Source of the DNA: an uncultured Pseudobdellovibrionaceae bacterium
Lineage (GTDB): Bacteria; Bdellovibrionota; Bdellovibrionia; Bdellovibrionales; JAMPXM01
Length of the DNA: 45,556 nucleotides
Reading direction: 5' to 3'
Assembly (NCBI GenBank): GCA_934277865.1
Contig: CAKQVW010000001.1
Location: 1-45,556 of the forward strand
This document shows, one piece after another, positions 1 through 45,556 of this stretch. A model generated the notes under the pieces. It saw only the letters and a list, made by a program, of their open reading frames with translations. It searched no databases and had not been told where the DNA came from. Positions within the stretch are counted from its first letter, which is position 1, and every line of letters starts with the position of its first letter. A program made the translations under genes and the position numbers.

Positions 1-27
1 TGCGCTCGATGAGCGTTGAGATGCCGG

Positions 28-1776
28 TTATTGGAAACCTTCGTCTGAATAGGCGCGACGACTGACGGTCGTGCGATTGAGATCGAGGTAAAACTCGGCT
101 GCGGTCGCGCCTATCTGCGGATGACGGAAGTGAACGTCAAAAACATCGCGATAGCGTTTTGGATTTCCTATAGTGGCACTGGTTTCAACGTTCACGAGTA
201 TCATTCGAGAAGCGATGTCGTCGCTGAGTTTTGCGACATAGCGGGCAATATGGCGACCAGACACGTAGACGATGATCGGGGACTCGGGCTGTGCCCGAAG
301 GGCACGAGTGATGTCTTCCATTTTTGATTGGCGCAAATGGTAGCTCTTAATTTTATAGCCGGCGGCTCTGTTCCTAAATGATGTGATGAAATCCAATCGT
401 GAAGACAGTACCAGGATCGGATCGTTGGATGCTCGAATTTTTTCGAACTCGAGTTCGTCAGCGGGCCGACGTTCGCGACGGTTTCGAACTGCGGCCTTGA
501 TCACGGCGTCGCCGAGTTCGACAAAATCCCGATGAAGAAGATTCTTTCGAAGTTCGTCTTGCGTAGCAAGGTGGAGCTTGGCTGGGATGTACGCGCGCTT
601 TGCGGCAGCGATTCTGCCAAGGGCTTCTTCTACACGTGAGCGCGAAAGTTTTCCCGTCTCGAGGGCTGTCTCGAGGGCCTTTAGGACCTCCCGCTGCATC
701 TGGCGACTCCATGCGATCATGACCATGTCGGCGCCGGCTTCAATCGCTCGAACCGCTCGTTGTCCGATATTCTTCTCTGCGGATGCGCCAGCCATTTCAA
801 TATCGTCCGTCATAACCAAGGGACTTTTTGCGATTGTGTCTCGAAGAAGATCCGTGATGATAGGTTTAGAGAATGTTGCGGGAACCCCCGTGGGATCGAG
901 CTCCGGGAATGCGACGTGTGCCAACATAATTCCCCAGGGACGTTTCATGCTTTTTGCCAGAGCGAAGTACGGAACGAGGTCGCGTTTGGTCAACGCATCC
1001 AAGGTGGAATTGTTATAGGCGGCGACAAGATGTGAATCGCCGGACGCATTGCCGTGACCGGGGAAATGTTTTGCGATTGGTAGCACGTTCATGTCCTGTA
1101 GACCTTGAGCAACAGCGGTTGTCATTTCCGAAACAAGCTGTGCGTTGCTTCCGAAGCTCCGAGTGCCGAGAAAGCGATCTGTGTTCGGGTCGGAGACATC
1201 CACGACGGGCGCCAGGTTGACGTTGATGCCGAGTGCTTTCAAAAGGCGTCCGGTCGCAACACCTGATTTTCTGGCGACCGCAATGTCTCGCGTTCTTGCA
1301 ATTGCTAGCGCCGATGGAAGAGTTGGAGAGTGTCGAATGCGAATGACATTCCCACCCTCTTGGTCGATGGCGACAAGCAGGGGAGAGCGTGAAACTTTCA
1401 TCGATAGTTCTTGGGCTGCGTGGTTCAGAAGGGAAACTTGTCTGGCGGACCGGACGTTTCGGCCGAATAGGAGAATGGCGCCAGGTTTGGTTTCGCGGAT
1501 CACCTCGGCGAGACCGTCGTTTAAGGAAGTCCCCTTGAAGCCGACAATCAAAAGTTGACCAAGTGGTAGCGAAGGAAGTGGCATCTTGCTCAAATTGGCC
1601 GATTGAACACTTGCATGTGATGGGGTGTTCGCGATTGGCTTAAGTGCGGGCGCCGTCGATAGAGGGACTTCATCCGTGCGATAAAGCTCTGCTTCTAGCT
1701 CTTCCATATCGGTTAATGCCGATGCGTTGGTCATCGACCCGAAAACGGTGAGGAGCAGAAAAAGAAGTAGGTTCAT
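28..1776 (-). CDS. Secreted glycoside hydrolase family 3 protein (NagZ-like beta-N-acetylhexosaminidase catalytic domain) with an unassigned C-terminal extension of about 180 aa
   Basis: 582-aa ORF. Signal-peptide-like N-terminus MNLLLFLLLTVFGSMTNASA. GH3 hallmarks AIDQEGGNV and KHFPGHGNASGDSH. I recognise no motif in the C-terminal third. Confidence 0.8.
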   Translation of the reverse strand: MNLLLFLLLTVFGSMTNASALTDMEELEAELYRTDEVPLSTAPALKPIANTPSHASVQSANLSKMPLPSLPLGQLLIVGFKGTSLNDGLAEVIRETKPGAILLFGRNVRSARQVSLLNHAAQELSMKVSRSPLLVAIDQEGGNVIRIRHSPTLPSALAIARTRDIAVARKSGVATGRLLKALGINVNLAPVVDVSDPNTDRFLGTRSFGSNAQLVSEMTTAVAQGLQDMNVLPIAKHFPGHGNASGDSHLVAAYNNSTLDALTKRDLVPYFALAKSMKRPWGIMLAHVAFPELDPTGVPATFSKPIITDLLRDTIAKSPLVMTDDIEMAGASAEKNIGQRAVRAIEAGADMVMIAWSRQMQREVLKALETALETGKLSRSRVEEALGRIAAAKRAYIPAKLHLATQDELRKNLLHRDFVELGDAVIKAAVRNRRERRPADELEFEKIRASNDPILVLSSRLDFITSFRNRAAGYKIKSYHLRQSKMEDITRALRAQPESPIIVYVSGRHIARYVAKLSDDIASRMILVNVETSATIGNPKRYRDVFDVHFRHPQIGATAAEFYLDLNRTTVSRRAYSDEGFQ

Positions 1777-1884
1777 GCAGCCACTAGGATACTAAAGACG
1801 ATGACAATTCGCCTTTACACCTAGGGCTAGCTCGACCTCGTCTGGTCTTAAGAACTGAAGTCGACACCGGCAGCAACAACGATC

Positions 1885-2832
1885 TCAAAACAAAAATTGA
1901 ACTACGACTTCTGGATGCAGAGAAGACTGGTAGTACCTGCCATAGTAGTAAGCTCCGCGAGAATCTTGAAAAACCTCATCACTTGATTGACCTACATGAG
2001 CTAGAGCTTCCCAGGGCTTTTGACGCAGGTGCCAGCTGAAGCTTACGCCAAGTTGTACAAAGATGCTATTTAGATCGACTTGGAAGGAGAGCCCCAAGTG
2101 GCCTGCCGGATAAATTGCAGTAATAGCTAGAAGCCCAGCCTCAAGGTTCAGTTTTGAATTCGGGCTGGTAACAATTCTTAACAACAATGAGGCGTCAACT
2201 TGTCCCTTAATATCTGGAGTGCCTGGATTAATTCTCAGGGAATACGGACGATCTTCGTTGAAAAAGTAGGAATACTTAAATCCATAAACGATTGAAAAGT
2301 CGGAAAACTGATGTGTTTCAATAAAATTTATCGCAGCTACTTCAAAGCTATATCCATCTACGAGCGATTGGTAGGCTTCTAATTCCTGGTAGCTTGTTGG
2401 ATTTGAAGTTCGCCTTAGACTAATTATTTCAGATGATTGATACGGACAGAAGAAATCGCCATCTTGTTTGCATTCGAGAAATGGTCGAGAACGTGGAAGT
2501 GTCCGAAAGTATGAAAGAAGAGTGGCTCTGCTATCACCATCTGAATCTCGATGACCAAACTTAATGTGAATGTTGGCGGCCTCATAATTAACAAACAACC
2601 AGGGACTTGTAGCTAATGTAATTTGGTTCGAAACACCGCAGCCGAGAACGTAGTTTCCGATGGTGCATTGGCCACTTTTTAGCAAATCTGAGGATTGAGT
2701 TTGATTGTGCCCAAAACCTTCGAAAGCTATAGCCGTCCGCATCACAAAAACAACAGCGCTTGCGAACAAAATTCGCAAAAAAATACAGAAACTAATTCGG
2801 GATAAGCTTCTCAATGATTTGTAGCTCCTCAT
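1885..2832 (-). CDS. Hypothetical exported protein, possibly an outer-membrane beta-barrel
   Basis: 315-aa ORF. Basic N-region plus hydrophobic core and an AIA-F cleavage-like site. Alternating aromatic/polar stretches. C-terminal ...VVVQFLF ends in Phe as in many OMPs. The ATG at 2832 overlaps the mfd 3' end by 41 nt and has no clear SD. Confidence 0.45.
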   Translation of the reverse strand: MRSYKSLRSLSRISFCIFLRILFASAVVFVMRTAIAFEGFGHNQTQSSDLLKSGQCTIGNYVLGCGVSNQITLATSPWLFVNYEAANIHIKFGHRDSDGDSRATLLSYFRTLPRSRPFLECKQDGDFFCPYQSSEIISLRRTSNPTSYQELEAYQSLVDGYSFEVAAINFIETHQFSDFSIVYGFKYSYFFNEDRPYSLRINPGTPDIKGQVDASLLLRIVTSPNSKLNLEAGLLAITAIYPAGHLGLSFQVDLNSIFVQLGVSFSWHLRQKPWEALAHVGQSSDEVFQDSRGAYYYGRYYQSSLHPEVVVQFLF

Positions 2833-5800
2833 AGATTTTCGGCCAGGTGATGGTGTCCATGCGGATGTTGAGTCGCATGTCTGGAGTCAAGCTGATTCGT
2901 CCCTTTTCGCGGTTCGTAAGTTGAACGATCTCTTGTGGAGGAACTTTTGTCTGTGCTGTAAAGGCCAGTGAAATCGCTTTCGGCCCGGAACTTAAATCGC
3001 GAATGCCGAGCTTGCGACAAAGCGAGCGAATAAGCATGAGGCCAAGAAGGTTGATGACTTGTTCGGGTGGCCGGCCGAACTGATCGGACATCTGTTCTTC
3101 GATGCGATCCAGATCCTCGGGTGATTCGATTTGCGAGAGCGTGCGATACCAGGCCAGGCGAATTCGGATGTCCGGCATGTAGGTGTCGGGAATAAGAGCC
3201 TGAATGCGAACGTTGATGTCGGGCTCGATGTTCTCGATGATCTCTTCGCCTTTAAGCTCTTTGATCGTTTCTTCCAGGAGTTCGAGGTACATCTCGTAGC
3301 CGACCGCTTCGATGTGGCCGGATTGATCTTCACCAAGAAGATTTCCCGCTCCGCGAAGCTCGAGGTCGTGGTGGGCAATGGTAATGCCGCTTCCCAGCGC
3401 CGTGTTTTCTTGGATCACTTTCAAGCGTTCTTGAGCATCTTTTTCGATGCGTTTGTTGGGTGGAATCAAGAGGTAGCAGTAAGCGCGCTCTTTTGAGCGG
3501 CCGACGCGACCACGCAGCTGGTACAGCTGACTTAAGCCAAGCTGATGAGCATTATCGATGAACATCGTGTTGGCGCGCGGGTTGTCGATGCCGGATTCGA
3601 TGATCGTGGTGCTTAAGAGAACGTCGATCTCGTGATTGAAGAAGGCCACCATCGTCGCCTCGAGTTCGTGCTCGTCCATTTGTCCGTGACCGATGCGAAT
3701 GCGGGCGTTGGGCACGAGTTTTCGTAGCGTGTCGGCGACTCCGTAGATCGATTGAACGCGGTTGTGGAGGAAGAATACCTGACCGCCGCGTTGAATTTCG
3801 GATTCAATACCGCGACGGATGGTTTCTTCGTCGAATTTGCAGACAAAGGTGCGCGTTGGCAGGCGATTAACCGGTGCTGTGTTGATGAGGCTGAGATCGC
3901 GGATGCCGATCAGGGACATGTTCAGTGTACGCGGAATCGGTGTCGCGGAAAGAGTGAGGGTATCGACTCCGACTTTCAGCTTTCGGATCTTTTCTTTGTG
4001 TCCAACGCCGAAGCGCTGTTCTTCGTCGATGATTAAAAGACCAAGCTCTTTGAATTCGATGTCTTTGGACAGCAAACGGTGTGTTCCAACGAGAATATCG
4101 ACTTTCCCGTCTTTGACTTCGGCGATCGTTTTGCGTTGCTCGGCCGGCGGAACAAAGCGATTGAGCGCGCGGATATTGACGGGCCAATTGCGGAATCGCT
4201 TTTGGAATGTCTCCAAATGCTGGAAGCTCAACACCGTTGTTGGCGCCAGAACGGCGATTTGCTTTCGACCTTGAATGGCTTTGAAGGCCGCTCGCATAGC
4301 AACCTCGGTTTTTCCGAAACCGACGTCGCCGCATACGAGGCGATCCATCGGTTTTTCGGTCGCCATGTCGTGCACGATGGCGTTGATCGCCTTTAGTTGG
4401 TCGTCCGTTTCATCGTAGGGAAAGCTTGATTCAAAGAGATCAAATTCCCCGTTGGCCTTCTCGTCGTGCGGAAATGGAGGGCGAATGCTTTGCGCGCGTT
4501 TTGCGTAAAGCTGCAAGAGCTCTCCGGCGAGTTCGCGTAGCTGGCTTCGGACTTTGATTTTTGTTTTCGCCCAGCCTGTGCCGCCGAGTTTGTCGATCAG
4601 AGCTTCGCCGCCCGGGCCGGAATACTTCTGAATCTGCGCGATTCGATAGATCGGGAGATAAAGCTTGTCGCCCTCTTTATAGGAGAGAGCCAGGAATTCG
4701 CCTTCGATGCCGTTTACGCTCATGCGTTTGAGGCCTTCGTAAACCCCAATTCCGTGTTGAACGTGAACGACCTTGTCGCCGACCTGCAGGTCCGTAAACG
4801 CAATTGCCGCCGTGAAGTCTTTAAATGTCTCGTTGACGGCGGTGGCCTTTTCGCGGCGGCGTGATTTTCTCCCGAAAAAATCTTCGTCCCTTAAAAAGAC
4901 GAGATGCTCTTCTGGCACGCGAAAACTGGAGTCGAGCACCCGAGGTACCAAAGTCACAAGCTTTTGATCGTCGTGCTGTCGGCGCTTGATGGCCACCCAA
5001 TCGAAGTCCTCATGCGCGAGAATCTCTATTCGCCAATCTTGCTTTTCCAGAGTGGCAGCAAGTCGCTGCGACTGGGCGGCTGTGCCGGCGGCGACCACAA
5101 CAGTTTCTTCGCGTTCGCGCCAGGATTGCAGGCGTGCGAGAGCTTCTACTCCAGCTGGATTCTGAGGAGTTGGCGGTGCAAAGCGAAGGTCGATGGTCGA
5201 GAGTTTGAGCTGGGAGGATGTGTCGCTCGGGTCGGCTTCATTCGGGGACGAACCAAAATCGGCGATGCGATTGTCGTCCGAGGCAAAGGGGTCTTGATCG
5301 ATCGCCAATTTGGAGACGGTGATGGTTGCTTTGATGTGATCAAAGTTCCAGTTTTCAAGCGGACGGTAGAGAGAATCGGGGTTGGGGCAGATCGCAAGAT
5401 TTTGTGAAGCTTTGAACTCTCGTTTGACGGACTCTTCCAGCGTGTCGCCAGCCCGAGCCGTTTCGATGGGGTTGACCATCCAAACTGCGAGGTCGCTATT
5501 CACATGATCCAGCGGGCATTCAAAGGTTTCGTGAAAATAGGGGAGCAGGAAATCAATTCCCGGGAAAAGGTGACCCTGGGCAAGTGAGTGCAGAACAACT
5601 TGTGCTTCCGATTCGTCGACGCTGGCGTCCGCCGACGCCTTGCGCTTTTCGAGGTCCTGACGAAATAGCCGTGTCGAGCGTTCGCGGATCTCGTCATTGA
5701 AAACAAACTCCTTGGCAGGAAGAACCACGGCTTCACGAATTTCGTCGTCAGACCGTTGGGTCGCTGGATCGAAGTGCCGAATGGATTCGATGGTGTCGCC

Positions 5801-6379
5801 AAACAGATCAAAACGAATCGGACGGTCGTGAGCTGGCGAAAAAATATCGACCACGGAGCCTCGGATCGCAAACGTGGCGACGTCTTCGACAAGGGGAGAG
5901 GCCGTGTATCCCAGTCGCGTGAGCTGTTCGGCTAGAGTTTGGGAAATCTCGTCACCTTTTCGGAACTTAAAGGTGGCGCCCTGCAGGCTTTGTTGAGGAA
6001 TAGTGCGCTGCGAAACGGATTCGACAGTGGCGGTGTAAAACTGAAACGGGCGAATATTTCGAACATGGTGAATCCAAGAGACACGGTCGGCGACGGTTCG
6101 TGGGTTTGGATAAAGTCCCGAGTACGGCGTGACATCAAAGGACGGGAGGTGCCGCACGCTCCAAGAGTTGCTGAAAAAATCAACAGCTCGATGAAACTGA
6201 CGGGCCTCTTCGTCGGTGGCAAAGACCAAAACGTGGGATTCGGGATGATCGGAAGAAGTAAGAAGCATGGCCAGAACATCGGGGGAATCGAAGCCCGAAA
6301 CTTCAATTCGGCGTTCGCCACTTTCTCGGGCACGTCGGATTCCAGCCAAGGTGTGAATCTGAAGAACGGAATGGTTCAT
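2792..6379 (-). CDS. mfd: Transcription-repair coupling factor Mfd
   Basis: 1195-aa ORF. CarD/TRCF RNAP-interacting segment VGDKVVHVQHGIGVYEGL. Superfamily-2 helicase Walker A GDVGFGKTEVA, DEEQRFG box and QLRGRVGR motif VI. Confidence 0.95.
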   Translation of the reverse strand: MNHSVLQIHTLAGIRRARESGERRIEVSGFDSPDVLAMLLTSSDHPESHVLVFATDEEARQFHRAVDFFSNSWSVRHLPSFDVTPYSGLYPNPRTVADRVSWIHHVRNIRPFQFYTATVESVSQRTIPQQSLQGATFKFRKGDEISQTLAEQLTRLGYTASPLVEDVATFAIRGSVVDIFSPAHDRPIRFDLFGDTIESIRHFDPATQRSDDEIREAVVLPAKEFVFNDEIRERSTRLFRQDLEKRKASADASVDESEAQVVLHSLAQGHLFPGIDFLLPYFHETFECPLDHVNSDLAVWMVNPIETARAGDTLEESVKREFKASQNLAICPNPDSLYRPLENWNFDHIKATITVSKLAIDQDPFASDDNRIADFGSSPNEADPSDTSSQLKLSTIDLRFAPPTPQNPAGVEALARLQSWREREETVVVAAGTAAQSQRLAATLEKQDWRIEILAHEDFDWVAIKRRQHDDQKLVTLVPRVLDSSFRVPEEHLVFLRDEDFFGRKSRRREKATAVNETFKDFTAAIAFTDLQVGDKVVHVQHGIGVYEGLKRMSVNGIEGEFLALSYKEGDKLYLPIYRIAQIQKYSGPGGEALIDKLGGTGWAKTKIKVRSQLRELAGELLQLYAKRAQSIRPPFPHDEKANGEFDLFESSFPYDETDDQLKAINAIVHDMATEKPMDRLVCGDVGFGKTEVAMRAAFKAIQGRKQIAVLAPTTVLSFQHLETFQKRFRNWPVNIRALNRFVPPAEQRKTIAEVKDGKVDILVGTHRLLSKDIEFKELGLLIIDEEQRFGVGHKEKIRKLKVGVDTLTLSATPIPRTLNMSLIGIRDLSLINTAPVNRLPTRTFVCKFDEETIRRGIESEIQRGGQVFFLHNRVQSIYGVADTLRKLVPNARIRIGHGQMDEHELEATMVAFFNHEIDVLLSTTIIESGIDNPRANTMFIDNAHQLGLSQLYQLRGRVGRSKERAYCYLLIPPNKRIEKDAQERLKVIQENTALGSGITIAHHDLELRGAGNLLGEDQSGHIEAVGYEMYLELLEETIKELKGEEIIENIEPDINVRIQALIPDTYMPDIRIRLAWYRTLSQIESPEDLDRIEEQMSDQFGRPPEQVINLLGLMLIRSLCRKLGIRDLSSGPKAISLAFTAQTKVPPQEIVQLTNREKGRISLTPDMRLNIRMDTITWPKIYEELQIIEKLIPN

Positions 6380-6435
6380 AAGTGTGTGGAACTTCCTTTG
6401 GACCGCATCGCAGCAAATCCTTGTAATCTCAGTTC

Positions 6436-6464
6436 TTGGAATCCGCGTCGTGCCTCAGTATAAG
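6436..6464 (+). promoter_or_regulatory. Candidate sigma-70-type promoter for the nuo operon (TTGGAA-N17-TATAAG)
   Basis: TTGGAA at 6436-6441, a 17-nt spacer, TATAAG at 6459-6464. It lies 42 nt upstream of the nuoA ATG in the 126-bp mfd/nuoA divergent spacer. Sequence match only. Confidence 0.3.
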
Positions 6465-6505
6465 GAGCTAAACGCATCACGGAGTCTCAACTTTAGGAGC
6501 CTACC

Positions 6506-6907
6506 ATGTCCCCAGTCGTCGCACCTGCAACGGCATCGAGTCTGTTGCCCGTCATCATCTTGGCAGTCATCGTTGTCGCATTCGGTCTTGTTATCGTCTT
6601 CGGTACATCCTTACTTGGTCCGAAGAGAGCGGTAAAGTCCAAGGCGCAAATGATGCCTTACGAGTGCGGAATTCCCGGAACCGAAACAAACGACACCAAG
6701 ATCTCGATCAAGTTTTACCTGACGGCGATCCTCTTCATTCTCTTCGATATCGAAATCATCTTCATGTATCCGTGGGCAATCAAGTTCTTGGATTCCATCA
6801 AAGAAGGTTTGGGTGGCTACATGTTGGCGACGATGGGCGTGTTTGTTCTGCTCTTCGTTGTGGGTTTGGTTTGGGAAGTAAAATCGAAAGCGCTCGACTG
6901 GAAGTAA
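6506..6907 (+). CDS. nuoA: NADH-quinone oxidoreductase subunit A
   Basis: 133-aa three-TM protein with YECG...KFYL.AILF.LFD.E...L.PW pattern (PYECGIPG, KFYLTAILFILFDIEIIFMYPWA). SD TAGGAG upstream. Confidence 0.9.
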   Translation: MSPVVAPATASSLLPVIILAVIVVAFGLVIVFGTSLLGPKRAVKSKAQMMPYECGIPGTETNDTKISIKFYLTAILFILFDIEIIFMYPWAIKFLDSIKEGLGGYMLATMGVFVLLFVVGLVWEVKSKALDWK

Positions 6908-6911
6908 GCTA

Positions 6912-8063
6912 ATGGGAAAAGACGTTTTTGAAGTAACAGTAAATATTCTGAAGATGTTCGTCATCTTCCTGATGATGGTACAGGCCGTGCCGATTCTCGT
7001 TTGGTTGGAGCGCCGAGGTTCGGCTTTCATCCAAAACCGATTGGGGCCAAACCGCATTGGACCTTTGGGGCTTTTGCAGCTGCTTGCGGATGCCGTGAAG
7101 TTCTTGTTCAAACAGTCGTTTGTTCCAGAGAAGAGCGTTGCGCCTCTTTACTATTTTGCGCCAGTTATGGCGTTGATCCCGGGTGCTCTGGCGTTCAACT
7201 CGATTCCGCTCTCGATCCCTATTAATATTCAACCATTTGAAATGGCTGGCCAGACATGGGGACCGTATACGTTTGCATTCCAAGGTTACGACCTTGGAAT
7301 CGGCATCGTCTTTATCCTCGGGATCTCTTCGCTCGCGGTTTACGGATTGATGATGGCGGGCTGGGGTTCTTCGAACAAGTACTCGCTGATGGGTGCGGTT
7401 CGTGCGACAGCTCAGGCGATTTCTTACGAACTCGCGCTTTCGCTTTCGCTAGTCGGAATTCTGATGGTTTACGGTACGTTCTCGTTCCGTGAGATCGTCG
7501 ACATTCAGACGGGCCCGCTGACATTCAAAGCGTTTGGCGCCGAGCATATCGTGAGCTGGCTTCCTAACTGGGGAATCTTCTTTCAGCCGTTGGGTGCACT
7601 GATCTTCTTCGCGGCGACGTTCGCTGAAGCTAACCGTTTGCCGTTTGACTTGCCAGAGGCGGAAGGTGAATTGGTCGCGGGATTCCACACGGAATATGCC
7701 GGATTCAATCTACTTTTGTTCTACATCGGTGAATACGGCCACATGATGGTCGCAAGTGCGTTGCTCGCAACATTCTATTTTGGCGGTTATTCGTTCCCTG
7801 GATTGAATCCAGCAGACGTTTTGACCTACATGCAAAGCGTGACGGGTGGAGCGAACTCTGCGTCGATTTTGACCGCTGTGGTTTTCCATCTCGTGCTGCT
7901 GGCGAAGGTTGCGATCTTCCTGTGGATCTTCATCCACGTGCGCTGGACACTGCCGCGTTTCCGTTATGACCACCTGATGAGCCTCGGTTGGAAAACAATG
8001 TTGCCTTGGGCGCTCGCAAACGCGTGCCTCACGGCTATTTGGATGTGGCTGGGCCACCGTTAA
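6912..8063 (+). CDS. nuoH: NADH-quinone oxidoreductase subunit H
   Basis: 383-aa polytopic protein with NuoH/ND1 motifs ERRGSAFIQNRLGPNRIGPLGLLQLLADAVKF and AEANRLPFDLPEAEGELVAGFHTEY. Starts 4 nt after the nuoA stop. Confidence 0.95.
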   Translation: MGKDVFEVTVNILKMFVIFLMMVQAVPILVWLERRGSAFIQNRLGPNRIGPLGLLQLLADAVKFLFKQSFVPEKSVAPLYYFAPVMALIPGALAFNSIPLSIPINIQPFEMAGQTWGPYTFAFQGYDLGIGIVFILGISSLAVYGLMMAGWGSSNKYSLMGAVRATAQAISYELALSLSLVGILMVYGTFSFREIVDIQTGPLTFKAFGAEHIVSWLPNWGIFFQPLGALIFFAATFAEANRLPFDLPEAEGELVAGFHTEYAGFNLLLFYIGEYGHMMVASALLATFYFGGYSFPGLNPADVLTYMQSVTGGANSASILTAVVFHLVLLAKVAIFLWIFIHVRWTLPRFRYDHLMSLGWKTMLPWALANACLTAIWMWLGHR

Positions 8064-8078
8064 GAGAGGAAAATTCTG

Positions 8079-8618
8079 ATGCCGGTTCTTTCTGAAAATC
8101 TCTTGTTCTTTATCTTGGCGGGACTCACGATTTTTTCGGGTTTGATGGTCATCCTTCAAACCAATCCAATCTTCTGCGCTCTCGCACTTGCGATGACGAT
8201 GATCTCGATCGCCGGGATCTTTGCGTCGCTGGGAGCATGGTTTGTCGCCGGCGTTCAGTTGATCGTCTACGCGGGCGCCGTCATGGTTCTCTTTGTCATG
8301 GTACTGATGCTCTTTGACCTCAAAGACGAAGTTCGGGCGTTTTCGCGCGGGCTGGTTTCTGGTTTCGTCAAAATAGCGTCGGTCGGAATTATTGGCGGCG
8401 TTGTCACGGCGGCAATCTGGATGTCGGCGGAAACAGTGTTCCCAACGACACCGTCTGGGTTGCAGGTGTCGGCGACACAGTCGACCAAACAGCTCGCGGA
8501 CTTGCTGTTTAAAAAGTACATCTTCTCGTTCGAAGCGATGGGGGCCTTGCTCTTGATCATCGCGATTGGCGCGGTGGCACTCTCGCGCATCCAAGGAGGA
8601 ACTCATGCCGATCGCTGA
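8079..8618 (+). CDS. nuoJ: NADH-quinone oxidoreductase subunit J
   Basis: 179-aa membrane protein with the NuoJ/ND6-like pattern ([22 protein letters not shown]). Starts 15 nt after the nuoH stop, so there is no room for nuoI. Confidence 0.85.
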
Positions 8619-8937
8619 TTCATTGGCAAACGTCGGTCTTAGCCACTATCTGGTTTTGTCGGCGATCCTTTTTACGTTTGGACTACTGGGCGTTTTGCTT
8701 CGTCGCAACGTCATCGTGATTCTGATGTCGATCGAATTGATGTTGAACGCGGTCAATATCTCGTTTGTTGCGTTTTCGCGTTACTCGCCGAACGGCAACA
8801 TGGACGGCCAGGCGATGGTTTTCTTCGTCATGACGATTGCGGCGGCAGAAGCGGCCGTTGGTCTCGCACTGGCGACGACGATTTTTAAGAAATTCCGTGA
8901 AGTGAACATCCGCTACTTTGAGCATCTGAAGGGCTAG
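8605..8937 (+). CDS. nuoK: NADH-quinone oxidoreductase subunit K
   Basis: The track ORF begins at 8566, but the ATG at 8605 has GGAGGA 5 nt upstream and gives a typical 110-aa NuoK ([24 protein letters not shown]...[10 protein letters not shown]...[11 protein letters not shown]). It overlaps the nuoJ 3' end by 14 nt. Confidence 0.9.
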
Positions 8938-8941
8938 CGCT

Positions 8942-10909
8942 ATGAACGAAAAAATCTTATTTGCGGTACTTCTACTGGCTCCGGTTGTTGGCTTCCTCTT
9001 CAACGGTTTCCGTTGGAAGTCGAAGAACTACATGATCGCGGGTTCTGTCGCGACGGGCGCTGCGGGCATTTCATTCTTGTCAGCTCTCTTGTTGGTCTCG
9101 AAGCTGTTTGGCGAAGGCGCTCCGAAGTCGGTTTCGGCCGGGTTCTTTGATTGGATCTTGGTTGGCGGGCTCCAGGTTGGAGCGTCGTTCGTGATCGATC
9201 ACATCAGCGCGCTGATGGTGTTGGTGGTGACGGGCGTTGGTACTTTGATTCACTTGTTTTCGGTCGGCTATATGTCGCACGACGAACGGCCCTCGAAATA
9301 CTTCGCATATTTGAACCTCTTCTTGTTCAACATGTTGCTTCTGATCTTGGGCGACAACTTGCTCTTGATGTTTGTTGGCTGGGAAGGCGTGGGCCTTAGT
9401 TCTTATCTTCTCATCGGGTTCTGGTTCTCCGACAAAGAGAAGGCGGCCGCTGGCATGAAGGCCTTTGTCACCAACCGTATTGGTGACGCGGGCTTCTTGC
9501 TTGGAATCTTCACGCTCTTCTTCCTGCTTGGAACGGTGAACTTCTCGGAAATCATCGCAAAAGTCGCGGGCATGTCGGTTGAAACGGGATGGACGGGGCC
9601 GCTGACACTTGCCGGTCTTTTCCTTTTTGTTGGTGCTGCTGGTAAGTCGGCGCAGATTCCGCTTTATGTTTGGCTTCCCGACGCGATGGCAGGCCCTACA
9701 CCAGTTTCGGCGCTGATCCACGCGGCGACCATGGTCACGGCGGGCGTCTACATGATCGTGCGCCTGAGCCCGATGTTTGTTTTGGCTCCGAACGCGTTGC
9801 TGATTGTCGCAATCGTTGGCGCGGCGACGGCTGTGATGGCGGCGACCATCGGTCTTGCGCAGTTCGACATCAAGAAGGTTCTTGCGTATTCGACAGTCTC
9901 GCAGCTTGGATTCATGTTCCTTGCGTGCGGTGTTGGTGCGTTTGGCGCGGCGATGTTCCACCTGTTCACGCACGCGTTCTTCAAGGCCCTGATGTTCTTG
10001 GGTTCTGGGTCGGTCATCCATGCGATGCACGAGGAACAAGACATTAGAAAAATGGGTGGGTTGAAGAAGTATCTACCGATAACCCATGCGACGTTCTTCG
10101 TCGGTTGGATCGCGATCATCGGGATTCCTCCGTTTGCCGGCTTCTTCTCGAAAGACGAAATCCTTTGGTTTGCCTTCTCGAGTCCGCTTGGTGGGTTCCC
10201 GCTTTGGTTTGCGGGTGTCGTTGGTGCGGCGTGCACGGCGTTTTACATGACTCGCCTGATGGCTCTTACCTTCTGGGCAAAACCTCGATTCGACGAAAAG
10301 CATACACATCCGCATGAGGCTGGGCCTTCGATGGCAATTCCGTTGATCATCTTGGCGGTCCTCTCGGCGGTCGGTGGCTTCATGGGGATTCCGCACGTGA
10401 TTGGCGAAATTCTCCCTGGCCATCCGGGCAACTGGCTTGAGCACTGGTTGGAAGGTTCCATCGCAAAGCCGGAAGGTTTTGGCCATGGTTCCAAGGTCAT
10501 GGAATGGGCACTTATGGGGATCTCGGTCTCTGTCGCAAGTCTCTCGGCATTGACGGCCTACAATTTCTACGTCGTTGATCCCGAGCGTCCGGCGAAGTTC
10601 GTTGCATCTCTGCCGAAGCTCCACAATCTCATCTACAACAAGTATTTCGTTGATGAGATTTACTTCGCAAAGATCATCAACCCACTTGTCAGCGGAAGCC
10701 GAGCGCTTTGGGCGTTTGTCGATGTGAACTTCATCGACCGTGGAACCTTTGTGGTCGGTGATTTCGTCAAGGGTATCGGATCGACGGCGCGCACGCTGCA
10801 AAACGGAAACTTGCAGCAGTACGCGATGTATATCGCGATCGCAGTGGCGGTGATTTTCTTGTTCTTGCTTGAAGCGCCGAAGCGACTTCTGGAAATCTTT
10901 GGAGGCTAA
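8942..10909 (+). CDS. nuoL: NADH-quinone oxidoreductase subunit L
   Basis: 655-aa antiporter-like subunit (GWEGVGLSSYLLIGFW, KSAQIPLYVWLPDAMAGPTPVSALIHAATMVTAGVY) with a C-terminal lateral-helix/TM extension. Confidence 0.95.
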   Translation: MNEKILFAVLLLAPVVGFLFNGFRWKSKNYMIAGSVATGAAGISFLSALLLVSKLFGEGAPKSVSAGFFDWILVGGLQVGASFVIDHISALMVLVVTGVGTLIHLFSVGYMSHDERPSKYFAYLNLFLFNMLLLILGDNLLLMFVGWEGVGLSSYLLIGFWFSDKEKAAAGMKAFVTNRIGDAGFLLGIFTLFFLLGTVNFSEIIAKVAGMSVETGWTGPLTLAGLFLFVGAAGKSAQIPLYVWLPDAMAGPTPVSALIHAATMVTAGVYMIVRLSPMFVLAPNALLIVAIVGAATAVMAATIGLAQFDIKKVLAYSTVSQLGFMFLACGVGAFGAAMFHLFTHAFFKALMFLGSGSVIHAMHEEQDIRKMGGLKKYLPITHATFFVGWIAIIGIPPFAGFFSKDEILWFAFSSPLGGFPLWFAGVVGAACTAFYMTRLMALTFWAKPRFDEKHTHPHEAGPSMAIPLIILAVLSAVGGFMGIPHVIGEILPGHPGNWLEHWLEGSIAKPEGFGHGSKVMEWALMGISVSVASLSALTAYNFYVVDPERPAKFVASLPKLHNLIYNKYFVDEIYFAKIINPLVSGSRALWAFVDVNFIDRGTFVVGDFVKGIGSTARTLQNGNLQQYAMYIAIAVAVIFLFLLEAPKRLLEIFGG

Positions 10910-10912
10910 TCA

Positions 10913-12526
10913 ATGTTGTCACTGATCGTCTTTCTTCCTCTTCTGGCAGCTTTGATTGTGGCGGTATTGCCGAAAGAGTCGTGGGTTCGCCCGACGGCCT
11001 TTGCGCTGGCCGCACTTCAATTCTTGTTCTCCCTGATGCTTCTTTCGAAGTACGATCCTTCCACGCCGGCTCTGCAGCTGGTGGAGTTTGTTCCGTGGGT
11101 CCCGGCTCTTGGAATCTCGTACTTCCTTGGAATCGACGGTATTTCCTTGTGGCTGGTGCTGCTGACGACTTTCTTGCTTCCGGTCGTGATTGCCGGCAGT
11201 TGGACGGCAATCGATAAGCGCTCGAAACTCTTCCATGCAAGTTTGTTTGTCCTGCAAACAGCCATGCTGGGTTCATTCGTGGCGATGGATCTTGTGCTGT
11301 TTTATGTCTTCTTCGAACTCTCGCTGGTTCCGATGTACTTCATCGTCGGTATCTGGGGTGGGGCGCGCCGCATCTATGCGACCATGAAGTTCTTCATCTA
11401 CACGATGCTTGGATCTCTTCTCATGCTGCTGGCGATCATCTACTTGATGTTCACCGCACAAGAGGTTCTGCCTTCGCGCCAGATGACGGCAAACATTCTT
11501 GAGCTCTACAAACTTGATATTCCGTTTATCGCGGGTCAGTTCCTGAATCCGCAGACATTGCTCTTCTTTGCATTCTCGGCAGCGTTTGCGATCAAGGTTC
11601 CAATGTTCCCAGTTCACACATGGCTTCCGGATGCGCACGTTGAGGCGCCAACACCAGGTTCTGTGGTGCTTGCGGGTGTCATGCTGAAGATGGGCTCGTA
11701 TGGATTCTTGCGCTTTGTGATCCCGCTATTCCCAGAAGCGGCGGAACATTATGCGTGGATTTTCCTCTTCTTGGGCGTTGTCGGAATTTTGTACGGCGCC
11801 TTGGTTGCGATGGTGCAGCCAGATATCAAAAAACTCGTCGCCTACTCGTCGGTTTCTCACATGGGTTACGTGATGATGGGACTGTTCGCATTAAACACGT
11901 ACGGTGTGACCGGATCGCTGTATCAGATGCTGAACCACGGTGTCAGCACGGGCGCTCTCTTCTTGCTTGTGGGTATGATCTACGAGCGCACGCACTCGCG
12001 TGATATCGACAAGTACGGTGGGTTGGCGAAAGTGATGCCGATTTACACGGTCCTGTTTTTCATTGTGACCCTTTCAAGCATCGCGGTTCCAATGACAAAT
12101 GGGTTCGTTGGAGAATTTTTGATCCTGCTTGGTTCGTTCCAAGCTTCGAAGTTCTTCGGAATTTGGGCTGTGCTCGGTGTGATCCTTGGTGCCGTCTACA
12201 TGTTGTGGATGTTTAAGCGAGTCTTCTTTGGCCAAGCCGGAGAGTTGGTCGAAGACGAAAAGCATCCGCTTCACGATCTCGGGTTCCGCGAGATCGCAGT
12301 GATGGCTCCGCTGATTGTGCTCATCTTCTGGATGGGCCTCTTGCCAAATCACTTCCTGAAATACTCGAAGGTTTCGATCGAGCACCTTGTTGAAACGAAG
12401 GATGCTTATCAATTGGCGGCGTTGGATTCAGAAGGGCGCACAGTGGCCTTCGAGTTGCCGGCAAAACCAATTCGTAGCGCAGTAGAAAATGTCACGACCC
12501 GAGTCGCGGGCGTGGAGGCGAAATGA
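10913..12526 (+). CDS. nuoM: NADH-quinone oxidoreductase subunit M
   Basis: 537-aa antiporter-like subunit (KVPMFPVHTWLPDAHVEAPTPGSVVLAGVMLKMGSYG). GGAGG SD upstream. Confidence 0.95.
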   Translation: MLSLIVFLPLLAALIVAVLPKESWVRPTAFALAALQFLFSLMLLSKYDPSTPALQLVEFVPWVPALGISYFLGIDGISLWLVLLTTFLLPVVIAGSWTAIDKRSKLFHASLFVLQTAMLGSFVAMDLVLFYVFFELSLVPMYFIVGIWGGARRIYATMKFFIYTMLGSLLMLLAIIYLMFTAQEVLPSRQMTANILELYKLDIPFIAGQFLNPQTLLFFAFSAAFAIKVPMFPVHTWLPDAHVEAPTPGSVVLAGVMLKMGSYGFLRFVIPLFPEAAEHYAWIFLFLGVVGILYGALVAMVQPDIKKLVAYSSVSHMGYVMMGLFALNTYGVTGSLYQMLNHGVSTGALFLLVGMIYERTHSRDIDKYGGLAKVMPIYTVLFFIVTLSSIAVPMTNGFVGEFLILLGSFQASKFFGIWAVLGVILGAVYMLWMFKRVFFGQAGELVEDEKHPLHDLGFREIAVMAPLIVLIFWMGLLPNHFLKYSKVSIEHLVETKDAYQLAALDSEGRTVAFELPAKPIRSAVENVTTRVAGVEAK

Positions 12527-14022
12527 CAAACTTAATCACTCTTCGAGATATCCTCGTTATCTCGCCCATGATCGCCCTTTTGGTCATGAGTTTGATCCCT
12601 GTCCTGATGAAGGTCTTTAGCGACAACAAAGAACCAAAACCCTTTGTCACCGTTGTCTACGCGCTGTTGGGTGTGATTTTGGCAGCGGGTTTGACGCTTT
12701 CGCTGGCCGGAATCAAACAGACCGCGTTCTCAGAAGCCTTGGTTTTTGACGGCATGGCGGTGTGGGGTTCGTTGATCGTTCTATTTAGCGGCGCATTTGC
12801 TCTGATGTTGGCATTTGACCACGTCGAGACTGACTCGAAACAGTTCTCCGAACAGTGTTTCCTGATGCTGGGAAGTATGATCGGCATGCTGATTCTCATT
12901 CTTTCGAACGACCTCCTTGTGACGTTCCTGGGAATCGAGATGATGTCGCTTTGCCTCTACATCTTGGTGGCGCTGAGCCGCGAAGAAGTTCTGTCAAAAG
13001 AGGCGTCGTTCAAGTACTTCATCCTCGGTAGCTTCGCATCGGCGATCTTCTTGTATGGAATCGCCCTTCTGTACGGCACAGTCGGCGGAACAAGCCTGCC
13101 TGTGGTGGCGGCGAAAACTGGCGAACTTCTGACGAACCACAACCAGCTGTTCTACATCGGCATGGCGATGGTCATCCTGGGGTTTGCTTTCAAGGTGTCA
13201 GTATTCCCGTTCCATTCGTGGACGCCGGATGTTTATCAAGGTGCCTCGACGCCGATTACTGCGTTCATGGCAACGGCGGTAAAGGCTGCGACGTTTATCG
13301 CGATCTTGCGTCTTTTCCAGCACGCAGATCCATCTGGTCCGAGCGCATTTCTGGCTGAACCGAAATTTCTGACGGTTCTGTCTTGGCTTGCGGTGCTGAC
13401 GATGATGGTTGGCAACGCTGCAGCCGTGATTCAGAACAACTTCAAGCGAATCCTCGCATACTCCTCGATCTCGCATTCTGGTTATCTGCTGGTGGGCGTG
13501 ATCACGGCGGGTTTTGCGCCTCGAATTGAAAGTTCTTTGGCGGCTTCAACGGTCGTTTTGTTTTATCTCTTCTCCTACTCATTGATGACGATCGGCGCGT
13601 TTGCGTTGGTGGCGATCTTGGAGAAGCAAGTTGGACATTCGCTAACGGTTGATGATCTCAAAGGTCTTTCGACACGTAACCCGGTCTTGGCAGGCTCGCT
13701 GGCCTTGATCTTGTTCTCGCTTGCGGGAGTTCCGCCGACGGTCGGGTTTTTTGCGAAATTCAGCCTCTTTGGATCGGCAATTGAACAAGATCTTTACTGG
13801 CTCGCGTTCTGGGGCGTTTTGAGTTCCGTGATCGCCGTTTACTATTATTTGCGTCCAGTTGTGGCGATGTACATGTCGGAATCCACGGAGCGTATCGAGC
13901 TTCAGGATGGATTCCTCACTCGTATGGCGCTTGTGCTGACGGCAATCGCAACGGTCGTCTTTGGACTGGCCTCTTCGCCGGTCCTTCAATTTGTCAGTGA
14001 ATCAGTTCTGAATCGTCTGTAA
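12523..14022 (+). CDS. nuoN: NADH-quinone oxidoreductase subunit N
   Basis: 499-aa antiporter-like subunit (KVSVFPFHSWTPDVYQGASTPITAFM). ATGA start/stop overlap with nuoM. Confidence 0.95.
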   Translation: MTNLITLRDILVISPMIALLVMSLIPVLMKVFSDNKEPKPFVTVVYALLGVILAAGLTLSLAGIKQTAFSEALVFDGMAVWGSLIVLFSGAFALMLAFDHVETDSKQFSEQCFLMLGSMIGMLILILSNDLLVTFLGIEMMSLCLYILVALSREEVLSKEASFKYFILGSFASAIFLYGIALLYGTVGGTSLPVVAAKTGELLTNHNQLFYIGMAMVILGFAFKVSVFPFHSWTPDVYQGASTPITAFMATAVKAATFIAILRLFQHADPSGPSAFLAEPKFLTVLSWLAVLTMMVGNAAAVIQNNFKRILAYSSISHSGYLLVGVITAGFAPRIESSLAASTVVLFYLFSYSLMTIGAFALVAILEKQVGHSLTVDDLKGLSTRNPVLAGSLALILFSLAGVPPTVGFFAKFSLFGSAIEQDLYWLAFWGVLSSVIAVYYYLRPVVAMYMSESTERIELQDGFLTRMALVLTAIATVVFGLASSPVLQFVSESVLNRL

Positions 14023-14039
14023 GGAACCTCGTTTCCTTA
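14020..14039. terminator. Short AT-rich hairpin spanning both convergent stop codons (nuoN TAA and the thioredoxin-like gene TAA)
   Basis: TAAGGAA (14020-14026), 6-nt loop, TTCCTTA (14033-14039). Only 7 bp with no U-tract, so it is weak as an intrinsic terminator. Confidence 0.2.
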
Positions 14040-14639
14040 CAACGCTGTGTGAAGGCGGAGCATCTTACGGATGACGTCCGCCTTGACCATACGAGTGCTT
14101 CGCAGCCTCTCAAAGCCGTCTTTCATCACAAGTAGAGTTCCAGGAGAGCTGACCAGAAACCGCTCGGCAACTGACGGGTAGGCTCCAATGTCGATCTGAA
14201 ACACGGCAATTCGTCCAAACTCTGGCTCACGCAGAATGCCTTGAAGCACTGGAGCTTGCCGCTGCCAAACTGCGTCTGAGGCATGCGAGAAAATTAACAG
14301 AATGGGATTCCCGGCCTCCGCCAGCTGTTTGTAGGAGGCCTCTTCGAAACGAGTTGCCACGTAGGGCGCGGGATTGATCACCTTCGGGGCGGCCGCAGCA
14401 TCTGCCGCAGTTGTCTGCGTGGGCGCGGTGGGCGCGGTGGCCGCGGTTGCCGGTGTGGTTGACGTTGCGGTTCCCGCTGCGGTTGGTGCGTCTGGTGGCT
14501 TCACGGCGGGTGCTTGAGGCGCTGCCGGCGCCTGCGTTTGTGCGGCGCCCGAAACGGAGATCAAGCAGACGGTCAACATCGCGGCGCAAAGCCCGATGAA
14601 ATTGGCAGAGATTGCGAAAGAAGTGGGAGATGATTTCAT
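14037..14639 (-). CDS. Exported or membrane-anchored thioredoxin-fold protein lacking the CxxC active site, with an Ala/Pro/Thr-rich linker
   Basis: Start chosen at MKSSPTSFAISANFIGLCAAMLTVCLISVSGAAQ (ATG 14639), which forms an ATGA overlap with the carbamoyltransferase stop. About 70 aa of A/P/T low complexity follow. The C-terminal domain has thioredoxin-like layout (ILLIFSHASDAVWQRQAP where W-C-G-P-C would sit, and SSPGTLLVMKDG as the cis-Pro strand) but no Cys there. Confidence 0.65.
   Translation of the reverse strand: MKSSPTSFAISANFIGLCAAMLTVCLISVSGAAQTQAPAAPQAPAVKPPDAPTAAGTATSTTPATAATAPTAPTQTTAADAAAAPKVINPAPYVATRFEEASYKQLAEAGNPILLIFSHASDAVWQRQAPVLQGILREPEFGRIAVFQIDIGAYPSVAERFLVSSPGTLLVMKDGFERLRSTRMVKADVIRKMLRLHTAL
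14419..14454. repeat. In-frame 9-nt tandem repeat (GTGGGCGCG x2, then the degenerate units GTGGCCGCG and GTTGCCGGT) inside the A/P/T linker coding region
   Basis: Read directly from the sequence. It encodes the TAPTAPT/ATAAT part of the linker on the minus strand. Confidence 0.7.
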
Positions 14640-16336
14640 AAGAGAGCTCCTTTTGGCTTTTCGACGACAAAAGATCCGATTGCGAGAAGGTCCATCTGTG
14701 TGCCGAGGAAACATTCGATGGCGTGTTCGGGCCGACAGACGACAGGTTCACCTTTTCGATTAAAAGACGTATTGATGATGACAGGAACACCCGTACGTCT
14801 TGCGCTGGCGCGAATCAGTTTTCGCAAGAGTGGATTGCTAGTTTCATCGCAAGTTTGCACTCGCGCTGTTCCGTCGACGTGAGTGATTGCAGGTACAGCA
14901 TCTTGTTTATCGGGATGTACCGTTGGCGCCAGCAGCATGTAAGGAGATGAAATCTTGAGATCAAAATACTCTGAGCAATGCTCTTGAAGAACGATCGGAG
15001 CGAAGGGGCGGAAAGCCTCGCGTTTTTTGATACGTGAGTTCAAAATATCTTTCATTCCGGCAAACGCGGCGTTGCCGATGATCGAACGATTTCCCAAAGC
15101 ACGAGGGCCAAACTCCATTCGCCCCTGAAACCATCCGATGGCTTTGTTGTCAGCAATCGCTTGTCCGACATATTCGCAGAGGTCGTCTTGACTGAGCTTT
15201 TTTCCTTGAATGGAATACTTCTTCAGACAGCTTTCAATTTCATCATCGGAAAATTCGGGTCCAAGATACGCGTGGTCCATTTTTCTTCGGTCTGATTTTT
15301 TTAAAAGACCATGGTAGACAAACAGCGCAGCACCAACAGCGCCACCAGCATCACCGGCTGCCGGTTGAACGAAGATATCCTCGAAGTCGGTGGTCTTTAA
15401 GATCTTGGCGTTTGCCACGCAATTGAGGGTGACCCCACCGGCTAGACACAGGTTCTTCAGGCCGGTTCGTTGCTGCAGCAATTTTGCATTTAGGAGAATC
15501 ACTTCTTCAACGACATCTTGGCAGGCGGCAGCTAGATCGTAGTGCTCTTGTGTCCATGAAGCGTTGCGGTCGCGAGGTGGACCGAATACGTCTACCCACT
15601 TTGAACTCCACATCTGATTACCCGCGCGGAACGCGAAATACTCCTGATTGAGCTCAAAACTTCCATCAGGCATGATCTTTACGACATCGCGGATCTGTTT
15701 GCGGTATCTTTCGGGGGACCCGTATCCCGCAAGCCCCATCAGCTTTCCTTCGCCACCGTGGGCATCAAAGCCTAAAAAAACAGTGACGGCGGTGTAGAGA
15801 AGGCCAAGAGAGTTTGGGTAGTGAATTTCATTGAAGACCTCAATTGAGCGTCCCCGTCCGACACCAACCGAAAAGGTTGCCCACTCACCAACTCCATCTG
15901 CGGTGATGATGGCTGCCTCTTCGAAGCCTGAGGGAAAGAATGAGCTGGCCGCATGGCTAAGGTGGTGTTTAACAAAGTAGACGGGGCCTTTGTAGCCGAG
16001 CTCCTCTTCAATGGTCAGTGGAAGCGACAGCCGTCCGGCTAGCCACTTCGGCATGGCCCGAGAAAATGCCGGCCAGGAAAATGGCCAGCTGCGCAGATGA
16101 TCTTGGATCACTCGTGCAAACTTCAGGAATGGCTTTTCAAAATAGGCGATGTGTTCAACCTGATTGATATCGATGCCAGCTCGTTCAAGACAAAACCGAA
16201 TCGAATGAATGGGAAAAGCGCTGGTGTTCTTTTCGCGACTAAATCGCTCTTCCTGGGCGGCGGCGATAATCTCACCGTCTTTTAGCAGGCAGGCGGACGA
16301 GTCGTGATAAAAGCAAGAAACACCTAAGATATACAA
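14636..16336 (-). CDS. Carbamoyltransferase, NodU/CmcH family
   Basis: 566-aa ORF with the characteristic N-terminus (M)YILGVSCFYHDSSACLLKDGEIIAAAQEERFSREK and downstream HHLSHAASSFF. The TTG start at 16336 matches the family N-terminus. Confidence 0.9.
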   Translation of the reverse strand: MYILGVSCFYHDSSACLLKDGEIIAAAQEERFSREKNTSAFPIHSIRFCLERAGIDINQVEHIAYFEKPFLKFARVIQDHLRSWPFSWPAFSRAMPKWLAGRLSLPLTIEEELGYKGPVYFVKHHLSHAASSFFPSGFEEAAIITADGVGEWATFSVGVGRGRSIEVFNEIHYPNSLGLLYTAVTVFLGFDAHGGEGKLMGLAGYGSPERYRKQIRDVVKIMPDGSFELNQEYFAFRAGNQMWSSKWVDVFGPPRDRNASWTQEHYDLAAACQDVVEEVILLNAKLLQQRTGLKNLCLAGGVTLNCVANAKILKTTDFEDIFVQPAAGDAGGAVGAALFVYHGLLKKSDRRKMDHAYLGPEFSDDEIESCLKKYSIQGKKLSQDDLCEYVGQAIADNKAIGWFQGRMEFGPRALGNRSIIGNAAFAGMKDILNSRIKKREAFRPFAPIVLQEHCSEYFDLKISSPYMLLAPTVHPDKQDAVPAITHVDGTARVQTCDETSNPLLRKLIRASARRTGVPVIINTSFNRKGEPVVCRPEHAIECFLGTQMDLLAIGSFVVEKPKGALL

Positions 16337-16337
16337 A

Positions 16338-16496
16338 TCACAGCCCCGCGTAGATGAACGTCATGATAATGCCGGGCCCGATTTTGAAAAAGAGAACCGC
16401 AAACAAGACTAAGGTAATCAACAAAGGAGCCATGAAGTACAGTTTGTGCTCTCGAATGAGATGTTTCATTTCTCGGAAAAGCAGTCCGATTTTCAT
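16338..16496 (-). CDS. Small single-TM protein, DUF5989-like (carbamoyltransferase-associated)
   Basis: Not in the supplied track (52 aa). I translated it by hand as MKIGLLFREMKHLIREHKLYFMAPLLITLVLFAVLFFKIGPGIIMTFIYAGL. Its TGA lies 1 nt before the carbamoyltransferase TTG. The basic N-terminus, one TM and C-terminal FIY motif match what I remember of DUF5989 proteins found next to these carbamoyltransferases. Confidence 0.6.
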   Translation of the reverse strand: MKIGLLFREMKHLIREHKLYFMAPLLITLVLFAVLFFKIGPGIIMTFIYAGL

Positions 16497-16511
16497 GTCG
16501 CAACTCCGGAT

Positions 16512-16802
16512 TCAGGATTGAAACTTCGCAGCTTCGAGATCTTCATTGTAGCATTCTGCCGCGATCCAGTTCGAGTCTTTTGATATCGTTTTTGCTCCAA
16601 GAGATTTCGAGAAGAAAATCCGGGCGACGACACTCGTCGGACCAAGAACAAAGAAGTAAATAAAGAAGAGCGCCAAGGTGCCAAGAATCTTCTGCAGAAC
16701 GACCGTGACGAGAAACCATTCGAGGCCTCTAAGAGCTCGAAAGATAGGTCTGGGCAGGATCTTCTGCAGTGTCGAATGAAATTTTCCGAGTCTCTTCTCC
16801 AT
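16512..16802 (-). CDS. Small membrane protein, SxtJ-like (short form)
   Basis: 96-aa ORF with hydrophobic segments (WFLVTVVLQKILGTLALFFIYFFVLGPTSVVARIFF) followed by a polar tail. It sits directly upstream of the DUF5989-like ORF and the carbamoyltransferase, which is the conserved trio order as I recall it. Family assignment is from memory only. Confidence 0.5.
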   Translation of the reverse strand: MEKRLGKFHSTLQKILPRPIFRALRGLEWFLVTVVLQKILGTLALFFIYFFVLGPTSVVARIFFSKSLGAKTISKDSNWIAAECYNEDLEAAKFQS

Positions 16803-16890
16803 GAGAACTTCCAGTTTAAGTTCCGCTTCGTAAAATTCAAAGACAAATACAGTCTGGACGAAGGGCTAAGTCGGTGCCACGATCTTAGTC

Positions 16891-18537
16891 GTGAAGAAGT
16901 TAATCGCCCTCGGTCTAGGTGCTGTCTTTACACTGGTGATCTTCGAGATCGCCTTACGCCTTATTGGGTTCCAAGAGCTCTATTCTCGCGATGCACTCGG
17001 ACCAGGCGTGAAGTCCGAAATGCCGGCTATCATCTTCGTAGGGAACTCTCATACGATGGGTACTGGTGCTGCGCCTGGGAAAAGCTTTCCCGACCAATTC
17101 CGCGAGATCTTGAATGTTCGGCATGGGAAGAGTCCGTTTGAAATTGTGAACCTTGGCCGAGGCAATGCGAATTCGAGTTTTGTTGCGGATCAAATGCCGA
17201 AATTTCTCAAAACCTATCGGCCGCAGATTGTCGTCCTAATGACAGGTGAAACAAACTTCTGGAATCACCTTGGCTATTCAGATTTTGTCCAAAAGACGTC
17301 TCCCGGTCTGGAATCCATTGGTCTCAAATTTTACAACATGGCTTACTCGCTTCGGACCTTTCGCTTCATTCAACTCTTCAGCGAGTTTGTGATGCGCCCG
17401 AGGCAGGATCATCGATTTTTCTCAGACTATACCGAAGAGGATCGCGCATGGATCTGGGTGGCCTCAATGAACAATGCAAACATGTTCGATTCGTCGAAGA
17501 TGACACCTGCTGAAGCCAAAGATGCCTATGAGACTATCCGGAGCTATTCCGATAAACACGGATCTTCGCTGAGTCTTTTGGAAAGTCAGATCGAACTTCT
17601 GCCCAGACTGTGGAAGGGACGCCCCGAGCTCGAGGATGAGTGGAAAAAACAAATACGCGAGTACGCGGCAACGTTTGGGGAAAAGGGTTACAGCTATTAT
17701 CTCGACAGGCTGACCAACACGTACCTTCGTGAGTCGACGGATAGGACGATTCGTGAAGTGGCAGCTTCCATGCTTGCGAGACGGCCAAAGGACTTTGCTG
17801 ATTTACGTGAGGTTGTTGAATACCACCAGGAGGCTCGGTCCTATCGCAGCCGATCTATTGACGAGCAGATAGGTTTTTATACAGCGGTGTCGCTTGCATA
17901 TCCGACCCACGCCACAGCAAGGATATTTTTATGTAGCAAGCTTCGTCAGGCGAAGAGACTGCGCGAGGCGTTCGAAGTTGCAAAAGCTGGTATGGAGCTC
18001 AACCCTTTGGCGAATCAGTCCAACTGGATGAGTGAAATTCTTGTTACAGAGGAAGAGGCTCGAAAAGATACTTCGCCGGAGATGGCCAGTCTTATTGAAG
18101 ACATCGATAAATATCGGAAAGAATTTGTGCAGAGGTTTCCGCGCCATCGAGGAAGGGTCGCGAAAATCAGCGATGAAGAAATATTGAATTGGATTGAGTT
18201 CGACCTCGAACGAATCCGAAAATTGGTAGAGGAAAGCGGCGCAAAGTTGATGCTTCAGACCTATCCGCCAGAGCGTTGGGGCTCAGAAAAGCTTGTCGAC
18301 GCTCTCTTGCGTCGGTTTGCTGCAAAATACCAACTCCCACTATCTGACACGTCTCGTGAATTGATCCATCTAGAGCCGGATCCTAAGAAACGAGATCGAT
18401 TCTTCACGAAGATGTATGGTGATTACGACGCCCACTTAGGAGAAGAGGGCTACGCCGTCGTCGCCCGACTACTTGAGCGGGACTTCGTAGCGCAGGGTTG
18501 GCTCACTGACGCTCAAGGCGTCAGAGAGTCGAAATAA
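16891..18537 (+). CDS. Membrane-anchored SGNH/GDSL-like hydrolase with a large helical (TPR-like) insertion
   Basis: 548-aa ORF with a GTG start and an N-terminal TM (KKLIALGLGAVFTLVIFEIAL). Block I-like IIFVGNSHTMGTG, block II-like NLGRGNANS, block III-like VVLMTGETNFWN and a C-terminal block V-like YGDYDAHLGEEGYAVVA. About 300 aa of helical sequence lie between blocks III and V. Confidence 0.6.
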   Translation: MKKLIALGLGAVFTLVIFEIALRLIGFQELYSRDALGPGVKSEMPAIIFVGNSHTMGTGAAPGKSFPDQFREILNVRHGKSPFEIVNLGRGNANSSFVADQMPKFLKTYRPQIVVLMTGETNFWNHLGYSDFVQKTSPGLESIGLKFYNMAYSLRTFRFIQLFSEFVMRPRQDHRFFSDYTEEDRAWIWVASMNNANMFDSSKMTPAEAKDAYETIRSYSDKHGSSLSLLESQIELLPRLWKGRPELEDEWKKQIREYAATFGEKGYSYYLDRLTNTYLRESTDRTIREVAASMLARRPKDFADLREVVEYHQEARSYRSRSIDEQIGFYTAVSLAYPTHATARIFLCSKLRQAKRLREAFEVAKAGMELNPLANQSNWMSEILVTEEEARKDTSPEMASLIEDIDKYRKEFVQRFPRHRGRVAKISDEEILNWIEFDLERIRKLVEESGAKLMLQTYPPERWGSEKLVDALLRRFAAKYQLPLSDTSRELIHLEPDPKKRDRFFTKMYGDYDAHLGEEGYAVVARLLERDFVAQGWLTDAQGVRESK

Positions 18538-19672
18538 TTTTTTTCAACCGATTCAGCGCCTCATCAATTTCGGTCGTCGTTGTCGTGGGTGAAAAGCTAA
18601 ATCGCAACTGATGAGCTAGGCGGTCGTCGCGTCTCATTGCCAAAAGAACGGCGCTTCGATCGGATTTCCCTGTGCCGCAGGCGGCGCCTGTTGAACATGC
18701 AACCAGTTCGTCTGCGAGCTGCCGATGTAAGACCTTGGACTCAAATTTCGGAAAAGTAAAACTGAGGACATGGCAAAGCGAGCTCTTTTCAACCTCTCCA
18801 TTAAACTGCACATCGTGAAACCGTTTCTTTAGCTCGTCGATAGTGTGTCTTTTGATTTGTGAAAGATCGGTGATCGTTTTCGAGGTCCAAGTCGTCGAGG
18901 CTTTGGCAAAGGCTGAAATCAACTCGACAGAGGTTGTGCCAGGTCGAAGTCCTTTTTCTTGTTTTCCCCCATATACCAACGGGGAAATTTCGATGCCTTT
19001 CCTGATGTAGAGGGCACCGACGCCCTTTGGTCCACGAACCTTGTGGCCGCTGAGGGTCATCAGATCTACTGGCAGCGTGTTGATCTGAAATTCCGTGTGA
19101 CAAAAGCTTTGGCAGGCGTCGGCGTGAAACCGCACGCCGCGCTCTCGGCAGATGGTACCGATTTTTTCTAAATCTTGGATGGTTCCGATTTCATTGTTCC
19201 CGTGAGAGACCGAAACCAAAACCGTATTGGCTTGAATCAAACTTTTCAGGTTCGAAAGGTCCACATAGCCAAGGGCGTCCACTTGCACTTCGTCCCAGGC
19301 GATCAGTCCATCTTCTTTCATTCGTGCGGCGGTATTTGCGACGCTCGAGTGTTCGGTCGAAGCCGTGATGATATGGGGTAGGCCGGCTTTGTCAGAGGTG
19401 GTTCGCTTCCAATCAGAAGCAGATCGTTGCAGCACCCAGTTGTTGGCCTCTGTCCCGCCCGAGCAGAAGATGATTTCAGAAGGCAAGCTCCCAAGTTTCG
19501 TAGCGATTGTTTCGCGGGCCACTTCGAGAAGTGCGGCAGCCTTTGTCCCCGGGCGATGCGCCGAGGACGAGTTTGCGACTCCGGATTCCAGGAGCTCGAA
19601 CAGATGGTTGCGGGCTTCAGGCGCCATGGAGGTGGTTGCGGCATGATCGAGATAGATTTCTGTCTGCTTCAT
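18521..19672 (-). CDS. Cysteine desulfurase (class V aminotransferase, NifS/IscS-like)
   Basis: Start chosen at MKQTEIYLDHAATT (ATG 19672, GGAGGA 9 nt upstream). PLP-lysine motif SGHKVRGPKGVGALYIRKG. FCSGGTEANN. Active-site loop STGAACGTG. The 3' end overlaps the convergent SGNH gene by 17 nt. Confidence 0.85.
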   Translation of the reverse strand: MKQTEIYLDHAATTSMAPEARNHLFELLESGVANSSSAHRPGTKAAALLEVARETIATKLGSLPSEIIFCSGGTEANNWVLQRSASDWKRTTSDKAGLPHIITASTEHSSVANTAARMKEDGLIAWDEVQVDALGYVDLSNLKSLIQANTVLVSVSHGNNEIGTIQDLEKIGTICRERGVRFHADACQSFCHTEFQINTLPVDLMTLSGHKVRGPKGVGALYIRKGIEISPLVYGGKQEKGLRPGTTSVELISAFAKASTTWTSKTITDLSQIKRHTIDELKKRFHDVQFNGEVEKSSLCHVLSFTFPKFESKVLHRQLADELVACSTGAACGTGKSDRSAVLLAMRRDDRLAHQLRFSFSPTTTTTEIDEALNRLKKIISTL

Positions 19673-19718
19673 AGAAGTCGATCCTCCTCGCTTGCTAAAA
19701 ATCAAGCAAGTCGAGACA

Positions 19719-20789
19719 ATGGGCGGCGAGATGTCGGATCACAAGTCAGTCGCAATTTGCGACCTCAAATCAGGCAAAGAGGCTTCTTCGAAGACGTTGT
19801 GGTCTGTCGAGGAGGCCCTCGCGGCGAGAGTTAACAGCTGGGAGGGTTGGTTCTGCGCAGCTGGCTCCGAAAATCTGCATATCTCAGCAGACGGCAATCT
19901 CTTCTCGGCCACATGTCGTGTCGGTGGCTATCTTGGGAACGTGTTCGAAGGGCAGATGTCGCTTCCAGAAAAATGGATCGTCTGCACGAAAAAGTGGTGT
20001 ATGTGCGGAGCCGACATGCAAATCCGCAAAGCGAAAAATGCCGAGCTGATTGCGTCGGCCCGGCAGCCGCTCCCGAAAGATGCCGACGTCGAGTCACAGG
20101 GCGATGTCGCGAAGCGAGCAGCCGCAGCCTTGGCGGCCAATCTTGTCGTACCGGCGCAACACGATACCCATTTGGCATTTCCGAAATCGATCACGTGGGA
20201 CCTTTCGCGCCGATGCAATTATTCCTGTTCCTACTGCCATCCTTCTGTCTCGAACCAGTACGAGAGCCACCACTCACAGCGGACCTTGTTAGAAGCTGTT
20301 GATCGATTAGAGCGTCGTTTCTGCAGAGGAGAAAAGGCCAAGTGGGTTTTCACGGGTGGTGAGCCGACGATCAATCCTGCCTTTATGGATGTCGTGGATC
20401 GTATCAACTCGTATGGGCACACGGTTCATGTTCAAAGTAACGGGAGCCGTGGACCTGCTTACTTTCGCGAGCTCATCGCCAAAGCCTGTGTCGGATTGAG
20501 TCTGCACCTGGAAGCTGATGCGGTGGACCGGTTTCTAGAAACCTGCGCTGCGATTGTCGACGAAAAGGAAACAAATGAATTGGCGTCGCGAATGTGGTTT
20601 GGCGTACGCATCATGGTAGGACCCGGTCGTGTTGAAGAGGCCATTGCGCTCAAACGTCGATTGCAGGAGATCTCAGGATTCTCGAAGTGGGGAAATATCA
20701 ACATGAGTCCGTTGTACAAGCGTCTTAAGCAAGACGAACTGATGGAATACTCAAAAGATGAGTATCAAGAACTCCTAAGGCACGTTTAG
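19719..20789 (+). CDS. Radical SAM enzyme A with an extra N-terminal Cys cluster
   Basis: CX3CX2C motif RRCNYSCSYCHP plus the GGEP-type SAM motif FTGGEPTINP. An N-terminal auxiliary-cluster-like pattern precedes the core: WFCAAG...ATCRVGGYLGNVF...CTKKWCMCG. The start is uncertain (TTG 19692, ATG 19719 or ATG 19731). Divergent from the desulfurase gene. Confidence 0.75.
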   Translation: MGGEMSDHKSVAICDLKSGKEASSKTLWSVEEALAARVNSWEGWFCAAGSENLHISADGNLFSATCRVGGYLGNVFEGQMSLPEKWIVCTKKWCMCGADMQIRKAKNAELIASARQPLPKDADVESQGDVAKRAAAALAANLVVPAQHDTHLAFPKSITWDLSRRCNYSCSYCHPSVSNQYESHHSQRTLLEAVDRLERRFCRGEKAKWVFTGGEPTINPAFMDVVDRINSYGHTVHVQSNGSRGPAYFRELIAKACVGLSLHLEADAVDRFLETCAAIVDEKETNELASRMWFGVRIMVGPGRVEEAIALKRRLQEISGFSKWGNINMSPLYKRLKQDELMEYSKDEYQELLRHV

Positions 20790-22150
20790 TAAACTTTCAG
20801 GAATTCGTTGAGTTCGGGAAAAATCTTTGCAAACGAGGTTCCGCGTTCTGCGTCCAAGCGTCGAATGTAGTCACGCGTTTGTGGAAGCCGGTCCGAATGG
20901 TCGGCCTCATTCATCAAATTGATGATGCCTTGAATTTTGTTCGATTTCTTTTTGCTACGCTCTTCGAACGCCAAAAGCTTTTCGGTAACGATCTTCTTCA
21001 GCTCGGCCGGATAGTTCTGAATGGAAAGGTACGGAGGGTAGTGCACAACCCCGGGGTGGAAATAGCCGTTGAAACCTTTTGTCACCTTTTTGAAGTTTTG
21101 GTCCTCGATCCATTGTGCGTAGTCCGCCAAATAGAACATGTTCATCATGTGAACGGAGCAGAGAAGCATGACCTTCACACTCTCGGGCGATTCTTCGTCG
21201 AGGCATTTGAGGTTCGTCGCGATTGACTCCCAGTTCGCCGGGAAGCGCATGTAGTTATTCTTCTCTCCCCAACAATCAAGACTGATAAAAACCTCGACTA
21301 GCTTAAACTCCTTCCAAAGCGGGAACAGAGTTTTATCTAGAAGCGTGCCGTTTGTATGATAGCGAATCTGAATGTTCTTGGCGGCGCCAGTGCGGACGCA
21401 GGCTTCAACAAGCTTTCGTGTTTCGTCGAGCAACATCGGCTCGCCGCCACCCACGATGATCTCTCGCATGTTGGGAAGCATGGATTCGATCGAGTCCCAA
21501 AACGCAGGGTCCTTGTACCATTCGAATCGGGACTGATTGATCTGGCTCTTGTGCGCCCATTCACTGCGGACTTCGCTGGTTTCTGCTGTTTCGGCGATGC
21601 GCTTCGCAAGTGCTGTCCAACGACTCGAATCTTGAGGACGGCACATAACACATTGGAGATTGCACGTGTTACCTAGGCGCAAGTCGATTGCGACGATGTC
21701 CTCATTCAGCGTTCCATCTTCTTTTGTGCGATGAACGCGATCGAGGACAAATTCACGTCCGAAACGCTCTTTCCAAACTCGGTTCTCAGTGATTCGGTGT
21801 GACCGATAGCCGTTTTTCTCTTCGGCGTAACAGTGTGCACATGCTGAAACCTTTTCGCCCTTCAGCATTTTGAGTCGGGCAGATTTCAGGTAGTCCGAGT
21901 TCCACGCCGATTGCAGACTTTGATCATTCAAGTTCAGCTTGTTTTCGTTCTTGGCGACACAGCAAAGAATGGCCGAGCCGTCCGTGTAGGTGGCAAGATG
22001 GGTGAATGGAAGAACGCAAAACGTAGGCGAAATTCGGCCAAACTCATATGGGTCGCTCAGCGATTCTTCTTTTTGCGAGCCCTCGAGGTTTCTAACCGGA
22101 TCAACGTTTTTGAAGGGGAATTCGTCTTTCTTGCCAAAGAAACTAGCCAT
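20786..22150 (-). CDS. Radical SAM enzyme B with an N-terminal twitch/SPASM-like Cys domain
   Basis: 454 aa. N-terminal FCVLPFTHLATYTDGSAILCC...AWNS...ACAHC (Cys45, 63, 64, 104, 107), then the radical SAM motif GNTCNLQCVMC (Cys163/167/170) and GGGEPML. Its stop codon shares TTAG with the stop of convergent enzyme A. Confidence 0.8.
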   Translation of the reverse strand: MASFFGKKDEFPFKNVDPVRNLEGSQKEESLSDPYEFGRISPTFCVLPFTHLATYTDGSAILCCVAKNENKLNLNDQSLQSAWNSDYLKSARLKMLKGEKVSACAHCYAEEKNGYRSHRITENRVWKERFGREFVLDRVHRTKEDGTLNEDIVAIDLRLGNTCNLQCVMCRPQDSSRWTALAKRIAETAETSEVRSEWAHKSQINQSRFEWYKDPAFWDSIESMLPNMREIIVGGGEPMLLDETRKLVEACVRTGAAKNIQIRYHTNGTLLDKTLFPLWKEFKLVEVFISLDCWGEKNNYMRFPANWESIATNLKCLDEESPESVKVMLLCSVHMMNMFYLADYAQWIEDQNFKKVTKGFNGYFHPGVVHYPPYLSIQNYPAELKKIVTEKLLAFEERSKKKSNKIQGIINLMNEADHSDRLPQTRDYIRRLDAERGTSFAKIFPELNEFLKVY

Positions 22151-23474
22151 GAACGGAATATCCTTCCGCGTGCAGCAAGCTGCTGAGGTCGGGAAGCGTT
22201 TGTTCCATACGTTGCTTGCGGTGCAGGTCGAGCATGCGTGTGTAGTGGATGAAGTCTTTCATCTTTGCTTCATCTTGTTCGGGATGTTCGGAAAGCAAAT
22301 TGATGCAACTATCGATGGAATTCTTAAGGAACCGCTGAGTCTCGTAGGTCTTCGAGCGCGTCTTGTAGGCCTCAAGGCGGCGCACGGCCTCTTGCTTGGC
22401 GGAGTTTGGCAAGATCTGCGCGTTGATGTAGTTCGGGTCTGTTGCATACAAGAAGTCGACGTTGATGTCGCGTCCGGACTCAAGCGCGACACTCTCGATG
22501 TAATCGAGCAGTCTTGTAATCGTTAGCACATTGTAAATTTGCAGAACTGGCGTCACGCCAATCTGAACGTTTTTTGGCAGCTTGACCAGTTTACGGAAAT
22601 TCTTGTCGATGGTTTCCCATCGACTGAGATACCGAATGTATTCGTTCTCGGGGCCATGGCCATCTATCGAGGCATTGATCAAAACAAACTGGAAGTGCGG
22701 CAGGTATTCTAAAAATTTGTCCTGCACATTGGTGCAGTTGATGTTGAACATCAGAAAGATGTTCTTCGAGTGCCCGGAATCGATACAGGCCTGCATGAAT
22801 TTGTAATTGCGTTCGATCAGAGTGGGCTCACCGCCCGTCAGATAAACCTTGCGCAAATTTGGAATCGAGCGAATGACCTCATCCCAAAATAAATCTGACT
22901 CATACCATTCTGGTGTTTCAGCTGGTTTTTTGCCGCCATTGAAGCGGTTCCAAAACTCGCGGTACTCTTCGTTTTGGTCGTAGAGCTGCACGGTCTCGCG
23001 ATAGATCTGGCTTGAATTATAGGGGTTGCAGGATCGGCACTTGAGATTGCAGAGGTTGCCCAGTCGCAAATCCAAATAGAGCGCCGGTTTATCAAGCTTG
23101 AAATCATTTTTACGAGAAGCTTCGACACGCTCTTCAATTTCGGTGCGCGCCTTGTTCATCCACTCTTCGTTGTGCATTTCGCGATAGGATGTTTTTCCAA
23201 TCGACTCTTGGAAATAACACAGCTCACACCCTGGAACTTGCTCGCCTTCGAGCATGCCTTTGCGAATGCTGCGCATGTGATTGGAGTTCCACGCCGCTTC
23301 CAATGGTTCGACGCCGGCGCGGTAACCGTGCCCATCGTCTTTCTTCACCATGCCGCCGCCTTTGGCGACGCAACAGAATCCAACTTTGCCGTTTGACTGA
23401 ACGACTTGTTCGATCCACGGGTAGACGCAGAACGTGTTGGCCGACAATTTGGAATCGCGATTGGATCCTGCCAT
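22143..23474 (-). CDS. Radical SAM enzyme C, paralog of B, with an N-terminal twitch/SPASM-like Cys domain
   Basis: 443 aa. FCVYPWIEQVVQSNGKVGFCC...AWNS...GCELC (Cys16, 34, 35, 83, 86), then GNLCNLKCRSC (Cys142/146/149) and TGGEPTL. An 8-nt overlap with the start of enzyme B suggests translational coupling. Confidence 0.8.
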   Translation of the reverse strand: MAGSNRDSKLSANTFCVYPWIEQVVQSNGKVGFCCVAKGGGMVKKDDGHGYRAGVEPLEAAWNSNHMRSIRKGMLEGEQVPGCELCYFQESIGKTSYREMHNEEWMNKARTEIEERVEASRKNDFKLDKPALYLDLRLGNLCNLKCRSCNPYNSSQIYRETVQLYDQNEEYREFWNRFNGGKKPAETPEWYESDLFWDEVIRSIPNLRKVYLTGGEPTLIERNYKFMQACIDSGHSKNIFLMFNINCTNVQDKFLEYLPHFQFVLINASIDGHGPENEYIRYLSRWETIDKNFRKLVKLPKNVQIGVTPVLQIYNVLTITRLLDYIESVALESGRDINVDFLYATDPNYINAQILPNSAKQEAVRRLEAYKTRSKTYETQRFLKNSIDSCINLLSEHPEQDEAKMKDFIHYTRMLDLHRKQRMEQTLPDLSSLLHAEGYSVHG

Positions 23475-23540
23475 ATAGAACCCCAGTCTCTAGCGGAATT
23501 GAGGAAATCTCAACTGTGTTCGCTGGAATCTTTCGAGGCT

Positions 23541-24746
23541 CTATAGGTCATATTTGCGCAGCGCTTGGATTCCAGCCTTGAAGCCGATGTGGACGATTCG
23601 TCCGAGAATTTCCGCGTTCAAGCTGAAGTGATCCACGAAAAACATCTCATAGTCGTTCGGTGACGGATGGATGTAGATGTAGTCCACGCCCGGGCGATAG
23701 TTCACGCGCTTTGTCAGGATTTCGAGTAGCTTTTCGCGATGCTCGTCGGGGAGGCCTTGTTGGCGGAAATAGCCGTCGACCGCGCTCATGATGGCCGAAA
23801 TCTGCTGTTGGTGCTCGATGTGCTTTTCGATCTTTTGTTGAATCACCTGATAGAGCGCCTGGTTCATGATCATGGGTATGCCATAGTTGTGCAGCGAGCC
23901 CATGACTGGCGTGTAGTGGTAGGGCTGAACCGAGTAGCTGGCAATGACGAGATCCGCACCGGCATCGGCCGCAACGTGCGTTGATAGGGTTTCGCGAATC
24001 TCTCCGTCAAAAAAGTAGAGATCTTTGCCTTTTTGGTTCTTGATGCCATATGGCGCGAAGAAGGGTGGCAGAGCCGTACTGGCTGCGACCGCCTGAGAAA
24101 TCGACGCGAAGTTGGCGTACTTGATATTTCGAACCTTAAAAGTCTCAGGAAAGTTTCCGAAGACGACCTTGCGTGAGTGATTGAGCTGCGTGGCGATCAC
24201 GTAACTTTCGACTCCAAGCTGCGCAAAATCATTTTCGCTGAGAACATTCTGGCGCATGTAGCGCTCGATGTTTGCTGTCGTGAAGAGGCCGTTTAGTTTG
24301 AAGCCATTTTTGAGAAATGATTCGAGGCCACCGGTGACGAGGCTTTTTCTGCGAAGAAGACCTGGCAGCGTTCCTAAAAAATTCACGCCGTTCATGGCGA
24401 AGATATCGCGATAGGTGATGGGGCGAAGTTTGGTGAAGACTTTTTTGCGTCGAGAGAACTTATTCAGTTCGGTTTCGGCCCCGCGCTCGAAGGCATCGAT
24501 GATCGAATCCACGGAGTGACCGGCCGCCAGAAGTGACGTCACAAAAGATCCCGCGCTGGACCCCACGTAGGTTTTAAACGTCATCTTGTCTTCCGGGAAC
24601 CGCAGGCGCACATCCTCTTTCGAGCCACCGGCGAAGTTGAATCCCTTTTCACGTAACGCGAGACAGACGCCTAAATGAAACGCTGCAGCTTTGATTCCGC
24701 CGCCCGAAAGTACCAGGCCTAACTTCTTTTTCTCACTGAGCCGCAT
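23541..24746 (-). CDS. Patatin-like phospholipase
   Basis: Oxyanion motif LVLSGGGIKAAAFHLG, nucleophile elbow GSSAGS and catalytic Asp motif FFDGEI. Start placed at MRLSEKKKLG (24746); the track ORF extends to 24815. Confidence 0.85.
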   Translation of the reverse strand: MRLSEKKKLGLVLSGGGIKAAAFHLGVCLALREKGFNFAGGSKEDVRLRFPEDKMTFKTYVGSSAGSFVTSLLAAGHSVDSIIDAFERGAETELNKFSRRKKVFTKLRPITYRDIFAMNGVNFLGTLPGLLRRKSLVTGGLESFLKNGFKLNGLFTTANIERYMRQNVLSENDFAQLGVESYVIATQLNHSRKVVFGNFPETFKVRNIKYANFASISQAVAASTALPPFFAPYGIKNQKGKDLYFFDGEIRETLSTHVAADAGADLVIASYSVQPYHYTPVMGSLHNYGIPMIMNQALYQVIQQKIEKHIEHQQQISAIMSAVDGYFRQQGLPDEHREKLLEILTKRVNYRPGVDYIYIHPSPNDYEMFFVDHFSLNAEILGRIVHIGFKAGIQALRKYDL

Positions 24747-24896
24747 CCCACTGATTGTAAAGAGCTGCTCTGAGCAAGGACAGCCGAAAAATGCGGATCT
24801 GGCATTGTAATGCACTGTTCCGAGTTCGAAGAATCTCTTTTCATGTCAGTCATTTAAGTTGTGCAGAATTCCTAAGAGCCGCTAGTCTGGCCAGGA

Positions 24897-25370
24897 ATGG
24901 AACAGTGGCTTCTTCTGACAGACTACGCCAGCAAATACCGCGTGAGCGTTTCGACTCTCCGTCGACGAATCAAGGCGGGCTTGCAAGCGCACAAGTTTGA
25001 GGCGGGACGATATTATCTTCCCGACCATCTTGAGGCAGCCACGGCGGAGGCTCCCAGGCAGATGATGAAGGTCGCCGAGCCGGTTCCTTTGAAGGCAGCA
25101 ATTGAGGCCACTCCGGTCCCACCGGCGGTTACATTGGCAGCAGTCGAAGCGATCGCAAAAGCGGACGTCAAATTGTCGGATGAGCCGTTGATCACCACGA
25201 CGACCAAACTCCTCAACGAACTCAAGCAGGCCTACACGTTGATCCTTCATGAAAAAGAAGAGCAGATCATCTACTTAAAAGAAGAGATCGCGGATTTAAA
25301 AACGTTGGTCCGCGTGCTCGAATCGGAAAACGCGCGACTGCGCAGTCCATCTTCGGACTTCGGTAATTAG
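24897..25370 (+). CDS. Small DNA-binding protein: N-terminal excisionase/MerR-type helix-turn-helix plus C-terminal coiled coil
   Basis: 157 aa. LLTDYASKYRVSVSTLRRRIKAGL...GRYYL resembles HTH_17/excisionase-type HTH. The C-terminus LLNELKQAYTLILHEKEEQIIYLKEEIADLKTLVRVLESENARL is heptad-like. SD is poor. Confidence 0.55.
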   Translation: MEQWLLLTDYASKYRVSVSTLRRRIKAGLQAHKFEAGRYYLPDHLEAATAEAPRQMMKVAEPVPLKAAIEATPVPPAVTLAAVEAIAKADVKLSDEPLITTTTKLLNELKQAYTLILHEKEEQIIYLKEEIADLKTLVRVLESENARLRSPSSDFGN

Positions 25371-25378
25371 AAAAAGGG

Positions 25379-26272
25379 CTACCTGGCAGTTTTGTCGCCT
25401 TTTGTGGGCTTAGCGGCCGGTGCGACTTCCGACGATTGTGGTGCGGGGAAAAACTGCACACACTTTCCAGCGATATCAGAGAGGGCGGCGCGGTAGCTTC
25501 CATCCGCATCAGAGGCTTTCAAAGAAAAGAGATCCATCGATTTCACTAGAGTGTGAGACTCCGGAGTCACCTCTTTGCCTTTCTCTTTGCCGCTGGAGAA
25601 CGCATCAACCAACTGACCGAGTAAGTCGGAGGCGGCTTTCTTCGGAGCTGTCTGTGCCTGCGGAACGGGAAAGGCATCCTTTGCAAACGAAGAATGCAGC
25701 TTTCGGACATTGGATTCATGAGTGGCCTTGTAGCCCGAGAGCAAACTTCGCAAATTCGCCGGGATTGACTTCATCTGATAGAACGAGTCGCAGCTTTGTG
25801 CTTTTTTAGCGAATTCACTCAATGTTTTTGCATTCGATTGTGAGCGTAGGAGTTCGCACACTTCGCGTGTCAACGTTACGGCGACGCCGTTGTAGGAGTA
25901 CGTGTGTGAAGCGACCTCTTGCTTTTTAAAGACCGTCAATGCTCCAAGATGCTTTTCATCCCGATCCTTGCGCCAGGTAAGAACCTCTTCAGATTCATCC
26001 GCAAACGCAGAGAACTGAATCGCCATCGAATTGTCCTTTGAGACCACGCGCTGAGTGGCACCATCGTCTGCTGGTACTGGAGGAAACCAATATTGCGGGA
26101 CAACACCGAGATTCAGTTCGCCGTTGAACTTAGCACCAGGAAAATCCGTGAGCGTCGCATCGTAGACCGCGAACTGGCCAAGGCTTGGAGCCCTTTTTGC
26201 ATCGTCCGCGGCATGAACAAACACTGGGAGAGTGAGAGCGGCAATCACTAATGTTTCTTTTATAGCTTTCAT
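25379..26272 (-). CDS. Secreted hypothetical protein
   Basis: Start chosen at MKAIKETLVIAALTLPVFVHAADD (signal peptide, AHA-A site) with a purine-rich SD. No recognisable domain. Confidence 0.6.
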   Translation of the reverse strand: MKAIKETLVIAALTLPVFVHAADDAKRAPSLGQFAVYDATLTDFPGAKFNGELNLGVVPQYWFPPVPADDGATQRVVSKDNSMAIQFSAFADESEEVLTWRKDRDEKHLGALTVFKKQEVASHTYSYNGVAVTLTREVCELLRSQSNAKTLSEFAKKAQSCDSFYQMKSIPANLRSLLSGYKATHESNVRKLHSSFAKDAFPVPQAQTAPKKAASDLLGQLVDAFSSGKEKGKEVTPESHTLVKSMDLFSLKASDADGSYRAALSDIAGKCVQFFPAPQSSEVAPAAKPTKGDKTAR

Positions 26273-26307
26273 CGTCTCACCCTTCCTCATAGACCGACCA
26301 ACTTTCC

Positions 26308-28746
26308 TTAGGCTGCCGAAGCGGCCGCTGTGTCTTTCGACTTTTTGCCGCCCTTTGTGCTGTGGCGTTTTGTTTTACCGGTCTTTTCGTCAAGAGCGGC
26401 ATCCAGCGCCATCTGCAGAACTTCATCCAAATGTTCGACGAAGATGAAGCTCAATTGTTTGCGGAACTCTTCGGGGATATCTTGAACGTCCTTCTGGTTC
26501 TGGAAGGGGATCAAGACAGTTTTCACGCCGTGGTTCAGTGCCGCGAGAGCTTTCTCACGAATGCCGCCCACTGGAAGAACACGTCCCGAGAGAGTGACCT
26601 CGCCTGTCATCGCGATGTCTGTGCGTACCGGCGTATTTGTCATCAAGCTGATGAGTGCCGTCGCCATCGTGATACCTGCGCTGGGTCCATCCGTAGGGAT
26701 GGCTCCCGCCGGGATGTGCACGTGACCCGTGTGGTTCTCGCACCAGTCTGGATCGATGCCAAGTTCCTCGGCGTGTGCGCGAGCGTAGCTGAGTGCCGCC
26801 TGCGCCGACTCTTTCATCACGTCGCCCATTTGGCCCGTGAGAACAAGTCCACCTTTGCCCTTCATTTTCAGGGCTTCGATGTGCAGAACTTCGCCGCCTG
26901 CTTGTGCCCAAGCGAGACCAGTTACGATACCCACTTGTGAATCTTCCATCTTCTCGTCGCGAATAAAGCGCGCCGGTCCAAGGAGTTCAGCAATTTTCTC
27001 TGCCGTGCAGATGACCTTTTCTTTGTGGCCAAGCACAACACCTTTTGCAACCTTACGGCAGACCGAACCAACTTCGCGCTCGAGGTTACGAAGACCTGCT
27101 TCGCGAGTGTAGGCTCCGATGAGGTAGCGGATGCCATCATCTGTGAACTCGATGTTCTCAGACGTGACGCCGTTTGCTTCCATCTGGCGCTCGATCAAGT
27201 GTTTCTTCGTGATCAAGAGCTTGTCGTTCTCTGTGTAACCAGAGATTTGAATGAGCTCCATACGGTCGCGAAGAGCCGGTGGAATGTTCTCAAGTACGTT
27301 CGCAGTCGCGATGAACAGCGCATTCGAAAGATCGAAGTCGACGTTCAGGTAGTGATCGCGGAACGCATGGTTCTGTTCGGGATCAAGAACTTCAAGCATC
27401 GCTGCCGAGGGGTCTCCGCGGTAGTCGCTGCCCAGTTTGTCGATCTCGTCGAGAACGATAACGGGGTTCTTTGTTTTAACTTGCTTCAACGCTTGGATGA
27501 TTTTCCCAGGCATCGCGCCGACGTACGTGCGACGGTGACCACGAATCTCGGCTTCGTCTTTCACGCCACCAAGTGCGACGCGGAAGTACTCGCGGCCCAT
27601 CGATCTTGCGATCGAGCGACCAAGCGAAGTTTTACCAACGCCGGGCGGTCCACAGAAGCAGAGGATTGGCCCTTTGCGTGAATCTGTTTTCAGTTTGCGT
27701 ACAGCCAAGAACTCGAGAATACGGTCCTTTGCTTTTGCCAACTCGTAGTGATCTTCATCGAGGATCATTTTTGCGCGATCGAGGTCAAGGTTGTCCTCTG
27801 TCGACTTCGACCATGGCAGATCGATCAGCCAGTCCAGATAAGTGCGAAGCATAGAGGCTTCACTTGCATCTGGGTGCATGCGCTCGAGGCGGCCAAGTTG
27901 TTTCATCGCTTCATTGTGCACGGTCTCGGGCATTCCTGCCTTGACCAGCTTTTCGCGAAGTTCTTCCATCTCTTCGCCCTTCTGATCTTGTTCGCCAAGC
28001 TCAGACTTGATAGCTCGCATTTGCTCGCGCAAGAAGTACTCGCGCTGGCTTTTCGACATCTCGTCTTTTGCTGTTGAACGGATCTTCTGTTGCATCGACA
28101 GAACTTCGAGTTCCGCCGTGAGAATCTCGTTTACAAGCTTCAGGCGCTCGACCGAGTCTGTCGATTCGAGTACGCGTTGAGCGTCCGAGACCTTCAGACC
28201 GAGGTTCGATGCGATGAGATCCGCGAGGCGACCTGGTTCGGTCACATCATCAAGGATCAAAAGAATGTCTGGTGAGAGCGAACGGCCGAGAGCGATAATC
28301 TTCTCTAGCTGTTCACGAGCCGTGCGCATCAGCGCTTCGTGCTCGATAGGAAGTTCCTTCGAATCCTTGGCATCTACGGTTTCCGAGAGCTTCTCGACCG
28401 CGACTTCGAAGTTCGGAGACGACTTCACATAACGAGTGATGCGTCCTTTGGCTTCGCCTTGAATAAGGATTTTTACCCGACCGTCCGCAAGCTTTCGCAT
28501 GCGCATGATACGAGCGATTGTTCCGACCTGATAGATTGTATTCTCAGTCGGATTCTCTTCGGTGATTTCACGCTGTGAAGCAAGGAAGATCAGTCGGTTT
28601 TTACCGAGCGCCTCTTCTACCGAACGAATCGATGCTTCTCGTCCAACGAAGAGAGGCAAAATCATGTAAGGGAATACCACGATGTCTCTCACTGGGAGCA
28701 TCGGAAGTGATTCCGGAATCTCTAGAACTTTATCGTCAAAACCCAT
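26308..28746 (-). CDS. lon: ATP-dependent Lon protease (LonA)
   Basis: 812 aa. LON N-domain LPMLPVRDIVVFPYMILPLFVGRE. AAA+ Walker A GPPGVGKTSLGRSIA. Protease-domain DGPSAGITMATAL with the catalytic Ser. Confidence 0.97.
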   Translation of the reverse strand: MGFDDKVLEIPESLPMLPVRDIVVFPYMILPLFVGREASIRSVEEALGKNRLIFLASQREITEENPTENTIYQVGTIARIMRMRKLADGRVKILIQGEAKGRITRYVKSSPNFEVAVEKLSETVDAKDSKELPIEHEALMRTAREQLEKIIALGRSLSPDILLILDDVTEPGRLADLIASNLGLKVSDAQRVLESTDSVERLKLVNEILTAELEVLSMQQKIRSTAKDEMSKSQREYFLREQMRAIKSELGEQDQKGEEMEELREKLVKAGMPETVHNEAMKQLGRLERMHPDASEASMLRTYLDWLIDLPWSKSTEDNLDLDRAKMILDEDHYELAKAKDRILEFLAVRKLKTDSRKGPILCFCGPPGVGKTSLGRSIARSMGREYFRVALGGVKDEAEIRGHRRTYVGAMPGKIIQALKQVKTKNPVIVLDEIDKLGSDYRGDPSAAMLEVLDPEQNHAFRDHYLNVDFDLSNALFIATANVLENIPPALRDRMELIQISGYTENDKLLITKKHLIERQMEANGVTSENIEFTDDGIRYLIGAYTREAGLRNLEREVGSVCRKVAKGVVLGHKEKVICTAEKIAELLGPARFIRDEKMEDSQVGIVTGLAWAQAGGEVLHIEALKMKGKGGLVLTGQMGDVMKESAQAALSYARAHAEELGIDPDWCENHTGHVHIPAGAIPTDGPSAGITMATALISLMTNTPVRTDIAMTGEVTLSGRVLPVGGIREKALAALNHGVKTVLIPFQNQKDVQDIPEEFRKQLSFIFVEHLDEVLQMALDAALDEKTGKTKRHSTKGGKKSKDTAAASAA

Positions 28747-28981
28747 GCATCCTCCGCCACTGCGTGCAAGGCTCTATCTGCTTAACTTTTCGGTCTCAAA
28801 TTGAACGGGCTTAAACAACCCAGACGAAATAAACGCACGCAGACCCAAAATCAGGCCATGTGGCTTGTTCTTAAGATGAAAATGACTAGGGTTTGATCGA
28901 GTCTAGCTAGGTGAGAAGCGGGGAATCCGCCTCTAGAGCCGGTTTCAGGCAGGACTACAGTCGAGAAAGCTCATCGTGCTT

Positions 28982-29018
28982 CAAAACACAAATGCCGCAA
29001 CCCAGACGGGATTGCGGC
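28982..29018 (-). terminator. Rho-independent terminator downstream of the zinc-finger dksA-like gene
   Basis: On the minus strand: GCCGCAA-11 nt loop-TTGCGGC (28994-29018), followed by ATTTGTGTTTTGAA. It starts 38 nt after the stop codon. Confidence 0.6.
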
Positions 29019-29055
29019 AAGTGACGCTATGCAAATCAAAAAACAAGGAGGTACC

Positions 29056-29415
29056 TTATGCGAAGATGCGTTCGGTTTGTTCTTGTTCTTCTTTGCAGGC
29101 AATGCAGAGAGTGGCAACTGGGCGAGCTTTCAGGCGTGCGATCCCGATGGGTTCTTCGCACACTTCGCAAAGACCATACGAGCCATCAACGATGCGTTGA
29201 AGGGCGCGATCGATTTTTGGAAGTAGCATGTGAGCGCGTTCCTGGTCGCGAACCGCTCGAGTGAGATCGAGTTCGGAAGTTGCGCGATCGCCTTCGTCGC
29301 CGCGCTCACCGACAGGCGCAAGAGTCTCGTGACGAAAACTCTGCATCTTATTGATAAGTTCGGAACGTTGATCGAGCAGCATCAACTTGAAAGAATTCAA
29401 TTCGCGTGTACGCAT
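29056..29415 (-). CDS. DksA/TraR-family RNA polymerase-binding regulator with a C4 zinc finger
   Basis: Start chosen at MRTRELNSF (ATG 29415, GGGAG SD), giving 119 aa. Coiled-coil tip DEGDRA (DxxDxA). Zinc finger CEVC-x17-CIAC. Confidence 0.85.
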   Translation of the reverse strand: MRTRELNSFKLMLLDQRSELINKMQSFRHETLAPVGERGDEGDRATSELDLTRAVRDQERAHMLLPKIDRALQRIVDGSYGLCEVCEEPIGIARLKARPVATLCIACKEEQEQTERIFA

Positions 29416-29497
29416 AGAACACTCCCTCGCTTTGCGATGCACATTAGTTGTGCACCAAATAACCCGCCGCGACCCCACTCGCAACAGGTTGTGACAG

Positions 29498-29526
29498 CTT
29501 CTAAGGAGTCTGTAAGGTCTTGTCAA
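29498..29526 (-). promoter_or_regulatory. Candidate promoter for the zinc-finger dksA-like gene (T8 tract, TTGACA-N17-TAGAAG)
   Basis: Minus strand reads TTTTTTTTGACA agaccttacagactcct TAGAAG. The -35 is at 29521-29526 and the -10 at 29498-29503, about 80 nt upstream of the ATG. The -10 lacks the terminal T. Confidence 0.3.
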
Positions 29527-29694
29527 AAAAAAGAGGTTTGTTCCGCGTTATCCAAACAGGATGCTTTGGACTTGAGCATCTCCTTGTGGATATTGGCAAT
29601 TTCGGAATTTCTCTGACCGCGGGCGTCGCATCCTTGCTAGCGCGCGGCTGTGAAGTCGGTGCCTCGCGACCTCCTGTCGCAAACCATTCCGACC

Positions 29695-29716
29695 AAATCT
29701 GTCACGAAATCTGTCA
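29695..29716. repeat. Direct repeat AAATCTGTCA-CG-AAATCTGTCA (12-bp phasing)
   Basis: Two exact 10-mers at 29695-29704 and 29707-29716, 14 nt downstream of the Cys-depleted dksA-like stop and inside the 314-bp spacer between the two paralogs. Confidence 0.7.
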
Positions 29717-29729
29717 TAAAATAAATCGG

Positions 29730-30119
29730 CTAAGAGCGAACAAATCGACGGCTCATCGCCTCGCGAATCTCAGCTCCTTCGATGGAGAGGCGAGTCCATG
29801 GAAGGGCGCGCAGGCGCTCGACCTCGATCGGCTCGTCGGTCTCTTCGCAGATCCCGTAGCTGCCGCGTTCGATGCGAGCGAGGGCGCTTTCGATTTCAAG
29901 CAAGCGAGTTTTGGCTCGTTGCTGCTCACATAAGAAATCGTTCTCGGCGAGAAGTGCCATAGTCATGTCGCCTTCGTCGCTCCCTCCGCGGTCTCGACTT
30001 TCGAACTCCCGCATCGCGGCCCGTGAACGGTTAAGAAGCTCCGCTTTCATTTCTACCAACCGTGCGCGGCACTCCCGAATGAATTGATCCGTCAGACCTG
30101 TTTTCGAAGCTTGCGACAT
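29730..30119 (-). CDS. DksA/TraR-family paralog lacking the Cys4 zinc finger
   Basis: 129 aa with a strong SD (GGAGAGGAGGA). Tip motif DEGDMT. The finger region is CEET-x17-SIEG, so only 1 of the 4 Cys is retained. Confidence 0.8.
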   Translation of the reverse strand: MSQASKTGLTDQFIRECRARLVEMKAELLNRSRAAMREFESRDRGGSDEGDMTMALLAENDFLCEQQRAKTRLLEIESALARIERGSYGICEETDEPIEVERLRALPWTRLSIEGAEIREAMSRRFVRS

Positions 30120-30200
30120 GACGTCCTCCTCTCCCCACCAAGGTCCTGTTTAGTGACCTTGCTGGCGAGTAAGACGAATCGAATCGCACAACCGGTTAGA

Positions 30201-30233
30201 GCGATGCCCATTTTCGGGCATCGCATTTTTTTA
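30201..30233 (+). terminator. Strong intrinsic-terminator-like hairpin whose T-tract is on the plus strand
   Basis: GCGATGCCC (30201-30209), loop ATTTTC, GGGCATCGC (30216-30224), then ATTTTTTTA. Both flanking genes are on the minus strand, where the hairpin is preceded by an A-run and not followed by a U-tract. Confidence 0.5.
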
Positions 30234-30254
30234 TGGCGGTCGTAAGCGGTCCTG

Positions 30255-32240
30255 TTACTGGACCGTGGACTCAAGGGGCACCAGCTTGCCCTCTTTGACG
30301 GTGAGTACGCTGATAGGTCGTTTAAGCTCTCGAGTAGGGCTCATATCCAAAGCACCAAACGCTCCGGGAAATCCCTTCACGCTCGTCAACTTTTCCTGCA
30401 GTTCGGTGCGCGTGGTGGCGCCGCCTGCGATCAGCTGTCGCAACAAAAGACCTGTGTCGTAGGCTTGCGCTTCAATCATGCCGGGCTCTTCGCCAAACAC
30501 GTCTTTGTAGGCCTTAACGAAATCTGAAGACGCGAATGAACGGTCGCCGGTGTAGAGCCCGTCGACGATGATCGCGTTTTCCACAAACTTTTGCCCACGA
30601 GAAACAAACGAAGCGTTGTTCCAAAGGTTGGTGCCAAGAAGTCTGACATTGTCGACATCGTTGTAGGCAAGCATGGGTGCGATCTGCCCAGCGGCTCTTG
30701 CACTGTCAGGAATGAAGAGCGCGTCGAAGTCGACGATCGGAGGAAGGATCTCTTCTGGAGTCGCCTGCGATTGGCGCGCCGAGCGACGTGGATTTTTCTC
30801 CAGATATTGGCGGTATCGAATCCGGTACTCCTCTGACCGATCTTCGACGTAGTAGTTTCCAACCATGCGTTGCACGTGACCGCGGAAGTCGGTTTCTTTC
30901 GGATCATACGGCTGGGCGGCGTTCACCGAGCCACCACGCAGCTTCACAGCGTCCCAGAAGAAGTTCGCAAACTCTGTTCCATAGGGGTCATTTGGAAAGA
31001 GGATGGCAAAGCGTTTAAGGCCCAGACGCTCGATGGCGACGTAGGCGAGATGTTCCGCCTGCATTTGGCTGGTCAAAGCATTTCGGAAAATGAATTCGCC
31101 ACTTTCCGTCAGGCCCGCCTTTTGTCCGAGAACAATCGTTGGCATACCAAACTCTTGCGCCTTACTGGTTTCAGAGCCCGCAGTTCGAGAAAGCAGTCCG
31201 CCTACCATGGCAACGGCATTGTCCTCGACCACAAGTCGTTCTACCGCGCGCCGAGCGATGTCGGGGTTGCCTTCGCTGTCGATGACAGCCAAACGGAATC
31301 CCGAGGTCTTTTTGTTCGGACTGTAGATTCCGAGTCCAAGCTGTAGGCCGCGAAGCGCGCGGTAGCCCACGGCTTGTTGCCGTCCCGAGAGGGGAAGAAT
31401 CGCGCCGACCGTGCGGGGATTTACCCGGCTTCGCGCATCGATCTGTGTGATGAGCGTCGTCGCACGCTCGGCGAGCTCGGTTCCGGGTGCCAAGGCCACC
31501 ACATCTTGAAAGGAACTGCGCGCGCGTGCCAGTTGTTTCTGCTCGGCAAGGCTAAGGCCGATCCGGTACTTCGCTGTTGGTCGAAGGAACCCGTAGCTGC
31601 TACGGTCTGCGACTTCCGTCAGCTGCTCTTCATTGAGTCGGGTGTCCAAGAGGTCTTGAGCGGCAAGTCGGTACTTTTCTTTCCGGCTAGCGTCTGTCGC
31701 TTGGTTGTAGAGCTCGACGTAGAGCTCGAGAGCATCGAGTACGCGATTTTCAGACAGGAGGATTTCGCCTTGAAGTTCGCTAGCCTCGTACTTTTGCGCC
31801 GGTGTTGCATTGCTCGAACGTGCGATCGCACGGGTGAGATCGAGGGCTTCGCGAAATTGACTGAATCGCACATGAATGCGAGCGGCGCGAAGTAGAGCCT
31901 CTGTTTCGTAGGGCGTCTCCATTTCGCCTCGCGCGACGGAGAGGTAGCTTTGGAGGGCATCTTTCCAGAGCTGTTGTTTCTCAAAAATTTGCGCCGACAT
32001 CATGTTGGCGTCGTCTGCGAGATCCGATTCCGGAGCGGTCGCGATGACCTTCTTGAAGCGCGCGAGTGCTTTTTTGTTGTCGCCGGCTTCCATGGCTAGC
32101 CGACCTTGTTTAAACTCTTGTTCAAGAGAGGGCGGAGCTTTAACGGGCTGGCGTCGCTTCGGCGTCGTTTGGCACGCGCTCAATAAGAAGGTGGCCACCA
32201 AGACGGCTAAGAAAGTCATCTGAGTTGGAGTTTTGATCAC
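30255..32240 (-). CDS. Lipoprotein with an N-terminal TPR region and a C-terminal type-1 periplasmic-binding fold (LpoA/LppC-like or Leu/Ile/Val-binding-protein-like)
   Basis: 661 aa. GTG start with a GGGAGG SD. Lipobox LLSAC. TPR-like helical repeats over about aa 40-260. The C-terminal half has PBP1 features (VGAILPLSGRQQAVGYRALRGLQLG...AMVGGLLS). Confidence 0.7.
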   Translation of the reverse strand: MIKTPTQMTFLAVLVATFLLSACQTTPKRRQPVKAPPSLEQEFKQGRLAMEAGDNKKALARFKKVIATAPESDLADDANMMSAQIFEKQQLWKDALQSYLSVARGEMETPYETEALLRAARIHVRFSQFREALDLTRAIARSSNATPAQKYEASELQGEILLSENRVLDALELYVELYNQATDASRKEKYRLAAQDLLDTRLNEEQLTEVADRSSYGFLRPTAKYRIGLSLAEQKQLARARSSFQDVVALAPGTELAERATTLITQIDARSRVNPRTVGAILPLSGRQQAVGYRALRGLQLGLGIYSPNKKTSGFRLAVIDSEGNPDIARRAVERLVVEDNAVAMVGGLLSRTAGSETSKAQEFGMPTIVLGQKAGLTESGEFIFRNALTSQMQAEHLAYVAIERLGLKRFAILFPNDPYGTEFANFFWDAVKLRGGSVNAAQPYDPKETDFRGHVQRMVGNYYVEDRSEEYRIRYRQYLEKNPRRSARQSQATPEEILPPIVDFDALFIPDSARAAGQIAPMLAYNDVDNVRLLGTNLWNNASFVSRGQKFVENAIIVDGLYTGDRSFASSDFVKAYKDVFGEEPGMIEAQAYDTGLLLRQLIAGGATTRTELQEKLTSVKGFPGAFGALDMSPTRELKRPISVLTVKEGKLVPLESTVQ

Positions 32241-32275
32241 GAGCGCCTCCCTACGTCACGCGTCCGTCGATTGCC

Positions 32276-33319
32276 TCACTTTTTACGTAGGCGTTCGACC
32301 TTCTCTTGGAAGGACTTGACCATCGGTCCCGGACGCACGCTAGCGGCAAAACGTTTTAACAGTTCCTTCTGATCATCGGTGAGGTCTCGCGGCACGTCGA
32401 TCAGAACCTTTACCAACATGTCTCCTGATGCAGCGCCGCCTTGACCCACCATAGGGAATCCCTTCCCTTTGAGTCGAAAAATTTGGCCGGAAGGTGTTCC
32501 GGGTGGAATTTTAAGCGAGGCTTTGCCAGTGAGCGTTGGAATTTCGGCGATGGTTCCGTTCACCGCATCGGAAAACCCGAGTGGCAATTCGAGGTGCACA
32601 TCGTTTTCCACTCGTCGAAACAGCGCGTGTTCAGCCACGTTTACAATCACGTAGAGATCGCCAAACTGATTTCCGCTGGGAGGCGCGTCGCCCTCGGCGC
32701 GAAGCTTAAGACGTTGCCCAGATTTGACTCCCGAAGGAATCGTGATGGCGAGTCGGGCGGTTTCTTCGCGCCCGCCACGCTGACGAACAAAGCTGATGGT
32801 TTTTTCACAACCTGTCGCAGCTTCTTCCAGTGTGATCGTCAACGTGTAGCGGAGATCGGCGCCGCGCGTGCGAGTACCGCCACGAGGGCCGTCTTGCTGG
32901 CCGCCGCCAGGGCGTGGCCCTTTCTGGCGAACCTCACGAAAAGCGTCGCCAAAGATGTCGCCGAAAATATCTTGGAAGGATTCTGGTCCAGCCGAGCCAA
33001 ATCCACTGAAGGTTTGATCTTCGAAACCGCCAAAGGGCCCGCCCCCAAAAGGACCAGCTCCGCCGCTAAACGGACCGCCGGCTCCGGCATAGGCCGCAAA
33101 GCCATGGCCAAACTGGTCGTACTGTTTACGTTTCTCCGGGTCCGAAAGCACATCGTTGGCCTCGGAAATTTCTTTGAATTTGTCCTCGGCCGTTTTGTCG
33201 CCCGGATTTTTGTCAGGGTGAAACTGAAGCGCCAGCTTGCGAAAGGCCTTCTTGATTTCGTCCGGTGTCGAGTTGCGACGAACACCGAGAACCTCGTAGT
33301 AGTCGCGTTTGTTGGACAC
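32276..33319 (-). CDS. J-domain co-chaperone, class B (DnaJ/CbpA-like, no zinc-finger domain)
   Basis: 347 aa. GTG start with a GAGG SD. J domain DYYEVLGV...[11 protein letters not shown]-rich region is followed directly by the C-terminal substrate-binding domains. No CxxCxGxG repeats. Confidence 0.85.
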
Positions 33320-33336
33320 AGGTTACCTCAGTTTCA

Positions 33337-33942
33337 TCACGCATTACTTTTGGGGCGCGCAACCACGACTTGTCCGGGGCGAACGAGCCGATCGTGAAGC
33401 TTGTAAGGCTTTTTGAAGACTCGCGAGATATGTCCCTCGGGGAACTCGCCCGTTTCTTCGCTGCTCAGCGCCTCGTGAATCAAGGGATTGAACGCCGTAC
33501 CGAGCGCCGGTTGTTCTTCGACTCCGTTTCGGATCAAAGTTTGTTTCAACTCGTGAGCCGTGAGTTCGATTCCTTTGCGAAAAGCGGCGGCGTTCTCCGG
33601 TGTGTTTTCTAGGGCCAATGCGGTCTCAAAAATGTCGACGACACCGAGGATGTCGACAACGAGGCGTTCTGCGCCATACTTGCGCAGATCCGAACGTTCT
33701 TTGATGGAGTTCTTTTTGTAGTTTTCGAACTCGGCGTACAGGTACAAAAAATCTTTGCGGACTTTTTCAAGATCGGCCTTCAGCGACCCGCTGTCAGCCG
33801 CCGCCGCGCCGTCTGCATCGACGGCTTCCCCGGCAGCCTGATCGGCACCGGGCTGCGTGTCGTCGGAAAGTCTGCGAATTTCCTCAGGATTGAGATTGTG
33901 GTTTGCGCCTTCGGATTGGTTTGTTTTCTTTTCGTCAGCCAT
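33337..33942 (-). CDS. grpE: Nucleotide exchange factor GrpE
   Basis: 201 aa. Acidic N-terminus, then YLYAEFENYKKNSIKE...ALGTAFNPLIHEAL...GHISRVFKKPYKLHDRLVRPGQVVV, typical of GrpE. Confidence 0.9.
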   Translation of the reverse strand: MADEKKTNQSEGANHNLNPEEIRRLSDDTQPGADQAAGEAVDADGAAAADSGSLKADLEKVRKDFLYLYAEFENYKKNSIKERSDLRKYGAERLVVDILGVVDIFETALALENTPENAAAFRKGIELTAHELKQTLIRNGVEEQPALGTAFNPLIHEALSSEETGEFPEGHISRVFKKPYKLHDRLVRPGQVVVARPKSNA

Positions 33943-33972
33943 TTAGGCATTATGGGTTCGAGTTTCAGAATG

Positions 33973-35259
33973 TCAAACTTCCGAGAGCGATAGTTTATCG
34001 CTCTCTAGAAAAGTCAGTGCCTCGAAGACGCGATCCGCTAACGGTCGGCCCTTGGGCGTGAGTCTCCACCCGCCGTCACTATTTAAGCCGTCACTTTGTG
34101 CGATGCTTGCGCCAAATTTCTGAACGAGTCCGCTCTCGACAAGGGGCGCAAGCCGACGATCAAATTCGTTCAAGAGCTGGAGTCCACCTTCTTGCCCAAA
34201 TTTTCGCAAGACCGCACCGCAGCTGAGGCCGCTGAGGCGTCGTAAACTTGTGTGTGAAAAATCCGTCAGTAACTCATGAAGCGCGAGGATCTCTCGCCGC
34301 TGTTCAGGGAACTCGCTCCAGAACTGTTGGCCACGAGCGCGTTTGAGTTCGTCTCGGTAGCTGCGGATCGTCGCGGGGTTCCAAAAGCGAACGCCCCATG
34401 GACTCTGATGACTGGCCCAGTTCGGAAGGTAGCTATGGGCCCCAATGCCAAGTCCCCAGTAGGCACCATCTGTCCAGTACAATAGGTTGTGCTGGGACTC
34501 AAAACCCGGCTTTGCAAAGTTGGAGACTTCGTAACAAAAAAGGCCGCCCGATTTCAGCTCGTCTTCAATCACTTCAAACATTTCTGCTTGGTGTTCGTCT
34601 GAGGCGCGGCCTTTGTTGAGGGGATGGCCCGAAGGAACCGTTAAATTGTAGGCGCTGACATGCGACGGTTGAAACTCCAATGCGCGTCGAACATCGTCGC
34701 GCACGTCCGTCACCGTTTGACCTGGAAGACCGAAAAGCAGATCAAACGAGTAGTTCACGCCCTTATTGGCTAATAGCTCCAAGGTGGCGATCGTTTCCGC
34801 CACCGTGTGTTTTCGCCCGGTGACCTGAAGTTTGCTCTCGTCAAAGGTCTGGGCGCCGACAGAGAACCGCGTGATGCCGATACTTAAAAACTCTTCCAGC
34901 GAGGCGGCCGTGATCGTGCCTGGGTTAATCTCAAGTGTGATTTCGGTTTTTCTGTCTTCGAACGCTGCCCCACTGGCGTCCACGAATCCATTCATTGCAA
35001 TACCCTTGAGGATCGCTAGAATTTGAGAGGGGCTGAAGAGGCTAGGAGTACCGCCCCCAAAGTAAAGAGAGTGTACTGGAGTCGTCTTTGGCCAAAGTGA
35101 GTCGCGAAAGGCCAGAGTTCTGACCCGCAGTTCTTCCTCGATAAGTGAAACGTACTCGTCCGCTGGAGGAAGATCTTTGGCCTCAAATTTGACGAAATCA
35201 CAATACGTGCAAATCTGCAGACAATAAGGGATGTGCACGTAAAGACCAAAGCGACTCAT
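33973..35259 (-). CDS. hemW: Radical SAM family heme chaperone HemW (HemN-like, oxygen-independent coproporphyrinogen oxidase family)
   Basis: Start chosen at MSRFGLYVHIPYCLQICTYCDF (ATG 35259), the canonical family N-terminus with CX3CX2C. GGGTPS motif. HemN C-terminal domain. Confidence 0.85.
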   Translation of the reverse strand: MSRFGLYVHIPYCLQICTYCDFVKFEAKDLPPADEYVSLIEEELRVRTLAFRDSLWPKTTPVHSLYFGGGTPSLFSPSQILAILKGIAMNGFVDASGAAFEDRKTEITLEINPGTITAASLEEFLSIGITRFSVGAQTFDESKLQVTGRKHTVAETIATLELLANKGVNYSFDLLFGLPGQTVTDVRDDVRRALEFQPSHVSAYNLTVPSGHPLNKGRASDEHQAEMFEVIEDELKSGGLFCYEVSNFAKPGFESQHNLLYWTDGAYWGLGIGAHSYLPNWASHQSPWGVRFWNPATIRSYRDELKRARGQQFWSEFPEQRREILALHELLTDFSHTSLRRLSGLSCGAVLRKFGQEGGLQLLNEFDRRLAPLVESGLVQKFGASIAQSDGLNSDGGWRLTPKGRPLADRVFEALTFLESDKLSLSEV

Positions 35260-35268
35260 GGAGATCAC

Positions 35269-37962
35269 ATGTCCCAAAAGCGCGCCGTTAGCAAGTCCCC
35301 ACGAGTTTCTTCTGGAAAATCCGTGAAATTTAAACTGAAAAACGGGCTGGATGTCCGCCTGGTGCCCTCGACGAAGTCGCCAGTGGTCTCGGTACAAATG
35401 TGGGTGAAAACCGGTTCAGCTGACGAGCGTAAGCACGAAGAGGGGATCAGTCATTTCATCGAACACTTGCTGTTCAAAGGAACACGCAACTTCAAGGTCG
35501 GCGAAATTGCCAAAACTGTCGAAGCCAGCGGCGGCGAGTTGAACGCGTGGACCAGCTTCGATCAAACCGTCTTTTATGTGAACATCTCCAAAGAGTTTAC
35601 CAACACCGCGTTGGACGTGATCTCGGACATGATGGGGTTTCCGTTATTTGATCCCAAAGAGATCGATGCCGAACGCGAAGTCGTTCTCGAGGAGATCAAG
35701 CGCACCAACGACAATCCTTCTCGAAAAGGCAGTCGGCTTTTGTTCTCAAGCGTTTATAAAAAACATCCCTATCGGCTGCCGGTGATCGGGCGCCCCGAGA
35801 TCATCAAGACAGTTAAGCCGATGACGCTGAAAAAATATTTTAAAGAGCGTTACTCGGCTAAAAACATGGTGTTGGTGGTCGGCGGGGACTTTGAAACCAA
35901 GTCAATGAAAGCAGAGATCACTCGTCGGTTCTCCGAGCTTCCTGGTGCGCGAGTTCGTAAGGTGAAACGGGCTGTTGAACCGCGCCTTTCGCCCAAAGCG
36001 TCTCGAGTCTTCGTCGAGAAAGCAGATGTGAAAGCGACGCAGCTCTTTATTTCTTGGCCAATTCCTAGCGCGAAAAATAAAGAAATCGCGGCGCTCGAAA
36101 CTTTGGGGTCGGTGTTTGGCGGCGGGGCCTCCAGCCGTTTGGTGCGTTCACTTCGCATCGATTCGGACTGCGTGACGTCGACGGGATCGGGCTGTTTTAC
36201 CTCGAAGGATCAGGGGTTTTTCTCGGTCTCCGCGCAATTGAATCCATCGCGGCTGGCGGAAACACTGGAAAAGCTTCGCAGTGAAATTGTCGGACTTCTG
36301 ACCAAACCCGTGGAAGAGGAAGAGATTCACCGCGCGGTAGTCGGTGTTGAAAGCGGAGAATTTTACGGCCTGGAAACAGCCGATGGACTGGCAAGAAAAG
36401 TTGGGTCTCTGACCACCTTGCTTGGTGATCCATCTGAATTTGAAAAATACCTCGCAAGGGTTCGTGCGTTTGACGCAAAGACTGGAACGGCAACGAGCTT
36501 AAAGTATCTCGATCCATCGCGCGCTTATGCCGTGTCGCTGGTCCCGGATTCTGAAGACGAAACCCAAGTGGCGCACCTGTTATCGGACTTCTTGGCCAAG
36601 CTGAACGCAGATTGGGCCACAGCCAAAAAAGCACTCGCCAAAGGGAAAACAAAGGGATCAGCGAAGGCTCGTGGACAGAAGAAGAATCGTGCTGAAAAAC
36701 CGTGGCACCCGGTTGCTGACGGGAAAATTCAAATTGAACGACGTACGCTGAAGTCGGGGCTTAAAGTCTTGGCGCGAGTGGCGCGTTCAACGCCAGTTGT
36801 CTCTGCTCAGCTGGCCTTCATGGGTGGTGGCCGCCTGGAGCCAGCTCATCAAGCCGGTTTAACAGAGCTTCTCAGTCGAACATGGACGTCCGGCACGAAA
36901 GAATTCAACGAAATTGAACTCATCAACAAAGTCGAAGCCGAAGCTGCAAGCCTGTCGGCCTTTGGTGGTCGGCACACAAGCGGCATTTCGTCACACATGC
37001 TTTCGCGCAGTGAAGCGGCCATGCGCGAACTTTTTGTTGAATGTCTCTTGGGGCCGGTCTTTGACGACGCCATCGTCACTCGCGAGAAGACGATGATGCT
37101 GGAAAGCCTTCGCATGCGTGCGGATAAACCGGGCGCAATTGCGGGACGTCTGTTCATGGAAACCATGTTTGCCAACCATCCCTATGCCATTGATTCTCTT
37201 GGTACGGAGGCGTCGCTATCAGGAATCGGAGCAAAGGATCTTGCAACCTATCAGAAAAAGATGATCTGCCCGGCAGACGGTGTGTTTGTGCTGACGGGTG
37301 ATGGCGATGTAGATGCCTGGTGTGAGACGCTCGAACAAGCGACGATGCCGCATAAGACCCTTCGTACAGGGTTTCAGAACAAACCCTATCGTTGGCAGTC
37401 CGCAACGGAAGTTCGTAAGTTTCACGAGATCAAAAAAGAGCAGACAACGATTCTCATTGGATGGCCCGGTATCACGATCGCGGATCCACGACGATACGCA
37501 CTGCAAATTGCACAGGCGGTTCTCGGAGGGCAGGGCGGTCGTCTTTTCATTGAACTTCGAGACAAAAAATCTTTGGCCTACAGTGTGGGGCCGATGTCGA
37601 TGGAAGGTGTTGACGCTGGGTACTTTGGTGCTTCGATCGCGTGCTCTCCGGAAAAGGGAGAGACGGCGATCTCAATGTTAAAAGACGAGTTCAAAAAACT
37701 TGCGGAGAATCTTTTGGACCAGTCGGAATTAGATCGTGCGGTTCGTTACCTAATTGGAAGTCATGATCTTGGTCTGCAAAGAGTGTCGTCAGTCGCTTCG
37801 ACAATGTTGTTTAGCGAGATTTATGGAATCCCCGCGGAGTCGGCATTTGACTACGCCAGTGCGATACGTGCTGTGTCCCCGAAAGACGTGCGCGATCTGG
37901 TTGCGGAGCTACTAAAAACCGAGCCTGTGATGGCAGCGGTAGGTCCAAAAGCACCTTGGTGA
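35269..37962 (+). CDS. Fused tandem M16 (pitrilysin-family) zinc peptidase
   Basis: About 897 aa from ATG 35269 (GGAG SD); an alternative GTG is at 35233. The first unit carries the inverted zinc motif HFIEHLLFKGT and the downstream E; the second M16-like unit has no HxxEH. No signal peptide. Confidence 0.85.
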   Translation: MSQKRAVSKSPRVSSGKSVKFKLKNGLDVRLVPSTKSPVVSVQMWVKTGSADERKHEEGISHFIEHLLFKGTRNFKVGEIAKTVEASGGELNAWTSFDQTVFYVNISKEFTNTALDVISDMMGFPLFDPKEIDAEREVVLEEIKRTNDNPSRKGSRLLFSSVYKKHPYRLPVIGRPEIIKTVKPMTLKKYFKERYSAKNMVLVVGGDFETKSMKAEITRRFSELPGARVRKVKRAVEPRLSPKASRVFVEKADVKATQLFISWPIPSAKNKEIAALETLGSVFGGGASSRLVRSLRIDSDCVTSTGSGCFTSKDQGFFSVSAQLNPSRLAETLEKLRSEIVGLLTKPVEEEEIHRAVVGVESGEFYGLETADGLARKVGSLTTLLGDPSEFEKYLARVRAFDAKTGTATSLKYLDPSRAYAVSLVPDSEDETQVAHLLSDFLAKLNADWATAKKALAKGKTKGSAKARGQKKNRAEKPWHPVADGKIQIERRTLKSGLKVLARVARSTPVVSAQLAFMGGGRLEPAHQAGLTELLSRTWTSGTKEFNEIELINKVEAEAASLSAFGGRHTSGISSHMLSRSEAAMRELFVECLLGPVFDDAIVTREKTMMLESLRMRADKPGAIAGRLFMETMFANHPYAIDSLGTEASLSGIGAKDLATYQKKMICPADGVFVLTGDGDVDAWCETLEQATMPHKTLRTGFQNKPYRWQSATEVRKFHEIKKEQTTILIGWPGITIADPRRYALQIAQAVLGGQGGRLFIELRDKKSLAYSVGPMSMEGVDAGYFGASIACSPEKGETAISMLKDEFKKLAENLLDQSELDRAVRYLIGSHDLGLQRVSSVASTMLFSEIYGIPAESAFDYASAIRAVSPKDVRDLVAELLKTEPVMAAVGPKAPW

Positions 37963-37966
37963 AGTC

Positions 37967-37985
37967 CGAACCTATTTGAGGTTCG
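37967..37985 (+). terminator. Weak hairpin after the M16 peptidase gene
   Basis: CGAACCT-ATTTG-AGGTTCG starts 5 nt after the stop and is followed by TCTCAAAC (poor U-tract). Confidence 0.25.
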
Positions 37986-38124
37986 TCTCAAACTGAAACG
38001 CACCAATTGTTCATCCGGTCGAAGGTCGAAAATCACAACGACTTTCGTCCGGATTCTTTGACAATCCATGCAGAAATTTTCGCACAGACTCCGTAGAATA
38101 TAAGGAGGAAGCGGATTTGCGCGT

Positions 38125-38766
38125 ATGGGGAAGAAAAGTTCGTCAAGTCAGAATACAAGTGGCTCTGGTCTCGTGCTCTCGACCAGCGAATACTTCGTTC
38201 ACGCTGTGGAGATGGCGTTCCACGAACGTCAGTTCAGAACCTTTCCATCGGCTCAATCCTATCTCGTCAAACTTCTCGAGTATTACGTGCCGGCTGGAAA
38301 TCTCTTCGATGAAGTCGACGACAGCGGCCGTCGCCGCCGTTCGACGCTAGCGGAGTCCTATCTGAAGGCGATGAATGCGGAACCCGCACTCCGCGCTGAC
38401 ATGCTCAAAAAGCTTGCGGACCGGGCGCTCTACATCGCGGGCTTCTTTAGTGACTCTTTGCAGCGGAAACTGGTGGACGTCGACTACTACCAGGAAATGG
38501 GAATGACCGCCTACAATGTCCTTGCCGATTCAAGTCGTGAGGACACGACGGCGAAAGTCTATCGCGAATTCGCGACAAAATTTCTTAGGTTCACCGAAAT
38601 TCTTTCGACCATCGCCTTGCAGTCGCGGGTGCAGGACGAGGCCAATATCATGCGCCTGTACGAGACTTATGCAAAGACAGGTTCGGATATGGCACGTGAG
38701 AAACTCCTGGAGCGTGGCCTCATCGCCGTTCCGTTATCTGATCTGAAAAAGCCGACAAAACAGTAG
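38125..38766 (+). CDS. Hypothetical cytoplasmic protein (helical, no recognised domain)
   Basis: 213-aa ORF with balanced composition. The AAGGAGGA lies 15 nt upstream of the ATG, which is long spacing. It ends 32 nt before tatB. Confidence 0.55.
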   Translation: MGKKSSSSQNTSGSGLVLSTSEYFVHAVEMAFHERQFRTFPSAQSYLVKLLEYYVPAGNLFDEVDDSGRRRRSTLAESYLKAMNAEPALRADMLKKLADRALYIAGFFSDSLQRKLVDVDYYQEMGMTAYNVLADSSREDTTAKVYREFATKFLRFTEILSTIALQSRVQDEANIMRLYETYAKTGSDMAREKLLERGLIAVPLSDLKKPTKQ

Positions 38767-38798
38767 TCCGCCATCCTGCGGAAGACTATGCTGGGAAC

Positions 38799-39125
38799 AT
38801 GTTCGATATAGGCTTCGGAGAAATGATCATGCTGGCGGCGATCGCTCTTATTGCGATCGGCCCTAAGCAATTGCCCGAAGTTGCACGCACGGTCGGTAAG
38901 CTCATCGGAGAATTCAAAAAAGCCGTCGGCGATGTCACGGACACGGTGGCGAATGCCAGAAACGAAACTGACCGTGCGCTTCGCAATGTGAGTGATGATC
39001 TCATCAAGTCGATCAAAGAGGCTCAGCAAGCCAAACCGATCGAGCCATTGCCCGATCATCCAGGCGATTCAGAGTTTGTTCACGTGGACCCACCAGCAGA
39101 CGATAAGACCGACGGAAAGAGCTGA
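38799..39125 (+). CDS. tatB: Twin-arginine translocase subunit TatB (TatA/B family)
   Basis: 108 aa. N-terminus MFDIGFGEMIMLAAIALIAIGPKQLPEVARTVGKLIGEFKKA parallels E. coli TatB (MFDIGFSEL...GPQRLP), followed by an amphipathic helix and an acidic tail. Confidence 0.8.
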   Translation: MFDIGFGEMIMLAAIALIAIGPKQLPEVARTVGKLIGEFKKAVGDVTDTVANARNETDRALRNVSDDLIKSIKEAQQAKPIEPLPDHPGDSEFVHVDPPADDKTDGKS

Positions 39126-39874
39126 TGAAAGACGCGCGGGAAGATAATCTCACACTTGTCGATCATCTCACGGAGTTGCGTGATCGTTTGATCAAAGCCG
39201 CCTGGGCGGTTGCTCTCACGACAGCGGTCTGCTTTTATTTCTCCGAGGCTATCTTCAATCTGGTTCGACACCCGATTCAGGCACATTTGCCGGAAGGTGG
39301 ACTCGTCTTCACCAATCCGATGGATAAGTTCATTGCTCACATGAAACTCTCGGTGGTGGCGGGAGTTATTCTCGCTTGTCCTGCGTGGCTCTATCATGCG
39401 TGGATGTTTGTTGCGCCCGGACTGTACGCGCATGAGAAGAAGTATTCCCTCGCATTTGTGACGGCGGGTATTGGGCTCTTTCTCTCGGGTGTTGCGTTTG
39501 CGTATTTCCTCGTACTTCCAAGCGCCTTCCAATTTCTTTTCAATTTTGGTGGGTCGGTCGACAAACCGCTCATCACGATCTCGGAATACATGTCGTTTTT
39601 TGCCACGATGATTTTGGTCTTTGGCGCCTCGTTTGAGTTGCCCCTGATTTTGGTGGCGCTTGGGGCTTTGGGGATCGTTTCCAGCGACACGCTTCGAGAA
39701 AAGCGTCGGTACGCGATTGTCGCGCTGGCCACCATTGCGGCCGTCATCACGCCGCCGGATGTGCTCAGCATGATGATGCTTTTGGTGCCTCTTGCGGCCC
39801 TCTATGAGATTTCGATTTTGATCGTACGCGTCGTCGAGCGTCGACGAACGCGAGCCCTTCAGCCACTGGCGTGA
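39125..39874 (+). CDS. tatC: Twin-arginine translocase subunit TatC
   Basis: 249 aa, six-TM. LVDHLTELRDRLIKA N-terminus and ITPPDVLSM motif. TGATG overlap with tatB. Confidence 0.93.
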   Translation: MKDAREDNLTLVDHLTELRDRLIKAAWAVALTTAVCFYFSEAIFNLVRHPIQAHLPEGGLVFTNPMDKFIAHMKLSVVAGVILACPAWLYHAWMFVAPGLYAHEKKYSLAFVTAGIGLFLSGVAFAYFLVLPSAFQFLFNFGGSVDKPLITISEYMSFFATMILVFGASFELPLILVALGALGIVSSDTLREKRRYAIVALATIAAVITPPDVLSMMMLLVPLAALYEISILIVRVVERRRTRALQPLA

Positions 39875-39995
39875 ACCACAATCTGAGCATCGCACTGCGC
39901 CGCGCTACTGTTTTTATCTCGACTACGTTGGACTTGGTTCGGCAGACTTAAGTCGTTAGGCCAGGGCCTATTCGGACTAAAGTGGAGGAATCATC

Positions 39996-40190
39996 ATGGC
40001 TGATGTTCTTGTAGTAACGAGCAAAGTTAAGAAACTCATCAAAGAAAAAGGCGAGTGCAACACGTCGAGCGAGACAGTGGATGTACTTTCTAAGGCAATC
40101 GAGCGCCTCTGCATGAAGGGCATCGAGAGCGCAAAAGCAGACGGCCGCAAAACCGTCATGGCTCGCGATATCGTTATCGATCATTTGTAA
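39996..40190 (+). CDS. Histone-fold DNA-binding protein (bacterial histone, Bdellovibrio HBb/Bd0055-like)
   Basis: 64-aa ORF MADVLVVTSKVKKLIKEKGECNTSSETVDVLSKAIERLCMKGIESAKADGRKTVMARDIVIDHL. It has a helix-loop-long helix-loop-helix layout. AKADGRKTVMARDI parallels the archaeal HMf-type junction ARHAGRKTIKAEDI. GGAGGA sits 6 nt upstream of the ATG and a hairpin lies just downstream. Confidence 0.8.
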   Translation: MADVLVVTSKVKKLIKEKGECNTSSETVDVLSKAIERLCMKGIESAKADGRKTVMARDIVIDHL

Positions 40191-40195
40191 ATGTC

Positions 40196-40216
40196 GTTTG
40201 GGCCGGTGGCCCAAAC
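40196..40216 (+). terminator. Perfect 9-bp GC-rich hairpin 5 nt after the histone gene stop
   Basis: GTTTGGGCC-GGT-GGCCCAAAC. The downstream TGCTATTCG is only weakly U-rich. Confidence 0.4.
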
Positions 40217-40270
40217 TGCTATTCGCGCATGGGCGCAAAAGAGATGCCCCTGTGTCGATTCAGCTCGGCT

Positions 40271-40287
40271 CCCCTCGAAAAGAGGGG
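40271..40287. terminator. Second hairpin in the histone/ligA convergent spacer (CCCCTC-GAAAA-GAGGGG)
   Basis: It lies 10 nt beyond the ligA stop on the minus strand. There is no clear U-tract on either strand. Confidence 0.25.
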
Positions 40288-40297
40288 CACCGGGCTT

Positions 40298-42481
<2,184 letters not shown>

Positions 42482-42548
42482 TCATGCCACATTACGCATA
42501 GCGTGAGCCAATGAAGTTTGCCTATTAATTCGGTAGACGACACATCCT

Positions 42549-42863
42549 ATGAAAAACCAATCCCATGACGGCGCGAAACTCGATCTTGCAACTGTTCAAA
42601 AAGTGGCAAGTCTCGCGCGACTTAAAATTAGCGACGACGAGGCCACGGCTATTGCCGGTCAGCTTTCGGCCGTTCTTGAAAACTTCAAACAGCTTGCGGT
42701 GGTCGATACCACAGGCATTGAGCCACTGGTGACGCCGACGGATCTTTCGATTCGTTTGCGTGAAGATGAGGCTGTGACGGAAAAAGACATCGAATCATTT
42801 GTCGCCAATGCTCCGGCGCGCTCTGGAAACCTCTTCAAAGTTCCACCGGTTGTCGGCGGCTAA
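42549..42863 (+). CDS. gatC: Asp-tRNA(Asn)/Glu-tRNA(Gln) amidotransferase subunit C
   Basis: 104 aa. VQKVASLARLKISDDE...ENFKQL..VDT.GIEP pattern typical of GatC. Confidence 0.9.
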   Translation: MKNQSHDGAKLDLATVQKVASLARLKISDDEATAIAGQLSAVLENFKQLAVVDTTGIEPLVTPTDLSIRLREDEAVTEKDIESFVANAPARSGNLFKVPPVVGG

Positions 42864-42872
42864 GGAAACAAA

Positions 42873-44342
42873 ATGGAATTAACTCATTCGACCTGCACAG
42901 AGATCCGCGATGCAGTCCGCGCAAAAAAAGTTTCGGCACTTGAGGTGACCAGACATTTTGCAGATCGCATTTCCAAACTCGATCCAAAGATCAATTCGTT
43001 TGTCAGCACGAACGACAAAGCGGAAGAGGCTGCAAAGGCCGTCGATGCAAAACTTGCGAAGGGCGAAGACCCTGGGCAGTTGGCCGGCGTTCCTATGGCG
43101 ATCAAGGATCTGCTTTGCACGAAAGGCCTCAAGACGACGGCGTCGTCAAAAATGCTTTCAAACTTCATCCCTCCGTATTCGGCAACAGTGGTGAATCGTC
43201 TTGAAGCGGCCGGCGCTGTCACCATTGGTAAAACCAGCCTCGACGAATTTGCGATGGGTTCTTCCAACGAAAACGCGGCCACCGGCCCGGTTCGAAACCC
43301 ATGGAACCCGGAATACGTTCCAGGTGGTTCGAGCGGTGGTTCGGCTGCGGCGATTGCCGCGCGTTTGGCACCTGGCGCGATCGGCACCGACACCGGCGGT
43401 TCAATTCGTCAGCCTGCAAGTTTCTGTGGCCTCTTTGGCATCAAGCCGACTTACGGTCGTGTCAGCCGATTTGGTATCATCGCCTTTGCGTCCAGCCTTG
43501 ATCAGGCGGGCCCGATGGCGCTTTCGACGAAAGACTGCGCTTTGATCTTGGAAACCATTGCGGGCTCATGTGCGCACGATTCGACAAGTGCCACCATTGA
43601 AGTCCCAAAGTGGTCGGAGATCATCACCGACGACGTCAAAGGGCTTCGTATTGGTCTTCCGAAAGAATACTTCGCTGAGAAAATGGATCCAGACGTCGAG
43701 CGCGTTACCAAAGAGGCGATCGCGGCCTTAAAAGATCGCGGAGCAACAGTGGTCGACGTGTCGTTGCCATTGGTGAAGCACGCGGTTCCGGTTTACTACC
43801 TCGTCGCGACCAGCGAAGCGTCGTCGAACCTCGCGCGCTACGATGGTATGCGCTACGGGCATCGATCAACCAATGCGGCTCACGGTGATCTTGACGATCT
43901 CTACTCGCGATCGCGCGGAGAAGGGTTTGGTCCAGAAGTAAAACGTCGGATCATGCTTGGCACCTACGCTCTTTCGAGCGGCTACTACGATGCCTTTTAT
44001 CAGAAAGCGAGCCAGGTGCGTCGCTTGATCCGAAACGAGTTCCTCAGTGCGTTTCAGTCGTGCGACGTCATCTTGAGCCCGGTGTGCACGAGCCCGGCTT
44101 TCAAAGTAGGTGAACGTATCAACGATCCACTTGAGATGTACTTAAACGACATTTTCACGACCTCGACGAACCTCGCGGGTCTTCCGGGCATGTCGGTACC
44201 GGCTGGTTATTCGAAAGCGGGTCTCCCGATCGGTGTTCAGCTGATGACTCGTCATTTTGACGAGACACGCATGTTCAATGTCTCGCTTGCTCTGGAAAAC
44301 TCGCTTCAGGCTGTGAAGGCTCGGAGGCCAAATGTCATCTGA
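42873..44342 (+). CDS. gatA: Asp-tRNA(Asn)/Glu-tRNA(Gln) amidotransferase subunit A
   Basis: 489 aa with the amidase signature GGSSGGSAAAIAA...GTDTGGSIRQPASFCG. Confidence 0.95.
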   Translation: MELTHSTCTEIRDAVRAKKVSALEVTRHFADRISKLDPKINSFVSTNDKAEEAAKAVDAKLAKGEDPGQLAGVPMAIKDLLCTKGLKTTASSKMLSNFIPPYSATVVNRLEAAGAVTIGKTSLDEFAMGSSNENAATGPVRNPWNPEYVPGGSSGGSAAAIAARLAPGAIGTDTGGSIRQPASFCGLFGIKPTYGRVSRFGIIAFASSLDQAGPMALSTKDCALILETIAGSCAHDSTSATIEVPKWSEIITDDVKGLRIGLPKEYFAEKMDPDVERVTKEAIAALKDRGATVVDVSLPLVKHAVPVYYLVATSEASSNLARYDGMRYGHRSTNAAHGDLDDLYSRSRGEGFGPEVKRRIMLGTYALSSGYYDAFYQKASQVRRLIRNEFLSAFQSCDVILSPVCTSPAFKVGERINDPLEMYLNDIFTTSTNLAGLPGMSVPAGYSKAGLPIGVQLMTRHFDETRMFNVSLALENSLQAVKARRPNVI

Positions 44343-45556
44343 TGTGATCAAACAAACCTATGGCGATTACGAACCAGTTATTGGGATCGAGATCCACGCG
44401 CAGCTCAGTACGAAGTCGAAGATGTTCTGCTACAGCTCGACCGAGTTCGGACATGGTGACAATGAAAATATCTGTGCGGTTTGCACGGCCATGCCAGGGG
44501 CCTTGCCGGTCGTGAATAAAAAGGCTGTCGAGTTTTCGGTGAAGATGGGTCTCGCGCTGGGTTGCGAAATTCGCAAACGAAGCGTGTTCTCTCGGAAGCA
44601 GTACTTTTATCCGGATCTGCCAAAGGGATATCAGATCTCGCAGTTCGACCTCCCGATCTGCGAACATGGCAAAGTTGAATATCTTTTGGACGGTGTGAAG
44701 AAGACGGTTTCCATCACGCGGGCGCATATGGAAGAAGATGCGGGCAAATCCACGCACCACGGTGAATACTCGCTCATCAACTTGAACCGCGCCGGCACGC
44801 CGCTCTTGGAAATCGTTTCGGGTCCTGACATTCGCAGCCCAGGTGAGGCGGCGGAGTATGCTCGCACGGTCCACAAGATCCTTCGTTACCTCGATGTTTG
44901 TGATGGAAACTTGGAAGAGGGCTCGTTCCGCTGCGACTGCAACGTCAGCGTTAGGAAAAAGGGCGAAAAAGAATTCCGCACTCGCGTCGAAATCAAGAAT
45001 ATCAACTCGTTCCGCTTTGTGGAAAAAGCGGTGGAGTACGAGATTCTTCGCCAGATTGACTGTTACGAAACGGGCGAGAAGATTCATCAAGAAACTCGAC
45101 TTTACGATCCCGACAAAAACCGCACGTTCACGATGCGCTCGAAAGAAGAGGCGCACGACTATCGTTACTTCCCAGATCCTGATCTTTTGCCGGTCGAGCT
45201 GGAAGACGGTTTCATTGCGGGAATTCGTGCGTCACTTCCGGAGCTTCCGCTGAAGCGCGCCGAGCGCTTTCAGCAAGAGTACAAGATTCCGGAATACGAT
45301 TCGATGGTTCTCACGCAAGAGCGCGAAGTCGCAGACTTCTACGAGTCGGTCGTCAAAGCCTCGGGCGGAAACGGCAAGGCCGCATCGAACTGGGTGATGA
45401 CGGACCTCATGCGTGAACTCAACGATTCAAAAAAGACGGTTCAGCAGAGTCCAATCTCGGCCGAGAATCTTGGTAAGATGATTGCGCTGATCGACAAAGG
45501 GACGATTTCGGGGAAAATCGCAAAAACGGTTTTCTCAGAAATGTGGTCCTCAGGAA
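44332..45556 (+). CDS. gatB: Asp-tRNA(Asn)/Glu-tRNA(Gln) amidotransferase subunit B (3'-truncated by the window edge)
   Basis: Absent from the ORF track because no stop is reached. My hand translation from ATG 44332 (GGAGG SD, 11-nt overlap with gatA) reads MSSDVIKQTYGDYEPVIGIEIHAQLSTKSKMFC...CAVCTAMPGALPVVNKKAVE, the canonical GatB N-terminus. The frame stays open to 45556. Confidence 0.9.
   Translation, partial: MSSDVIKQTYGDYEPVIGIEIHAQLSTKSKMFCYSSTEFGHGDNENICAVCTAMPGALPVVNKKAVEFSVKMGLALGCEIRKRSVFSRKQYFYPDLPKGYQISQFDLPICEHGKVEYLLDGVKKTVSITRAHMEEDAGKSTHHGEYSLINLNRAGTPLLEIVSGPDIRSPGEAAEYARTVHKILRYLDVCDGNLEEGSFRCDCNVSVRKKGEKEFRTRVEIKNINSFRFVEKAVEYEILRQIDCYETGEKIHQETRLYDPDKNRTFTMRSKEEAHDYRYFPDPDLLPVELEDGFIAGIRASLPELPLKRAERFQQEYKIPEYDSMVLTQEREVADFYESVVKASGGNGKAASNWVMTDLMRELNDSKKTVQQSPISAENLGKMIALIDKGTISGKIAKTVFSEMWSSG

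Follow-up and report, generated by a model that had tools for sequence, protein, structure and literature searches.

The 45,556-nt stretch of DNA that we analyzed (the window) carries a block of ten genes. An open reading frame check recovered all ten at the positions below, with four start positions refined via gene calls on near-identical contigs.

14037-14639, minus strand: g1, a 200-aa exported protein
14636-16336, minus strand: carbamoyltransferase (CT), NodU/CmcH/TobZ type
16338-16496, minus strand: DUF5989 mini-membrane protein, 52 aa
16512-16802, minus strand: g4, a membrane protein, 96 aa
16891-18537, plus strand: SGNH hydrolase (g5), 548 aa
18521-19672, minus strand: cysteine desulfurase, 383 aa, NifS/IscS/DndA-like
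19731-20789, plus strand: rSAM1 (R1), a radical-SAM enzyme
20786-22150, minus strand: rSAM2, an N-terminal-twitch (NT) radical-SAM enzyme, NF033640
22143-23474, minus strand: rSAM3, an NT radical-SAM enzyme, NF033640
23541-24746, minus strand: patatin-like phospholipase, 401 aa

The domain assignments of the initial annotation held up overall in Pfam and HMM matches, less firmly for an SxtJ-like g4 and a thioredoxin-fold g1, and the tight packing it described was evident in the sequence. CT and g1 are coupled by an ATGA overlap, and rSAM3 is predicted to be translationally coupled to rSAM2 via an 8-nt overlap (ATGGCTAG), both sequence-verified. Two tail-to-tail pairs share 3′-terminal sequence, SGNH with the desulfurase (17 nt) and R1 with rSAM2 (4 nt); spacers of 88 and 58 nt separate the two divergent pairs. 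The alternating orientation that had been called unusual is present but has a simple origin: relative to the one-direction operon in a related locus (L172), the window has two genes, SGNH and R1, inserted on the opposite strand of an L172-type co-directional operon.

The neighbors of the block are core chromosome genes (mfd, nuo, lon, dnaJ, grpE, ligA, and gatA). As reported earlier, its edges bear no marks of mobility: a tRNA search found none, flanking repeats did not rise above chance-sized matches, and neither an integrase nor Rfam elements were found at the block. GC content, for which a comparison with the flanks had been proposed, was flat across the stretch. GC3 was 0.51 to 0.57 in the genes for CT, SGNH, and the desulfurase, near the lower limit of the range for the window (0.54 to 0.68) and not outside it. 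Nothing pointed to recent transfer, to a RiPP cluster, or to a defense system.

Comparison with relatives identified the block as a mosaic operon region that occupies a variable core-chromosome slot between nuoN and lon in this Bdellovibrionota (predatory-bacterium) lineage. At least five versions of the slot exist among relatives. Its constant core consists of patatin, the two NT radical-SAM genes (NF033640), the NifS/IscS-like cysteine desulfurase, and g1; the changeable parts are R1, the CT trio (CT, DUF5989, and g4), and the SGNH gene. The complete ten-gene set was found in the window and L007. Three loci (L009, L010, and L174) have the order patatin-NT-NT-R1-desulfurase-g1, without the CT trio or SGNH. 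The L172 slot reads patatin-NT-NT-desulfurase-g4-DUF5989-CT-g1, in one direction throughout and with gaps of no more than 40 nt, R1 and SGNH being absent. In L008, CT and g4 are missing and DUF5989 and SGNH are retained. The P0063 locus (Pseudobdellovibrionaceae) has extra TusA and PP-loop ATPase genes (the latter ThiI-like according to Pfam), and three rSAM/SPASM proteins of N-twitch size are encoded downstream of its CT. The initial annotation had proposed a single coherent island. Its gene content and lack of mobility marks stand, but modules shuffle among relatives (L008 to L010, L172, L174, and P0063), and the expected co-conservation was therefore only partly seen. Because CT, SGNH, and R1 come and go among slot versions, the ten genes have not been inherited together as a single unit. 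Gene families, module boundaries, and conservation patterns instead define a constant core and two accessory modules, each independently conserved elsewhere.

Within the constant core, patatin opens the minus-strand operon and shows the highest conservation in the block (83 to 98% identity in L007, L009, L010, L172, and L174). Its product matched Pfam Patatin at 70 bits and has the GGGIK, GSSAG, and DGE motifs. The last gene of the operon, g1, has orthologs adjoining nuoN in L007 to L010, L172, and L174 (36 to 69% identity). It encodes a signal or anchor helix (residues 14 to 32), a ~70-aa Ala/Pro/Thr-rich linker, and a thioredoxin-like C-terminal domain. This domain is indeed Cys-less, since SDAVW occupies the WCGPC position, but the thioredoxin-fold match was weak (18.7 bits versus a cutoff of 96.8). 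The desulfurase, with orthologs in every slot variant, sits at the junction of the radical-SAM and CT modules. It matched Aminotran_5 (199 bits), as well as NifS (303 bits) and IscS (261 bits), both under the equivalog cutoffs, and retains the PLP-lysine motif SGHK and the catalytic-loop motif STGAAC; these features point to a group-I (NifS/IscS/DndA-like) enzyme. Its links extend beyond the radical-SAM genes to the CT cassette, a connection missed earlier: homologs adjoin CT cassettes in unrelated genomic settings (L090, L173, and the P0088 locus).

All three radical-SAM proteins matched Radical_SAM, two of them with an N-terminal SPASM match. For rSAM2, the NF033640 score was 380 bits (cutoff, 170) and the SPASM match spanned residues 45 to 108; C63, C64, C104, C107, and the motif cysteines C163, C167, and C170 are invariant, and C45 is nearly so. 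Its AF2 model (pLDDT 86.9) had no neighbor above TM 0.35 in a PDB structure search, and a PDB sequence search returned no match. rSAM3 (NF033640, 365 bits) is a paralog of rSAM2 with 29% identity. R1 matched Radical_SAM at 51 bits and NF033640 at just 37.5 bits against the cutoff of 170, and it belongs to a small radical-SAM family without an existing model, mostly from Bdellovibrionota. It combines an N-terminal five-Cys domain (C42, C62, C85, C90, and C92) with the radical-SAM motif CNYSCSYC. A word-index search yielded 52 clusters of R1 relatives and a profile search 362 representatives (E < 1e-30) among 1.84 billion proteins; nearly all genome matches were from Bdellovibrionota. The top PDB neighbor of the R1 AF2 model (pLDDT 91.5) was BlsE (TM 0.42), and the sugar-modifying enzymes BlsE, DesII, and SpeY were among the closest, if weak, neighbors (TM ~0.4). 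Since the peptide-modifying enzymes anSME, SkfB, and SuiB scored level with them in both fold searches, structure does not decide the substrate class. Neither the NF033640 nor the R1 family has a characterized member.

The R1-NT-NT trio recurs across Bdellovibrionota, where arrays reach ~13 radical-SAM genes. R1-type and N-twitch genes occurred together in 41 of 56 loci and in 14 of the 22 loci flanked by 5 kb or more on each side. One R1 with two NT genes was found in differing contexts (L011, L019/L020, L023, and L012 to L014/L039/L045/L088). In several genomes the trio lies within tight operons with GT2 glycosyltransferases, as in the overlapping genes of L088 (GT2-GT2-NT-NT-R1-MFS), and 6 of the 22 loci with long flanks had GT2 genes close to radical-SAM genes.

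CT matched Carbam_trans_N (257 bits) and Carbam_trans_C (230 bits) and aligned over its full length to the structures 7xb6, NovN, GdmN, and TobZ (E-values of 6e-110 to 1e-81). It is thus a putative O-carbamoyltransferase of the NodU/CmcH/TobZ type, predicted to be soluble, with a Kae1-like N-terminal and a YrdC-like C-terminal domain. The family has >8000 relatives (E < 1e-30), and His124, His128, Asp147, and Asp329 are invariant among 18 homologs. The DUF5989 protein (Pfam, 29.4 bits versus a cutoff of 27), with a single transmembrane helix at residues 19 to 37, is a partner of CT and shares 51 to 85% identity with a small CT-adjacent gene in L090, L091, L172, L173, and L176. An HMM search with g4 gave no match, leaving its earlier "SxtJ-like" label without HMM support, but other CT cassettes have a homologous small membrane protein at the equivalent position (73- to 94-aa genes in L090, L172, L173, and L176; 33 to 49% identity). 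g4 has a hydrophobic core (residues 27 to 65) and a conserved C-terminal tail, ...W..(x)..Y...(K/R)QS. No member of the DUF5989 or g4 family has been characterized.

SGNH completes a four-gene carbamoylation cassette together with the CT trio, an association overlooked in the initial annotation. Full-length homologs adjoin CT cassettes in L090, L173, and L008 (28 to 43% identity); GDSL/TPR proteins, only some of which were compared with g5, adjoin CT in L091, L177, and the P0088 locus. The protein matched Lipase_GDSL_2 exactly at the cutoff (32.9 bits) and has an N-terminal transmembrane anchor helix (residues 4 to 22) and a ~350-aa helical insert between blocks III and V. Catalytic residues are conserved: the block I Ser is retained in all five homologs having the N-terminal part, and Gly119, Asn122, and His515 are invariant in six homologs.

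Elsewhere, the companions of the cassette include the desulfurase, TusA, an N-acetyl-sugar-amidotransferase-like PP-loop ATPase, and GT2 or MBOAT proteins. In L090, L173, and the P0088 locus, genes for TusA, a PP-loop ATPase, a class-V aminotransferase, and GDSL-type proteins accompany CT, DUF5989, and a g4-like gene; neither TusA nor the PP-loop gene, both part of these fuller, desulfurase-bearing cassettes, occurs in the window. PP-loop proteins of L090, L091, and L173 matched TIGR03573 (N-acetyl sugar amidotransferase) at 146 to 185 bits, and that of L091 matched the solved NASAT 8wex. This family has a role in LPS O-chain synthesis (PMC10607449). In L177 (Omnitrophica), CT and a long SGNH/TPR protein occur with GT2, MBOAT, a carrier protein, and an AMP-ligase. 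In 80 metagenomic loci, the surroundings of CT homologs (44 to 53% identity) contained neither R1 nor N-twitch genes, and the link between the CT cassette and radical-SAM genes is largely confined to the slot of this lineage, plus L077 and L176.

By type and position, CT, g4, DUF5989, and SGNH resemble the adjacent saxitoxin genes sxtI, sxtJ, sxtK, and sxtL, which have consecutive accession numbers and encode a carbamoyltransferase, two small unknown proteins, and a GDSL lipase (PMC2679770, PMC2684587). The DUF5989 protein is SxtK-sized, g4 occupies the SxtJ position, and SGNH is the SxtL-type member, although on the opposite strand. A carbamoyltransferase for the LPS core is already known (wapO/PA5005; PMC8005017).

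Envelope-directed modification, as first proposed, is the best-supported direction for the block; homologous modules occur with GT2, an N-acetyl-sugar-amidotransferase-like enzyme, MBOAT plus a carrier protein, and exporters (MFS or ABC/LolA-like). The window itself has no glycosyltransferase or transporter, as noted initially, and no flippase either, so the sugar link comes wholly from homologous modules in other loci. By analogy with these, we put at roughly even odds the proposal that the block products tailor a sugar-containing envelope molecule (glycan or glycolipid), and the substrate and step order that we infer are as follows. In the cytoplasm, the radical-SAM trio would tailor the sugar by radical chemistry (oxidation, epimerization, deoxygenation, or sulfur insertion), with the desulfurase as the source of sulfur or Fe-S clusters for these multi-cluster enzymes. 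CT, possibly tethered to the membrane by the two mini-proteins, would convert carbamoyl phosphate and ATP to carbamoyl-adenylate and then O-carbamoylate a hydroxyl group. After export, the SGNH domain, predicted to face the periplasm, might remove or transfer an ester or carbamate group, and patatin may act on the lipid portion.

The ten genes between nuoN and lon very probably form a mosaic operon region within a variable slot of the core chromosome, a module structure that is well supported by the loci of relatives.

nuoN and the ten genes of the block (positions in the window; strand; assignment and evidence)
12523-14022; + strand; nuoN, which borders the block (the other border is a small HTH-like gene, followed by lon)
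14037-14639; - strand; g1, exported protein beside nuoN (ORF listing, translation)
14636-16336; - strand; carbamoyltransferase, CT (ORF listing; Pfam 257 and 230 bits)
16338-16496; - strand; DUF5989 protein, g3 (Pfam 29 bits)
16512-16802; - strand; g4, 96-aa membrane protein (ORF listing)
16891-18537; + strand; SGNH hydrolase, g5 (Lipase_GDSL_2 32.9 bits, exactly its cut-off)
18521-19672; - strand; cysteine desulfurase, g6 (Aminotran_5 199 bits, NifS 303 bits)
19731-20789; + strand; radical-SAM enzyme rSAM1, here R1 (Radical_SAM match)
20786-22150; - strand; radical-SAM enzyme rSAM2 (Radical_SAM match; NF033640 380 bits)
22143-23474; - strand; radical-SAM enzyme rSAM3 (Radical_SAM match; NF033640 365 bits)
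23541-24746; - strand; patatin (Pfam Patatin 70 bits)

Gene calls from metagenomic contigs that are nearly identical to the window served to refine four gene starts. Housekeeping genes surround the block (GH3, mfd, nuo, lon, dksA, dnaJ, grpE, ligA, and gatA), and its flanks were syntenic in all relatives compared. The ten genes and family assignments of the initial annotation were borne out by ORF listing, Pfam, and NCBIfam, and its tight packing was verified, with an ATGA overlap, an 8-nt overlap, convergent 3′ ends overlapping by 17 nt and 4 nt, and two divergent pairs. Two labels held in part: g4 is a membrane protein as described, but the label SxtJ-like found no HMM match even at E ≤ 1, and the label of Cys-less thioredoxin for g1 is weak (TIGR01068 at 18.7 bits against a cut-off of 96.8 bits; no Pfam match). 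The edges are unmarked, as first described: neither a tRNA target nor an integrase was found, flanking repeats are 16 to 21 nt and chance-sized, and the block does not look like a mobile island. An Rfam search of the window found no element, and a promoter and terminator scan returned fewer sites than shuffled sequence. GC3 was 0.51 to 0.57 for CT, SGNH, and the desulfurase against a window range of about 0.54 to 0.68. The GC and codon-usage comparison with the flanks, which the initial annotation could not compute, placed the block within the window range, and there is no clear sign of recent transfer. The sole compositionally odd gene in the window is a 315-aa ORF adjoining mfd (1885-2832, - strand; GC of 0.42 and GC3 of 0.38 against about 0.53 and 0.60 in its neighbors; no Pfam match), which may have been acquired.

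Searches were seeded with R1, CT, and rSAM2, and all window proteins were then mapped onto the fetched loci by tblastn. At least five versions of the slot were recovered, in which NT denotes an N-twitch radical-SAM gene of the NF033640 type (rSAM2 and rSAM3 in the window) and the CT trio is CT, DUF5989, and g4.

Versions of the nuoN-lon slot (version; loci; gene content)
V1; L009, L010, and L174 (nuoL about 80% identical); patatin-NT-NT-R1 (opposite strand)-desulfurase-g1, without the CT trio and SGNH
V2; L172; patatin-NT-NT-desulfurase-g4-DUF5989-CT-g1, without R1 and SGNH
V3; the window and L007; full set
V4; P0063 locus (Pseudobdellovibrionaceae); patatin, further on PP-loop ATPase-desulfurase-TusA-g4-like-DUF5989-CT, then three rSAM/SPASM genes of N-twitch size
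V5; L008; without CT and g4, with DUF5989 and SGNH intact

Across these versions, the patatin, the two N-twitch genes, the desulfurase, and g1 are the constant core of the slot, to which R1, the CT trio, SGNH, TusA, and the PP-loop gene are accessory parts. The eight orthologues of V2 are all co-directional with gaps of ≤40 nt, and the alternating orientation seen in the window arises because SGNH and R1 are set on the opposite strand into this otherwise co-directional operon. Identity to the V1 orthologues ranged widely, from 85 to 86% for the patatin through 68 to 73% for the N-twitch proteins and 52 to 53% for R1 to 40 to 41% for the desulfurase. A neighborhood-conservation analysis of the kind proposed in the initial annotation found the core kept in relatives, with R1, the CT trio, and SGNH variable. 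In V5 (L008, 6282-8803), a 56-aa DUF5989 gene stands intact between g1 and SGNH where CT and g4 have been lost.

The first of the two modules in the block is a carbamoylation cassette formed by g2 to g5, that is, a CT, an ~50-aa protein, an ~100-aa membrane protein, and a GDSL hydrolase. CT has two domains, a Kae1/ASKHA-like N-terminal domain and a YrdC-like C-terminal domain, with matches to PF02543 (256.7 bits, residues 3 to 338) and PF16861 (229.9 bits, residues 392 to 560). Full-length alignments were obtained with four solved O-carbamoyltransferases, 7xb6, NovN, GdmN, and TobZ (E values of 6e-110 to 1e-81). Residues H124, H128, D147, and D329, which we take to correspond to the TobZ metal-binding residues, were invariant in 18 homologues, and CT is a predicted O-carbamoyltransferase of the NodU/CmcH/TobZ type, expected to depend on carbamoyl phosphate and ATP. 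Its subfamily is very large, with >50% identity reached in Omnitrophota and Elusimicrobia. Homology with TobZ (3ven), NovN (9s2t), GdmN (7vx0), and the NodU-type enzyme (7xb6) covers both domains, but the substrates of those four are soluble antibiotics or Nod factors, and they are without the two mini-membrane partners seen here. One of these partners, g3, matches DUF5989, on which we found no literature. SGNH carries an N-terminal anchor helix; its block I Ser (motif GNSHT) is shared by every one of the five homologues in which the N-terminal part is present, and Gly119, Asn122, and His515 (including the block III Asn and block V His) were invariant across six homologues.

The closest described counterpart of the cassette is the sxtI-J-K-L segment of cyanobacterial saxitoxin clusters, where the same four gene types (CT, ~100-aa membrane protein, ~50-aa protein, and GDSL/SGNH protein) stand side by side (PMC2679770, PMC2684587). 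SxtI, SxtJ, and SxtK have been proposed to carbamoylate jointly and SxtL to decarbamoylate (PMC2679770, PMC2684587). The likeness rests on gene types, sizes, and annotations (PMC2679770), and there are differences. The window has none of the other sxt genes (SxtA, SxtG, and so on), and its SGNH protein is longer than the sxt one (548 aa versus 426 aa), is anchored, contains a helical insert of about 350 aa, and is encoded on the opposite strand, unlike sxtL. A desulfurase, TusA, and a PP-loop ATPase resembling N-acetyl sugar amidotransferase (NASAT) accompany relatives of the window cassette and are not part of the sxt cluster.

These companions were seen in the neighborhoods of CT homologues at 52 to 70% identity. 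Three loci that are Bdellovibrionota-like but of uncertain taxonomy (L090, L173, and the P0088 locus) combine CT with a g4-like membrane gene, DUF5989, and at least one GDSL-type protein, and also hold a class-V aminotransferase, TusA, and a PP-loop ATPase. The L090 aminotransferase is 39% identical to the window desulfurase, and g5 has full-length homologues (28 to 29% identity) in the long GDSL proteins of L090 and L173. Fuller cassettes than that of the window, which is reduced and has neither TusA nor the PP-loop gene, are found at L090 (3244-9683), L173 (6058-12263), the P0088 locus, and the P0063 locus. Our statements across phyla rest on two Omnitrophica loci (L091 and L177), one from Elusimicrobiales (L176), and one from Verrucomicrobiales (L077). 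In L091, CT occurs with a g4-like gene, DUF5989, a GDSL/TPR protein, and a PP-loop ATPase. The best match of the PP-loop proteins of L090, L091, and L173 was TIGR03573, N-acetyl sugar amidotransferase (146 to 185 bits), and the L091 protein has a further match in a solved structure, the Legionella NASAT 8wex. NASAT enzymes act in lipopolysaccharide (LPS) O-chain synthesis (PMC10607449), and wapO encodes a putative carbamoyltransferase for carbamoylation of the LPS core (PMC8005017). The placement of TusA, aminotransferase, and PP-loop genes, a sulfur relay, beside a carbonyl-activating CT hints at possible thiocarbonyl chemistry.

A further comparison is with the DltBD, AlgIJX, PatAB, and OatA systems, in which an MBOAT or AT3 protein works with an SGNH protein in glycopolymer O-acylation. 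As with the window SGNH, these have an N-terminally anchored SGNH-fold protein, which is extracytoplasmic and acts on an envelope polymer; the window, however, has no MBOAT or AT3 gene, and the group moved would be carbamoyl rather than acetyl or D-alanyl. In L177, the CT and SGNH homologues directly adjoin MBOAT, carrier protein, and AMP-ligase genes. This Omnitrophica cluster (6494-17967) holds CT and a long SGNH/TPR protein with GT2, MBOAT, carrier protein, and AMP-ligase genes, as well as an acyl-CoA dehydrogenase and two radical-SAM genes, and its layout resembles that of a Dlt/Alg-type glycopolymer O-acylation system.

The second module consists of R1 and the two N-twitch genes. All three enzymes have a radical-SAM motif (CNYSCSYC in R1, CNLQCVMC in rSAM2, and CNLKCRSC in rSAM3; PF04055 scores of 51, 41, and 30.5 bits, respectively) and a conserved N-terminal Cys-rich domain. 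The NCBIfam subfamily NF033640, named "twitch domain-containing radical SAM protein," was matched over the whole model by rSAM2 (380.4 bits) and rSAM3 (365.2 bits; cut-off of 170 bits), which are members of this subfamily, whereas R1 is a nonmember with 37.5 bits over the radical-SAM core only. On these profile scores, R1 is assigned to a separate family. That family is small: a word-index search gave 52 clusters, and an exhaustive profile search gave 362 representatives at E < 1e-30 among 1.84 billion proteins. Matches in genomes were nearly all from Bdellovibrionota, where one genome often has two or three such loci. NF033640 is a named family for which we found no paper on function and no solved structure; likewise, no literature was found on the function of N-terminal-twitch radical-SAM enzymes or on Bdellovibrio radical-SAM clusters. 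The N-terminal Cys domain of R1 (window 19731-20030, profile positions about 8 to 101) aligns to the C-terminal end of other radical-SAM proteins (P0408, P0426, P0432, and P0433), which suggests that it may be a permuted twitch- or SPASM-like module.

ORFs of 59 loci were clustered for co-occurrence. R1-type and N-twitch genes shared a locus in 41 of 56 loci, and both were present in 14 of the 22 loci with ≥5 kb on each side. Several contexts that are unrelated to each other show one R1 together with two N-twitch genes (L011, L019/L020, L023, and L012-14/L039/L045/L088). A recurrent tight operon with overlapping genes, found for example at L088 (4713-12592), has the order GT2-GT2-NT-NT-R1-MFS, with the trio distal; the GT2 proteins beside the trio resemble exopolysaccharide glycosyltransferases, and 6 of the 22 well-flanked loci have GT2 genes close to those for radical-SAM enzymes. 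Other recurrent neighbors are a GDSL lipase (L086) and ABC/LolA-like genes. Paralogue expansion is unusually dense in three loci: at least 12 N-twitch or R1-type genes occupy 20 kb in the Bdellovibrionia MAG contigs L059 and L060 (1-20800), and five R1-type and five N-twitch genes lie beside LolA-like and ABC genes in L043 (3175-16438, Bdellovibrionota). A Planctomycetia MAG locus (L061, 2-20903) encodes proteins of 890 to 1,188 aa, each with two or three radical-SAM domains and B12-binding, SPASM, or TPR parts, interleaved with four R1-like and two N-twitch-like genes.

Evidence on whether the two modules belong together points in both directions. The initial annotation had read the block as one dedicated pathway, with the ten genes acting sequentially on a single substrate and inherited as a unit. 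Joint occurrence of both modules held in V2 to V4, with the order differing between the V2 operon and V4, where the cassette and desulfurase are again joined to three rSAM/SPASM genes. The compact V2 operon, running from patatin to g1, and the translational coupling in the window favor such a unit, as does CT adjoining radical-SAM genes in two other phyla: in L077 (Verrucomicrobiales), a single operon combines CT and a PP-loop gene with two N-twitch-like genes and further radical-SAM genes, and L176 (Elusimicrobiales) has a CT trio among six radical-SAM genes. Inheritance as a unit did not hold, since V1 is without the CT trio and SGNH while the rest is kept, V2 is without R1 and SGNH, and V5 is without CT; moreover, the L176 radical-SAM genes are all of other subfamilies. 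Outside the slot, CT was near R1 in 2 of about 75 R1 loci (L021 and L077), and a desulfurase or patatin was near R1 in none of these. Among the matches listed, none of 80 metagenomic CT loci (44 to 53% identity) had R1 or an N-twitch gene nearby; these matches represent other CT subfamilies, in which the cassette partners are almost absent. We consider a single dedicated pathway unlikely.

The opposite reading, in which an insertion-tolerant slot has gathered the trio, the cassette, the patatin, and g1 for unrelated processes, is consistent with the independent gain and loss of modules, with the conservation of each module alone elsewhere, and with the uneven identities to the L009 and L010 orthologues (lowest for the desulfurase, intermediate for R1, highest for the patatin). 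It does not readily account for the tight co-directional operon of L172, for CT adjacent to radical-SAM genes in two other phyla, or for the recurrence of SGNH-like, PP-loop, and GT2 genes beside R1/N-twitch clusters (SGNH-like or NASAT-like genes in L032, L033, L058, and L072; also L086), and juxtaposition without shared function is decidedly unlikely. We instead read the modules as loosely associated, in the manner of a "toolbox" such as glycan-tailoring loci typically show, and not as an obligate pathway.

Taken together with the mosaic structure, tailoring of a sugar-containing envelope molecule is the reading of the region that we favor over the others, although we regard it as evenly balanced between right and wrong. 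The functional part, which draws on the company the modules keep elsewhere, is plausible but held tentatively, at somewhat less than an even chance. In such a scheme, the radical-SAM trio would tailor a sugar in the cytoplasm by radical chemistry, sulfur or Fe-S clusters would come from the NifS-like desulfurase, the membrane-tethered CT would O-carbamoylate a hydroxyl group, the anchored SGNH would act on an ester or carbamate in the periplasm, and the patatin would possibly act on a lipid moiety. The trio shares a radical-SAM core and an auxiliary Fe-S domain with BtrN, SpeY, DesII, and BlsE, and the glycosyltransferase company of the trio also fits these enzymes as sugar tailors. The auxiliary domain, however, is N-terminal in the trio and C-terminal in BtrN, SpeY, DesII, and BlsE, and the likeness is remote (TM of about 0.4 or lower, 17 to 20% identity), with peptide maturases scoring equally. 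It is also conceivable, if improbable, that the trio represents a new radical-SAM class, expanded in Bdellovibrionota, whose auxiliary Fe-S domain has moved to the N terminus and which performs undescribed sugar chemistry together with a dedicated desulfurase and the cassette. With the same reserve, an envelope glycan or glycolipid of predatory bacteria might, for example, have sulfur inserted or a thiocarbonyl formed on it. If this were true, the arrays, which reach about 13 paralogues, would be the mark of a surface-chemistry system that is diversifying.

The patatin retains the GGGIK, GSSAG, and DGE motifs (PF01734, 69.9 bits), and a lipid could be the substrate of the region as a whole, with patatin and SGNH deacylating a membrane lipid and the radical-SAM enzymes modifying its acyl chains or head groups. 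The patatin gene opens the operon, and in L174 its overlap with the first N-twitch gene is 38 nt; GDSL lipase genes recur by radical-SAM clusters (L086), the arrays in L043, L048, and L049 are bordered by LolA-like and ABC genes, and there are weak matches to the lipid radical-SAM enzyme Tes. These Tes matches are generic (17 to 24 bits), patatin accompanies radical-SAM genes in this slot only, an anchored SGNH beside MBOAT and GT2 points to glycopolymers, and every solved CT homologue acts on sugar or polyketide hydroxyls. Lipid remodeling has a low probability in our assessment.

Maturation of a peptide or protein, either encoded elsewhere or g1 itself, by RiPP-like radical-SAM enzymes has a lower probability still. 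In its favor, peptide maturases often have SPASM or twitch domains, conservation of g1 in the slot goes along with that of the radical-SAM genes and desulfurase, and anSME, SkfB, and SuiB are among the top fold matches. The AlphaFold models are confident (pLDDT of 87 for rSAM2 and 91.5 for R1), but their Foldseek neighbors overall are remote and generic radical-SAM proteins (TM of 0.35 to 0.44): anSME, SkfB, SuiB, and viperin for rSAM2 (TM of 0.35 or lower), and BlsE, SkfB, SuiB, anSME, DesII, and SpeY for R1 (TM of about 0.4). Since peptide- and sugar-modifying enzymes are mixed among these neighbors, structure does not decide the substrate class; rSAM2 had no match in the PDB by sequence. 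Against maturation, TM scores are only 0.35 to 0.42, no RRE domain, leader peptidase, or exporter was detected by Pfam or NCBIfam, and the paralogous trios stand in GT2 operons and not beside small ORFs. The initial annotation had seen no precursor-peptide-like ORF in the block, and the intergenic gaps of 58 to 150 nt indeed leave no room for one. The g1 product (14037-14639, - strand) has a signal or anchor helix, an Ala/Pro/Thr-rich linker of about 70 aa, and then a Cys-less thioredoxin-like domain; low-complexity linkers rich in Ala, Pro, and Thr are often O-glycosylated in bacteria.

The desulfurase, of the group-I (NifS/IscS) type, contains the PLP-lysine motif SGHK and the catalytic Cys loop STGAAC and matches TIGR03402 over its full length (E = 1.8e-90), but it falls below the equivalog cut-offs for NifS (303 versus 530 bits), the IscS subfamily (261 versus 304), and DndA (271 versus 480). 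It is about equally distant from three homologue groups (36 to 41% identity), and pairwise identities therefore cannot tell which of the two it came with, the CT cassette or the radical-SAM genes. An antiphage defense island, with a patatin effector, viperin-like radical-SAM enzymes, and an SspA/DndA-like desulfurase, is close to refuted: PADLOC did score the desulfurase (SspA 353 bits, DndA 345 bits), R1 (pVip 51 bits), and the patatin (phospholipase effector 36 bits), but this reading was rejected because the matches are generic, the first two reflecting general NifS/IscS similarity (NifS 303 bits) and pVip being confined to the generic radical-SAM motif region, while no DndBCDE or SspBCD partner adjoins the desulfurase and the syntenic core-chromosome position and 83 to 98% conservation of the patatin are unlike defense islands.

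The enzyme families are already known, as is the cassette type, from saxitoxin clusters. As far as our searches show, three features are new: the trio of R1 and two N-twitch genes as a conserved unit, expanded in Bdellovibrionota and without a characterized member; the sulfur-relay, NASAT-like, and glycan-type context recurring around an sxtIJKL-type cassette; and the combination of both modules in the nuoN-lon slot. An unnamed ten-gene "island" is thereby resolved into two defined, testable modules, the radical-SAM trio and a widespread four-gene carbamoylation cassette. The R1 family has no existing model and is largely confined to predatory Bdellovibrionota, and the GT2-linked trios offer a concrete entry point for finding the function of NF033640. 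The partners of the cassette (desulfurase, TusA, NASAT-like PP-loop ATPase, GT2, and MBOAT) suggest an ancestral role of sxtJ/K/L-type genes in envelope sugar modification.

Past the patatin, two further genes are without a family match. A 157-aa HTH/coiled-coil protein (24897-25370, + strand) is kept in all slot variants at 59 to 81% identity, and a 303-aa secreted protein (25379-26290, - strand) is conserved in the closest relatives only.

Follow-up and report, generated by a model that had tools for sequence, protein, structure and literature searches.

The twitch enzymes BtrN, SpeY, HygY and BlsE consist of a radical-SAM core and one auxiliary four-cysteine domain, with a beta-hairpin and a helix, that follows the barrel. 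The SPASM maturases have a C-terminal domain with seven or eight cysteines and two auxiliary clusters, often together with a RiPP recognition domain (RRE), and an adjacent precursor gene. LipA, MiaB and RimO, which insert sulfur, have N-terminal auxiliary clusters, an arrangement whose classic examples are radical-SAM enzymes that insert sulfur. The NCBIfam family NF033640 (N_Twi_rSAM), which a first-pass annotation of the present DNA had named as that of the 'twitch domain-containing radical SAM protein', is named but without known function: full-text literature searches found no functional study, as that annotation had supposed. The function of the family NF038073 (STM4011) is not known either.

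The window, i.e., the whole stretch of 45,556 nucleotides analysed here, from an uncultured Pseudobdellovibrionaceae bacterium (Bdellovibrionota, predatory bacteria), encodes three predicted radical-SAM enzymes (A, B and C) with a cysteine domain before the barrel. B and C share with NF033640 the N-terminal half-SPASM cysteine motif followed by CX3CX2C, and nothing sets them apart from this family; A is outside it and shares with STM4011 the core, the cysteine domain and the motif, in the opposite order. With BtrN, SpeY, HygY and BlsE the window enzymes have in common a core with a single auxiliary domain and comparable sugar-gene neighbourhoods, and BlsE is a weak match to them (E 5.7e-5), but their twitch domain precedes the barrel, the sequence identity is only 14–24%, and B and C have an insert of ~50 residues after the SAM-cluster loop and a helical C-terminal region of ~110 residues. 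The core has its best PDB matches in the peptide maturases anSME, SkfB, CteB, SuiB and PqqE, which come from the same branch of the superfamily; unlike the SPASM maturases, the window enzymes have one N-terminal domain with five cysteines, no RRE and no precursor gene. Like LipA, MiaB and RimO, they have the auxiliary cysteines in front of the radical-SAM motif and a sulfur-supply gene nearby, but there is no kinship in domain fold or family, the profile searches gave no match, and nothing in the window enzymes points to sulfur insertion. The first-pass annotation had called the position of the domain unusual. This stands for a domain of the SPASM/twitch type, but not for an N-terminal auxiliary cluster as such, which has precedents in LipA, MiaB and RimO.

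Genes and cysteine domains of the locus

The features of the locus, with positions in the window, are the following.

14636-16336, minus strand: carbamoyltransferase (Pfam), part of the cassette 14636..18537
16512-16802, minus strand: small membrane ORF, part of the same cassette
16891-18537, plus strand: GDSL/SGNH-like protein (Pfam), part of the same cassette
18521..19705, minus strand: class-V aminotransferase / NifS-IscS-like cysteine desulfurase, divergent from A (Pfam Aminotran_5, 1.8e-58)
19719..20789, plus strand: enzyme A, radical-SAM protein of 356 aa, N-terminal cysteine domain and then core
19800..20042, plus strand: N-terminal cysteine-rich, twitch-like domain of A, residues ~28-108
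20214..20237, plus strand: radical-SAM cluster motif of A, C166-X3-C170-X2-C173 (RRCNYSCSYC), invariant in a 27-sequence alignment
20786..22150, minus strand: enzyme B, N_Twi_rSAM family member of 454 aa
21641..21664, minus strand: radical-SAM motif of B, C163-X3-C167-X2-C170 (CNLQCVMC), kept in 207/207 relatives
21806..22030, minus strand: predicted N-terminal twitch/SPASM-type domain of B, residues ~41-115, with C45, C63, C64, C104 and C107
22143..23474, minus strand: enzyme C, N_Twi_rSAM family member of 443 aa, upstream of B
23028..23051, minus strand: radical-SAM motif of C, C142-X3-C146-X2-C149 (CNLKCRSC), from the alignment with B
23190..23438, minus strand: predicted N-terminal twitch/SPASM-type domain of C, residues ~13-95, with C16, C34, C35, C83 and C86
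23541..24815, minus strand: patatin-like phospholipase (Pfam Patatin), 66 bp upstream of C on the same strand

In the open reading frame list A, B and C are all intact. The stop of C overlaps the start of B by 8 nt (ATGGCTAG), and A, at the place and in the convergent orientation first assigned to it, overlaps B by 4 nt. Alternative starts of A are a TTG at 19692 and an ATG at 19731, and its homologs suggest that the latter may be the true one. The three genes overlap or abut, which leaves no space in the window locus for a precursor-peptide gene, in line with the earlier remark that none lies nearby, and a Pfam search found no RRE there.

In each enzyme five conserved cysteines stand ahead of CX3CX2C, where the first-pass annotation had placed an extra cysteine cluster. 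B and C score 380 and 365 bits, respectively, against the NF033640 profile, for which the cutoff is 170, and the match in B spans profile positions 1-398; by this measure the two proteins are clearly bona fide members of the family. The N-terminal placement of a SPASM/twitch domain, which had been proposed by eye, agrees with the Pfam SPASM model (PF13186), which matches residues 45-108 of B with 28 bits and residues 16-86 of C with 21.8 bits, both above its cutoff of 21.5 bits. The pattern CX17C...CX2C, with a conserved glycine four residues before the CC pair, corresponds to the first half of the SPASM motif, the N-terminal cysteines of C align with those of B, and the distance from the last N-terminal cysteine to the first radical-SAM cysteine, earlier put at 55–60 residues, is 56 residues in both proteins. 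The conservation on which the first-pass reading depended is nearly complete: each of the eight cysteine positions is kept in 203-207 of the 207 unique full-length B/C relatives from the fetched loci.

The genes of B and C had been described as tandem paralogs, and since their products are only 29% identical over the full length they are, by sequence, old ones; C of the window is closer to viral C-type proteins (41%, for the C-type protein of IMG/VR locus L105) than it is to B. The full-length fold matches of B, with TM 0.66-0.73, are radical-SAM proteins of uncultured tailed phages, and its N-terminal domain gives a weak profile match to the twitch region of BtrN (E 0.0075).

Domain order in enzyme A

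The cysteines of A are C46, C66, C89, C94 and C96, followed by C166, C170 and C173 of the radical-SAM motif. In an alignment of 27 homologs with 36-84% identity the five N-terminal cysteines are invariant, together with W44, G59, G70, W86, G97, D99 and K104, and among the 54 unique A-type proteins that have the N-terminal domain each of the five is kept in 53 or 54. There are about 67 full-length homologs of A, after which coverage drops sharply. Pfam Radical_SAM covers residues 162-276, and the N-terminus is without any Pfam model.

That the N-terminal pattern of A differs from that of B and C had been noted at first sight, and the profiles bear this out: A scores 37.5 bits against NF033640 (cutoff 170) and is rejected as a member. 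It is likewise rejected as a member of NF038073, with 34 bits against a cutoff of 200. The alignment to the latter model is nonetheless in two separate parts, the core of A matching positions 11-131 and its cysteine domain the C-terminal positions 200-253 of 278 (in 22/22 members tested, best E 1e-6). The motif W-x-C...DG...C...GG-GN...C-x4-C-x-C-x2-D is shared by A and the STM4011-like proteins, and the A-type cysteine domain, with the same motif in both arrangements, lies at the C-terminus of 72 related proteins and at the N-terminus of 70. BLASTP of A against a viral relative yields two HSPs, the order of which is swapped. In a census of 1.84 billion representative proteins the domain has 1179 carriers; among the best 150 of these, for proteins of 280-460 aa, 45 have it at the N-terminus and 40 at the C-terminus. 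Usual-order relatives of A often adjoin swapped-order ones. Because the same domain is C-terminal in related enzymes, the N-terminal position in A is a real order swap. As judged from these alignments, A is a domain-order-swapped form, in which the cysteine domain has changed its place from the C-terminal to the N-terminal end, and its family is distinct from, though related to, that of the STM4011 radical-SAM proteins.

Pfam SPASM gives no significant match to the A domain (1/27 members, at E 0.1), nor does hhalign between the A and B domains (E 0.29), and for this reason the term 'twitch-like' for A rests on its motif, on resemblance in secondary structure and on weak SPASM-family matches. 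The AlphaFold models of A (pLDDT 91.3, pTM 0.88) and B (pLDDT 86.7, pTM 0.83) are confident single-body models, and in both a beta-hairpin lies between the first and second cysteines and a helix starts at CX2C, as in twitch domains. The front domain of A, B and C is, then, most likely a twitch-type (half-SPASM) domain that would hold an auxiliary [4Fe-4S] cluster. It is very improbable that it is instead a structural module, in which the cysteines bind zinc or form disulfides and there is no auxiliary cluster. The missing SPASM match of the A domain would suit such a module, but the B and C domain passes the Pfam cutoff, its profile aligns, if weakly, to the BtrN twitch region, and its CX17C...CX2C spacing parallels that of the BtrN twitch ligands; in the usual-order relatives of A, moreover, the domain occupies exactly the place of a twitch or SPASM domain.

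The conserved module and its variable neighbours

A, B and C form a conserved unit, in which C is followed by an overlapping B and accompanied by an A-type enzyme. Among the fetched sequences the module is found, often beside sugar-handling genes, both in genomes of Bdellovibrionota and on hundreds of contigs with a viral classification in IMG/VR; relatives in isolated GenBank phages are only ~23% identical. About 65 of the 80 IMG/VR loci examined have the C>B> arrangement, and in 38/80 an A-type gene follows it within 1.5 kb downstream. Triads of B, C and A are present at no fewer than 12 loci of Bdellovibrionota, where the genes follow one of three orders, and in the present lineage the triad is inherited at a fixed chromosomal site. 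Two natural fusions join the two families, one (P0315) of an N_Twi body with an a-type enzyme and the other (P0313) of an A-type cysteine domain with an N_Twi body. What is new for NF033640 is that B-type and C-type proteins separated long ago, that the pairing C>B is fixed and that both are abundant on IMG/VR contigs. Most conserved viral neighbours are without Pfam or PHROG annotation.

The flanking genes are much less constant. The desulfurase, which the first-pass annotation had regarded as dedicated to the three enzymes, adjoins A only in five closely syntenic orthologous loci (L001, also listed as L001/L002, and L009-L012); no other locus with these enzymes, bacterial or viral, has it, so that it is context rather than a general partner of the module. 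It scores below every NCBIfam equivalog cutoff and diverges much faster than its neighbours (~206-249 bits in L001, L011 and L012 versus 707 in L009). A sulfur-insertion or thiolation chemistry, in which the desulfurase would replenish an N-terminal cluster that serves as sacrificial or relay source of sulfur, could draw on the retention of this divergent NifS/IscS-like gene beside A in the five loci and on the precedent of the sulfur-inserting enzymes. It is quite unlikely, given the restricted occurrence and fast divergence of the desulfurase, which may do no more than serve housekeeping or the local supply of Fe-S; in addition, an NCBIfam profile search found no similarity of B and C to the MiaB, LipA and BioB families.

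The patatin gene is kept beside C in L001, L009, L011 and L012 only, and in this lineage alone it may be cotranscribed with C and B. Its retention, 66 bp from C on the same strand, is what would link the enzymes to a tailoring of membrane lipids or lipid A. For such a role speak also the membership of the lipid A hydroxylase LpxO in the Asp_Arg_Hydrox family and a match to the model of the tetraether lipid synthase Tes, but the latter amounts to 17-24 bits against a cutoff of 450, and patatin never accompanies other triads or viral cassettes, which makes a lipid substrate improbable.

The cassette 14636..18537 lies between a thioredoxin-like gene and the desulfurase. Its full set of carbamoyltransferase, membrane ORF and GDSL gene is present in L009, the GDSL gene alone in L010, and neither carbamoyltransferase nor GDSL gene in L001, L011 and L012. 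In 10 dereplicated locus groups a carbamoyltransferase lies near the radical-SAM module.

Sugar, glycoconjugate or peptide as possible substrate

The best reading, with a probability of about 0.5, is that the enzymes make up a radical module with two clusters, which acts in the tailoring of a sugar or glycoconjugate. To exemplify its sugar-gene surroundings, consider the operon GT2-GT2-B-C-A-MFS in L169, which has similar counterparts in L005, L015-L017 and L043. GT7-LamG genes adjoin the module in L135, the locus L086 has DegT, YdjC, GT2 and PhyH genes, and a UDP-Glc/GDP-Man dehydrogenase is present in 6 locus groups. The recurrent partners are glycosyltransferases, carbamoyltransferase, 2OG hydroxylases and sugar-nucleotide enzymes, and among the weak matches in structure and sequence are BlsE, BtrN and SpeY, twitch enzymes that act on sugars. 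These neighbours and matches, together with the SGNH/GDSL gene of the window and the lack of space for a precursor, are suggestive only: the window locus itself has no glycosyltransferase, many loci carry the enzymes without recognisable sugar genes (e.g., L087 and L088), and the Asp/Arg-hydroxylase-type partners would fit a protein or a lipid substrate equally well.

In such a module each enzyme would cleave SAM reductively, and the 5'-deoxyadenosyl radical would break a C-H bond by abstraction of the hydrogen. The auxiliary cluster could then accept or relay an electron, or hold the substrate, as in BtrN, SpeY and HygY. The three enzymes might tailor their substrate one after another, for example by oxidation, epimerisation or C-C/C-O rearrangement; this substrate would most probably be a sugar or glycoconjugate produced by the glycosyltransferases found with the module elsewhere. 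By analogy with radical-SAM epimerases one may speculate that the conserved fifth cysteine, part of the CC pair in B and C, serves as hydrogen donor.

Most SPASM/twitch enzymes modify peptides or proteins, and the target of the present ones could similarly be a peptide encoded elsewhere or a larger protein. SkfB, CteB, anSME, SuiB and EpeE are among the nearest profile and fold matches of the core, but these matches are limited to the generic radical-SAM core, which is all that the best PDB fold matches cover (TM 0.3-0.45). Genes of the Asp/Arg beta-hydroxylase type are frequent in the viral loci, and in L169 and L005 the paralogous operon has an EpmA-like (EF-P lysyltransferase-like) gene upstream. 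Such a target is nevertheless unlikely, since the window locus lacks an RRE and has no room for an ORF of leader-peptide size, and since the triads have no conserved small ORF beside them. The sole recurrent small family (115 aa, in 21 locus groups) is unannotated and not adjacent either, and the annotated partners of the module are mainly sugar enzymes.

Layout of the locus

Three neighbouring radical-SAM enzymes, here called A, B and C, had been assigned to the window by the first-pass annotation, and the ORF list confirms all three of them at the same coordinates.

Features of the locus (coordinates, strand, description)
19719-20789, +, radical-SAM gene A
20786-22150, -, radical-SAM gene B
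22143-23474, -, radical-SAM gene C
21470-21625, -, helical insert of B (B residues ~176-227, with conserved W211 and W218)
18521-19705, -, NifS-like gene, below every NCBIfam equivalog cutoff

C lies upstream of B and the stop of C overlaps the start of B in ATGGCTAG, which suggests that translation of the two genes is coupled. A and B are convergent and overlap by 4 nt; for A a TTG start at 19692 is possible, and its homologs begin at the methionine of MSDHKS, at 19731. On the strand of C, and 66 bp upstream of it, lies a patatin-like phospholipase gene. The gene divergent from A encodes a class-V aminotransferase that is NifS/IscS-like, and further neighbours encode a GDSL/SGNH-like protein, a carbamoyltransferase of the NodU/CmcH type and a thioredoxin-like protein, with nuo genes flanking the locus on one side and an HTH-like gene and lon on the other. 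The complete order is nuo, thioredoxin-like, (carbamoyltransferase, GDSL), NifS, A, B, C, patatin, HTH, lon, the GC content is even (0.49-0.54) over 14-30 kb of the window, and the arrangement between nuo and lon is syntenic in five genomes (loci L001, L009, L010, L011 and L012); neither of these favours a foreign island. The bracketed cassette (14636-18537) is complete in L009, reduced to the GDSL gene in L010 and absent from L001, L011 and L012, and from this patchy presence it looks like an insertion.

The cassette, situated between the thioredoxin-like gene and the desulfurase, also contains a 96-aa hydrophobic ORF (16512-16802, -). As called, the thioredoxin-like ORF (14037-14714, -) shares 79 bp with the 3' end of the carbamoyltransferase ORF (14636-16336, -). 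It probably starts further downstream, at the methionine of MKSSPTSF..., and the protein would then have a signal-peptide-like N-terminus and an Ala/Pro/Thr-rich linker. At 24897-25370 (+) a 157-aa protein with an HTH-like N-terminus and a coiled-coil-like C-terminus is encoded, which matched no Pfam or NCBIfam family; its gene is kept beside the patatin gene in the orthologous loci L001, L009, L011 and L012, and it may be a local regulator.

The NifS-like gene had been described as a dedicated cysteine desulfurase. This description does not extend to the module as such, because the gene is adjacent in L001/L002 and L009-L012 only and in 0 of the other ~160 loci, and a dedicated desulfurase as a general feature was accordingly rejected. 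The protein scores 303 bits against a NifS cutoff of 530, with SGHK as its PLP-lysine motif and, within STGAACGTG, a candidate active-site Cys. Between the orthologous loci the gene diverges much faster than its neighbours: L009 gives 707 bits, whereas L001, L011 and L012 give 206-249 bits. The enzymes might possibly insert sulfur with the support of NifS, but against this stands the restriction of the NifS-like gene to the orthologous loci; tailoring of a lipid, also possible, meets the same objection, since the patatin gene accompanies the module only in those loci.

Cys domains ahead of the radical-SAM core

Much new enzyme chemistry comes from radical-SAM enzymes with auxiliary clusters, whose SPASM or twitch domain has so far been treated as a C-terminal add-on. 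The structural definition of twitch/SPASM places the auxiliary domain after a partial TIM barrel, and in canonical enzymes, as well as in relatives of A with the usual order, it is C-terminal, whereas in A, B and C it is N-terminal.

The Pfam Radical_SAM domain is found in all three proteins. Against NF033640 (N_Twi_rSAM, curated cutoff 170 bits) B scores 380.4 bits, over the whole profile (positions 1-398 of 398), and C 365.2 bits, so that both belong by HMM to the 'twitch domain-containing radical SAM protein' family, with N-terminal twitch, that the first-pass annotation had named; A, with 37.5 bits in the core only, does not. B and C enlarge a named family for which, as for STM4011 and for radical-SAM proteins of Bdellovibrio, the literature search yielded no functional study. 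Pfam SPASM (PF13186, cutoff 21.5 bits) matches residues 45-108 of B (28 bits), ahead of a Radical_SAM match that starts at residue 159, and residues 16-86 of C (21.8 bits), where Radical_SAM starts at residue 138.

In B the cysteines are C45, C63, C64, C104 and C107, followed by C163/C167/C170, and the N-terminal pattern CX12GX4CC...CX2C is the first half of the SPASM motif; in A they are C46, C66, C89, C94 and C96, followed by C166/C170/C173. The first-pass annotation had made its proposal depend on conservation of the N-terminal cysteines among homologs, and conserved they are: each of the eight positions of B is Cys in 203-207 of 207 unique full-length B/C relatives from the fetched loci, each N-terminal Cys of A is present in 53-54 of the 54 unique proteins that have the A-type N-terminal domain, and all A cysteines are invariant in an alignment of 27 A homologs (36-84% identity). 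From motif conservation and spacing we infer that each of the three Cys domains would ligate an auxiliary [4Fe-4S] cluster; that the N-terminal cysteines bind no Fe-S is a possible alternative.

The AlphaFold models of B (pLDDT 86.7, pTM 0.83) and A (pLDDT 91.3, pTM 0.88) are confident, and both have, between Cys1 and Cys2, the beta-hairpin that is typical of twitch domains. Foldseek searches of the PDB with both models returned matches to the radical-SAM core only (TM 0.3-0.45), with no solved structure of either architecture among them, and the B model has full-length fold matches (TM 0.66-0.73) to radical-SAM proteins of uncultured tailed phages. B- and C-type proteins also carry the helical insert, of ~50 residues, that separates the CX3CX2C loop from the GGEP strand, and a helical C-terminal region of ~110 residues with conserved P372, P381, Y428, D433 and R436; both elements may take part in substrate binding.

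A is a domain-order-swapped (permuted) enzyme for which neither Pfam nor NCBIfam has a model. In the 27 A homologs Pfam assigns nothing to the N-terminal domain (SPASM once, at E 0.1), and the domain profile found only RCC1 hairpin matches at chance level in the PDB. The STM4011 family (NF038073) consists of a core and then a C-terminal Cys domain, and A has the same pieces in reverse: its core matches positions 11-131 of the NF038073 profile, and its Cys domain matches positions 200-253 of 278, i.e., the C-terminal part, in 22 of 22 members tested (best E 1e-6). With 34.3 bits against a cutoff of 200, A is not a member, and both pieces are homologous with their order swapped. The swap is also seen when A is compared by BLASTP with the viral protein L135:8225-9199, which gives two HSPs in exchanged order, one pairing A158-317 with 18-166 (E 3e-16), the other A38-111 with 247-319 (E 3e-7).

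When a local HMM of the A Cys domain is run against all fetched loci, the domain precedes the core (A-type) in 63 bacterial and 6 viral proteins in addition to A itself, with CX3CX2C at about residues 150-175, and follows it (a-type) in 31 bacterial and 41 viral proteins; in these a-type proteins CX3CX2C falls at ~25-50 and the domain spans ~240-320. Aligned, the two orders have the common motif W-x-C...DG...C...GG-GN...C-x4-C-x-C-x2-D...K. A profile search of 1.84 billion representative proteins finds the domain in 1179, 408 of them at E<=1e-10; among the best 150, proteins of 280-460 aa carry it at the N-terminus in 45 cases and at the C-terminus in 40, and 12 proteins longer than 460 aa have it internally.

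Some proteins of ~650 aa (P0257, P0259, P0293, P0301, P0306, P0309, P0311, P0317 and P0374) have a repeated Cys domain, and those examined consist of a radical-SAM core, a Cys domain, a stretch of ~250 aa that has no radical-SAM motif, and a further Cys domain. As intermediates or relics, they may go back to the duplication behind the swap. Genes of both orders also occur side by side, as a>A>, in L037-L042, L045, L048 and L052. The existence of both forms, the ~650-aa proteins and the a>A> pairs together fit a duplication-fusion route to A, in which tandem duplication and fusion would have been followed by trimming, and the long proteins and the gene pairs would be surviving intermediates.

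Direct homology between the Cys domains of A and B is not claimed, as their hhalign comparison is non-significant (E 0.29) and its alignment is limited to the DG hairpin. The same kind of domain is N-terminal in two unrelated families, in one of which both orders coexist, and this amounts to a natural experiment on how an auxiliary cluster is placed relative to the active site.

Recurrence of the C-B(-A) module

The architecture and the module are solid and widespread. Scanning one genome per species with the A alignment gives hits that are nearly all in Bdellovibrionota MAGs, often at several loci per genome, and the gene orders include B>C>A> and A>C>B> as well as arrays of both radical-SAM families with up to nine genes (L046, L063). 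The corresponding scan of IMG/VR with the B/C alignment gives 479 contigs with full-length relatives at 36-50% identity. C-type genes are followed by overlapping B-type genes in about 65 of 80 IMG/VR loci examined, and an a- or A-type gene lies within 1.5 kb after C>B> in 38 of the 80. For these contigs 'viral' is IMG/VR's own label, and it is taken as such because the best B relatives in GenBank isolated phages, found in jumbo phages, are only ~23% identical and the viral neighbours have no PHROG support.

The C>B(+A) module is conserved, and two natural fusions tie the two families together. P0315 (798 aa) joins an N_Twi-type enzyme to an a-type enzyme, and P0313 (556 aa) has an A-type Cys domain ahead of an N_Twi-type body; P0313 would thus carry two different N-terminal Cys domains. 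Since the C of the window is 41% identical to a viral C-type protein as against 29% to B, B and C split before the pair spread. Which enzymes to co-express is indicated by their fixed order C>B and by the fusions.

Arrays of five to nine radical-SAM genes are found in L046 (3175-16438), L063 and L077. As L077 belongs to an Omnitrophota MAG and L064 to a Thermoplasmata archaeon, the families of A and of B/C are not strictly confined to Bdellovibrionota.

Partner genes and a possible substrate

The partner genes of the module were counted after dereplication to 115 locus groups.

Recurrent partners of the module (gene or protein, where found)
GT2 glycosyltransferase of 568 aa, immediately upstream of B>C>A>, 8 bacterial groups
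Full operon X554-GT2-GT2-B-C-A-MFS (X554, an unannotated protein of 554 aa), L169
Carbamoyltransferase, 10 locus groups, bacterial and viral
Asp/Arg-hydroxylase-type oxygenases, many viral loci and L030, L072, L086
UDP-Glc/GDP-Man dehydrogenase, 6 locus groups
ABC ATPase, 8 locus groups
GT7-LamG proteins, L135
DegT, YdjC, PhyH and GT2, L086
GDSL/SGNH proteins, window and L088

Glycosyltransferase, DegT, YdjC, UDP-Glc dehydrogenase, carbamoyltransferase and SGNH genes thus recur around the module. They are absent from many module loci, some of which are without informative neighbours, and there is no glycosyltransferase in the window locus. Known twitch enzymes that act on sugars are BtrN, SpeY, HygY and BlsE, and this precedent together with the gene context suggests that the substrate may be a sugar or a glycoconjugate, on which A, B and C would act in sequence; BlsE and BtrN themselves are weak matches only. 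A peptide or protein substrate is also possible, and its precursor could be encoded at a distance. Radical-SAM RiPP maturase systems, however, have an adjacent precursor gene and/or an RRE, and the window locus has neither: no RRE or other extra Pfam domain is present in its radical-SAM proteins or in the A homologs, and between the genes, which overlap or abut, a small ORF has no space, in agreement with the earlier remark that no RiPP precursor is nearby.

The boldest reading, to which we give about one chance in four, is that C-B(-A) is the core of a radical pathway common to predatory Bdellovibrionota and large uncultured viruses, which builds or remodels an unusual surface glycoconjugate with enzymes whose auxiliary domains have moved to the front twice independently. 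Such a glycoconjugate could serve, e.g., in prey or host interaction or in camouflage, and the chemistry would be new and no copy of BtrN-type dehydrogenation. The module is common, with ~480 IMG/VR contigs, several arrays per Bdellovibrionota genome and 1179 representative clusters with the A-type domain. Discovery of its substrate would annotate thousands of genes and could bring to light a modification, of a surface or a metabolite, that bears on bacterial predation and on virus-host interactions.

Other conserved neighbours are largely without annotation. An unannotated protein of ~330 aa (X330) follows C>B> in 36-38 fetched IMG/VR loci (e.g., L105 7227-8252 and L135 7248-8225), and in a 1068-aa Bdellovibrionota protein (L086 4086-7301) it is fused to an Asp/Arg-hydroxylase domain. 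The conserved viral neighbours of 315, 279, 115, 454 and 210 aa have no Pfam match (E 0.01), searches of PHROGs and Pfam/NCBIfam leave nearly all conserved viral neighbours unannotated, with one marginal PHROG match for the 279-aa protein (phrog_1903, E 0.0007), and PDB sequence searches gave nothing useful for X554, X330 and the 315-aa family. A second conserved Bdellovibrionota locus with B, C and A is that of L169 (4358-15084; also L005, L015-L017 and L043), where the order is EpmA/GenX-like, the 554-aa protein, GT2, GT2, B, C, A and MFS transporter. Its EpmA/GenX-like gene encodes a lysyl-tRNA-synthetase paralog, EF-P-lysyltransferase-like, with 3A5Z as best PDB match.

Follow-up and report, generated by a model that had tools for sequence, protein, structure and literature searches.

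A Bd0055/HBb-type histone gene and its conserved surroundings in an uncultured Bdellovibrionota member

Background

Bacterial histones are an active topic. Histone-fold chromatin proteins are found in all domains of life, and the way in which they bind DNA is debated. The locus described here raises the question of whether a short reading frame between tatC and ligA encodes such a protein and, if so, which class of histone it represents and how it might act on DNA. The reading frame lies in a stretch of 45,556 nucleotides, referred to as the window, and was first picked out by an annotation made from the DNA sequence by eye. Our analysis indicates that its product is, with high probability, an ortholog of Bd0055 (also called HBb) of Bdellovibrio bacteriovorus, that is, an alpha3-truncated 'bacterial dimer' histone from an uncultured member of the Bdellovibrionota, for which a mechanism of action can be transferred from the studied ortholog. 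The regions on both sides of the gene carry additional conserved elements, and these are described below.

The gene and its reading frame

The histone gene and the features that immediately define it are as follows.

39996-40190, plus strand: histone coding sequence, 64 amino acids, stop codon included; Bd0055/HBb ortholog
39984-39989, plus strand: Shine-Dalgarno sequence GGAGGA, read from the sequence, followed by a 6-nucleotide spacer and the ATG
39125-39874, plus strand: tatC, upstream neighbour (Pfam TatC, 250 bits)
40298-42481, minus strand: ligA, encoding NAD-dependent DNA ligase, convergent downstream neighbour with all LigA Pfam domains present

The first-pass annotation described a stand-alone gene with its own spacer and a consensus ribosome binding signal, and these elements are present as described. 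Translation of the reading frame yields a protein identical to the one quoted, the spacer between GGAGGA and ATG reads ATCATC, and the tatC stop codon at 39874 leaves 121 nucleotides upstream of the histone ATG. The placement between tatC and ligA is borne out by the Pfam domains of both neighbours, and tatC is itself preceded by a tatA/B gene. A GGAG or GGAGG core is kept at the position of the Shine-Dalgarno sequence in most related loci.

With only 64 codons, and with antisense reading frames of 60 and 96 amino acids overlapping it, this stretch might be suspected of being a chance intergenic open reading frame. The probability of such an accident is vanishingly small. A database search returns 1071 homologs of the protein, with 83-100% identity among the 120 matches listed, and finds the identical protein on 102 contigs. 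An exact-sequence look-up locates it in 161 blocks of public assemblies, and the gene order is the same as in the window in all six of the places listed by that look-up. The JGI label for the exact protein in public databases is 'histone H3/H4'. Compared with L001, a Bdellovibrionota MAG that is the closest genome in the GTDB collection, the reading frame has ten synonymous and no non-synonymous differences, and dN/dS is 0.02-0.07 in comparisons that are not saturated. Selection on the reading frame is strongly purifying. These homologs and this selection, together with the strong Shine-Dalgarno sequence and the existence of crystal structures for an 87.5%-identical protein, refute a chance origin.

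Fold and closest relatives

Sequence searches place the protein next to Bd0055/HBb. The top phmmer matches in the PDB are the B. bacteriovorus HD100 entries 8FVX and 8FW7 (E = 3.6e-32) and 8CMP, 9EZZ and 9F0E (E = 4.1e-32). The close match in length and sequence stated in the first-pass annotation is real, as both proteins have 64 amino acids, align from end to end and are identical at 56 of 64 residues (87.5%). Next comes the archaeal histone HTkC (9F2C) at E = 5.6e-6, then the Methanopyrus kandleri doublet histone 1F1E. Leptospira HLp (9QT0) is matched at E = 0.002. The HMf-type histones reach only E = 0.13-0.41, a pairwise similarity that is not significant.

Among profile models, Pfam CBFD_NFYB_HMF (PF00808) matches with 24.1 bits, above its gathering cut-off of 21.4. 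The protein is not filed under Pfam DUF1931, where its 17.9 bits stay below the cut-off of 21.8, or under NCBIfam archaea_histone, where it scores 32.6 bits (E = 8e-8) against a cut-off of 50. The latter shortfall is expected, because the protein belongs to a divergent bacterial branch.

An AlphaFold2 monomer model was built on 26 family members, and helices were assigned with DSSP. The model has a mean pLDDT of 80.2 and contains helices at residues 2-19, 25-48 and 56-59. This is the layout that was proposed from the sequence, consisting of alpha1, loop L1 (ECNTS), alpha2, loop L2 (DGRKTVM) and a short alpha3. The best five Foldseek matches in the PDB are all HBb/Bd0055 (TM 0.76-0.83, rmsd 1.8-2.4 Å), and the model superposes on 8FVX at an rmsd of 1.8 Å. 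Leptospira HLp, archaeal HTkC and nucleosomal histones follow at lower ranks. The proposal of a single histone fold is therefore backed by a profile match above cut-off and by structural matches whose top ranks are all histones. As far as sequence can tell, nothing in the protein speaks against orthology with Bd0055/HBb.

Several known systems help to define what this protein is. HBb/Bd0055 shares its length, helix layout and phylum, and differs from it by eight conservative substitutions. Leptospira HLp (9QT0-2), of the DUF1931 or face-to-face alpha3 histone type, resembles the window protein in being a short singlet histone of bacterial origin whose alpha3 is truncated; the two are 36% identical, with a Foldseek TM of 0.71-0.80. 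Residues of the R48/N52 type allow face-to-face histones to assemble into a torus-like tetramer, and bacterial dimer histones are without them (PMC11390915). The alpha3-truncated HTkC of Thermococcus kodakarensis is the best sequence match outside Bdellovibrio (41% identity, TM 0.68-0.75) and has the SKVK and GRKT motifs in common with the window protein, but it is archaeal, has 59 amino acids and belongs to another category of the alpha3 family.

Nucleosomal archaeal histones such as HMfA and HMfB resemble the window protein in the histone fold, the RKT sequence of loop L2 and the RD clamp, and in the use of L1-L2 and alpha1 to contact DNA. They differ in that alpha2 of the window protein is about one turn shorter and its alpha3 has one turn instead of three. 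The resemblance to these proteins that was noted at first sight holds at the level of profiles and fold, and it does not extend to direct pairwise comparison. The link to archaeal histones thus rests on profiles and fold, since the pairwise similarity to HMf is not significant by BLASTP or phmmer. Within the alpha2-L2-alpha3 junction the likeness is nevertheless visible, as AKADGRKTVMARDI of the window protein agrees at 8 of 14 positions with ARHAGRKTIKAEDI, which we take to be the corresponding HMfB sequence.

Functional residues and class membership

Structural and simulation studies have defined the residues by which Bd0055 dimerizes and contacts DNA. Its DNA contacts are T8, S9, K10, K12, T23, S24, A25, K52, T53 and R57, to which molecular dynamics simulations add K16 and N22. 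The dimer core comprises V11, L31, I35, L38 and I59, and an RD clamp is formed by R51 and D58, with D49 (PMC11317129, PMC10627809). Mutation of S45, A48 and I61 to the archaeal residues restores DNA wrapping (PMC10627809).

These residues are conserved in the window protein. All of the DNA contacts are identical with the sole exception of A25S, and the dimer core, the RD clamp with D49, and the non-tetramerizing residues S45, A48 and I61 are identical throughout. The eight substitutions relative to Bd0055 are E3D, Q20E, M21C, A25S, I28V, Q37R, L40M and V43I. All are conservative, and several are nearer to the family consensus than the Bd0055 residue. In an alignment of 26 family members, 34 of 64 columns are invariant. 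They include R51-K52-T53...D58 (RKTxxxD), S9-K10, K12, K13 and K16, each of which is present in the window protein.

The 'bacterial dimer' category of the alpha3-truncated family was defined by sequence clustering (PMC11390915), and the window histone has every feature of the category that a sequence or a model can reveal. It clusters with HBb over its full length (phmmer E = 3.6e-32) and consists of a single histone fold with no other domain. In the model, alpha3 is cut to the 3-4 residues typical of the category (four, at 56-59), and alpha2, with 24 residues (25-48), is shorter by 4-5 than in nucleosomal histones. The tetramerization residues, namely the equivalent of archaeal His49 and the face-to-face residues R48/N52, are absent.

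Three other classes have to be weighed against this assignment. An archaeal nucleosomal histone of the HMf kind, which would wrap DNA into tetramers or hypernucleosomes, could be suggested by the E-value of 8e-8 for archaea_histone and by the features held in common with HMf histones, namely the fold, the RKT loop and the RD clamp. Such a protein is very improbable here. Apart from the sub-threshold bit score, the HMf/HTk nucleosomal class is contradicted by the 4-residue alpha3 and the 24-residue alpha2, by Ala48 at the position of the tetramerization histidine, beside S45 and I61, by TM values of only about 0.5 to HMfB (1A7W) and HPhA, and by a BLASTP comparison with HMfB that yields no alignment. 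In Bd0055 itself, wrapping was gained only by the triple mutant A48H/S45F/I61L, and bacterial singlet histones are without the sprocket arginine; the absence of the tetramerization histidine and of a hypernucleosome likewise sets the HBb type apart from HMf histones (PMC10627809). The face-to-face, HLp-type class also fails to fit, as the DUF1931 score shows. A sequence-specific NF-Y/CBF (NFYB/HAP3) transcription factor subunit could be envisaged because PF00808 spans NF-YB-type factors as well as archaeal histones, and one NCBI record for a 94%-identical protein is titled 'NFYB/HAP3 family transcription factor subunit'. This role is without support and has hardly any likelihood. A search of the 45.6-kb window found no second histone-fold reading frame that could serve as a partner, and the ortholog is a homodimer whose genome-wide DAP-seq binding is motif-free (PMC11317129) and which is as abundant as a chromatin protein (PMC10627809).

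Proposed action on DNA

The mechanism proposed for the window histone is that of its ortholog. Two 7-kDa chains would associate through antiparallel alpha2 helices to form a 14-kDa histone-fold homodimer. The dimer would contact DNA through its L1-L2 loops (T23, S24, K52, T53, R57) and the first turn of alpha1 (T8, S9, K10, K12), and would bind without sequence preference and without wrapping. Homodimerization and non-specific binding are suggested by the conservation of the dimer-core and DNA-contact residues. Because the protein has no His/Phe/Leu tetramerization residues and its alpha2 and alpha3 are short, it should be unable to build nucleosome-like wrapping oligomers. Each dimer might bend DNA by about 84 degrees or, alternatively, dimers might coat straight DNA at high occupancy.

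In the cell, the protein would act as an abundant, probably essential nucleoid-associated protein. For this host, abundance and essentiality are extrapolated from the ortholog. The strong Shine-Dalgarno sequence and the very low dN/dS are compatible with abundance, nucleoid association and essentiality, but are no proof of them. The closest functional analogues, though not homologs, are HU and IHF, which are also small, abundant dimers that bend DNA without sequence specificity (PMC11317129, PMC11390915). Their fold is unrelated. HU and IHF reach into the minor groove with beta-arms, whereas loops and helix N-termini of the histone touch phosphates.

The in vivo DNA-binding mode of the HBb family is disputed between bending (PMC11317129) and filament formation (PMC10627809), and a 2025 preprint still terms the in vivo function of bd0055 unknown (10.1101/2025.09.24.678257). 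HBb was found to be a dimer by SEC-MALS and to bind non-specifically across the genome, and tethered particle motion (TPM) and ligase circularization show bending, which is put at about 84 degrees for each dimer and compacts DNA in an HU-like way (PMC11317129). In the other account, straight DNA is sheathed by an end-on filament of Bd0055 (PMC10627809). It is possible, although on balance doubtful, that the main in vivo mode of the window protein is this end-on nucleohistone filament and not bending by isolated dimers. Each dimer would then use a single L1-L2 interface, with about one dimer per 2.5 bp. The filament is documented by the co-crystal 8FW7, by analytical ultracentrifugation that places more than 60 Bd0055 dimers on 147 bp, and by the lack of FRET between DNA ends in the presence of Bd0055 (PMC10627809). 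Features implicated in this mode, namely the A-[DE]-V-L tail at the N terminus, the basic ridge and the residues S45, A48 and I61, are also present in the window protein. Against it, TPM compaction, ligase-mediated circularization, supercoil constraint, the lack of MNase protection and molecular dynamics simulations of HBb all favour bending (PMC11317129), and the stoichiometry of a filament would demand very high cellular copy numbers. Neither mode is favoured over the other by anything in the window.

Gene neighbourhood in related genomes

The surroundings of the histone gene were compared in 80 related genome loci. Convergent ligA lies downstream of the histone gene in 74 of them, and gatC and gatA follow in 58 and 56, respectively. 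In only 16 of the 80 loci does tatC adjoin the histone gene, and these represent a sub-clade that includes the window. The histone-ligA-gatCA order is therefore conserved across Bdellovibrionota, whereas tatC as a neighbour is confined to a sub-clade. B. bacteriovorus shares the convergent ligA-gatCA arrangement downstream and has another neighbour in place of tatC. Its complete chromosomes are among the 80 loci and carry the histone gene at about 44-50 kb, which fits the locus number Bd0055.

The degree of conservation differs sharply along this neighbourhood. When the window is compared with the B. bacteriovorus loci, the histones are 88-89% identical, while LigA and GatA from the same loci are 53-55% and 60-64% identical. 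The values for LigA and GatA identify the host as a distant relative of B. bacteriovorus, with only about 50-60% identity between the other proteins of the two, and the contrast with the histone indicates that the latter is far more constrained than its neighbours.

Two further reading frames occur near the gene in this sub-clade or in its relatives. L001 carries an insert of about 1 kb between the histone gene and ligA, and this DNA contains a 247-amino-acid reading frame (5369-6112, plus strand). This insert is missing from the window and from the six listed places that encode the exact protein (L081-L086). Directly upstream of tatA/B-tatC in the window is a reading frame of 213 amino acids without a Pfam match (38125-38766, plus strand). 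It is detected at the same position in 12 related loci with 42-96% identity, and tatC adjoins the histone gene in all 12.

The upstream region

The spacer between tatC and the histone gene contains two features.

39909-39995, plus strand: 87-nucleotide leader or promoter-proximal block, with 0 differences in 87 nucleotides between the window and the L001 lineage
39896-39904, no strand assigned: palindrome TGCGnCGCA, present as the one-mismatch copy TGCGCCGCG, 100 nucleotides before the histone ATG

The invariance of the 87-nucleotide block points to a leader or promoter under strong constraint. The first 34 nucleotides of the same spacer have seven differences between the window and L001, and pS at the synonymous sites of the coding sequence is 0.24. 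The block holds the sequence CTCGAC-N24-TTAAGT, which aligns with a TTGTCA...TTTTA/TTAAGT block in other Bdellovibrionota. A consensus scan of the 121-nucleotide spacer found no sigma-70 promoter, and no spacing of -35 and -10 elements within the conserved block gave a convincing one. A terminator scan of the interval from tatC to the histone gene was negative as well.

The palindrome is a recurrent feature of related loci. An exact TGCGnCGCA is located 85-145 nucleotides upstream of the histone ATG in 22 of the 80 loci (L002, L003, L006, L011, L014, L016, L021, L023, L025, L026, L030, L031, L040, L044, L046, L047, L049, L050, L056, L059, L061 and L076), and it occurs only five other times in the 693 kb that these loci comprise. 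Its central base alternates between C and G among close relatives. The whole window contains no exact copy. TGCGnCGCA may be the binding site of a regulator.

Hairpins in the 3' region

Three hairpins are predicted between the histone stop codon and the end of the convergent ligA gene.

40196-40216, plus strand: hairpin 1, GTTTGGGCC-ggt-GGCCCAAAC, a perfect 9-bp stem with a 3-nucleotide loop, 5 nucleotides after the stop codon
40223-40258, plus strand: hairpin 2, in the predicted 3' untranslated region, from the minimum-free-energy fold
40262-40299, plus strand: hairpin 3, from the fold, a G+C-rich stem (40262-40296) running into TTTT and abutting the ligA stop codon

The segment 40185-40300, which extends from the last six nucleotides of the histone coding sequence to the ligA stop, folds into these three hairpins with -57 kcal/mol (z = -4.7). 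Hairpin 1 had been proposed as an expression signal. Its perfect stem and its position just after the stop codon are as described, but a function as a terminator is not borne out, because no T-run follows the stem and it is thus no canonical intrinsic terminator. TTTT follows only the third hairpin, and this hairpin comes closest to being a terminator for the histone transcript. A terminator scan that requires at least five T in eight positions flagged neither hairpin 1 nor hairpin 3. Across the whole window, searches for Rfam families and tRNA genes gave no matches.

Comparison with L001 shows which of these structures are kept. Alignment and folding of L001 5199-5275, which covers both hairpins 1 and 2, reveal that the stem of hairpin 1 is retained with two compensatory pair changes, one G-U pair and a 28-nucleotide loop insertion, and that the core stem of hairpin 2 is retained with one compensatory change. 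The 28-nucleotide insertion is itself a hairpin. A test across the 80 loci that allowed loops of at most 8 nucleotides had scored hairpin 1 as lost in L001; this result is an artefact, as the outer stem is kept. Hairpin 3 is absent from L001, where the roughly 1 kb of extra DNA precedes ligA. The histone 3' region could not be aligned in more distant relatives. Hairpins 1 and 2 appear to belong to the histone transcript, because they are kept by compensatory changes despite the insertions in L001.

The gene had been described as monocistronic and probably highly expressed. Neither a sigma-70 promoter nor a canonical terminator was found, and both properties are ones that we infer. One can speculate that the palindrome, the 87-nucleotide leader and hairpins 1 and 2 form a so far undescribed system for control of histone dosage in Bdellovibrionota, although we consider this unlikely. 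If such a system exists, it could comprise a dedicated regulator-binding site and mRNA-stability elements, and it might time histone synthesis to the late growth phase, when bd0055 transcripts peak (10.1101/2025.09.24.678257).

Other loci in the window

Several other loci were recorded in the window. A cluster on the plus strand at 6506-14022 contains nuoA, nuoH, nuoJ, nuoK, nuoL, nuoM and nuoN. No genes for the peripheral arm (nuoB-G, nuoI) are present between nuoA and nuoH, making this a membrane-arm-only complex I cluster. At 19692-23474 there are three radical SAM genes side by side, of which one has a SPASM domain. They adjoin genes for a class V aminotransferase and a carbamoyltransferase (14636-19705), and together these genes may be a cluster for peptide or cofactor modification. 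Two tandem genes for DksA/TraR-type C4 zinc-finger proteins (29056-29526 and 29730-30119, both minus strand) are located next to lon (26308-28746, minus strand). Three reading frames on the minus strand, at 1885-2832, 14037-14714 and 25379-26290 (315, 225 and 303 amino acids), have no Pfam match at E <= 1e-5.

Significance

The first-pass annotation identified the histone correctly and ranked it as the most notable element of the window. The ranking cannot be maintained, as two papers have already characterized the family structurally and biochemically (PMC10627809, PMC11317129) and a third has catalogued it (PMC11390915). A Bd0055 homolog is reported in 67% of Bdellovibrionota genomes by Hocher et al. 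(PMC10627809). The window histone is an unexceptional addition to a family whose description dates from 2023-2024.

The locus therefore adds no new kind of protein, but a further ortholog from the phylum in which the family had been defined. Its value is modest. It provides a natural variant with eight conservative substitutions for comparative biochemistry, and the conserved histone-ligA-gatCA arrangement and the non-coding elements located upstream and downstream of the gene could serve as a guide for studies of the control of histone expression.
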